Origin: Nemertoderma westbladi
Taxonomy: Eukaryota > Animalia > Xenacoelomorpha
Direction: 5' to 3'
NCBI GenBank assembly: GCA_032718475.1
Contig: JAUCBJ010002368.1
Coordinates: 1-49,093, forward strand
DNA: 49,093 nucleotides
A model generated the notes under the pieces. It did not search any database. It was not told the DNA's origin and worked only from the letters and a program-made list of their open reading frames with translations. Each line of letters starts with the position of its first letter. Positions within the stretch are counted from its first letter, which is position 1. The position numbers and the translations under genes were made by a program. Below are positions 1 through 49,093 of this stretch, in pieces.

Positions 1-49
1 GAGGAGAAGGTTAGAGGGGCTTAGCCCTAATAGTGAAGGAGCCCAGCGC

Positions 50-3000
50 GTGTTGGATGCAATTGATGTGGCTAGGTTAGCGGCGAATCAAGCTAAATTC
101 GATGAACAACTCCGCATCGCTAGAGACCAAGAAGAAAGGGTGAAGAAAAAACGTATAGAAGATAGAAAGACAGCAGCAGCGGCAGTGGCAGCGGCAGAAG
201 CGGAAAGAAAGGTGGCAGCAGCAGAAGCGGAAAGAAAGGCGGCCGAAGCGGAAAGAAAAATAGCAGTGGCAGAAGCAGAACGGAGGGCATCTGAAGAGAC
301 AACCCAACTAGAGTTGGAAAATCTTCAAGAGAGACAAGACAACGTTAATAAACAGTTAACAGCTAGTAATATGCAGATGATGAATAGATCTACTCCCAAA
401 AGACAGGGTTATACATCATCTGAGGAAGGCGATACCACCGACACTGAAGGCAAAGGAAATAGATCTCACCTAAGCCGACGTAAAAGAACATTCCACCGTC
501 AGAAATTGCCTGATTTGCCTCCAGCTGTTAGAAGGCAACTAAATAACACCAACTTAGGTAGTACAGAACCCACAGACCAAATAATTACAATAGAGATACT
601 CCCTACTATAGTAGATGAGCCTGAAATAGTTAGGCCTGTTCCCGAAGCCACCTTTTCGGTCGTAGAGACACCTGTACTCCCTGAACCTACCTCTCAATTC
701 CCGTTGCACAGCACTAAGCTACCTGTGCCCAGCAGAACAGTCCGTGAGACAGTTCATGCCCTGGACTCCGAGCGAAATATTCATGATTTGTCGCCCGTTG
801 TCCCTCGTCCGCCCGCTACAACGTTGGCGGATCCCGTTTCGGCGGTTGATTGGGTGGACGAGAGACGGCGGGGGATGGACATTCTCCTCGAAAAGATGGA
901 GGAGAATCGAGAACGCTCCTCCCAACAGGTCCGAGAGTTAGAAGGAACTGTTCAACAGTTAAAGGGAACCGTAAAGGAAAGTAGGTTAGAGTTGCAAGAA
1001 GTACAGCAAAATATCGCGCTAGAACGTGATAAATTAGTAAATTTACAAAAGGGTATACCGCCACCCCTTGTAACAATGTGTCAACCTGTTAGGTCTGAAG
1101 TATCTCATGCGCAAGGTGTGGAGCCTACACGCATCTATACTGCTAGCGAAGTAGAAACTCCTATAGTGAACCCTATTAAGGGTAATTATAGACCTGTTGA
1201 TAATGATATTCCCTATAGACCGGATCATAATCCGAGAAATTTATATACCGATAACTCGATATTAAATAACACGATGGCCCAAGAAAGTTTTACGCGTCAA
1301 ATGGCTAGAACCGAAGCCCGGCAAGCGGTAAAGGTGGGAGAGATCGTCAAGTTCAATGGAGATGAGATGAAATGGTTACCTTTTAATGAATATTATAAAG
1401 ATAACATACAGAACTCTGTGCTATCTAATGGAGAGAAACTTAGATTCCTCATCGAGTGCTTGGAAGGATCTCCCAAGTTAATGGCGTTAAAGTTTATTGG
1501 ACATCCTGACGGATTAAGACAAGTTTGGGATACACTAAACATCAGGTATGGTAATAGGAATAACATAGCTGGTTATTTGTATGCAAAGTTGGTAGCGCCC
1601 CGAAAGTTTATTAGCAGCGGAATTATAGAGTTTTCCGATGAGATTCAGGAGATCTGCAGACAATTAGATTGGCTAGGTAAGTCTCATGAGTATCAGAATA
1701 CTATGGTTATTAGAGCAGTGGCTTCTACTTTACCGAAGGGTGGAGTAGGTACACGCTGGGATAAGAAAGTGTTATATATGATGGAACAACAACGACGAGA
1801 CCCTACCATGGCTGATCTCATGTCATTCCTAGATGGAGAAGTGAAATTACAGCTCCTGAAACTGTCCAGAGAGAAGACACCGGAAAACAAGGTAAGTGAA
1901 AAACCCGTCTCTAGGAGAAAGGTAACACCAGTGTGTTATACAGATGATGGCGAAAGCCAGACTTCTCAAGGAGAAGATAGCGGGAAAGACACTGACAAAT
2001 CTTATAACGTAAATAAAATGCCTAAAGATCAGGTAAGTAAATTCAAGTCTCGAACAAATGACAGGAGAGAACAGGTAAGAAAAACTCCTCCTACGTCTCC
2101 CAAGAGAATTCAGGTGAGAAAGCCCGAAGAAAGGACAAGTGTACACAATGTTACTCAGAGTAAGGTAAGTAACATCAAACCGAAATGTGCGCTATGTGAT
2201 GGGACCCATCGCTTAAATATGTGTGATGAATTTCTAAAGAAATCATTAACTGAGAGACGTGAAGTCATGTGGGACAAGCGGTTGTGCTATAATTGCCTCA
2301 GACAAGGACACCAACGGCGAACCTGTTACTCTGACACAAGATGTGCTAAGTGCGGTGCGAAACATCATATCTTGTTGCACACTGAATTCGAGAGAAATAG
2401 TCCGAGTCAGGTAAGTGATTCCGAACTACATGTCCAATTCAGTGATGTGAACGACACTGATCAATCAGAGATGGAAGGATTCTATACGGACGAGTTCTCC
2501 GACGAAAACGAATCCTGTTACATGATAAATACCACAGTGTATCGAGCACTCATCTATGAAAAAGATACAGACATTGACCTCGCTCTAACCACTTCTGATC
2601 GACAACCATTTTGGAAAGCGCCAACTTCCAATGTAGGGATTAGAGAATTTCCTGTGGTACAGGTAAGGGTCCACGGACCGAAAAGGAGTTATGTAGTGAA
2701 CGCCCTCCTTGACTCCGGTAGTACAGGAACATTCATCGACAAAGAGCTAGCCGAAGACATATTTGATGGACAACCCAAGTTCCGAACTAAGCTAAACATG
2801 TCAGGAATTATGCAAGTTTGGAAATCCACAGTAACAGCGGATTATTATGTAGGTGCGTTGTCCACCCCCCAGGACGAACTAGGAGAACATAGCATAAGGT
2901 CAGTGAAAATGGTGGCTATAAAGAACTTCGCTACTACTCAAGCAGACCTTTATAATTGGGACGAGGATGAGAGCATCCAACATCTTAAGATACCTCGATT

Positions 3001-6000
3001 CCAGACAGATTATCCTGGAGTGCAAATACTCATCGGTCAAAATGCGCATGAAGCGCTCGAGACATTAGAGAAACGACCTGCTCAACCGCAACCTCTACAA
3101 GTTTATGCGGGAAGAACTAGAGTAGGTTGGTACTTTACTGGCCCTTCCCGTAGAACTCTAATGGAAAGATTACCTAAAGAGCAGGTATATCAAGCGCGAG
3201 AATGGGAAGTTGAGAACAGTGAGTTCGACGATCCAACTGAGGGAACTCCATACTCCTCAGACAACGATGATATACATCAACTCTTTGATGAGGAGAATGC
3301 CATCGATCTCCTTAAGGAAAGCGAGACTTGGCAAAATCAAGTGAACTTATGTCAACTCCTTCACCCATCTGAGCGAGACGACTATAACGACGAGCTTAAT
3401 GACGTCATTGAACGTTATAATGCCAAGACTCGGGATGAACATGCCGTGAGATTCTTTACTCAAGAGGTCGTAGAGCCCAACTCCTACGATAAGGCCCTAT
3501 CGGTGGAGGAAGAAAGAGCCAAGCAGATCCAAGCGACAACTACTCGTTTTCTTAAAGATCAAGGTAGGTATGAGATCGGACTTCCTTTCCGAAAGCGAGA
3601 ACCAAAGTTTATTAACAACAGACCTTTGGCGGAGAAAAGAATTGCTCAACTACATCGACGCCTTACGGCAAATTCTTCAGCTAAAGAAATGTATAAAACA
3701 CAGTTGAAGAAGTTCATTAGCAAGGGATATGCGGAGCTAGTACCGGAAGAAACCCCTATAACTGAGAGAACGTATTATTTAACTCACCATTACGTTCCCA
3801 AACCCGGTAAACCCCATGAAGTACGAGTGGTGTTTGACGGTTCCGCCCTTTATTTGGGCCAATCTCTTAATTCTGAATTGTTACCCGGACCCAACTTACT
3901 TCAATCCTTGTTGGGAATACTTTTAAGACTAAGACAATATTCCATTGCTTTCGCCTCAGATATAGAAGGCATGTTCTTACAAGTCAAAGCGCTGGATAGG
4001 GATCGAGATAGCCTACGATTTTTGTGGTGGCCTGAAGGAGACCTCAATAAGAAACCTGTGGAATACTGGATGACCATCCAAGCTTTTGGGATAATCTCGA
4101 GCCCTTCAAACGCCTGTTCCGTGGTACGCACCACTGCGGATGACAACCGAGACGCCTTCTCTAAAGAAGTGATCGACAATATTAAACGAGACATCTACAT
4201 GGACGATAATCTGAAGTCCCTTCCATCAGTCGAAGAAGCCATTGAGGTCGCTAAAGGAACGGTAGAATGCTTAAAGAAAGGTGGATTTCGATTAACTAAA
4301 TTCACCAGCAACTCCCGTGAGTTTCTGGAGTCGATCCCGGTAGAAGATCGAGGAACAAAAGACCTAGATCTAATAAAGGATGATCTCCCAGAAACTAAGA
4401 CCCTTGGTTTGAAATGGGACACAGAAAGAGATATCCTGTTTTTCCAACTAAAACAGCGAGATAATCCAGTTCGGACTAAACGGATATGTTTAAGTAACCT
4501 GAGCACTTATTTCGATCCATTGGGATTTATTAGCCCAGTAATATTGATTGCTCGGAGTCTAGTACAACAAATGTGGCTTGAAAACCACTCATGGGACGAT
4601 CCACTTAAGGGAGAATTATTAAAGAAGTGGATGAAATGGGAAGATTCTCTACCAGCCATCGAAAACTTCATAATTTCCCGTTCATATTTTGGTCATGTTC
4701 TCCCTACGTATTCATATCAACTCCATGTGTTTGGAGACGCCAGCGATATGGGAATAGGTATAGTAGCCTACCTAAGGGTGGAAACTCCGGACGGAATTAA
4801 AGTCGCCTTGGTCACCTCTAAGGCATTAATAAACAACAAGTTGAAAGTTCCTCGAGCGGAGTTAAAAGCGGCTCTATACGCTACAGCCATCGGCCGGAAT
4901 GTAACAGAACAGATCGACTATCCCCTGGAGAAAACTGTCTATTGGACCGACGCTTTACTCGTGTTTGAGTACATAACCAATGAAGTCTGTCAGTTCAGCG
5001 TCTTCGTTACCAACAGAGTAGCTATTATACTCAGTCGCACGACGATGGATCAATGGAGACATTGCCCCGGAACGATTAATCCAGCGGACATCGCTTCCCG
5101 GGGAGCAACTCCACAAGAACTGGTAGATACTCCAGACTGGTTAGGTGGACCCGACTTCCTCTACAAAGAAGAAGAATAATGGCCTCCTCATCTTACTACA
5201 GCAGAAATTAGACAGGCCAAGGGAGCGGAGAAAGTCAAACCTAAAACTCAGGCGAGTAAATCGAAGTTATTCAAACCCACAGTAGATCTGTCTGTACTAC
5301 ATACTTCCGGAGACGACGCTTTGGATCAGAAACCCACAGACACAAATAAACTCGTTGTGGAAATCCGTGATAAGGATTGGAAATCTGGCATACCAGACAT
5401 CTCGCAAGGACTCTCACCTCTTCTGCAGAGAGCGATGCATCACTACAGTTCTTGGAATCGGCTTTGTAAGGCCGTTACATATTTAAAGAGATGTTTTCAC
5501 CATCACTACTCTGGGATGAAAACAAAGGGTGATACCGCTCCAATCACATCAGTGCAGGTCCATGTTATTAAAGATCTCCCCAAATATAAGGTACCCAACA
5601 AGTTTCTGAAGGAGAAGATCAGTTATCAGGAGCATGAAGAAACCAACAAACAGATGCTGAGACTCTTACAATGCGATGAAGATTCCGATAAGTATTTCCT
5701 GTTGTTGAGAAATCCACAGATGCGCTTAAGGGATCGTTTCTCTAGCACAATGATAGATGGGTTGATACGTGTTGGAGGAAGGTTAACAAATGCCCCATTA
5801 TCCTTTGATACTAAGTTCCCCATACTCATTAGAAATCTTGAAATACAAGTCAAGATGATTGTAGATGTTCACAGCAAACTTTATCATGCTGGCAGAGAAC
5901 GAGTTCTTAGCGAAATTCGAACTCGCTATTATTTTTATAAACCCCGTAGAGCTCTGAACCAAGTTCTTAGGAACTGTATACCCTGTAGGAAAGCATTCAG

Positions 6001-7081
6001 TAGGCCTTTAACACAGAGAGAGGCAGAATTACCTAGGGAACGAGTAAGCTTTTATGAACCACCCTTTACTAATACCGGTGTGGATTTATTTGGCCCTATT
6101 GAAGTATATCGTGCTAGGACTATAGTCAAGAGATGGTGTGTAATCTTTGTTTGTATGACTTGTAGAGCCATCCATCTCGATATGGTGAACGATTTATCTA
6201 CCAACAGCTTTCTATTAAGCTTACGACGACAGATCGCTCGCTTTGGCACTAGCAACACGATGAGATCTGATAAGGGAACAAACTTCATTGGTGCCAACAA
6301 TGAAATCAAAGCTTACGTCAAAGATTGGAACCAAAGACAGGTGGACGACCAACTACGAGTAACAGCGTCTAGTTGGACCTTCAACGCCGCCGACGCCCCT
6401 TGGTGGGGAGGAAGTTGGGAGAGATTAATAAGAAGCGTGAAGACAGCATTTCATTTTATAGTGCCTTGCCGCGCTTATCTCACCGACGAACTTTTGCGGA
6501 CGTTAATGGAAGAAATCGCCGCCTATCTCAACGAGAGACCGCTTATGCCAGTCTCATCGAGTCCCGATTCCCTGGAAGCGCTAACACCCGCGCACTTCCT
6601 ACTAAAGAAACCTGTAGCCATGCTCCCACAATCGGAAATCACAGACGGAGACGAATACTGCCGACAAACTTGGCAACTCATGCAGTTGTTATCCCGTCGT
6701 TTCGCTGACCATTTCGAAAAACATTATCTGCCCACGCTACAACTTCGAACTAAGTGGTTTGCGCAGCAAGAAAACGTCAGCGCTGGAGACATGGTGCTTA
6801 TTGTGGATGTGGATCTTCCACGTAAGCGGTGGCAGACAGGTCGTATCATCGAGACACACATCTCGGATGACGGTTTGGTGCGATCGGTAGAACTCGTCAT
6901 CATGCGACGTAACTTCAAGAAACCGGGAATTGTCTTCGAGACGCAGCAGCTCAATCGCCCGGTGGGACGTTTATGTTTACTGGAAAGAGACAGAGAACTC
7001 TCCGGAAACTATGGGAGACAAGATACTCTTCCCACGACCACCTCCCTAATCCAACAAACATCTAGGGACTCCCCAACTTAA
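50..7081 (+). pseudogene. BEL/Pao gag-pol polyprotein, N-terminus cut by the window edge, with one in-frame TAA at 5177-5179 upstream of integrase
   Basis: Three Gag Zn knuckles (CALCDGTHRLNMC, CYNCLRQGHQRRTC, CAKCGAKHHILLH), protease LLDSGS, RT YMDD, RNase H HVFGDAS..NPADIASRG, integrase HSKLYH..CIPC, GVDLFGP, SDKGTNF, GGSWERLI. ORFs 50-5179 and 5321-7081 share a frame; copy 2 has GAA at the same codon (48471-48473). Confidence 0.93.
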
Positions 7082-7635
7082 CAACGGCTGGAGTGGGTGT
7101 GTGACCATATTACTTTGTATTTGTATTAGTTTTATTTTTATATTTATGTATGTATTATTATGTAATTTTATTTTAATCGTTTTATTTAATTTTATTTAGT
7201 AGTATGGTATTTTAGAGATTATTTAGTAGATTAGTGCAATATATATGCGCGTTTATTATTTAATTACGTATATTATATATTTAGTGCGACGGCGAGAAAT
7301 AATTCTTTTTCTCTTTCCTTACTGCCCGTATTATATTATAAATACGTGACTACAGTAAGATGAAATATCCGTACTTATTAAAGTACAATAAAGCCACTAC
7401 TATATTTAAGTATTATTGGTAGGCAGAGTATTAGGAATGCAAAGTTCAGATCCTCGTGTCTCGGCTAAACCAAGCTCTGGGTAGACCTTGGAAACGACTT
7501 GCCTCTTCACACTGACATTGCTTCGTGCGATATTGCTCTCATACCGTATATTAAATAATACATATAGTAGCGTGATGTCCCTTTAACAGTAGCGTATAAC
7601 GCAAAATAAATCTGTTAAACCCTTTGACCATCTGT

Positions 7636-7910
7636 AATTCTAGTCGATTAAGATATCGCGGCACCCACCGATATACTTGAAAGACAAATTTCTAGAATCA
7701 ATGGTTAACGTCCCCAGACAAGTTCTGGAATAAACTGGTGCCCATCCTAAATATTAATTATTAATATTTACAAAAATCTGTCAAATATCAGATCCTTTAA
7801 AATTCTAGTCGATTAAGATATCGTAGCATTTACCGATACTCTTAAAAGACAAATTTCATAGAATTAAGGATCCTATGTCCCCAGACCTGCTCTGGAATCA
7901 AATTGTGTCA
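7636..7910. repeat. Two diverged direct copies (period 165 bp) of a hairpin-forming module in the pol-accessory spacer
   Basis: AATTCTAGTCGATTAAGATATCG at 7636 and 7801, each followed by CCGATA..AAAGACAAATTTC and GTCCCCAGAC..TCTGGAAT. Confidence 0.8.
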
Positions 7911-8724
7911 ATTTAACTATCAAATAATAAAATTTACGGGAATAAATTTAAATTCATATATTTAAATGAATTTAATAAATTGTCATTTTGTACAATTTAT
8001 AACATTCCCAAAATTCCATTAATTAATAGATCATGGGAGCGGAGATTCACTCTATTAAGTGTATTTGTGTGCGAGAATCTCCAATGTGTAGTCAATAGCC
8101 GATAAAATTCATAGAATCATGTATAAAGGGGATATTGACCATTAAAGAATTACTATTAAATAGCATCCCAGATCTGTATGCATGAGAATTACCCTAATTC
8201 TACCGCTAGCTTTCCATAATGTCACCATGGCAACAACCACGCTAGAATTAGAAGTGAGTTAAAAGAACAATAGAAAGCATGCCCCATTGAATAGCATAGG
8301 GAATAAATAGCGCACTGCTAGTATCCAAGGATACATAATAAATACAGTGACATTCTGGAAGGTACTGACTAACGGACAAATGGCCCGAATGTGTGCAGTT
8401 TGTTACAGTTGTGTTGAATTTGTGCGTTTGTAGGTGAATGTTACTACTAAGGTGTGTTTACAGTAGCAAGTCGCAATTGTGAAAGTAACCCTTACTCTCC
8501 AAGAAGAACCTGCAGTACATCTAAGCCTTTGGGACGGACAGTTAAGTGACTTGTGCCGGTTATCGTTGTCGTTGTGTAGCTACATCGTTGGCGAAAGCAC
8601 AGCGACGACGGTACATCGGCGCTGAGGATCTTACACTGTCCGGGGGCAAAAGAGGGGTAGGCAGCGACGCCCGCTAGCCTAATATATATAGACTCATTAT
8701 AATATTGATAAACTCATAGCAGAT

Positions 8725-9348
8725 ATGACTGAGTTGATAGAAGATGATCTTGGTATCAGGGAGAGATATACTCTACCTTTACAAGCGTTTGTCGATAGCT
8801 TGATACGCGGCGACGCTGGTACAACTACTACGGAGGATGATGGTCGTTATATCGAACCGCCGATGTCCCCGGAGCAACTTACGCGTGAATTGGACTATAG
8901 AAAGTTCACCGCTCGCTATACGCATCGCAATGGTACGTATATGGACTTCTTAACTACCGGCCACCCTATCGATTTACACGATACGGACGATGTGGATACC
9001 GAAAGGGAAATGGTTTTATTTAAATATCATACCCAACGGAATCGGAACGATAAGACAAGAATAGAACACGAGAACTCTATTCGAAACCGACTCGAAAGAG
9101 AAGACGTTGAAGAACCGGATAAACGTAACGACTTCAACGATTATCTGGAATTCTTGAGAGAAACATACCTCAATATTGCCAGTCAACAAAATCTCAAAAC
9201 TCGATATCCTCAAGGTATACATCATGACCCTATGATAGAACTCAAACGACTCTATTTCACTATGATGTATCTTACCGCCGATCGACCGCTACCTGTTGTC
9301 CCAGATAGCTTCAAACAGATGGAGGAATATTGTAAAACTGGAGAATGA
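8725..9348 (+). CDS. Accessory ORF of the BEL element, 207 aa, acidic/helical, function unknown
   Basis: ATG-initiated open frame between pol and the 3' LTR; the next ORF starts 24 nt after its stop; no recognisable motif. Confidence 0.6.
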   Translation: MTELIEDDLGIRERYTLPLQAFVDSLIRGDAGTTTTEDDGRYIEPPMSPEQLTRELDYRKFTARYTHRNGTYMDFLTTGHPIDLHDTDDVDTEREMVLFKYHTQRNRNDKTRIEHENSIRNRLEREDVEEPDKRNDFNDYLEFLRETYLNIASQQNLKTRYPQGIHHDPMIELKRLYFTMMYLTADRPLPVVPDSFKQMEEYCKTGE

Positions 9349-9372
9349 TCACCCGCGTTTCCTCTGCAGGAC

Positions 9373-12300
9373 ATGCGTCTTTGGTATTACTGTGACGAAT
9401 GCCCTAGACCCAATCAGCAAACGGAAAGACATAAACATCCGCGGAGACGTTGCGCTAAACACAGTTTTACACGATATACTTACGGGAGTTTCGAGCGAAA
9501 CCTGTTCGACGTGTCCCCTGCGGTCGCTCGACTCAAGCGATCCTTGAACAAACCGATGATCAGAGTTCCGGAATACTCGGTCAGACCTCCGCATTCCTCG
9601 GTTAGACCTCAAACTCTTGACCCTAATAGTATCACGGACCCTCCCGAACTGTACTCACTGTTCAAAGATCTAGTGTTACCCGAACAGTTGATCGGTGGCA
9701 CTCCGGTAGTAGTCTCACGAGACATTCGCCAACCCTACCTAGCTGGATTGGGACGTGGTCATCTAATATCGCCGTTTAACCCATACAACCGTCCCGGCTT
9801 CACCTCTATCCAACCCGTTACAGAAGTCGAAGAGAGCGTCGTACGAAACGCATTAGACGCTATTCGGCAGAAAATCGGAAAGGGAACGTACGATTGTTTG
9901 GAGAAGCGTAAATTGCAGCAACAAGTCCAAGCGGTGAAGGAATTAGCTTTACCCCAGTTCGATAGAGAAATACAAAATCTCGAGGAGGACATTGAACGTG
10001 GACGAACCTACTCTTTACAAGAGTTTCTAGATGAGCGTCTACAACAACAAGCGGAGGAGAATCAGCTCGAGGAGAGACATATAGAACTGGATGAGAGAGA
10101 AGAAGCGGCTTTAGCTCAACCAGAAGCGCAAATCCTTATGACGGATCTCTACTCTAAAACCATTCTTCATCCCTCGATGGTTCCCCATTTCGGAGACAAA
10201 CTTTTTGCGATGGCACAACCCCAACCGGTTGATATCAACCTAAGATCTCGCGATCTTATCGCCGACACTCCTCTGTTGCAGCGTCCGCCCATCGAACCCG
10301 CTCGTGTCGATGGTATACTCGTTGAACCTCCGGACAATAGAGCCGATCTTGTCCATCGCATGGTACACGATGTAAACATACGCGCTAGACCTTTACCGGA
10401 CTCGTTTTATGGGATCACCCTTATTACGTCAATCTAAAACAATATTACATGGTAAAACCGGAAGATCCTACACATAGTCTGAAGTTTCTACCGTTAATAA
10501 ATCCTCTCGATCTAGTCGAACTCGAACAACTGCAAAAACATCTGGATCAGTTAGTTAAAGTAAACTCGTTTCGAAAACCATATAACGTTTCCAGAATAGA
10601 GAAAGAAACAATACCTCCGTATAATCTTGATGGATTCATCAAAACTCGTTTAGTGCACTGGAATCTTGATGTGTTATTCGAGGAGGAAAGAATACAACGA
10701 TATGGAGATGTGGAAACATATACCACGCAATGTTTAAAGTATAAAGACCTGCCTAATGCTAGCGAATGTGCTACCTTGTGGCATCCTGTGGGAATGACAC
10801 TCGAAAACGCCACTAAAGAGTGGAACGAAACTCTTAACGTTATCGAGATGTATGGAGTTGTCACTTACGATAACGAAGGTAGCGTTCCGGTTGGAGAACT
10901 TGGAACTACGCGGATGATACACATACGAGGACTCGCTGGTTCTACCCACGTATTTACTCGAGCATGTTCCGACGTTATTGATTATTCTTTTGAAACTCTT
11001 ACTGAGACACAAAAGAAACTCCGACATGGACAATTTGAACTCGCGCAGCGTTACGTCACCGACACCGAGCGCAAGCCGGCCATGGGTATCGATGGATCGA
11101 TGTTACCCCAACCCGTGCTCGAGATGCTGTTTAACGAAGGAATCCTTAAAATCGGCTCAGCTGTTTATGGAGACCTACAGAACGACTTTCGGAATATGGA
11201 GAACATTCCATACCCCTTCGTTGATACTCAGCTGATTGCTCCTTGGGCAGAAGGCCGAGGTTTCTTCCCCACTACGTATGCGAATACACCCAGCGGAATT
11301 ACTAAAGTACAACGAACCTCCATCGGACATCTTGCCTTTCAAGAATACGGATAGAATTTCAAGGTTGGAAATCCTATAAATTACCAACAAGTATACGGAG
11401 ATCATTATTCTCGTTTATACTTTGATGGACCGTTGACCGCACCTGGCGCCGTGTATAGCTTTATGAGTGTTCCACTTCGTCCCTCCTTAGCTATATACAC
11501 GATTTTTGAAAAGGCAGCACTTGCCGGTTGGCTAGCCGATGTGTGCAGTCGTACCATACGCGCCCATCCCTTAATACTTGGAACCAAACTCGCCAAGTTA
11601 GATGAACACAATAAGTTCATCCGCTTTGAATGTTTCAGGCGCTTTCTGACTCCGTTCCGTAACGTTGATAGTCAGTTCAAGGACCGCGCTCTGACCAAAC
11701 TCAGCCTGAGAGACTCAGCGGCGGAGAAGCTAAACAGCGCGGGATTTGCCCTTTTTCAGGACGTTTGTATACAGAACTTGCACTCATCTGTTATACAAAG
11801 ACCCCGAATACCCACGGGTTATTCTGTCGTCGAAGTTCAGACAGTGGGTCTGCTTGCTGAGACAGCCGCACCTACCTCAGCTATGCAATTGGAAGACGAA
11901 CCAATATGCTTAGAAGCTGAAGCGATTCAGCCTACAGCGCCCCGGAGCAGCGATAACGACTACGTCTTAGAGTGGTATCAAGGTCCACAATGTCTCACCG
12001 CATACGATTATCGACACGCTAACTATGTTTCTCGAAAACGTTGTCGATTATGCGCATCGAGAGACCATTTCACTCCTATGGACTCAGACGTACCCTGTTC
12101 CTATTTCCATGAACAACCAATGATGGAGATATATTGTGCGTATTGCAGACTTAATAACTCTCATATTTTTGCAGTCTGCCCCCAATTTATGACTCAATGC
12201 CACCACTGTCAACTTAAAGGACATGCCAGTTATAATTGCCCCTTTAATCACGATTTAGAGAGCGTAGATGAAATGATTACCCTGCGCTACATTCGAGCTT

Positions 12301-12971
12301 GGGAAGCGAACGCGGATTTACATTGTGAGTCCCGTCATCGATACTACCCTGGACGCTCTTACGAGGGAGTTTACGCGTTCCATCCTTATTTATTAGCGTC
12401 TGTGGAACAAAAAACACGCGTACCGAGTTACGAGCTAATGAAGCGTGTTGGTGAGTGTATTTCCACTAAATTTGTTAGAAGATACCTTAGGAACGTCAAT
12501 CCTAACGATATTACTTCATACCATTTGATCAATTATATCCGTCAAGACCCTGAGTATGGCGACTTATTTATCAACTCGCACCCTGAGTTACAGGAAGTAT
12601 CTCGACGGCCCTAGGAATATCGAGCCCGAGAACGCGAGCTGGAAAGAACTATTAAACCAAGGAAGTTTCTTACCACCCACGGTCCGCCTACCGCCATTGC
12701 CCAGACAACCCGTCAAGGACCCGTAGGAGCTGCTGTCCTGAGGCGCGCCCTAAAGGCTGTTAGACCTCGCTCCACGGAAGTTGATATCGATCAACCAGGT
12801 ACCTCGACCGGCGGATACACCGATCGCAATCCGAAACCTTCTGATGCAATTGTATTGCACCCTTCACCCAGGAGTTACAGCCCTCCTAGTAAAGTGGCTC
12901 GCCCCAAAGAGAAAAGGACTCTTACTAGCCTCAAAAAACTCCGTAAACGCCGTCCACGTAAGAAAGACTAA
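9373..12971 (+). pseudogene. Accessory gene: Cys/His N-terminus and coiled coil, DEDDy 3'-5' exonuclease-like domain, three Zn knuckles, basic NLS-like tail (~1200 aa if reconstructed)
   Basis: 10449-11354, 11433-12614 and 12615-12971 are one frame broken by TAG at 11352 and 12612. 9373-10437 may join by a 1-nt shift near 10405. Motifs: VVTYDNEG, LPQPVLEMLFNEGILKIGSAVYGD, FVDTQ, CRLC..H, CAYC..H..C, CHHCQLKGH..C, and C-terminal KKLRKRRPRKKD. Confidence 0.7.
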
Positions 12972-13041
12972 CTGTTTAGAGTATTTTTATATTTTAGAAA
13001 CTGTGATTTGTTATATTTTATAGACTTAAATCCCATTTTCT

Positions 13042-13049
13042 GGGAGCGG
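13042..13049 (+). other. Polypurine tract of BEL copy 1
   Basis: GGGAGCGG directly before the TGT start of the LTR. Confidence 0.7.
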
Positions 13050-14247
13050 TGTAAAAGCTTTTGCGTCATTAACCGGTTATTTTCCCTTAAAGTACTCTGT
13101 GGTTGGTTTGCCAGGCATAAAAAGGCCGTGTCCTTGCTGTACTGGTGTTTTGGATGACATAAAAGTCATTTCTTCTGTATTTGTACTGTATTTGTACTTT
13201 AGAGGACATAATCCGCAATCTCGTGACGCGATAAGCTGGATACTCTTGAAAACCGTGTCGCTACCATGACGACGGTTAACAGCTGATATTGCCACGTCGA
13301 CGTTTCTTTGTTCTCTCGTTGTTCGGTTGACCAATCAGAGCGTTTTTTGTCTCTGTGTTGGAGGTGTATACAGAACTCAGTAGTTCAGTGTTATGTTTTT
13401 GCCCAGAGCCTAAGAACACCGGCTTTTGGCACCTCCGTGTTTCAGTCTTTAGTCTTACATTAGTAGGCTTAATTATAGAACGTATATCTGTTATCGAGTT
13501 ATATATCCATACTAACCAAACGATTCATACATACAAACCTTATCGAACTATATCAAACCATAACTAAACAATTTATACATTAATATTACTGCTTTTGCTG
13601 TCTGTTGTTCATTATATTTGTTGATGAAATATTATATCGGAATACTGATCAATAGTCAGACACCCCACCTTCATGATATACTAAAGGTTAGAGAGACCGG
13701 TTACAGATAAACGATTGCAACCTATGTTGAGTGGTTTGAAGTGAATCTAATGCTATTTCATATGCCCAACATAAATTGTCTGTTGCTCTCTTTATACGTG
13801 ACCAAATTTAGTGAAGGTCGGCAGATTAGTGTGCAGTATTGTGCAGCATTGTGTATGAGTGTAACTGATAACAAAGCATCTCCTAAAGAATGCGCCATAT
13901 ACGTAAATCTATAGCCTTTTCGTTGTGTCTAGTTTAAGTCACAACTCTGTTTACATATTTAGAGCGCCACGTCCTAAAGGAACTGTTAATATTTCCCGAA
14001 AGTGAATAATATTTGTCAGAGATTATATATTACGATCAGTCGAATAATACGGTAGGCTTACATCATCAATCATTAAGCTCCGAACTCAGTCTCCCGGGTA
14101 TATCCAACGGGTGAATGATTGCGCATAGACTGGCTTCGGCTAATGTAGTGTATCAAATACTCGTCATAGGCTAAAGACTATCTATCATCCAAAAGACATT
14201 CTAATTTTGGCAGGTTAAACTGTCAAAGGTCTTTAAAAGCGCAAACA
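13050..14247 (+). repeat. 3' LTR of BEL copy 1 (1198 bp, TGT...ACA)
   Basis: Shares the first 14 nt and the last ~850 nt with 38779-39976; similarity ends at AAAGCGC(A/G)AACA in both. Confidence 0.85.
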
Positions 14248-14679
14248 ACTTATAATCGAGTCAATAGGAATTGGGATACAGCAGAGACTTGACCAATAAT
14301 CATTCCCAGCAACTGGCTGGCTTAAGACACATCCTTCCATCTATGTACCAGCATGTTGGCCAATAAATGAGTAGTATTTAATGAGAATCAATTTTTTTTG
14401 CCGTTTTAATTACTTTAGATCAATTAAAGACACAATTATTAAAGCAAATCACTTGAACTAATTAAAAACTATAATAGAATGGCGTATGTGGATTACATCT
14501 GTATAATTTTTAATTATAATTATTTAAATCTTATACTGTAAAACAATTAATTTCCTTTAAAAGGCAGGTTGAAAATGGTGTTTTTACCGTAATAACTTAA
14601 TTAACTAATTAACTGCTATTATCTTAGCTTCTCGAAGGCCACACGGAAATTCTACTTGGAAAATTTCTAAACTTTTGCC

Positions 14680-14900
14680 AAACAACATGTGTACCAAGTT
14701 TGGATAGCTTTCATCAAAGATTGGCCGAGTTATTAACGTTTAAAATTGAACACGACAGAACGACAGGTTGATTAATGGTACCACTACGCTAAGGCTCACT
14801 CACTTCGTGGCTCGCCCCACAATATATCTAATGTTTAGTTCTGAGGCATAACAGCGAGAACATGCGAGCCACGTAGTAAAGGCGAGCCTTAACGCACTAT
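14680..14900 (+). mobile_element. Remnant of a non-autonomous DINE/Helentron-like interspersed repeat
   Basis: TGTACCAAGTTTGG..ACGACAG..AAGGCTC..CTCGCCCCACA resembles the minus strand of 26860-27030; inverted repeat between ~14785-14815 and ~14865-14895. Confidence 0.35.
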
Positions 14901-15016
14901 GATAATTAGTAAATACTGGAAAATTTATTTCGAGTTATTATCATATTCGAGTTAGTGAAATATTGAAACGAGGGACCGAAGTGAGATAAAAGTACATTAT
15001 ACACTATAATATGTTG

Positions 15017-15139
15017 TTTTATTGTTAAATTTCTTGATTACTTAACGCTCGTCTATGGACGAGCCGCAAATAATCCATCTATCTATTTACGGCTTGTCCA
15101 AGGACGAGCGTTAAGTAATTCAGAAATTTAACAATAAAA
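15017..15139. repeat. Near-perfect foldback with ~56-bp arms (MITE-like)
   Basis: TTTTATTGTTAAATTTC..ATTACTTAACGCTCGTC.. pairs with ..GACGAGCGTTAAGTAAT..GAAATTTAACAATAAAA around an ~11-nt loop. Confidence 0.85.
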
Positions 15140-15504
15140 TATTATAATTATCCTTTATGAATGTGCCTTTATACTTTTTTTAAGTACTTGTTGATTACCT
15201 ACTGTACTACACCCAATTTCACTCAACTTACACACCCAATTTCCACCCAACTACACCCAACATCTACCCAACTACACCCAAAAAAAAAGCAAAAACAATC
15301 TTTAACTACAGTACAAGCGTTTATAAAGTGTTTAAAAAGTCGAAATTGCACTGGTCCCACAGCGCGCAGTTATTCTTCAACCTTATAACTTTCTATAGCT
15401 TTACTGGTACTGATGGGAAGCTGACACTGATGGGAAGCTGGCTATACTCTGAATTTCTTTGAGGATTTCTTTGCGATATTTCTTATAGAATGCGGTACAC
15501 ACAA

Positions 15505-15707
15505 TGATAGTGCGGCAGTGTTGGACAGAGTCCCGAGTCCAGACCTGTGTCCTTGAAGGACCCCTACAGCAGTACGGTACCGAGACAGTATATGCTAGTC
15601 TGCCAGTATATCAGATAAGCAGAGCGCTAGGCTATAGGCATAGCGCGCGTAGCAGTAGTCTGACTGTGACGTCATCGCGTAGTAGATGCGTACAGTATAT
15701 CATCACA
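15505..15707 (-). repeat. Putative 3' LTR (~200 bp) of the Mag-like element
   Basis: Starts (TG)TGATGATATAC right after the PPT and ends ..CACTATCA; no second copy in the window to confirm the end. Confidence 0.5.
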
Positions 15708-15751
15708 CCCCCCTTCTAGTTTATCAGCGGAAGTGAATAAACTACCCAAGT

Positions 15752-18583
15752 CTATAGTCTGTTGGGTGGGCGTCTGCGACGTCGAGGGTAGGTGCGCTGT
15801 GGTGAGGAGCGCGCAGGGATTAGTGTTTTGCTGGTGAGCGGTGTCGCCCAGCGAATGCCTTTGGGTGAGCCAGACTGGGTGGCGTCATCGTCCCTTGGTG
15901 TCCCAGTGGCAGCGTTTAGTGGTGTACCAGCGGTGGTGTCCCCTGGAGACCCGTTGGTAGTGTCCCGTGTTGTCCCGGCGTTGGTGTCCTGTGTTGTCCC
16001 GGTGGCGGTGTCCCTTATGAGGTGGCGATGGTTACGGGTTAGGCAACGGCCGGACGTTGTACGGATGCGATAGCTGCGATGGGAAGCTGCCTCGGCCACG
16101 ACCCCGGTGCGATCCCAACGCTTTGTGGTCGGGTTCTGGATCCGCACAGGGTCCCCCACTGTGAGAGTGGGAAGTGGTTTGGCCCCACGGTTATAATAGG
16201 ACGCCTGTGACGTCATCAGCGGTGGCACAGCGGCGTCTAGCGCTGTCCGTGTCGCTTGATGGTCGGCATTGAAGGCCCTGCTGTGCATGGGTACCTGCGA
16301 GCGTATGGGGTGTCCAAACAGGATTTGGGCTGGTGATAAACCGTGGGCGCGGGGTGAATTGCGCAGTTCTAGGAGGCCCTCCTGGAATGCGGCTGAGTTT
16401 ATTTTGACTTCTGTCTTTGTAAGGAGGGCTTTGAGAGCTTTGACGGCTGACTCGGCGTGGCCGTTGCTCTGTGGGTATTCGGGGGAGGAGAAGGAATGCT
16501 CGACTCCCCAGTTGCGGAGGAAGTCCGTCATGTTCGACCCCGCAAACTGTGGTCCGCCGTCCGAATAGAGTCGTGTGGGGGCTCCAAATCGGACGAAGAC
16601 ATCCTGTAGATGGGTGGCAGTTGTGGCGGCGGTGGGGTGGTTGGTGTATCCGTAAATTTCAGGCCAACCGGAATATAGATCCGCAACAGCGAGGTAGTTG
16701 TGGCCGTCTTGGAAGAACAGATCGCCCGAGATCTGCTCGAAGGGCCGGGTTGCATCGCGATCTCGTAGGAGTGGCTCCTTGGCGAGACTCGGACGGTAGG
16801 TGAGGCAGGGCTCACACGCTGAGACCGTCGTCCGGACGTCATTCGTGAGTCCGGGCCAGTAAACAGTTTGGCGGGCACGCCGGAGGGTCTTCTCTACCCC
16901 TTGGTGGGCGGCGTGAAGTCGCGCGAGTGTGTTCCGTCGCGCGGCCCGCGGGACCACGATCCGCTGTCCGTAGAGGACTAGGTCACGATCGGTGGTCAGT
17001 TCCTCCCTGATCGACCAGTAGGGCGTTACCCCCGGGATGTGGCAGGAGGACGGCGGGAACCCGGACTGTGTGGCGTCGAGGAGCGCGCAGTAGTCGGGGT
17101 CGTCCCGGGCCGTCTCGCAGAGCGAGTTGAGGGTGAGGTCCGCGAAGTTGTCAGTGGGCTCCGAGCCCTCCATGATGGCCGCGACCGTTGCTATGGTAAC
17201 CGCGTGGAGATGGTAGGCCATCTCGCCGTCGTCGATCAGGTCGTCGGGGGACGGATCATCGATGGGTGCACGGGATAACGCGTCAGGAATGCGGTGCTCC
17301 TTTCCTTTCCTCCATACCGTTGTGAAGGAGTAAGGAGTGAGTTTCGACTTAAGCCGCTGGAGGCGTGTGTTATCCGTGGCGTCGATCGTGTATCGATCGA
17401 GGATTGTCACCAGTGGTTGGTGGTCGACAATGAGAGTGAAGTTGGGGAGGCCCAGTAGGTAAAGTCTACATTTGTGGGCGGCCCAGGCAACGGTGAGCAG
17501 TTCAAGCTCCACCATCGCATAGCGCGACTCGGTTTCGGTGATAAACCGCGATCCGCACTCCACTAATCTCCAGTTGTCGTCATGGCGCTGGAGTAGCGCG
17601 TACCCGAGTCCGTTCTTCCGGGAAGCGTCGGTCTCGAGTTTAGTCTCGCGTTCCGACTCGAAGGGAGCGAGAACTGGGGGCGATAGAAGTGAGAGTTTTG
17701 TTCTCTCGAAAGCCGCCTCGTGGTCGGAGGTCCAGAAGAAGGAGTTTCGCGAACTGAGGAGGGGGCGGAGGGGCAACATTGTAGAGGAAATGTCGGCCGA
17801 AAACGGGGCGAGTTGTTCGACGAGTCCGACGAAACTCCGCAGGTCGGTTATGTTTGTCGGCCGCGGGAAACTCGCGATGGCCCGGAGCTTTGCCGGGTCG
17901 GCCCGTATCCCGTCAGCCCCGACGAGGTAGCCCGCGAACTTGACTTCGCGCTGGGCGAACTGGACCTTGTCGGGATGCAGGGAGATGCCTGCCTCGCGAC
18001 AGCGTTGGAGGAAGCACCGAACACTGGCGAGGTGCTCGTCGAGAGAGTTGTTGTACAATAGGATGTCGTCGACGAGTTTAGTGAGGTTTGGCAGGTCCCG
18101 GAGGGCATCGTCGCCCCGCCGGTTGTACTCGTCCCCACTTGAGATGAGTCCCATAACACTCCGACAGTGTTTGTAACGGCCCCAGGGCGTGACAAAGGTG
18201 GTGAGGAGTTGGGTTTCCTTCTCGAGGGGTACCTGCCAGTAGCCGGAAGCAGCGTCGAAGGCGGAGAAGAACTTCGCCGAAGACGGAATCCCTGATATAG
18301 CCGCCCGAGGATTCGGGGTCGGGTAGTAGGGTCGCTTAACCTGGCTGTTTAGGTGACGGAGGTCAACGCAAATTCTGAGTTTGCCGTTGGGTTTCGGGGC
18401 GACGGTCATCGGATGGGCCCAGTCGGTGGGCTCCGTCACCCGTTCGATGACCTCGCGCTTCACCATCTCGTCGAGGAGATGTTTTACCTCGTCCCTCATG
18501 GCGAAGGGGATGGGCCGCGCACCGTTTACGTGGAACGGTGTGGCGCCTTCCTTCAGTTCGATCCGCATGGGTTCGCCCGCCAT
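15752..18583 (-). CDS. Gypsy pol (RT, RNase H, integrase), open for 943 aa
   Basis: LRICVDLR, FDAASGYWQ, LVDD, ETDAS, DHQPL, HAAHQG..CEPC, SDGGPQF, PQSNGHAESAVK; low-complexity Thr/Gly tail. Confidence 0.93.
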   Translation of the reverse strand: MAGEPMRIELKEGATPFHVNGARPIPFAMRDEVKHLLDEMVKREVIERVTEPTDWAHPMTVAPKPNGKLRICVDLRHLNSQVKRPYYPTPNPRAAISGIPSSAKFFSAFDAASGYWQVPLEKETQLLTTFVTPWGRYKHCRSVMGLISSGDEYNRRGDDALRDLPNLTKLVDDILLYNNSLDEHLASVRCFLQRCREAGISLHPDKVQFAQREVKFAGYLVGADGIRADPAKLRAIASFPRPTNITDLRSFVGLVEQLAPFSADISSTMLPLRPLLSSRNSFFWTSDHEAAFERTKLSLLSPPVLAPFESERETKLETDASRKNGLGYALLQRHDDNWRLVECGSRFITETESRYAMVELELLTVAWAAHKCRLYLLGLPNFTLIVDHQPLVTILDRYTIDATDNTRLQRLKSKLTPYSFTTVWRKGKEHRIPDALSRAPIDDPSPDDLIDDGEMAYHLHAVTIATVAAIMEGSEPTDNFADLTLNSLCETARDDPDYCALLDATQSGFPPSSCHIPGVTPYWSIREELTTDRDLVLYGQRIVVPRAARRNTLARLHAAHQGVEKTLRRARQTVYWPGLTNDVRTTVSACEPCLTYRPSLAKEPLLRDRDATRPFEQISGDLFFQDGHNYLAVADLYSGWPEIYGYTNHPTAATTATHLQDVFVRFGAPTRLYSDGGPQFAGSNMTDFLRNWGVEHSFSSPEYPQSNGHAESAVKALKALLTKTEVKINSAAFQEGLLELRNSPRAHGLSPAQILFGHPIRSQVPMHSRAFNADHQATRTALDAAVPPLMTSQASYYNRGAKPLPTLTVGDPVRIQNPTTKRWDRTGVVAEAASHRSYRIRTTSGRCLTRNHRHLIRDTATGTTQDTNAGTTRDTTNGSPGDTTAGTPLNAATGTPRDDDATQSGSPKGIRWATPLTSKTLIPARSSPQRTYPRRRRRPPNRL

Positions 18584-20065
18584 GGTTGTAAGGGGTTTCG
18601 ATGTGTCACGAAGACATCGGCGTACTCGCGGAGGAACTCGTCGCGAGTTCGTGAAGTAGCCGCCCCAGGAGAGGAAGTTGTTAACAAGTTTATGCGGTGC
18701 GGGAAGTCCTTCGCGATGATGTCGAGGTTGCGCATGGCCTCGAGGTTGAGAATCATTCCGTCGATCTCCGGAGAGACGACGACGGTGACCGGTGCCGAAT
18801 TTCCACCATAGGAGATCCGGGTGTGGAAGATTCCAGTAATCGCGAGAGGGTTCTCGTTGGCCGCGAGTAACTCGGGTTCATTGAGGGGGTATGGAAGCAG
18901 GTCCTTCTCCTTCCCTCCTATCGACTGGTAGAGTTTGCTGCCCAACATGGTGGCAGCCGCGCCGCTGTCAGGGAGCGCATGCGGGATGGTGTCCATGTGT
19001 TTGGCAGTCCGCGCGCAGCGGAGCTCTATCGGGATGCGCTCGAGGGCGCACGTTGCAGGCGGGTACGTAACGCCGCCGACAACATGGTTGACGTGGCGGG
19101 ATGCCGGGGGGCTGCTACTCGATCGCAGGATGGATTGGAGTTGAGCCGTGCAGAGGATAGAGTTTATCCGTGGTTTCTCGTAGGAGGCGGAGTCGGACTT
19201 TCCGGGCGATTTGGGTTTGGACCGGCAGACGGCCCGGAAGTGTCCCGCCTTCCCGCACGAGCTGCAGGTGGCGTCCCTGGCGGCGTGGCGGAGCAATGTG
19301 CTTTGCCAGCCGCGTGTTGTCATCCACAGTTTGTACACGCGCGTTCCGAGTTGGTCGGTTGCGGTTTATCGGACTGTGGTTTCCGTTTGGAGGAGTTCGA
19401 GCGCGAACGTTTGTAACTCGAAGTTACCTTGGCGACGGGTCGTCCCCGGCCGATAATCGTGTCGTTGCGCTCGCTCGCTTCCATTGTCTGGGCGATTCGC
19501 ACACAGTCGTCCAACGTGGGCTGTGGAAGAACCTTGAGGAGTACTGTGCGTGTCTCGGAGCTGCGGATTCCAACCAGGATCTGTGTGACGATCTGGCGGT
19601 TCCGGCAGTGGTCGCAGAGTTCTGCTGCGTCCGCGAGTTCTTCGAGCGCAATCCGATATGCGTCGAAGTTCTCGTTCGGCCCCTGTTTCCGGTCGTGGAA
19701 GCGGATTCCGTCGATCGCAATGCTGCGTTGCGACCGGAGGTGGGCCTGCAGGGTGTCGAGGATCGAGTCCGTCGTCGTATCGGGATCGTCGATGTCGACA
19801 CGTAGGGTGACCGTTAGGGTCTGCTGGAGGTCCCGGCCGAGAGCGGACACGAGGGCGTAGACCTGTGCGTCTCGGGGGAAAGTTGAGGCTTGCTGGCGGT
19901 GCGCGTGCACCCGCCAAGCCTCCCTCCAACGGCGGAATGGGGTAAACTCGATGTCCCATCGATTTTTTCGAGGCCGGATATGTCTAAAACGCGGCGTCGA
20001 TGTGGCGGGTCGGCTCCCGGTGCCGGGCCCGCGGCGGCAGGTTGTCCCGCGGCAGGGGCGGGAGG
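18553..20065 (-). pseudogene. 3' part of Gypsy gag plus aspartic protease, with frameshifts and a stop
   Basis: RKQGPNENFDAY (capsid-like), CTNCG* (TGA at 19322-19320), CSSCGKAGHFRAVC, LPDSGA; frame changes near 19950, 19290 and 18590. Confidence 0.85.
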
Positions 20066-20421
20066 TAGGGCTCGATCGGAGCTCCGGCCTCCGGCTCCGG
20101 CTCCGGCCATTTTGGCACCTCCGGCTCCTGCTCCGGCTCCGGTAAAAATATTGCCGGAGTAACTTTTTTAATAAAGTATTATATTTCGTGCATATTCTAA
20201 TCTGAACAATTATTTACACTATAAGTACCTACTGTCAGACTGTAGTACAGCTTCAATATCAAGCATAATTTTTTTTTTTTTTTTAACAAAAGATACACCC
20301 CCGTTCGGGGTAAATTAGCACAATAAAATATAGTTAGACATTATATGTGGACATATTTATACTGTCCAACCCTTCACAATATACTGTAGTTGGTAATGAG
20401 ATAAAAGGAGCGTGTGAGCAG

Positions 20422-23220
20422 CTATAGTTGGGCGAGAGTAGCGAGTGGGGGGCAGGATGGGCATACGAGTACGTGATATCGGTCCTTGGAAGAATGGTTG
20501 CAGTAGCGACAGCAACACGAGCAAGATAGGTCATGGAATGGGCGGCGGTCAGTGCAAAGGAGGTGGTGAAATCCGTGAGCTGTAGCGCGAGTTATGACGT
20601 GTCTGTTTCGTTGACCAGGTTGGCGCCACGACGAGTTGTTGAATGCCGGCCCTCGCGTGTATTGTTCGGAAACGTAATTCTGTTCACGTTCCATCCGGAA
20701 TGCGTTATAATTATTTAAGACATCTTGTCTGAGTACTGAAGCTGGCGAATCTCTGAGGATGTCTTGGACAAGGGTACTCTGATTTAACAGATTTAGAACC
20801 ATTGTAGATGAGGCCGATTTATGTAAGCTGAGCATCCATTTGCAATACATTGATTTGACCCTGTCGATATCTTTCAGGTTAGCTAGAGTTAGGAACGGGG
20901 AGATTTCTGTGATAGCATATAATATAATTGGGGCGATTTTTGCTTTGAATATTTGGAGGCCGGTGTCAATAGACATGAGAGGGAGATTATTAAGACAACC
21001 TATGGCGCTGTACGCTTTTTTCTTTTTCTTTAAGATATGACGAGTGAAGCAAAGGGTTGGTTGCATTGTAACTCCAAGATATTCGTACTCATTTGTGATT
21101 GGGACAATGTCACCTCCGTAAGTAAATTGATCTGTGTTGGACAATCGACCTGCTTTTCTGAATTTTACTATTTTTGTCTTAGTTAGGTTTACTATCATTC
21201 CATTATCTAGAGACCAGTCGTGTAATACATTTAATGCATTCTGAATGGATTCTTTATTACTTGAGAAGAAGGCTAGGTCGTCAGCATAGAATATAAATTT
21301 AACTAAAACAACCAGTTGACGCAGACGCGTGGCCAGGTCAGCGATGAAAATTAAAAAGCAAGTGGGAGAGAAACAATCGCCCTGTAGTACGCCGCGGAGT
21401 TGTTCTATAACGTTTGACAGTTGTAGCCCGTCAAAGACACGGAATCTGTTGTCAAATAGGTCTTTAACAAGATTATACAGCTTTCCCCGGATACCAAAAT
21501 TGTACAACTTGTAGAGTAGGACTGCTCTGTTAACCATGTCGAAGGCCTTCTTGAAGTCCACAAAGGCAACATAGATGTGCCGATCCGACCGCGCTGGTTG
21601 TTGCAAGGCAGAGGCTATATTATTAATAAGAGTCCGAATAGCATGTTGTGTTGATTTACCAATGGAGAAACCGAACTGTTCTGGTGGTAACAAGTGACCT
21701 ATGTGTAGGCGAACTCTAGTGTTTATAATCGATGTGAAGATCTTGAGCATAACACAGATTAACGCGATGCCTCGGTAACTATCAGGATTAGATACAGCAC
21801 CCATACCTTTGTACAATATTACAATGATGCTCTCCTTCCATTTGGTCGGAATTTTCCCAATATTTAAGCATGTGTTATACAGTAATGTTAACATTGTGAC
21901 TATAAAAGGAGCTAATTGTTTTAAATGTTCATAGAATATTCTGTCAGAGCCGCTAGCCTTTTTATTGGAAGAGTTGTTTATTGTTGAGTAAACCTCCTCT
22001 TCTGTGATCTCGGAGTTGAACCAGTCATTCGAGTTCATTTCAGCTTCATTCGTAGTGGGAATAGATGGCGCATTCCTAGCGGCAGACTGCTGCCCAAGGA
22101 CATTGGTAAAATGAGATTCCAGTGTATTCGAATCTATTGGTGCGACTGAGGACTTTCTCTTCTCATTCATACACCACGGATTTATTTCTGAGTTTGAAAT
22201 CAGTTCGAGTAGGCACTTTTCCTTGTAGGCCGAGCGTTTATTCTTAGTAAGTACCTTATACTGTTTCCTAGTTGTCCAGAATAATGTATTGTCATTATCG
22301 GAATTGTTTCGAGTTGACATGGCGGCCAGTACAGAGGTTTTTAATGCCCGGCATTCGCTATCGAACCAGGGCTTGTTATTCGGGGGAGCTCGCTTGGGGG
22401 CTGTGGAGTCAGACACTGCGCCAGTTAGGAGTTGGACTGCAGTCTCTATATCGTTTCGCTGGAGTGATATTCCAATTTCCACGAGATTTTGGTGTTCTAT
22501 GAAGGTTGTAATGTTTATTTTCCGTGAAAGGTTCTGTAATCGGGGTTGGTAGGAGGGGTTCCAGGTTAGTTCCATTTCCATTACAACACGGACGGAAACA
22601 GGTTGGTGTTTACGAAAGGGTTGTCTGCCAACACATGCAGTCGGTAGGTGCTTTGGGGTTGGGCCGTTATATTTTATAAACAGTAAGTCAATAACACTAT
22701 CTCCTTGAGGTGAGATGTATGTGTGAGAGTTTGGCTGGTTTAGCTCATTAAAACCGAGAGTATTTAGAGAGTCCGTAAGGTCCCTGCCCCGTGTGCCATA
22801 GTCCATACGGCAGTTAAAGTCACCACCTATGACGATGGTCATTGGTTGGGTGGTGAATGAAAGGGCGTTGTTAAGGGTGAGACAAATGTCAGCAACTGAG
22901 GTTTCCGGGTGGAAATAGAATGCAATAAAGTAGGCTGCGATAGTTTTGACAATTATAAAATCTTGGGACTGGTGAATAAGTGAGGGTTTCAAATGTGGTT
23001 TTGATAAGATTATTAATCCACCAACCGGGCGGCCCCTTACGGGCTGAATTGCTGGTACAATGAATGGGTAATATCCTAAGTTATCCATTGTAGAATCCTT
23101 AAAAAGAGTTTCAGTTAGTAGGAGGATGTCTGCGTTGCCATATAGTTCGTTTGGGGATAAGTTATCTATTAGAGATTGGAGTCCTTCAACGTTCCATAGC
23201 CGCACATCCACGCTCCATTC
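20422..23220 (-). CDS. LINE ORF2: APE endonuclease, reverse transcriptase, C-terminal Cys/His finger
   Basis: WNVEGL, LTET, GGDFN, SVIDL; YRGIAL, EQFGF, FVDFKKAFD, GVLQG, YADD, YLGV; CRYC..HVLVC. Confidence 0.93.
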   Translation of the reverse strand, partial: EWSVDVRLWNVEGLQSLIDNLSPNELYGNADILLLTETLFKDSTMDNLGYYPFIVPAIQPVRGRPVGGLIILSKPHLKPSLIHQSQDFIIVKTIAAYFIAFYFHPETSVADICLTLNNALSFTTQPMTIVIGGDFNCRMDYGTRGRDLTDSLNTLGFNELNQPNSHTYISPQGDSVIDLLFIKYNGPTPKHLPTACVGRQPFRKHQPVSVRVVMEMELTWNPSYQPRLQNLSRKINITTFIEHQNLVEIGISLQRNDIETAVQLLTGAVSDSTAPKRAPPNNKPWFDSECRALKTSVLAAMSTRNNSDNDNTLFWTTRKQYKVLTKNKRSAYKEKCLLELISNSEINPWCMNEKRKSSVAPIDSNTLESHFTNVLGQQSAARNAPSIPTTNEAEMNSNDWFNSEITEEEVYSTINNSSNKKASGSDRIFYEHLKQLAPFIVTMLTLLYNTCLNIGKIPTKWKESIIVILYKGMGAVSNPDSYRGIALICVMLKIFTSIINTRVRLHIGHLLPPEQFGFSIGKSTQHAIRTLINNIASALQQPARSDRHIYVAFVDFKKAFDMVNRAVLLYKLYNFGIRGKLYNLVKDLFDNRFRVFDGLQLSNVIEQLRGVLQGDCFSPTCFLIFIADLATRLRQLVVLVKFIFYADDLAFFSSNKESIQNALNVLHDWSLDNGMIVNLTKTKIVKFRKAGRLSNTDQFTYGGDIVPITNEYEYLGVTMQPTLCFTRHILKKKKKAYSAIGCLNNLPLMSIDTGLQIFKAKIAPIILYAITEISPFLTLANLKDIDRVKSMYCKWMLSLHKSASSTMVLNLLNQSTLVQDILRDSPASVLRQDVLNNYNAFRMEREQNYVSEQYTRGPAFNNSSWRQPGQRNRHVITRATAHGFHHLLCTDRRPFHDLSCSCCCRYCNHSSKDRYHVLVCPSCPPLATLAQL

Positions 23221-23979
23221 CTAGGTAGATCTATTTGGTGTACCCGCAACGTTACCGGTACGATCCAGAGGAAGGCGCGGGCGGAGACCAAGCGATTCCC
23301 GATCTGCATTTGACAGTTTGTAATTTCGAATAGTGATTCCTTCCTGCCACAATGATGGCTCCATTACATCATTGCGGTTGGTCTGGTCACATATGATATG
23401 GAAGCTCTGGAGGACAGCCTCAGCATCACTGTTTTGGATTGGAACAACATCATAGAATTTGATTTTCTCATCGGTAAGAAATTTCTTAATTTCTTCCGCA
23501 GTTGTGGTGGGGTGCAGTCTCCCGATGTGGATATGAGCTCTATTCTCCCTTATAGGGAGCTCGGCTGCCCGTAGTGGACCGCTAACCCGGGATCCACGAA
23601 TAATCATTGGGGTTATACCGGTGCCGCCACCATCGTTCCGGGGGTGCGCAATGGCGGCAGAGCGTGTGGCAGTGGCTTGGGATGTGTCCGAAGATGGGTT
23701 GTTTTGGGATTCGGAGGCGACATTTATGTAGCTAGATGGTCTTTCCATGTGTGTGGTGTTCAGAACTTTTGTTTGGAAGTTTATGAGGGTATTTTTGGAG
23801 TCCACTACATCGAGACGAGCTGTGGCGATGTCTTCCAGGGCCTTGGAATATAAAGACCCCATCGAGATCAGCAGGTCCGTTAGTTGTTTTTCATCGTCAT
23901 TGGACATGCTTTTCTTGACTTTTATTGCACGAATCAAGGATAACATTTCATTCTGTTGTTTACCAAAGTATTCAGCCAT
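23221..23979 (-). CDS. LINE ORF1, 252 aa (helical N-terminus, RRM-like C-terminus)
   Basis: IHIGRLHPTTTAEEIKKFL..SFHI..PSLWQEGITIR pattern typical of LINE ORF1; starts ~50 nt inside the TSD. Confidence 0.85.
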   Translation of the reverse strand: MAEYFGKQQNEMLSLIRAIKVKKSMSNDDEKQLTDLLISMGSLYSKALEDIATARLDVVDSKNTLINFQTKVLNTTHMERPSSYINVASESQNNPSSDTSQATATRSAAIAHPRNDGGGTGITPMIIRGSRVSGPLRAAELPIRENRAHIHIGRLHPTTTAEEIKKFLTDEKIKFYDVVPIQNSDAEAVLQSFHIICDQTNRNDVMEPSLWQEGITIRNYKLSNADRESLGLRPRLPLDRTGNVAGTPNRST

Positions 23980-24628
23980 AATCAGTAATCAGTCAAGCAG
24001 TCAGTGTATTTCAGTATTTAAGTCTCTATTTAATATCAAGCATAATACTGCAGTATTTACTTAAACTGTTAAAGTCAATGACTAACTGACTGTACTGCAG
24101 TACCGGTACTAGTACTGGCCAGCTGGCTAACTAGCAGACTATTACAGATAGGCCCTACTGTCAGACTGTAAAAAATAGTAAATGCTATGATTGTACACTG
24201 TACCACTGCAGCCATTTACTGCTGTCATGCCAGCATACTGTACTGAAGTCACTCAGTACTGGTACACGTTAACAAGTACGGCAGTACGGTAGGCTACCTA
24301 CAGTACACACCTCTACCACAGTTAGTGAGTTAGGTACCGTACTGTAGGTAATTTTTAGCAGTCAGTGTCAGGCCGTCTGGCCGTCTGTCCGTGATAAATT
24401 AATTAATTAAATTGAAAATTCGTAAATCTATAAATTATGAAATGAATTAGACCTACAGTAGGATTGATTATGAGCGATTGGCGAACGATAACCATACTTT
24501 ATTTTTTTGTTTAAATAAATAATTAAATTTTTTAAAAACTCCGGCTCCTGCTCCGGCTCCGGCCAAATTGTCCAACTCCGGCTCCGGCTCCGGCCAAATC
24601 CCAACTCCGATCGAGCCCTAGCGGGAGG

Positions 24629-24903
24629 TGCAGCTGCGGCAGGGACCGCGCCTTGTTGGACCTGGAGGGCGGCGATCAGTTGCGCCATCCGAGCGTCCGC
24701 GTCTGCTCGCTGCAGGGCGGCATCCGCCTGCTGCTGGACCAGTCTGCCAGTAGAGCAGTAAGTTTGTCGACTCGCGCATCCGCGTGGGCCTGCTGTTGGA
24801 AGAGTTCGCGTCGCAGGTCGGTGATGCTTGTAGGCGTGCCGGTGGCCGGTTCGGTAGCATCCTTGTCCGGGTCCGAGTCACATGCTTGTCGACGTCGCGA
24901 CAT
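24629..24903 (-). pseudogene. 5' part of Gypsy gag, cut off by the hAT MITE
   Basis: ATG at 24903 (MSRRRQACDS..). QQGAVPAAAAPPA runs into the TSD and continues as PAAGQPAAAG beyond 20065; one internal frameshift. Confidence 0.75.
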
Positions 24904-25062
24904 GATGTACCGGTACTCGCGTACTCGTATGTAGGTGTAGGCCTCTTTCGGTATGTTCAATCTGTCCGGAGATTACCGCGAAGTTCGACTGCAGCTCTTA
25001 GAGGTAGCAGGAACACAACTGCGCCATATGGGGATATGCACTGAGAGCATATGAGAATAGGG

Positions 25063-26547
25063 TTTGACTAAATACGCCACCGACAACCACCGACACCTTT
25101 CGCATACCACCGACAACCACCGACAACAAAAGACACAAACCGACAGGTAAGATCGCAAACCGACAGTATACCGACAACTTCGGCAATGTTAGTAAACTAT
25201 TTCAGTACATGATTATACAATTTTTATTTCCAGTCCAAATATTTATAACAAAGTATATTGTCCACTGTCGGGCTGTTGTCGGTGGTGTAATTAGTCATGA
25301 TAATTTCTTTAAAATATAATACCGCCTTCATATATTATCTTGTTTTAAATTATTATATTGCATAGCGTAATGGTAAAAATTGTTAGTGTTTTTCATATGT
25401 CGGTGTGTTGCTATTAATATTAGTTTTTGTCGGTGGTAGTCAGACTGTTGTCGGTGGTAGTCAGACTTTTGTCAGTGGTATATTTCTGCGGTATCCGTTC
25501 TTAAACTTGGACATACAGTACAGTGCGATAGGCCCCTACAATGCCGAAATTTATTACTTTACATACAGCTGCATATTGTGTGACGTAATTGGTATTTACC
25601 TAAATGACGTAAAGTAAAGTGAAGGAAGGAAACAAGAAGCAACGGAAACTCCTTTCTCTCTTGGATGTTACCGGAAAAGAATGGTTGCCCACCACAATCT
25701 CCCAAGGATGACCACTTCATAACTATTCAACCTTTTCTGTATGTCTTTTCTGCCAGGCGGCATATTGTACTGTTGGATTTGTTAACATAAGACTTTGCCT
25801 TAACTGGCTTTAAAATTTGACTAAATACTACACCGACAACCACCGACAACCACCGACACCTTTCGCATACCACCGACAACAAAAGATACAAACCGACACA
25901 AACCGACAGGTAAGATCGCAAACCGACAGTATACCGACAGCTTCGGCAATGTTAGTAAACTATTTCAGTACATGATTATACAATTTTTATTTCCAGTCCA
26001 AATATTTATAACAAAGTATATTGTCCACTGTCGGCCTGTTGTCCGTGGTGTAATTAGTCATGATAATTTATTTAAAATATAATACCGCCTTCATATCTGT
26101 TTTAAATTATTATATTGCATAGCGTAATTTTGGTAAAAATCGTTAGTGTTTTTCATATGTCGGTGTGTTGCTAGTATTATTAGTTTTTGTCGGTGGTAGT
26201 CAGACTATTGTCGGTGGTATATTTCTGCGGTATCCGTTCCTATACTCTAACATACAGTACAGTGCAATACACTGCCGAAATTTATTACTTTACATACAGC
26301 TGCACATTGTGTGACGTAATTGGTATTTACCTAAATGACGTAAAGTAAAGGAAGGAAACAAGAAGTAACGGAAGCTCCTTTTTTCTCTCTTGGATGTTAC
26401 CGGAAAAGAATGGTTGCGCAACACAATCTCCCAAAGATGACCTCTTCATAACTATTCAACCTTTTCTGTATCCCCATAAGCCAGGCGACATATTGTACTT
26501 TTGGATTTGTTAACCTAAGACTTTGCCTTAACTGGCTTTAAAATTTA
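25063..26547. repeat. Tandem duplication of a ~730-755 bp non-coding unit with oppositely oriented ACCGACAAC / GTTGTCGGT arrays (MITE-like)
   Basis: Units start TTTGACTAAATAC at ~25063 and ~25816, and both end TAACTGGCTTTAAAATTT. Confidence 0.85.
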
Positions 26548-26870
26548 TTGCTAATGCAGCTTTTTGTTTTCGTGTTGGCATTTACTGTATGGAATTTGCG
26601 CAACCGAAACAAAAAACGGTGCCCAGCCCGTGAGAATGCAGAGGCGCAATATAGCCTATTGTATAAGATATTATGCTGTTATGTGTGACTTTTTTACTTA
26701 TTACTTTATCTACCCATATTGGTGTATTGGTTGATGAGTTGGTGGAAAATAATATTGATCGATTGGAAGATTGATTCATTAAATTATATATTAGTTTACA
26801 GATATACCAGTTTTCCAAAATTAAATTAATTCTACATAACTGTAATAACGAACCTGCATGTGGGGCGAGA

Positions 26871-27460
26871 CACGTAGTCGGCGAGCCTTGGCATACGGTT
26901 CATATAGGGTAAATGGGGCATGTCCGTCTGTCTGTCTGTCCGTCTGTCTGTCCGTCTGTCTGGTAAATGTTTGAACGCGAATTTCTCGGCATCGCTGGTT
27001 CGGAATTGAACCAAACTTAGTAGGCAAGTAGTAGAGAGAAAGTTTAGAAAGTTTGTAAAGTTTGGTGAAAAATCATGCAGTCTGACGTCAGCTACGACAG
27101 ATTTTGTGGTTTTTAGAAAATGTTAAATTTCTCGGGAAGGCCTCATTTTCTTGAGCTGAAATTTTGGTGGCCTGTAGAGAATCATGAAGTCTATCTTTTA
27201 CGAAATTGAAAAGTTAAGACATTTAATTGGGGATCCGCTAGAGACTCAGAAGTAATGACATAGGCCTACCGGTACGGTACTGCTGTACAGTGCTGCACTG
27301 GTAAGTACAAAATTGCAGAATAACAATTTGACACCACCTAGCGGATTAACATATGATTGTATATCGAATGAATACATTTATAGCATGGGATATGGGGTTC
27401 AAACTAGACATGCCCCATTTGCTCTATATGAACCGTATGCCAAGGCTTGCCGACTACGTG
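26871..27460. mobile_element. Non-autonomous element with ~54-bp inverted repeats and a (GTCT/GTCC)n microsatellite (DINE/Helentron-like or MITE)
   Basis: CACGTAGTCGGCGAGCCTTGGCATACGGTTCATATAG..GGGGCATGTC at 26871 is mirrored at 27407-27460; microsatellite at ~26921-26961. Confidence 0.7.
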
Positions 27461-27685
27461 CTGCGCGAAGTCCCCACGAACGTGTATACAGTACATACAG
27501 GCGGGGTGAGTATTTTGTCAAAACTTATTGTCTCATGTATCTATCTATGTATGTATCCATCTGCCATAAATCAGCAGTTACTTGCACAGTTTCGAGACTT
27601 CTCATAGTTATAAAGGTCGTCGTCTGCGTAGAAAAAATATTTTATGACAAAACAGGACGAGCACAACGAGGCTTATAATGAAGAG

Positions 27686-27795
27686 TGTAGTATTGGCCAA
27701 CAATATGCAATCATATATATATATATTCTGCTAGTCCCGTCCAGATACCAAGACCATAAGACCGTACTCGGTCATGGCCTATTATATATACTACA
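27686..27795 (-). repeat. Putative 110-bp 3' LTR of the second Gypsy element
   Basis: Perfect 8-bp terminal IR TGTAGTAT..ATACTACA, preceded on the minus strand by PPT GAAAGGAAGTAG. Confidence 0.6.
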
Positions 27796-27932
27796 CTACT
27801 TCCTTTCAATAAGGATAAAATAAGAGTATTAGTCTCAAGCGACAATGAATATAGACAAACCAAACTACATTTCTAAAAGTCTGTTAAACAGTCTAAGATG
27901 TCTGAATATTAAGAGTGTATTATCCTTCTGAT

Positions 27933-29595
27933 TCAATCTTTGTATCCATAATACTGTGGTGGGGCTCGTCGACGAGTGGGGTACACCCTCTTGAGGGGCA
28001 TATCTGGAGGATCATCGTTAATGTCATCAAGACTTTCATTCCGTACAGCTATGTCAATATTACCATTTCCATGTTGGCTAGCAGCCTCTGCGGTGGAATT
28101 TGGCGGTTGTTGTGGACCAGAGCTTGTTGAGTGAGGAGAAATAAGTTGACGTGATGGTCGCTGGAAATTGTTCTCATGTTGAGTATCAACAGGCTTCAGA
28201 GCTCGGCGGTTACGTGTTATAATCCTATTATTAGGTCCATTGATCATTATCTTATCTCCCCGAATTTCTTGGACCCTGTGGCCATTGTAGGAATATCCTG
28301 GAGCATCATAGTTCTTGACCATCACAGGCTGGTTTACTTCAAGTGGCTCCAAAGTCTTGACCCTGTGTCGCTGATTGTAGTCTTCCAATATCTTTGCACG
28401 ACTTTCAATATAATGGTTGGTTGGGACTACTGGTGGAGGATGGGAAAGTTTTGGGAGACGGCCCTGCATATTTGAAGCAAGATGGCGATAAAGGACAGCG
28501 TAAGGTTGTTCTCCAGTAACTCTGTGGCGGCTGTTTCGAAGTGTGAAAAGAACGGCTGACAGTCTAGATGTAAATGAACCGCTGGAAGATGGTGTAGCAC
28601 GCATCATCTTTTTGATCACCCGGTGCGGACGTTCGATCATTCCGTTAGACTGAGGATATCGTGCTGAGACTGAGATAAGCTTACAGTTTAGTTTATTAAG
28701 ATAATTAATAATCTCCTGAGAACGAAACTCTTTAGCATTATCAGAGACTAGGCCCCTGGGCAGTCCAAAGCGAGCGAAAATAACATTTAGCTGTTGGATA
28801 ATATTAGAAGATACTGACGATGATGATGGCAGGGGTATAGCTTCTATGTATCTTGAGCCATAATCAATAAGGGTAAGACATTTGTTGTGTTCGATCTCTG
28901 CACAATCAATAGCAATGCGTTCCCAAGGTTGGAAAATTTCGGACTGGATCATTGGCTGAGGGACAGGCAAATCCGCAGCTAGTTTACATGTATGACAGTG
29001 TTCTACGAACAGTTTAGCAGCTCGAGTAATCCCAGGCCACCACACATTCATATTTAGCACATCAGTCGTCTTTGTTATGCCTGGATGACCTTCATGTGCT
29101 AACTGAAGCGTCTCTGATCTTAGTGAAAGAGGAATCACAATACGTGTATCACGAAGGAGAATTGGTAACCCACACACATAGTCGATACATAGTTCATTTC
29201 TAATAGTATGGTACGTACTGTCAATTCTGGAAAGAGAATTCCAATTCCCGTCTGATACACTATTAATTATCTTAGATATCTCTGGGCATATTTGTGTTTC
29301 CTGAGCAATCTTGGTGGTATTCACAAACTTAGATTCCAATATAATGTTCACGAATATGTCAGAATGTGATTCAGAAGCAGAGGATGAGAATGCTGGGTGA
29401 GGCGCCCGTGAGAGAGTATCAGAAACAACATTATATTTCCCAGGAATAATTTCTAGAGTGAATGAGTATGGTTGGAGTGCGATTAGAAACCTTATGACAC
29501 GGGCAGGACACTGATCCAGTGGTTTATTAAATATGGCTTTAAGGGGCTTATGGTCGTTGTAGACAGTAAACTGAAGACCAATCTTAAATAACTGC
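27933..29595 (-). pseudogene. 5'-truncated Ty3/Gypsy pol (end of RNase H plus integrase)
   Basis: DHKPL, PGKYNVVSDTLSR, AHEGHPG..CHTC, IAIDC, SDNA, PQSNGMIER; RT and gag are absent. Confidence 0.9.
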
Positions 29596-29673
29596 CCTGC
29601 CCTTCCCACACAAATAAAATAAAATAAAAATAATAGTACATAGTAGGTACGCAGTTAGTAGTTAGTAGGTACA

Positions 29674-30005
29674 GTTAGAGGGTACGTAGTACCGCTAGTT
29701 AGTTAGAGAGTTAGTAGGTACGTAGTACCTAGTTAGAGGAGAGTTAGAGGGTACATAGTACCGCTAGTTAGTTAGAGAGTTAGTAGGTACGTAGTACCTA
29801 GTTAGAGGAGAGTTAGAGGGTACGTAGTACCGCTAGTTAGTTAGAGAGTTAGTAGGTACGTAGTACCTAGTTAGAGGAGAGTTAGAGGGTACGTAGTACC
29901 GCTAGTTAGTTAGAGAGTTAGTAGGTACGTAGTACCTAGTTAGAGGAGAGTTAGAGGGTACGTAGTACCGCTAGTTAGTTAGAGGGTACGTAGTACCATT
30001 AGTTA
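29674..30005. repeat. 69-bp minisatellite, ~4.7 copies, each with two GGTAC-GTA-GTACC mini-hairpins
   Basis: GTTAGAGGGTAC.. starts at 29674, 29743, 29812, 29881 and 29950. Confidence 0.92.
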
Positions 30006-30515
30006 GAAGAGAGAGAGTAAGAGGTAAAAGGGGTATATAAGATATAGATATTAGTTAGCAGTTAGTAGCGAGAGGGGGGCATGTGAGTGCGGTTGTATAG
30101 GTCGTGTAGGCCGCGCGACATATACTGCTGTACTACACAGGCCCACAGAGTAGGCCAGAATGTGGATTAGGAGATAGAATAATCCATAGGCAGTAGCAAG
30201 TAGTAGGAAACAATAAGGTAGTAGGATTGAAGTTAAAATAGATAGACAAAATAAATAGAATAGGGCTGAAAGTTACGAAATAGTGGCAACACAAGGGAAG
30301 TCGTTCTAGAACATAATAAAAGTAACGGACAGAAATTGTAAATTAGGCTCATTTACTAGCTTCAAAATTAATTAGTAACAAATTTAGGTTAAAAGGCGCA
30401 GTTAGGTAGAAAATAGGCCATTATCGAACCGTACAGAACATCTTAGATACATCACTCATCTGTATTGCGCCTTGGTAAGGCACCACCCTGCAGGTGAGCG
30501 AGTGTAGTGTTCGGA

Positions 30516-33019
30516 ATGGCGAGCAAGTTGATCAGGAAGAGAAAGGCGGAGTCAGGAGGAAAGGAGATACTGGTGGATTTCACTGAGAGGCATCCGGAAG
30601 AGAAGACGAGAGGATACTACGAGAAGTTGGAAAGGGGTCACGCGGCACGAGCGCTGCAGGATCACTTCCGGGAGATGCACGAACAGCGGCTGGTCGGGAC
30701 CTACGGGACGCCGTCGCTGGACAACGCGATCTTCCAACACTTCCACTACGTGGTGAAAGGGGACGAGGCGAAGTTCGGGATTCCGAAGTATCCGAGGGAA
30801 TCACCGAGGAAGGACTGGAAGAGATTCATAGAGTCCGTCAACAGGGGAGGATATATGATCCTAGACGACGAGGGAACCGTGGAAGACGAGGCGGGTTCGA
30901 GATGAGGATCAGCGGGGTCGGCCAGGACCATACTCCTACATTTGGCCGCGCCAAAAGGGGACATCTTCCTATTCGATCTAGGAACGTATGGGAAGAAGGA
31001 CGGGCCGAAACTAAACCGGTTACCGAAAGCGGTACAAGTCTTGGTAAGAGAGAAGTCGACGACGAAAGTGGGATCGGCGATTCGCAAGGATGCGGAGAGA
31101 ATCATCGGTCCGGACGCCACCAACCTCCTGGATATGCAGAAGGTCTTTATGGCTATGACGGCACCGGATGGGTTGGGGCTAGTCGAAAACACGGGCTCGT
31201 ATGCCACAAACCGATGGACTGGGGGAAGTTCAGGGAAGAATACGGAGCAGAACTAGCGAACTCGCTAAAGTGGGGAGCGAGACCGGGAAAGCAGGAGGTA
31301 TATCAATTCCGCAGAGGAGCGATAAAGGTATATCAGAAGCGATATATCCTGCAGGAAGATTGGGTGATAATAAGTTTGCTTAACTTATTTATGACCGTGG
31401 TCATCGAGAGGGAACCAGAAGCATTTCTGTTATCGGGATCACCCCTAAGCTACAGGAGAGCCTTTAAAACGGCCTTCGACGGTCTGGTAGACCACCCGGG
31501 GCTGAAGGGCGAGTCGGTGTACTACAACAGCCGACATCTAGTAGACGGGGAGACAGATACGCCGTATCAGAGATGGGAGCAGTTAGAGACGGACAGACGG
31601 GAAGCAAAGCGACTGGAAGAAGTCGCTAGACAGGAGAGGATAGAAGCGGAGGAGAGGGAAGAGGAGGCCAGGACGCAGAGTTACGGCTTCGAGGAACAGG
31701 CGGGCCTAGACGAGCTTCATTGGACTTCGTCAGGGAGTTCGGGGGAGTCTCTGGGGCGAGAATTGGGATGGACGGTGGGATCGCCGAAACAGTCGACGTC
31801 GGGGTTGCAAGAGATGCCCATACCAGCGGGCGCCGAGGGCGACCAACCGCCGAGGAACTTGAGGGAGCTAGAGGGATGGAGAGCTACGGGCGAGAGCCAA
31901 GGCGGGAAGGGACATAGTGGGTCCACCAGGATACCGGGGTTGGAGGTACTGCCAGAGGAGGAGGAGGACGACGACGAGTTTGGAGAGATGCCGCCCATCG
32001 AGAGGATAGGCCACTCGGACACGGACTGGGTTGGCGGAAGGGTGGTGACGGCCAGTGGGGCGAGGGCCTTCTGGAACAGATCCGGCAAGCGGACCTGGGT
32101 GCATGAGGAGCCGGCGATGGATTTCGCGGGGAGCACTATCAGGTTGGGCGAGCAACCGGGGACGGCACCACGGATAGTATTCGGGGAGACGATGCCCGAG
32201 AGGGGCGGAGAGATCGATGTAGATAGAGACAGCAACGTGGAGAAGTTCGCCTACCAGCGACTCCATAGACCGCGGAGATCGCTCGGGACGAAAGACGAGG
32301 TGGGACGGGAGACATTGGTACTCGGCTGCGACTACTGTGGGAGACAGACCCACCAGGAAAGGAGCTGCTTGTACCGGTTCCAGAAGGGAACCTTTTGTCT
32401 CTACTGCCGCGAGCCGAGCCACAGGATGGGGGCGTGTCCACGGTTACATAACCGATGTCCAAAGTGCCACTTTCGGGGACACTACGGACGCCAGTGCGAC
32501 TGGATGGACGACGAGGAGAAGTTCGCAAGATTCGAGGAGTGGGCCGACGTCGGGGCTATGACGCGCCAGCGCATGAAGGAGTTCAAGTGGGGTTTCTTCC
32601 TTATAAACCAGGAGACTCACATGGAAATCATAAAGCGGAGGTTACCGTTCACCTATCAAGAGATAGCAACGGCGGCGTCGTACGCCAGAGTTATGAACAC
32701 ACAACGATACTTGGACAGGTGGACGCCGCAGAACCGAAAGGAGTTTAGGGATTTCTTGGCGGAGCACGTACCGCAAGCGATGAAGATGATCCTATGGGAC
32801 GCCACCAGAGGGAGACAACCAGGCCACTCTGAGGGGCCACCTGCGAAGCGGTATCGGGCACTAATAACACCAGCGCCCAAGGAGCCAACAACCGGAATCA
32901 GCAGGGAGGTGGCGGCGAAGGTCCGAAAGCAGAAAGCGGATTCCAGAGGAGCAGTGGTAACCAAGAAACGGCCCAGGGAAGAGGACGCCAGGGGGAACTA
33001 CCCCCGGGGGAACAGATAG
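30516..33019 (+). pseudogene. Accessory gene: DEDDy 3'-5' exonuclease-like domain, acidic linker, three Zn knuckles, basic tail (~830 aa if reconstructed)
   Basis: 30507-30905 and 30942-31256 are one frame broken by TGA at 30903; a shift near 31200 enters the 30902-33019 frame. Motifs: YMILDDEG, LLHLAAPKGDIFLFDL, LPKAVQVLV..TKVGSAIRKD, LLDMQ, CDYC..H..C, CLYC..H..C, CPKCHFRGH..C. Confidence 0.72.
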
Positions 33020-33730
33020 GTTCCCAAGAGCCAAGGGAGTGAGACTGGGACTGGGACGTGGTACGCCTGGAAGGCGCCGCGTGGGACGTACGAACTATTA
33101 AGTACAAATTTAATTAATGCAAATAATCATATAAGTGCAATTTGTATGTACGTACGTAGTAATTAGCAGTAAAATACATATGTTCGGAGTAAGTACTATA
33201 GTCATACAACCTTTCTCAATTAGCTACTGGGACTGGGGGGATAACTGACTATGGCACTATGGACGAGACACCCGACAATTTCACACTTCTTGAGTGCGAC
33301 GGCACGAGAGAGGGGGGGGAGATTCGTCAGGAGAGATGAAATAATCAAAGTGGGGTTGAGGGACGGAGTAATAGAGCGGAGTGCGGAGAGAGTGTGGGCG
33401 CAATCCTAGAGTGGGGGGGGGGAGAATAAGAGGCTGAGTGTGGGACGAGGAGGTCCGAGGGTATGAGAGAATTAGGATGGGAGTGGAGAAGAGATAGGGC
33501 GAGAGTGTTGGGGAAACAAAAGTCGCGTGAGAGGTGAGCGCGATCGGCCCGACATGAGACGCCAGGCACACAGGGTAGCGTTATCATACCCATAGGGAGC
33601 GGCCTGGAAAGCCGGCTCCGAGAGAAAAGAATTCCACCCCACACCCGATACTAGATCGGGATCCAGCGGGATTGTAGCGCACTTTTTGGTTGATGCTATC
33701 TTCTTACCGGGAAGATAGCATGGGGGGGAG

Positions 33731-34260
33731 TGTTAGCTTATTCAATCCCGCTAACATCCCATAAAGTTATAAGCCGATAAGCAATATTGGGGGCCACGAA
33801 ATTGGGTAATAACCAACTCGTGCCACCCCAATGAGAATGGGAAGGAGAACCACACAATAAGGGTCGGGCCAAACCCCTAACCCAAAGAGAACAGGTGGAG
33901 TGAACGGGAACACTCCATGGGGCGCCAACAAGGGTATCAACCAATCAGAGGGGGGACAGGCATCGATTAGGTAGAGTAATTAGGCCAACCGTGCAATATA
34001 ACCAGTAACCTAATAATCAGTAATTCAGTTATCTCAGTGCAGTAGTGCTAGCATAGGTTAGTTAGTTTAGATAGGGGAGCACGGGACTTTAGTTACCGTA
34101 TCCCGCCTTCCATATATTATACTATCATATCTATATCTTATACCAATTATATACAGCGAACATCAGAACTCATTTACCGTTTCCATTTACTCTTTACACA
34201 CGGCGGGGACGCGTAAGCTAAACACCGGATAAATCGGGATCCCTCCTGGATCCCGTCACA
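33731..34260 (+). repeat. Putative 3' LTR (530 bp)
   Basis: TGTTAG.. directly after the PPT; CCAAT and TATATAA (~33995) inside; ends ..CCCGTCACA before an abrupt shift to AT-rich DNA. No second copy. Confidence 0.55.
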
Positions 34261-34494
34261 GATTTTAAATACTGCAAAATAGAATACACTTACAGATTAG
34301 CATATAAAAATTACTTTTAATTTCCATAACTATTACTCCAATTAGAAATATTGATAATAATCAAAAATGGAATATGTACAACTTCCATACAGTATATTTC
34401 GTCTACATTTCATCACTACATTGAGAGTAAGAAAAAAGACAAAATGAAAAGAAACATGCGTAACTCCGAGGAAATGTGAAATCTCACAAATACC

Positions 34495-34791
34495 CAGGTC
34501 TACCAACACATGAAGTATCTCCTTCAATGACTTACTACGAATCTCACTACCGAAAAATTAACAGAAAAAAACATAAAACTAATAACGTAATGAATATTAA
34601 ATACTTACAAGAAATACACCATTGTGTTATAATTAGGCCTAGCGTTCTTAGCTGCTTTAGCAGCCGTAGATTTATTCAATTTCTTTGATTTTAATACATT
34701 TAAAACGTGCACGACTCGACATTCCAGGAAACAATCCTCTACTCTTGTCCTCGCCGACAAAACGTCGGCAAGGCCGATTATTGCTGCCATT
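34495..34791 (-). other. Possible spliced coding fragment (two exons, 62-nt intron)
   Basis: Acceptor ..TTTTGTTATAG, exon 34791-34609, donor GTAAGTA, acceptor ..TTTTTCGGTAG at 34547; the join reads ..MVYFFEIRSKSLKEILHVLVDL in frame. Confidence 0.3.
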
Positions 34792-35180
34792 CTATAACAA
34801 AAATATAAATATACAATGTAAACAAGACAATACAATAATGCTCTCCATAGGGAAAAATATCAACCGGCTATATTGGGTCTCGAACCTGGTACCTAGGTTT
34901 CAAACTTATTGTTATCATCAGCCGGGTGAGTATACTGAGCTATTACACCGAATAAATATTTCGCTATGGAATGCGACATCATATTTAAGCCAACTAATCA
35001 CTCAAAGGAAATTACAACTTCGTTATTGCCGTGCTCTGCAAGAAAAGGCAACCATGCCTCAAAGAATAACTATTATACAGTGTTGTAGAAAACACTGTAA
35101 CCCCGTATTAATAATACGGGTATTAATAATATTATTAATAATAATATTAATAATATAATAATACGGACGGACAGGCTTCA

Positions 35181-37411
35181 TAACCACTACTAATATCGGT
35201 ATTTTGTGGGAGGTATCGCCTCTAAATGCAGGCTCGTACAATCGGATCTTAGTTCCCACACCCACTAACCACTACTAATATCGGTAGTTTGTGGGAGGTA
35301 TCGCCTCTAAATGCAGGCTCGTACAATCGGATCTTAGTTCCCGCACCCACTAACCACTACTAATATCGGTAGTTTGTGGGAGGTATCGCCTCTAAATGCA
35401 GGCTCGTACAATCGAATCTTAGTTCCCACACCCACTAACCACTACTAATATCGGTAGTTTGTGGGAGGTATCGCCTCTAAATGCAGGCTCGTACAATCGG
35501 ATCTTAGTTCCCACACCCACTAACCACTACTAATATCGGTAGTTTGTGGGAGGTATCGCCTCTAAATGCAGGCTCGTACAATCGGATCTTAGTTCCCACA
35601 CCCACTAACCACTACTAATATCGGTAGTTTGTGGGAGGTATCGCCTCTAAATGCAGGCTCGTACAATCGGATCTTAGTTCCCACACCCACTAACCACTAC
35701 TAATATCGGTAGTTTGTGGGAGGTATTGTCTCTAAATGCAGGCTCGTACAATCGGATCTTAGTTCCCACACCCACTAACCACTACTAATATCGGAAGTTT
35801 GTGGGAGGTATCGCCTCTAAATGCAGGCTCGTACAATCGGATCTTAGTTCCCACACCCACTAACCACTACTAATATCGGAAGTTTGTGGGAGGTATCGCC
35901 TCTAAATGCAGGCTCGTACAATCGGATCTTAGTTCCCACACCCACTAACCACTACTAATATCAGTAGTTTGTGGGAGGTATCGCCTCTAAATGCAGGCTC
36001 GTACAATCGGATCTTAGTTCCCACACCCACTAACCACTACTAATATCGGTAGTTTGTGGGAGGTATTGCCTCTAAATGCAGGCTCGTACAATCGGATCTT
36101 AGTTCCCACACCCACTAACCACTACTAATATCGGTAGTTTGTGGGAGGTATTGCCTCTAAATGCAGGCTCGTACAATCGGATCTTAGTTCCCACACCCAC
36201 TAACCACTACTAATATCGGTAGTTTGTGGGAGGTATCGCCTCTAAATGCAGGCTCGTACAATCGGATCTTAGTTCCCGCACCCACTAACCACTACTAATA
36301 TCGGTCGTTTGTGGGAGGTATCGCCTCTAAATACAGGCTCGCACAATCGGATCTTAGTTCCCGCACCCACTAACCACTACTAATATCGGTAGTTTGTGGG
36401 AGGTATCGTCTCTAAATACAGGCTCGCACAATCGGATCTTAGTTCCCACACCCACTAACCACTACTAATATCGGTAGTTTGTGGGAGGTATCGCCTCTAA
36501 ATGCAAGCTCGTACAATCGGATCTTAGTTCCCACACTCACTAACCACTACTAATATCGGTAGTTTGTGGGAGGTATCGCCTCTAAATGCAGGCTCGTACA
36601 ATCGAATCTTAGTTCCCACACCCACTAACCACTACTAATATCGGTAGTTTGTGGGAGGTATCGCCTCTAAATGCAGGCTCGTACAATCGGATCTTAGTTC
36701 CCACACCCACTAACCACTACTAATATCGGTAGTTTGTGGGAGGTATCGCCTCTAAATGCAGGCTCGTACAATCGGATCTTAGTTCCCACACCCACTAACC
36801 ACTACTAATATCGGTAGTTTGTGGGAGGTATTGTCTCTAAATGCAGGCTCGTACAATCGGATCTTAGTTCCCACACCCACTAACCACTACTAATATCGGA
36901 AGTTTGTGGGAGGTATCGCCTCTAAATGCAGGCTCGTACAATCGGATCTTAGTTCCCACACCCACTAACCACTACTAATATCGGAAGTTTGTGGGAGGTA
37001 TCGCCTCTAAATGCAGGCTCGTACAATCGGATCTTAGTTCCCACACCCACTAACCACTACTAATATCAGTAGTTTGTGGGAGGTATCGCCTCTAAATGCA
37101 GGCTCGTGCAATCGGATCTTAGTTCCCACACCCACTAACCACTACTAATATCGGTAGTTTGTGGGAGGTATTGCCTCTAAATGCAGGCTCGTACAATCGG
37201 ATCTTAGTTCCCACACCCACTAACCACTACTAATATCGGTAGTTTGTGGGAGGTATTGCCTCTAAATGCAGGCTCGTACAATCGGATCTTAGTTCCCACA
37301 CCCACTAACCACTACTAATATCGGTAGTTTGTGGGAGGTATCGCCTCTAAATGCAGGCTCGTACAATCGGATCTTAGTTCCCGCACCCACTAACCACTAC
37401 TAATATCGGTA
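35181..37411. repeat. 85-bp satellite, ~26 copies
   Basis: TAACCACTACTAATATCGG.. recurs at 35181, 35266, 35351 and onward, with only point variants. Confidence 0.97.
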
Positions 37412-38684
37412 CTAAGTAAGGTCACACTGAAATAAAATAATACATCTTCAACAACCACCGAATATCCTAAGTAAGGTCACACTGAAATAAAATAATACAT
37501 CTTTAACAACCAAAGAATATCCTAAGTAAGGTCACAATGAAATAAAATAATACATCTTCAACAACCACCGAATATCCTAAGTAAGGTCACAATGAAACAA
37601 AATAATACATCTTCAACAACCACCGAATATCCTAAGTAAGGTCACACTGAAATAAAATAATACATCTTTAACAACCAAAGAATATCCTAAGTAAGGTCAC
37701 AATGAAATAAAATAATACATCTTCAACAACCACCGAATATCCTAAGTAAGGTCACAATGAAACAAAATAATACATCTTCAACAACCACCGAATATCCTAA
37801 GTAAGGTCACACTGAAATAAAATAATACATCTTTAACAACCAAAGAATATCCTAAGTAAGGTCACAATGAAATAAAATAATACATCTTCAACAACCACCG
37901 AATATCCTAAGTAAGGTCACAATGAAACAAAATAATACATCTTCAACAACCACCGAATATCCTAAGTAAGGTCACAATGAAATAAAATAATACATCTTCA
38001 ACAACCACCGAATATCCTAAGTAAGGTCACACTGAAATAAAATAATACATCTTCAACAACCACCGAATATCCTAAGTAAGGTCACAATGAAATAAAATAA
38101 TACATCTTCAACAACCACCGAATATCCTAAGTAAGGTCACAATGAAATAAAATAATACATCTTCAACAACCACCGAATATCCTAAGTAAGGTCACACTGA
38201 AATAAAATAATACATCTTCAACAACCACCGAATATCCTAAGTAAGGTCACACTGAAATAAAATAATACATCTTCAACAACCACCGAATATCCTAAGTAAG
38301 GTCACAATGAAATAAAATAATACATCTTCAACAACCACCGAATATCCTAAGTAAGGTCACAATGAAATAAAATAATACATCTTCAACAACCACCGAATAT
38401 CCTAAGTAAGGTCACAATGAAATAAAATAATACATCTTCAACAACCACCGAATATCCTAAGTAAGGTCACACTGAAATAAAATAATACATCTTCAACAAC
38501 CACCGAATATCCTAAGTAAGGTCACAATGAAATAAAATAATACATCTTCAACAACCACCGAATATCCTAAGTAAGGTCACAATGAAATAAAATAATACAT
38601 CTTCAACAACCACCGAATATCCTAAGTAAGGTCACAATGAAATAAAATAATACATCTTTAACAACCAAAAAATATCCTAAGTAA
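37412..38684. repeat. 55-bp satellite, ~23 copies
   Basis: CTAAGTAAGGTCACA(C/A)TGAAA.. recurs at 37412, 37467 and onward. Confidence 0.97.
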
Positions 38685-38778
38685 TCTAAGATCTCGATTG
38701 CTGCAAAGCTATACAATAGAATTCTATTAAATCGCATCAGGGATCCCATTGAGAGACTGCTCCGTGGAAATCAGAATG

Positions 38779-39976
38779 TGTAAAAGCTTTTGTGGGATAA
38801 CTGATTCGTTTGCCTTGTTGGCCAGTTCCCCCCCTGGGCGCTGAATACTCTAAAAGGGGATCTATAACTCGAATAGCGCAAGCTACCGGCTGATTGGCTG
38901 ATTTGCTGTGCGAAGGAATCTGGGCTACGTTTGATTGTCCAACCAGCTTGGGAAAGTTGCCCCACAGCCCTGTTTCTATATCTGCCAATAGGATTTGAGT
39001 TGATTTTGATTTCGACCTATCACAGATCTACTGAACTGAATTTTCCTATCTGTATGCTCTTTCTCTGTGGTGGGTGGAAGCCTTTGTAAATAAGGTTATT
39101 CTTATCAGTTTTTAGTGTTTTTTGTGATTCTAAGCCAGGAAGAGAGCGGCTTTGGAATTTTATGCTCTTTCTCTGTGCCTTACACTAGTAGGCTTAATTA
39201 TAAGGGCATATATCCGTTATCAAACGAACAATCCAAAACTGATTGATTGTCACAACTCATGCAACTCAACATACCTAATCAAACATACCTGTGCATACTT
39301 TTATATTGTTATACTGCTATTTACTGTCAGTTCTTCATAATATGGTTGATGAATTATTATATTTGGAATAACGATAAATAACCCCGAAACCCAATATTCT
39401 TGATATACCGAAGGTAAGAGAGAAGGGTTACATATAACGATTGTGACTTATGTTAAAGTGGTTTGAAGTGAATCTAATGTTATTTGATAGACCCTACATG
39501 AGTCAGTCCGTGTTCCTTTTATATGTGGCTAAAATCAGTGAAGATCGGCAGATCAGTGTGCAGTATTGTGCAGCATTGTGTATGAGTGAGTCTGATAACG
39601 AAGCATTTCCTAAAGAATGCGCCATATATGTGAATTATAACTAAGCCATATCGTTGTGAGTAGTTTAAGTCATAACTCTGTTTATATAGATAGAGCGCCA
39701 CGTCCTAAAGGAACTGTTAATATTTCCCGAAGGTGAATAATATTGTCAGAGATTATATAATACTGTCAGTCGAATAATACATTAAGCTTACATAGCAATA
39801 AGATTAAGCCGTCGAACCCAATCTCCCGGGTATATCCAGCGGGTGAATGATCGCGCACAGATTGGTTTCGACTAGTGTAGTGAATAAAATACTTGTCATA
39901 GGCTAAAAGTGATTTATTATCTAGAAGACATCATAATTTGGCGGGTTAAACTGCCAAAGGTCTGAAAGCGCGAACA
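38779..39976 (+). repeat. 5' LTR of BEL copy 2 (1198 bp)
   Basis: TGTAAAAGCTTTTG...AAAGCGCGAACA, homologous to 13050-14247. Confidence 0.85.
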
Positions 39977-40125
39977 ATAACGGATATTTAGTCTGTATTG
40001 CAGTGTAGGCATTAAATACAGTTTAATATTGTTCTGGTAAGAACAATAACGGATATTTAGTCTGTATTGCAGTGTAGGCATTAAATACAGTTTAATATTG
40101 TTCTGGTAAGAACAATAACGGATAT
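39972..40125. repeat. 69-bp tandem duplication (2.2 copies) overlapping the LTR end
   Basis: GAACAATAACGGATAT at 39972, 40041 and 40110. Confidence 0.9.
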
Positions 40126-41665
40126 AGCTTCTTTATTGCAGTAAGCAATAAAGTTGAAAGTACCGGTCAACCGGTAAACCTGAACGGTACATCTGTAGGT
40201 CAGTAGGCCCAACTGCCAGAACCGGTACTTCTGTACGTCCGTAGGCCCAACTGTCCGAACCGGTACTTACAGTACAGGTACAGCAGTATTATTCGATTTG
40301 ATTATTATATGCCGGTAGGTCTTAATAATTAATCGGGAACGCCTGGTTTTTATTGGGATTTTACTTAGGCCTATTTCTGTTAGTTTTATTTATTTGTAGG
40401 CCAGTATTGAACAGAAGGCGTGTAAGCCTGATCAGTTTGTACAGATAATTTGTAGGTTGAGCTGTTGTCTGATTGCTGTTAAGTCTGAACGGATTGCAGT
40501 GTATGTAGATCACCTGTCCGATAAAGAACGGTTAGGAAGTAGGGGCAGCCAATGCTGTAAGGTAAACCCCCAACTAAAGAATAAGTCGTACTACTGGGTT
40601 AGAACGCATACTACCTAATCATTTCGGAGTCTGCATGTCCTGTAGTTTATTTAGGCTTGAGAGTAGTCTGTCAGTGTTTGGTCTGCATTTTGTTTGAGTG
40701 GTTTGTACGCGTAGCGTAATATTTATTATTCAGAGTTTATGCGATTATTCGCAACATTCATTCCCCAAGTTTGTTCCTACAATAATTGTGTTTGTTATAC
40801 ATACCGCTATAGTTAAATTAACCCCGGTACTACACGGGCTGCTTGGCGTAGGTAAAGACTGGTGATTTTGTGCACCGGTCACTCCAGCAGATGTCGTGGT
40901 TCTTTTAGCTGTTCAAGTATATTTAACTACTGATTATATGTTGTACAAGTACTCGTACCTAATTTAGGGTTTAGTGTACAGTGCTTTCCGAAAGTAATTA
41001 GTGTGGACATTATATTTGTGTTGTAAAGTGGTTGATAGGCACGTTCGATTAGCTCTATTAACTTCTAGGTAGGAACACTCCGTGATACATAACGTAGTAC
41101 CTATAGCGATACGGCTATAGGTCGTCAGGCGGTGGTATTTTCCTATCTGGACAACGCAGTGTATTTACTACTACTTATTATTTTCAAATACCGCAGTACC
41201 CTGTCCGTTGTAATAACCAGTTTCTAACCCTTTGTTAGGCTGGTTTGTAGACTTCTTGTAAAATTACCCTGAAAATTCGTATTTTGTGTTTTTGTAAATT
41301 TTTGTGTTTATTTAGAGATTGTAATCTCACCCGAATTGTACGTAATTTGTAGTATTAAGTAACTTAGGTAAATTAGCATTATTTGTTTTAGTGTCCTATA
41401 AGTAACACTTCACTGAAAGCGCACCGCTTTGGGTAGTGATTACTCCCCAGAAATAATAACATTTATTTCAAACATTGACAAAACCCATTAAAACGGGTAT
41501 ATATATATTATAAATCAACTCAAACGATTTATAAATAGTAGGCCTGCCATACAACAATTAGGTCTCCATATCAGTTGGACTACTGCTCAAATAACGGTAA
41601 TAAAGTAAGTAAAGTAACCAAGTAACCCTTAAAATTCAGAAATTCAGTTATTTAAAATAATTGAT

Positions 41666-42030
41666 ATACCGGTATTTACAATAGGCTTATTATATTTATT
41701 TCTATAAATTTTAGGTTGAAATCATACCGGTATTCTGTAATTAATTCTAGTTTGTAATTATACTTATATATATACACTATAAGTGTAAACTGCATACCGG
41801 TATTTACGATAGGCCTATTATCTTTATTGCTATAAATTTAGGCTGAAATTATACCGGTACTTGTAATTAATTCTAGTCCAGAATTATATATACTACAAAC
41901 TGTAAGCTGTATACCGGTATTCCGATAGGCCTATTATATCTTTATATATTTGTGCTAAAATTATACCGGTATTCTGTGATAAACCTAGTCTGTAATAATA
42001 GTTATATATACTATAAGCATACCGGTATTC
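41666..42030. repeat. About three degenerate ~120-bp units with recurring ATACCGGTA(T) palindromes in the BEL leader
   Basis: ATACCGGTA occurs seven times at ~55-65 bp spacing. Confidence 0.75.
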
Positions 42031-42163
42031 TAATATATTATATATATCACGCTGCACTGAGTAGCAGTACCGGTAATTAATTACTAGGCTAGCAGTTAAT
42101 ACTGAGTTACTAGACTTGCTCAGACTGTGATACAGCAGTAGACATTCAACTGTACGCATAAGC

Positions 42164-45100
42164 ATGTCTGATACTAAGCAGAACCTGTCAGACAGTTTAT
42201 TAGATGTAACTATCTGCGACTCAGATAAAGGTGTAGAACCATCTACACCTAAGTTCAGTTCACCTCCCACTGTGAGGAAGGTCATCCCTCCTGTAGTAAT
42301 AAAAGAACCTAGGCTGGTCCAACATCGTAGGTCTATCATAGGCACTCGAGCTCAGGTCAAGCGGGACCAAGAAGCAGCGGAACAGCAACAACACGCGAGC
42401 CAAGAACTTACTTCTCAACGGCCCAACAGCTCCAGTAGTGAGGATACTGTAGAACTGACACCAGAACGCGGAGCAAAGATGAGGGATGCGGTTTATTCGG
42501 ATCCCCTTCTCATCCTTCCTGCAGCCGTACTCACAAGGTTATTGATTGCAGTGGAAGAACACCAGATCGATTGGGCGAGAAGTCAACGATCAACTAAAGA
42601 TAATTATGCGGGATACACGAGTGAAGAACTGAAGTCTATTGTCGAGTCGCAATGGAACTTCCCCGGACCCGGACTCCCGTTTGATTTATCAGAAGCTGCC
42701 TGGGAAGACATACACCGGATGGGAGTAGCCAAGGAAACCATCGATCCAGCTGTGTGGAAGAGGTCCGCAGCCGGATACGCACAGGGATTCTTCAGCTCCA
42801 TGGAGCGAGTGAAAGAACAACTGTTCCAACAACCTCAAGGACCTCAAGAGCAGGGACAACTGCTTTATCAAGTTAGAGAAAGAATTCTGCGAATCAGGCT
42901 AATATTATCAGCCTTTGAAGAGGCTTCTAAAAGAAGACAAGACACGTCGTTGCAAGTTGCCGTAAAGACTTGGTTTCAACGGGTGAGTCGCCAGGTTCAA
43001 GGAACAGCTCAGTGGAAAGCTCAGCTGGAGGAGCGCTCAACCCATGGAGAATCAACAGACGCTACTTTTTCCCAAGTGGAAAGTGAAGCGACGGCAGAGA
43101 AACCACATAAGAGGGATGCCATTGACATCTATCTGTCAGACTATCAACGTTTTTTAGGTGATGACGAGTTGAGGAGAAGGTTAGAGGGACTTAGCCCTAA
43201 TAGTGAAGGAACCAAGCTTGTGTTGGATGCCATCGATGTGGAAATGAGGGCTGCGAATCAGGCTAAATTTGATGAACAACTCCGCCTGACACGAGTCCAA
43301 GAAGAACAAGTAAAGAAAAAACGTATAGAAGACAGAAAGAAAGCAGCAGTAGCAGCTGCCGAAGCGGAAAGGAAAGCAGCCGAAGAGGAAAGTAAAGCAG
43401 CCGAGATGGAAAGAAAAGCGGCAGCGACAGCAGCAGAAGCAAAGGCGGCAGCGGCAGAGGCAGAAGCGAAAAGTAAAGCAGCCGAGATGGAAAGAAAAGC
43501 GGCAGCGACAGCAGCAGAAGCACAGGCGGCAGCGGCAGAGGCAGAAGCGAAAAGAAAAGCAGCTGAAATGAAAAGAAAAGCGGAAATGGCAGTAGCAGAA
43601 GCAGAACGTAGAGCGGCGGAAGAAATCACCCAATTAGAATTGGAAAACATTCAGGAGAATCAAGACTGCATAAATAAACAGTTAACAGCTAGTAATATGC
43701 AGATGATGAATCGATCTACTCCCAAAAGACAGGGATATACATCATCTGAAGAAGGCGATACCACCGATACTGAAGGCAAAGGAAATAGATCTCGTCTAAG
43801 CAGACGTAAAAGAACATTCCACCGTCAGAAATTGCCTGAATTGCCTCCAGCTGTTAGAAGGCAACTAAATAACACCAACTTAGGTAGTACAGAGCCCACA
43901 GACCAAATAATTAAAATAGAAAGACTCCCTACTATAGTAGATGAGCCTGAAATAATTAGGCCTGTTCTTGAAATCACCCCTTCGGTGATAGACACACCTG
44001 TGCTCCCTGAAACTACCTCTAAATTCCCTCTGCATAGCACTAAGCTACCTGTGCCCCGTAGAACTGCCCAGGAGACAGTTCAGGTCCTGGACCCCGAGCG
44101 AAATATTCATGATTTGTCGCCCGTTGTCCCTCGTCCGCCCGCTACAACGTTGGCGACTCCCGCTTCGGCGGTCGAATGGGTGGATGAGAGACGGCGGGGG
44201 ATGGATCTCCTGCTCGGGCAGATGCAGGAGACTGTCCAGCAATTCAAGGGCACAGTAAGGGAAAGTAGACTAGAGTTGCAAGAAGTGCAGCAAAGTATCG
44301 CGCTAGAACGCGATAAATTAGTAAATACTCAAAGGGGTATACCACCACCCTCGGTAACAATGTGTCAAGTACTGTCAACCTGTTAGGTCTGAAGTATCTC
44401 ATGCGCAAGGTGTGGAGCCTACACGCATATATACTGCTAGCGAAGTAGAAACTCCTATAGTGAACCCTATTAAGGGTAATTATAGACCTGTTGATAATGA
44501 CATTCCCTATAGACCTGATCATAATCCGAGAAATTTATATACCGATAACTCGATATTAAATAACACGATGGCCCAAGAAAGTTTTACGCGTCAAATGGCT
44601 AGAACCGAAGCCCGGCAAGCGGTGAAAGTGGGAGAGATCGTCAAGTTCAATGGAGATGAGATGAAATGGTTACCTTTTAATGAATATTACAAAGATAACA
44701 TACAGAACTCTGTACTATCTAATGGAGAGAAACTTAGATTCCTCATCGAGTGCTTGGAAGGATCTCCCAAGTTAATGGCGTTAAAGTTTATTGGACATCC
44801 AGACGGATTAAGACAAGTTTGGGATACACTAAACATCAGGTATGGTAATAGGAATAACATCGCTGGGTATTTGTATGCAAAGTTGGTAGCGCCCCGAAAG
44901 TTTATTAGCAGCGGAATTATCGAGTTTTCCGATGAGATTCAGGAGATCTGTAGACAATTAGATTGGCTAGGTAAGTCTCAGGAGTATCAGAATGCTATGG
45001 TTATTAGAGCAGTGGCTTCTACTCTACCGAAGGGTGGAGTAGGTACACGCTGGGATAAGAAAGTGTTATATATGATGGAACAACAACGACGAGACCCTAC

Positions 45101-48100
45101 CATGGCTGATCTCATGTCATTCCTAGATGGAGAAGTGAAATTACAGCTCCTGAAACTGTCCAGAGAGAAGACACCGGAAAACAAGGTAAGTGAAAAACCC
45201 GTCTCTAGGAGAAAGGTAACACCAGTGTGTTATACAGACGACGGCGAAAGCCAGACTTCTCAAGGAGAAGATAGCGGGAAAGACACGGATAGATCTTATT
45301 ACATGAATAAAATGCCTAAAGATCAGGTAAGTAAATTCAAGTCTCGAACAAATGACAGGAGAGAACAGGTAAGAAAAACTCCTCCTACATCTCCCAAGAG
45401 AATTCAGGTGAGAAAGCCCGAAGAAAAAGCAAGTGTACACAATGTTACCCAAAATAAGGTAAGTAACATCAAACCGAAATGTGCGCTGTGCGACGGGACC
45501 CACCGTTTGAATATGTGTGATGAATTCCTGAAGAAATCATTATCGGAGAGACGAGAAGTCATGTGGGATAAGCGGTTATGTTATAATTGCCTCAGACAAG
45601 GACACCAACGGCGAACCTGTTTCTCTGACATAAGGTGTGCAAAGTGTGGTGCGAAACATCATATCTTGTTGCACGCTGAATTCGAGCGAAATAGTCCGAA
45701 TCAGGTAAGTGATTCCGAACTACATGTCCAATTCAGTGATGTGAACGACACTGATCAATCTGAGATGGAAGGATTCTATACGGACGAGTTCTCCGACGAA
45801 AACGAATCCTGTTATATGATAAATACCACAGTGTATCGAGCACTCATTTATGAAAAAGATATAGACAGCGACTTCACTCTAACTACTTCTGAACGACAAC
45901 CATCTTGGAAAGAGCCATCTTCCAATGTAGGGATCCGAGAGTTTCCTGTGGTGCAAGTAAGGGTTCACGGACCTAAGAGGAGTTATGTAGTAAACGCCCT
46001 CCTTGACTCCGGTAGTACAGGGACATTCATCGACAAAGAGCTAGCCGAAGATATATTTGCTGGACAACCCAAGTTCCAAACTAAGCTCAACATGTCCGGC
46101 ATTATGCAAGTTTGGAAATCTACAATAACAGCGGATTATTATGTAGGAGCGTTGTCCACCCCCCAGGACGAACTAGGAGAACATAGCATAAGGTCAGTGA
46201 AAATGGTGGCTATAAAGAACTTCGCTACTACTCAAGCAGACCTTTATAATTGGGATGAGGATGAGAGCATCCAACATCTTAACATACCTCGATTCCAGAC
46301 TGATTATCCTGGAGTGCAAATACTCATCGGCCAAAACGCGCATGAGGCGCTGGAGACATTAGAGAAACGGCCTGCTCAACCGCAGCCACTACAGACCTAT
46401 GCGGTAAGAACTAGAGTAGGTTGGTACTTTACTGGCCCTTCCCGTAGAACACTCAGAGAAAGACTACCGCAAGAGCGCGTCTACCAGGTGAGTGAATGGG
46501 AAGATGATACTAGTGAGGGAGACGACTTAACTGAGGGAACTCCATACTCCTCAGATAACGACGACATTCACCAGCTTTTTGATGAGGAGAATACCATCGA
46601 TCTCCTTAAGGAAAACGAGGCTTGGCAAAACCAAGTGAACTTATGTCAACTTCTTTATCCATCTGAACGAGAAGCTTATAACGACGAGCTAAATGATGTC
46701 ATTGAGCGTTGTAATGCCAAGACTCGAGATGAACATGCCGTACGATTCTTTACGCAAGAGGCGGTAGAGCCCAATTCCTACGATAAAGCCTTGTCAGTGG
46801 AAGAGGAAAGGGCCAAGCAGATCCAAGAGACAACTACACGTTTCCTCAAAGATCAAGGTAGGTATGAAGTCGGTCTACCTTTCCGCAAGAAAGAACCGAA
46901 GTTCATCAATAACAGACCCTTGGCGGAAAAAAGAATCGCGCAACTCCATCGACGCCTTACGGCTAATTCTTCAGCTAAAGCAATGTATCAAACACAGCTG
47001 GAGAAATTTATTAGTAAGGGATACGCGGAGAGAGTACCGGAAGAAACACCTGTGACTGAAAGAACGTATTACTTAACTCACCATTACGTTCCTAAACCCG
47101 GTAAGCCACATGAAGTGAGAGTAGTGTTTGATGGCTCCGCTCTTTACATGGGTCAATCCCTTAACTCTGAATTGTTACCCGGACCCAACTTGCTTCAATC
47201 TTTGTTGGGAATTCTTTTAAGATTGAGACAATATTCGATTGCTTTCGCCTCCGATATAGAAGGCATGTTCTTACAAGTCAAGGTGCTAGATAGGGATCGA
47301 GATAGTCTACGATTTCTGTGGTGGCCCGAAGGAGACCTCAACCTGAAACCGGTGGAGTACTGGATGACCATCCAGGCCTTTGGGATAATCTCAAGCCCTT
47401 CCAACGCCTGTTCGGTAGTGCGTACCACTGCAGAGGACAACCGAGAGGCCTTCTCTAAGGAAGTGATCGACAACATCAAGAGAGACATATACATGGACGA
47501 CAATCTGAAGTCCCTTCCATCAGTTAAGGAAGCCATTGAGGTCGCTAAAGGAACGGTAGAGTGCTTAAAAAGAGGTGGGTTTCGATTAACAAAATTCACC
47601 AGCAACTCCCGTGAGTTTCTGGAGTCGATCCCTGCGGAAGATCGAGGGGCGAAAGATCTAGATTTGATTAAAGATGATCTGCCTGAAACCAAGACACTCG
47701 GCTTGAAATGGGACACAGAGCGAGATATCCTGTTTTTCCAGCTAAAACAGCGAGATAATCCAGTTCGAACCAAACGGATTTGCTTAAGTATACTGAGCAC
47801 TTATTTCGATCCATTGGGATTTATTAGCCCAGTTATATTGCTTGCTCGTAGTTTGGTACAACAAATGTGGCTTGAAAACCACTCATGGGACGATCCACTT
47901 AAGGGAGAATTATTGAAGAAGTGGATGGAATGGGAAGATTCTCTGCCGGCAATCGAGGATTTTATAATTTCCCGTTCATATTTTGGTCATGTTCTCCCTA
48001 CGTATTCCTATCAACTCCATGTGTTTGGAGACGCCAGCGATATGGGAATAGGTATAGTAGCCTATCTAAGGGTGGAAACTCCGGATGGAATCAAAGTCGC

Positions 48101-49093
48101 CTTGGTTACTTCTAAGGCATTAATCAACAACAAGTTGAAAGTTCCTCGAGCGGAGTTAAAAGCGGCTCTATACGCTACAGCCATCGGCCGGAATGTAACA
48201 GAACAGATTGACTATCCATTAGAGAAAACTGTCTATTGGACCGACGCTTTACTCGTGTTAGAGTATATAACCAATGAAGTCTGTCAGTTCAGCGTCTTCG
48301 TTACCAACAGAGTAGCCATCATACTTAGTCGCACGACGATGGATCAGTGGAGACATTGCCCCGGAACGATTAATCCAGCAGACATCGCTTCCAGGGGAGC
48401 GACTCCAAAGGAATTGGTAAATACTCCCGAATGGTTAGGAGGACCCGACTTTCTCTACAGAGAAGAAGAAGAATGGCCTCCCCATCTCACAACAGCAGAG
48501 ATCAGACAGGCCAAGGGAGCGGAGAAAGTTAAACCCAAAACTCGAGCGAGTAAATCGAAGTTGTTTAAACCTGCAGTTGATCTATCTGTATTATTTACTT
48601 CCGGAGATGATGCTTTGGATCAGAAACCCACCGCCACGACTAAAGAAGTCTTGGAAATCCGTGACAAGGATTGGAAATCTGGAATACCAGATATCGCGCA
48701 AGGACTCTCACCTCTCCTGCAGAGAGCGATACGTCACTACAGTTCCTGGAATCGGCTCTGTAAAGCTGTCACCTATTTAAAACGATGTTTTCATCATCGT
48801 TACTCCGGGACAAAGACCAATAGTGATGATGCTCCATCAACATCTGCACGAGTCCATGTTGTTAAAGATCTTCCTAAATACAAGATATCCGACAGGTTTC
48901 TAAAGGAGAAGATCAGTTACCAGGAGCATGATGAAACCAACAAACAGATGCTGAGACTCCTACAATGCTATGAGGATTCCGATAAGTATTTCCTGTTATT
49001 AAGAAATCCACAGATGCGCTTAAGGGATCGCTTCTCTAGTACCATGATAGATGGGTTAATACGTGTTGGAGGTAGGCTGACCAACGCCCCATT
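42164..49093 (+). pseudogene. BEL gag-pol of copy 2, frameshifted by a 10-bp insertion at 44369-44378; appears open from there to the window end
   Basis: ATG at 42164. Copy 1 reads ATGTGTCAACCTG where copy 2 reads ATGTGTCAAGTACTGTCAACCTG. Same Gag, PR, RT and RH motifs. Confidence 0.92.

Follow-up and report, generated by a model that had tools for sequence, protein, structure and literature searches.

Most BEL/Pao retrotransposons encode gag-pol only or gag-pol with env, and their genomes of 4.2-10 kb represent a typical range and not a criterion of membership (ICTV profile, PMC8742986). Extra ORFs of BEL/Pao elements have been described as env-like (PMC3118150), including an F-like one in roo and a chuvirus gB-like one (PMC13524379). 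A nuclease in this place is known from other elements. The bdelloid rotifer LTR elements Juno1/2 and Vesta2/5 carry a DEDDy ORF3 that is shared with Athena/Terminon (Rodriguez, Kenefick, Arkhipova 2017, PMC5408684). The rotifer ORF3 has a DEED motif and was proposed to act in 3'-end processing or silencing, but neither copy number nor small-RNA escape was clearly linked to it (PMC5408684). A DEDDy domain is present in Dada DNA transposons as well (PMC3706591), reviews list DEDDy as a known accessory domain of transposons (PMC6338049, PMC6431247), and counter-silencing is treated as a hypothesis for LINE helicases (PMC6338049). Among cellular proteins, Drosophila Egalitarian has a DEDDy domain in which the five catalytic residues are all retained, although the protein can do without them (10.1101/2025.08.03.668247; PMC13186709), and in Trypanosoma brucei RNase D (TbRND) the CCHC fingers bind the RNA and account for the larger part of the rate (PMC7797062).

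In this study, we analysed a stretch of 49,093 nt from Nemertoderma westbladi (contig JAUCBJ010002368.1, assembly GCA_032718475.1), hereafter the window. We show that a BEL/Pao family carries in env position a multi-copy accessory gene, ORF3, with a nuclease core under purifying selection. Its middle domain is, judged by motifs and profiles, very probably of the DEDDy exonuclease type. The idea of such a gene, put forward in an earlier note on this DNA, is not novel; the concept was anticipated by the rotifer work, where DEDDy ORF3s with the same suggested functions were described in bdelloids in 2017 (PMC5408684), whereas carrier, nuclease type and architecture are new. A literature search, with Repbase and subscription journals outside its scope, found no description of a BEL/Pao nuclease ORF3 or of the knuckle-WAD architecture reported below. 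As in rotifers, a probable DEDDy gene with an altered tetrad and no transmembrane (TM) domain occupies the env slot and seems to be shared between unrelated retroelements, its function being predicted here from sequence. In contrast to rotifers, the carrier is BEL/Pao and not one of the dUTPase-bearing lineages, the tetrad reads D-E-D-E as compared to DEED (compared by description), three CCHC-type knuckles, a WAD module and an N-terminal part of ~570 residues are present, and purifying selection between copies is clear.

The carrier is a BEL/Pao element, with a Pao-type pol, an LTR and a PPT flanking the ORF, and the proposal that its ORF3 is not an env gene is borne out. The pol domain order PR-RT-RH-IN of the Pao type is present in gag-pol, as in BEL/Pao elements generally. 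Pfam matches comprise, in this order, DUF1759 (E 5.8e-11), Asp_protease_2, Peptidase_A17 (the Pao peptidase, E 2.6e-36), Integrase_H2C2 (E 1.7e-7) and DUF5641 (E 4.2e-20). Pfam RVT_1 itself gave no match within 2..7081; a YMDD motif lies near 4200 in pol, between Asp_protease_2 and Peptidase_A17. The LTR of 1,198 bp and the purine run of 8 nt agree with the 0.2-1.2 kb and ~10 nt of BEL/Pao elements. The LTRs at 13050-14247 and 38779-39976 agree in length and ends and are 79% identical, and a contig joint from other copies returns to 13050, the start of the former. The sister copy that begins with this second LTR is 91% identical to the first over 4,600 nt of gag-pol, with 68/48/297 mismatches by codon position. 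The order pol-ORF3-3' LTR is read directly; the first copy's 5' LTR lies beyond the window, as does the place of the tRNA-Arg/Gly primer-binding site expected of BEL/Pao elements, and the flanking LTR pair is not seen. Adding the 5' part of the sister copy (offset 43,294) would give a full element of ~18.8 kb, above the typical BEL/Pao range. The spacer between pol and ORF3 belongs to the element family, as other copies have contigs that cover it in 4/4 runs.

Table 1. Features of the first BEL/Pao copy, of gene 2 and of the sister copy in the window. P0005, P0006 and P0007 are protein relatives of ORF3.
Feature	Position	Strand	Basis
BEL/Pao gag-pol; 5' end beyond window; one stop near 5177	2..7081	+	Pfam domains
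Non-coding spacer from pol to ORF3, AT-rich, ~1.6 kb	7082..8724	+	GC 0.32 at 7001-8000
N-terminal ~570 codons of ORF3, broken by a stop at 9346; contain a Cys/His cluster (9391-9462) and an acidic helical stretch	8725..10437	+	
Frame-break zone joining two ORF3 parts	10389..10437	+	overlap of ORFs 9349-10437 and 10389-11354
DEDDy 3'-5' exonuclease-like domain; D10869/E10875/D11172/E11508 with Y11496; stop at 11352	10857..11540	+	
Three Cys/His zinc knuckles	12042..12239	+	motif reading, profile match
WAD module, E-x-W/F/H-A-D...R-x-R...W/Y-x-G-F/V-F/Y, after knuckles	12280..12440	+	aligned in P0005, P0006, P0007, gene 2
Basic tail (12933-12968), then stop	12933..12971	+	sequence
Short purine run (PPT), 8 nt, abuts LTR	13042..13049	+	sequence
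3' LTR, 1,198 bp, TGT..ACA ends (TG..CA)	13050..14247	+	match to LTR 38779-39976
Gene 2: exonuclease, three knuckles and WAD; one stop, one frame break	30516..33019	+	tblastn with P0005
Sister copy of the BEL/Pao element, with 5' LTR, gag and part of pol; window end precedes its ORF3	38779..49093	+	

ORF3 comprises ~1,414 codons from an ATG at 8725 to 12971. The earlier note had correctly located a long broken frame between pol and the PPT; its start had to be moved from 9373 to 8725, since the frame from this ATG is the same as that of 9349-10437, via the stop at 9346. All the motifs it had listed (D-x-E, ILKIGS, D11172, VDTQ, knuckles, tail) lie where they had been placed, with LPQPV at 11103, ILKIGS at 11142, VDTQ at 11220 and YTIFE at 11496-11510. 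In this copy three stops (9346, 11352, 12612) interrupt the ORF, and its frame breaks once, at 10389-10437. As other copies are without the stop at 11352 and their contigs differ in length in the frame-break zone, ORF3 looks decayed here rather than recoded. The N-terminal ~570 codons have no Pfam family match. The three knuckles are spaced C-x2-C-x4-H-x9-C (12042-12098), C-x2-C-x5-H-x4-C (12135-12179) and C-x2-C-x4-H-x4-C (12198-12239), and their family profile matches HIV-1 NC (the best match, E 7e-5), Lin28 and Air2. The basic tail appears NLS-like. With env-like BEL/Pao ORFs this gene shares the slot between pol and PPT, but neither signal peptide, TM anchor nor fusogen similarity was found by hydropathy and Pfam searches; the best 19-residue hydropathy values of the two halves, 1.06 and 1.17, uphold the earlier statement that a TM anchor is lacking.

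Taken by itself, the protein of this copy gave no Pfam exonuclease match and no PDB match; four weaker lines concur in assigning the middle domain to the DEDDy family. Its relative P0005 matches Pfam DNA_pol_A_exo1 (PF01612) weakly, with E 0.2 and 11.9 bits, below the cut-off of 23.6 bits. The only two NCBIfam matches of the ORF3 domain are RNase D models (E 0.022 and 0.054) over the ExoII region. In the ESM Atlas, DNA_pol_A_exo1 accounts for 21/30 matches at a score of 0.92; the features shared number 142-150, fewer than the 170 that matches within one family typically reach. Among PHROGs, all matches had E>=0.06. Using HHalign, a four-row alignment of the N-half scored 39.0 against 5 and 40.9 against 17 bacterial PF01612 domains, with probabilities of 82 and 86, and 0/100 column shuffles reached these scores (maximum 19.7). 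A profile of the window domain, P0005, P0007 and both halves of gene 2 (A6) was searched against 177,635 PDB sequences. Its best match, with E 7.3e-4 and an alignment that runs from ExoI through ExoIII, was the exonuclease domain of Drosophila Egalitarian. The match is weaker with profile A4 (E 0.1; EXD2 0.81) and absent with profile A2; with both A6 and A4, Egalitarian ranks first among DEDDy chains. The DEDDy membership claimed earlier is thereby sustained, and by the best PDB profile match the nuclease domain is tentatively predicted to be EXD1/Egalitarian-like. The structural check proposed along with it brought no fold match: AlphaFold models (single-sequence, 7-row) had pLDDT of 31.0 and 33.3, and Foldseek gave no match with the second. 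Rrp6 was considered as a source of the nuclease and rejected, Pfam and PDB searches giving no HRDC or Rrp6 match.

Regarding the active site, D10869 and E10875 (in VVTYDNE) align with the D-x-E of ExoI, and D11172 with the ExoII Asp, of RNase D/PolA. For ExoIII, two registers fit P-L-x6-Y in this copy's protein. We prefer YTIFE (Y11496, E11508), as the earlier note did; this best-supported register is not proven. Its ungapped scores are 19 vs -1 with P0005, -6 vs -14 with gene 2 and, as a tie, 10 vs 11 with P0007, and the window protein and gene 2 align across it gap-free. The alternative register (PLTAPGAVYSFMS), which was the choice of global MAFFT and ends in Ser, was less favoured by local alignment and ungapped scores. 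The rival register would leave no acidic residue at this place. The profile of the ExoIII C-half scored 20.6, which beats 100/100 shuffles with one reference set and does not with the other. Under the YTIFE register, the tetrad is D-E-D-E in 3/4 members with an intact site (window, P0005, gene 2) and D-E-D-D in P0007. The suggestion that the domain binds only, its ExoIII being atypical, gains no support: Y-x3-E recurs in 3/4 members and keeps an acidic residue. The D-E-D-E site, as aligned, leaves metal-dependent cutting possible; residue conservation is no proof of cutting, because Egalitarian dispenses with the five catalytic residues it keeps.

Protein relatives of ORF3 are few. Using phmmer against 1.84 billion representatives, three proteins were found at E<=0.001 (P0005, P0006, P0007) and no close cellular relative; word-index searches returned nothing or P0005 alone. 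The three have a common order of nuclease-like half, low-complexity linker, Cys/His knuckles and WAD module, and may be transposon-borne. The ESM Atlas neighbours of P0005 belong to the DNA_pol_A_exo1 family, with a Euglenozoa exo+zf-CCHC cluster on top (0.86). Two scans of viral contigs for ORF3-like loci found 0, and two of metagenome contigs found 0 and one locus (L139, the P0006 contig of 3,685 nt), which shows no pol. A fifth member, gene 2, lies in the window itself; it was detected with P0005 by tblastn (E 3.5e-4 for the exonuclease, 1.6e-15 for the knuckles) and is ~20% identical to ORF3. Its motifs are ILDDE (30858), KVGSAIRKD (31065), YILQE (31343) and knuckles at 32327-32500. Gene 2 adjoins a gypsy integrase region that is truncated and lies on the opposite strand, and its base composition differs from that of the ORF3 locus; an LTR pair or pol of its own was sought in the window and not found. 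Pairwise identity of the nuclease halves of the five members is 13-30%, and 4/5 keep D-x-E, the ExoII Asp and Y-x3-[DE]. The exception is P0006, in which the ExoI Glu is lost, the nuclease site is decayed and the knuckle-WAD module is doubled. The presence of two highly diverged versions at a distance of 20 kb suggests that the module of nuclease, knuckles and WAD is common in this genome.

The stretch or part thereof is contained in 5/7 sequencing runs listed. Over 6500-14500, contigs of other copies from 4/4 runs cover 30/30 bins; the divergence of the pieces reaches ~20%, and no single contig spans all of this region. In the nuclease core (11130-11530), the best 40 of 82 differences, less the stop-codon row, comprise 33 silent and 6 replacement differences against a silent expectation of 26-30% (pN/pS 0.06-0.08, binomial p<1e-11, the differences not being independent events). 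This ratio, from the best 40 of 82 differences, is comparable to that of gag-pol between the two window copies, and D11172, Y11496 and E11508 are unchanged in the same best 40 of 82. From this silent excess it follows that the core is under purifying selection. In the N-terminal part, 5 silent and 7 replacement changes stand among the 12 differences listed, which is not significant. Some contig joints skip the nuclease together with further ORF3 sequence, ~2.7-2.8 kb in all, and point to deleted derivatives. Among the conditions on which the earlier note had staked its proposal, the presence of the region between pol and LTR in other family members was found, and so was non-neutral evolution, in the nuclease core.

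Most BEL/Pao elements are without such an ORF3, the same module occurs at an unrelated-looking locus, and nuclease-deleted contigs exist; together these argue for an accessory, trans-acting role. The first two observations, the module standing in two very different loci, also make a host-facing role somewhat likelier than a core replication step. Our best explanation for the whole, which we favour tentatively and short of conviction, is a selected BEL/Pao accessory gene that joins a DEDDy domain to knuckles and blunts host silencing; counter-silencing as the job of ORF3 is, taken by itself, a possible and still more tentative assignment. The protein would act in trans: it would grip RNA in single-stranded form, trim the 3' end or shield it, and so blunt host silencing of the element. 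It would be expressed separately from gag-pol, probably spliced or internally promoted, and may enter the nucleus through the basic tail. Its substrate may be host small-RNA guides or marked element transcripts. The D-E-D-E site would bind metal and may cut. The knuckles, by analogy to TbRND, may hold RNA and feed the nuclease site. TbRND, the closest working model, likewise joins a DEDD nuclease to a C-terminal CCHC finger array (PMC7797062), and its entries 7c42/7c45 appear weakly in the PDB search with the knuckle family profile. TbRND is a mitochondrial guide-RNA trimmer with four fingers close to the nuclease, whereas the knuckles of ORF3 lie ~170 residues away from it; the two architectures are likely convergent.

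A broader form of the silencing explanation, which we regard as doubtful, takes the Egalitarian/EXD1-like nuclease, triple knuckle and WAD as one mobile module that would have passed between unrelated invertebrate retroelements and would suppress small-RNA silencing by mimicking a host piRNA or RNA-transport factor.

It is rather unlikely that ORF3 is instead a replication helper, whose nuclease would trim untemplated or mismatched 3' ends of element RNA, tRNA primer or cDNA in the particle and whose knuckles would serve an exceptionally long genome as an additional nucleocapsid-like chaperone. The best match of the knuckles, a retroviral NC, fits this role, as does the inferred ~18.8 kb as compared to 4.2-10 kb for BEL/Pao (PMC8742986), and 3'-end processing was proposed for the rotifer ORF3 (Rodriguez et al., PMC5408684), and processing of cleaved ends for the DEDDy domains of Dada transposons (PMC3706591). 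However, ORF3 is separate and not fused to pol, most BEL/Pao elements do without it, the protein has ~1,400 residues with a long unrelated N-part, and the module is common to the different locus of gene 2.

An Egalitarian-like RNA adaptor without catalysis, to which we also give a low probability, would use the surface of the nuclease fold to bind structured element RNA and would localise or protect the RNP, for instance toward the germ line, the acidic residues being vestigial or structural. Egalitarian is the best structural-family match, and it binds stem-loop signals, among them the one in the I factor retrotransposon, with no use of its catalytic residues (10.1101/2025.08.03.668247; PMC13186709). 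The change of the ExoIII Asp to Glu and P0006, with its doubled knuckle-WAD module and decayed site, are in line with such an adaptor. Against it stand the four acidic residues and the Tyr kept across members 13-30% identical, and no Egalitarian ED/XAD or dynein-light-chain region was recognised, Pfam and PDB searches giving nothing outside EXO. The likeness to Egalitarian EXO/EXD1 (PDB 9uju, 9rvy) is that of the profile match over ExoI-ExoIII, to an RNA-binding DEDDy domain. Egalitarian and EXD1 are cellular genes without zinc knuckles, Egl using ED and XAD modules and BicD, whereas ORF3 has an insertion of ~25 residues following ExoI, and its loop ahead of ExoIII is longer.

That ORF3 is a neutral passenger, either a piece of a host gene captured not long ago or an insertion of its own into a single copy, is very improbable and already largely refuted: the three stops and frame break of this copy, the lack of significant selection on the N-terminal part (5 vs 7 among the differences listed) and the want of a single spanning contig would agree with it, but copies up to ~20% diverged cover 30/30 bins in 4/4 runs, the silent excess is 33:6 (best 40 of 82 differences), the stop at 11352 is private and the 1.84 billion representatives hold no close cellular relative.

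Few animal transposon-encoded proteins are known to counter small-RNA silencing. Nuclease ORF3s are extended here from rotifer gypsy-like elements to BEL/Pao. Between copies of the element, selection on the nuclease domain is demonstrated, a point beyond the reach of the rotifer study, and a recognisable family is defined whose intact natural members are open to assay.

Several features of the stretch, together with a distant database relative of ORF3 (the broken gene between pol and the 3' LTR of the BEL/Pao element), are listed in the table. The Cys/His cluster in ORF3 is possibly a zinc finger. The second gene of the nuclease-knuckle-WAD family has a G-rich strand; its flanks hold a tandem repeat with a 69-bp unit (29641-30013) as well as DNA rich in G-runs. 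Contig L139 breaks off inside an acidic ORF that starts 1.3 kb after P0006.

Features in the window and on contig L139
Feature	Position	Strand	Remarks
Cys/His cluster, C-x2-C ... H ... C-x2-H	9391-9462	+	N-terminal part of ORF3, without annotation
63-bp near-palindrome	15010-15146
GC-rich gypsy gag-pol	15752-20213	-
LINE adjoining gypsy	20422-23988	-
54-bp inverted arms, MITE-like	26871-27460		spacing 482 bp
Second nuclease-knuckle-WAD family member	30516-33019	+	~20% identical to ORF3
Adjoining tandem arrays, 85-bp and 55-bp units	35096-38811		directly upstream of sister LTR
Sister BEL/Pao copy	38779-49093	+
P0006, relative of ORF3	L139 79-2025		decayed nuclease site, two tandem knuckle-WAD modules

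The sister copy carries a short tandem duplication immediately 3' of its LTR and has an LTR-to-gag distance of ~2.2 kb; its gag begins with a very long N-terminal region that contains Ala/Glu/Lys repeats. The arrays comprise ~26 copies (85-bp unit) and ~23 copies (55-bp unit). The gypsy element encodes a PNMA-like gag and a pol frame of 1,041 codons, and the LINE at its 5' side has two ORFs (EN-RT), with a 57-bp repeat on both sides (20082 and 24539).

Contig joints at 9093-11891 and 10086-12836, in window coordinates, point to members of the family that have lost ~2.7-2.8 kb internally, the nuclease region included. These members may be non-autonomous derivatives.

Follow-up and report, generated by a model that had tools for sequence, protein, structure and literature searches.

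The window, namely the whole 49,093-nucleotide stretch of the Nemertoderma westbladi contig that was analysed, encodes on its forward strand, between positions 30516 and 33019, a third open reading frame (ORF3) belonging to an LTR element designated element 2. The gene begins with an ATG at 30516, ends at 33019, and comprises a short N-terminal part, a predicted DEDDy exonuclease domain, an acidic linker, a Cys/His zinc array and a conserved tail. The exonuclease domain (30810..31420, forward strand), for which both a family profile and a structural model match EXD2, incorporates the ExoI D-x-E motif (30861-30869), the ExoII aspartate (31089-31091) and, at ExoIII, a tyrosine at 31343 and a glutamate at 31355. 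The array and its tail occupy positions 32315..32668 on the same strand, with the pattern C-x2-C-x4-H ... C-x-Y-C ... H-x4-C-P-x-L-H-x2-C-x2-C-x2-R-G-H followed by FE..AD.G..T..R....WGFF. The gene does not form one open frame, as a stop codon interrupts it at 30903-30905 and the frame changes near 31193. Over 30780-31420, the first base of this stop is another letter in 85 % and 75 % of the depth of two sequencing runs, and other host copies carry extra sequence near 31193, where the break represents a short deletion. As most host copies lack both lesions, these are particular to the window copy. Among the variable places listed for the host copies, 26/38 are third codon positions (p 1e-5), and this predominance indicates that the element 2 family of the host was under purifying selection.

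Upstream of the gene lies a spacer (29584..30515, forward strand) with a cut 5' end, from which gag-pol is absent and in which a 69-nt tandem repeat occurs at 29641-30017. Downstream, a polypurine tract (33722..33730, forward strand) directly precedes a 3' LTR of 530 bp (33731..34260, forward strand; TGT..ACA). With the TG..CA LTR, the tract before it and the repetition of the sequence in the genome, element 2 displays features by which an LTR retrotransposon is recognised. A second copy of the 530-bp LTR was not found within the 49,093-nt window, nor was a 5' LTR or primer site found at the 5' junction of the element. This junction (29583/29584) is abrupt and separates element 2 from a cut gypsy pol fragment on the reverse strand (27933..29583), comprising the RNase H end and integrase. 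Depth was summed over contigs from three DNA runs (two samples) across 27800-35050, and does not represent a copy number. It rises from ~100 over the gypsy fragment to tens of thousands in the bins holding 29584 to 34260, a step of >100-fold with its maximum over the LTR, in agreement with an earlier sequence-only reading which expected the gene to be common in the host genome. Contigs with the gypsy sequence continue beyond 29583 into different sequence at flank-level depth in all three runs, and one contig diverges from the window sequence at 34261; both ends of element 2 thus represent real boundaries. The gypsy pol lies on the other strand, is present at single depth and is continuous in other samples, and therefore abuts element 2 without forming part of it. 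The junction itself is absent from the contigs of the samples with depth data, and the simplest account would be a deletion spanning both elements, by which element 2 lost its 5' LTR and gag-pol and the gypsy element its 5' part. Element 2, which retains one LTR in the window, is a broken member of a highly repeated family and is truncated at its 5' end. The ten codons following the junction were considered as the end of a BEL integrase, and this was left unsupported as 0/41 pol tails match (2 % background). A run bearing a different organism label (X6) also contains pieces of element 2 at low depth over 30552-34057, most of them 90-95 % alike, and these could derive from a related family or from stray DNA.

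A homologous ORF3 is found in a BEL/Pao element (element 1) of the same window, whose gag-pol (1403..7081, forward strand) contains Peptidase_A17, DUF1759, DUF5641 and Integrase_H2C2 domains. Its ORF3 (8692..12971, forward strand) likewise encodes an exonuclease domain and zinc array, and is distinguished by ~700 additional N-terminal codons, three internal stops, one frame change and an exonuclease with three of the four acids (D-E-D-S). It is followed by a 3' LTR of 1198 bp (13050..14247, forward strand), which is 79 % like the sequence at 39179-39977 upstream of a second BEL element. Spacers of 0.9-1.6 kb occur in both elements. Four metagenome loci (L015, L059, L068 and L026) likewise have 470-920 additional N-terminal residues ahead of the exonuclease, comparable to the extension at 8692-10800 in the window, with Pfam giving no match in the extension of L015 or in the window pieces. 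The second BEL element (38779-49093) has a pol region 89.5 % like that of the first, while the similarity of its 1198-bp LTR to that of the first is confined to the 3' 800 bp (79 %). It has no TGG primer site directly after the LTR, and a 2.1 kb leader lies ahead of its gag frame.

The sequence-only reading had proposed distant homology between the two ORF3s on the basis of paired motifs, all of which are present in the translations in the order given. As it had also observed, there is no similarity between the two genes at the DNA level, the GC content differs (0.56-0.59 over 31001-33000 versus 0.44-0.48 over 9001-13000), and so do the LTRs (530 bp at 33731-34260 versus 1198 bp at 13050-14247). 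When aligned directly against shuffled sequences, the zinc region stands out clearly (score 87, z 9.3, 0/1000 shuffles), while the exonuclease domain does so more weakly (score 53, z 3.5, 8/1000). Word-index protein searches gave no match for either window gene, with the first alignment finding only one protein (P0001), single-protein locus scans gave no loci, phmmer against the PDB gave no real match and Pfam provides no name for either gene. With the BEL gene as query, a full HMMER search recovered three unnamed proteins that share its two-domain architecture (E 4e-6 to 4e-4). One of these, P0001, also aligns with the element 2 gene, over each of its two pieces (E 1e-6 and 7e-14). An exonuclease profile built from 44 metagenome loci only, excluding the window sequences, gives 46.1 bits for the element 2 gene, where the highest of 500 shuffles reaches 5.2, and a low 8.5 bits for the BEL gene, where the highest reaches 3.9. 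The zinc profile, also built without window sequences, scores the two genes at 81.4 and 40.3 bits, respectively (best of 500 shuffles 8.7 and 8.5). The two gag zinc-knuckle regions of the window reach 7.0 and 7.2 bits on the zinc profile, which is shuffle level, and profile-profile comparison gives probabilities of 95.7 and 97.4. Distant homology of both domains is thus borne out through third-party relatives and the metagenome-only profiles. A likeness shared merely among generic proteins is ruled out, because both window genes score above shuffles in both domains and above the gag knuckles. That the element 2 gene is a host gene, or resembles the BEL gene by chance as DEDDy and CCHC proteins may, draws on the weak direct exonuclease alignment (8/1000 shuffles) and on EXD2 scoring about equally over the first half of the domain. 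This explanation is nevertheless scarcely credible, given the purine tract and LTR after the gene, its repeat-like depth, the gag knuckles at shuffle level, the lack of any PDB zinc-knuckle match at E 10 and the recurrence of the two-domain order among the relatives described below. On the sequence evidence, the most suitable reading is that both window genes belong to a single BEL/Pao gene family, in which each represents a deep branch.

A degenerate zinc-motif pattern, which was built from five modules and would miss the BEL gene of the window, identified at least 120 metagenome loci, with flanks available for 80 among the matches listed; most continue into the family tail. Both counts, and the zinc alignment, include five loci (L025, L047, L087, L090 and L120) that look like chance matches to the pattern. 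Among the matches listed, the exonuclease domain is found in 44/51 frames with upstream room, always in the same order relative to the array, and the exonuclease set omits the seven frames without a match. In 24 relatives scanned with Pfam, no named family exceeds its cut-off. Scans of viral contigs with the tail motif gave no loci in one scan and ten in another. Close pairs of relatives show dN/dS values of 0.07-0.53 in 25/26 domain comparisons, with the remaining one saturated, and in the exonuclease domain of acid-poor pairs the values are 0.24-0.47. Together with the third-position bias among host copies, these values uphold the earlier suggestion of an old, selected, LTR-borne gene rather than a one-off host capture. 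Several loci depart from the common architecture. Four have a zinc module without a detectable exonuclease (L037, L064, L076 and L079, three of these behind a BEL pol), while P0002 has two zinc modules. A further five loci (L048, L078, L080, L083 and L088) are on contigs of ~10.2 kb whose ends overlap identically; two of these contigs are circularly permuted, and the contigs may represent collapsed repeats or one-LTR circles.

The carriers of this gene family, where visible, are BEL/Pao elements. Among the matches listed, a BEL pol is found upstream on the same strand in 45/80 flanked loci, with the remainder showing one downstream, two short ones on the opposite strand and none in 32 loci. 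Where at least 4 kb of upstream sequence is available, the BEL/Pao pol lies just before ORF3 in 32/36 of the loci listed, the four exceptions being a contig that the gene occupies entirely, a decayed locus and two matches attributed to chance. Pfam analysis of ten pol frames identified Peptidase_A17 and DUF5641 in seven and DUF5641 in the three partial frames, such that BEL markers are present in 10/10. Peptidase_A17 together with DUF5641, the combination taken to define a BEL/Pao pol, thus occurs in window element 1 and in metagenome carriers. With only the gypsy and LINE proteins of the window as queries, matches were found beside 0/68 of the listed loci of at least 2 kb; non-BEL carriers, those with a copia or DIRS pol included, could be missed here, since the pattern rests on five modules and the 120 matches listed are a lower bound.

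Phylogenies were constructed from those rows in which 250 or more exonuclease residues are present, and the ORF3 tree was compared with an integrase tree for 25 taxa, namely 24 with an integrase frame of at least 390 residues and the window BEL element. The two trees share 14/22 splits, no conflicting pair of splits has support of at least 0.95 on both sides, and the distances correlate at 0.84, with a permutation p that is inflated by kinship. This agreement favours descent of ORF3 together with pol. The window genes form long, poorly resolved branches at a distance from one another, in keeping with two deep BEL lineages. The sequence-only reading had interpreted the pair as a module shared between LTR lineages by swapping, and a BEL/Pao gene that moved to another LTR superfamily such as gypsy, with element 2 representing that lineage, would explain why the LTR, base composition and spacer of element 2 are wholly unlike those of the window BEL and why the tree does not place the two genes near each other. 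Exchange of a DEDDy ORF between retroelement types has moreover been proposed for the rotifer elements Juno, Vesta and Athena, according to the available text of PMC5408684. The evidence from the carriers runs against such a transfer. No non-BEL pol stands beside the 68 listed relatives, the pols that are visible are all BEL/Pao, the gene tree follows the integrase tree, and the adjoining gypsy pol is on the opposite strand, at single depth and continuous in other samples. Swapping is therefore considered unlikely, and ORF3 has probably been inherited mostly within BEL/Pao, judging from these sequences. The pol of element 2 is absent from the window, and its BEL label is accordingly derived from its relatives; it is likely another BEL/Pao family which lost gag-pol at this site. 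Alternatively, element 2 may be a non-autonomous LTR element that never had its own pol and spreads ORF3 by means of the enzymes of a helper, which would be in keeping with the missing gag-pol and the very high contig depth over ORF3. This is improbable, considering that the 5' end is an abrupt junction lacking a 5' LTR or primer site and that the relatives are autonomous.

A profile of 24 relatives matches human EXD2 as the sole PDB entry below E 0.2 (E 9.6e-11). Residues 31-150 of the AlphaFold model of P0001 superimpose on EXD2 with Z 12.4 and an rmsd of 2.5 over 108 aligned residues, and EXD2 ranks ahead of RICE1, NrnC, Rrp6, EXD1, WRN and Nibbler; the mean pLDDT of this model is poor overall (41), and reaches 60-77 over most of residues 31-140. 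A single-sequence model of the exonuclease domain of the window BEL gene has a pLDDT of 30 and is unusable. From the profile and model, the domain is predicted to be of the DEDDy type with an RNase H-like DnaQ fold, closest to EXD2. The ExoI D-x-E and ExoII D are present in both window genes (D, E, D). At ExoIII, the element 2 gene has Y-x3-E, as does P0001, and the BEL gene has Y-x3-S by the alignment used, so that a Y-x3-E common to both window genes was rejected. Among the 42 full-length relatives in the matches listed, 23 retain all four catalytic acids (accepting E at ExoIII), one retains three, five retain two and thirteen at most one. Eleven of the acid-poor relatives form one clade with full support; by sequence, this clade is one that lost the catalytic acids yet stays conserved. 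The zinc ligands are the invariant columns of the family. No zf-CCHC match above cut-off occurs in the window genes or the 24 relatives (best E 0.046 in the relatives), and no zinc-knuckle proteins in the PDB match the family profile at E 10; the predicted Cys/His array is family-specific rather than a generic knuckle.

In most relatives, ORF3 does not share the frame of pol or is separated from it by several stops, and would in either case need its own, probably spliced, RNA. Five of the 37 loci listed (L017, L042, L044, L049 and L088) have ORF3 in frame behind a single TGA. Its context is TGA-CGG in two loci, TGA-CAA-TTA in two and TGA-CAA-TTT in one, and UGA-CGG and CARYYA are described as type II and type I readthrough contexts, respectively, in the available part of PMC3542737. 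Furthermore, pol ends in TGA-C in 12/37 loci among the matches listed, including 11/14 of the acid-poor clade and 1/23 of the others, a contrast for which the Fisher p is inflated by kinship and for which five loci were assigned to the clade by likeness in the zinc region rather than by the tree. A pol fusion is found in neither window element. Where it occurs, fusion to Pol would carry the ORF3 protein into the particle.

On these grounds it may be envisaged that an EXD2-like host gene was acquired a single time, in an ancestor of these BEL elements, and has since descended alongside pol. The ORF3 protein would bind the RNA of its own element through the zinc array and travel with it into the particle, being delivered by a likely Pol-ORF3 readthrough fusion in one sub-lineage and elsewhere, likely, from a separate subgenomic RNA. 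Within the particle, such binding could protect or organise the RNA and the RNA-DNA hybrid during reverse transcription, and versions with four acids would additionally trim the 3' ends of the RNA or cDNA of the element. Binding is taken as the core activity because the acid-less clade is still conserved. The reading as an RNA-binding escort follows from the invariant zinc array, the dispensable active site and the handling of RNA-DNA hybrids by EXD2, which binds, digests and can protect these according to the text available from PMC13425236. The escort mechanism is considered about evenly balanced between holding and failing. The account as a whole, with a broken copy of a BEL/Pao ORF3 that encodes an EXD2-like domain and zinc array, an element 2 that is likely BEL/Pao and the escort mechanism, is regarded as probable.

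The main mechanistic rival retains this evolutionary account and differs only in placing the protein outside the particle, where it would counter silencing by trimming or sequestering host piRNA or siRNA, or help unspliced RNA escape nuclear surveillance, in the manner of Mut-7, EXD1, Egalitarian or CERV. EXD1, Egalitarian and Nibbler are among the fold neighbours, and the conserved acid-less clade also speaks for it. The available text of PMC10309623 describes the Cys-rich CERV as needed for the export of Cer1 RNA, and that of PMC5408684 raises a silencing role for the rotifer DEDDy ORFs. This mechanism is nonetheless rather doubtful, as the five relatives with ORF3 fused to pol suggest a place in the particle, and the closest protein by sequence profile is EXD2 and not a piRNA factor. 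An extension of the escort reading is offered tentatively. In it, a large branch of BEL/Pao would since deep history have carried an unrecognised fourth gene, derived from an EXD2-type nuclease and joined to a new zinc array, which one lineage converted into a catalytically dead RNA clamp that reaches the particle by readthrough from pol and acts there as a guard or editor of reverse-transcription intermediates.

The general theme is known from rotifers, where Juno and Vesta carry a DEDDy ORF3 after pol that is shared with Athena, as recorded in the accessible text of PMC5408684, PMC6431247 and PMC6338049. The ORF3 of Juno/Vesta and Athena/Terminon resembles the present gene in being a predicted DEDDy 3'-5' exonuclease gene downstream of pol with variant acid patterns (available text of PMC5408684). 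Compared by description, the family reported here differs in having BEL/Pao carriers and an EXD2-like domain joined to a large Cys/His array that has a distinctive tail, in following the integrase tree across the sampled BEL carriers rather than being exchanged, and in including an acid-less clade with a likely pol readthrough fusion. Metazoan EXD2 itself (PDB 6k17 series) is the closest match by profile and fold over ExoI-ExoII, with the same D-x-E and D motifs and, in versions with all four acids, Y-x3-D/E. The match to EXD2 is limited to ~120 residues, however, and the family differs further in an insertion located between the ExoII and ExoIII motifs, a zinc array unmatched to EXD2 and a location inside mobile elements. 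The plan of the Belpaoviridae, with LTRs, a gag-pol encoding PR-RT-RH-IN, a purine tract and an optional third gene after pol, accommodates the gene; the third genes described are env-like only, and the word exonuclease appears neither in PMC8742986 nor in the available portion of PMC3118150. CERV, encoded by the C. elegans gypsy element Cer1, is also a Cys-rich accessory protein of an LTR element acting on its own RNA. In the text available from PMC10309623 it is, by contrast, spliced from the gag region with no exonuclease domain named, and it serves as a functional analogy only. The available part of the Sinbad paper makes no use of the word exonuclease, and PMC3985635, in its accessible part, concerns the Pao RNase H. 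A literature search gave no paper on a BEL/Pao exonuclease ORF; Repbase entries and supplements were outside its scope, and prior mention is possible. Some nematode Cer BEL elements have extra 3' ORFs. The novel aspect is thus the EXD2-like and zinc-bearing ORF3 in BEL/Pao, within the known theme of the rotifer DEDDy ORF3.

BEL/Pao elements are usually described as having gag-pol and an occasional env, while a nuclease-plus-zinc gene appears to be conserved across many of them, with both seemingly active and inactive versions. Such accessory genes can be a stable property of a lineage rather than freely swapped cargo, and are missed by Pfam-based annotation. The family furthermore provides a large natural comparison set for the question raised by the rotifer DEDDy ORF3, namely whether it acts in processing, in silencing or in neither, along axes which include acids present or absent, genes fused to pol or separate, and exonuclease domains present or lost.

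The window also contains other repeated sequences. These include a GC-rich gypsy element whose pol frame is open (15752-20213, reverse strand), a LINE with open ORF1 and APE-RT frames (20422-23988, reverse strand), a 760-bp duplication (25077-26546), a MITE-like element with 54-nt inverted ends (26871-27460) and adjacent tandem arrays with 85-nt and 55-nt units (35096-38800).
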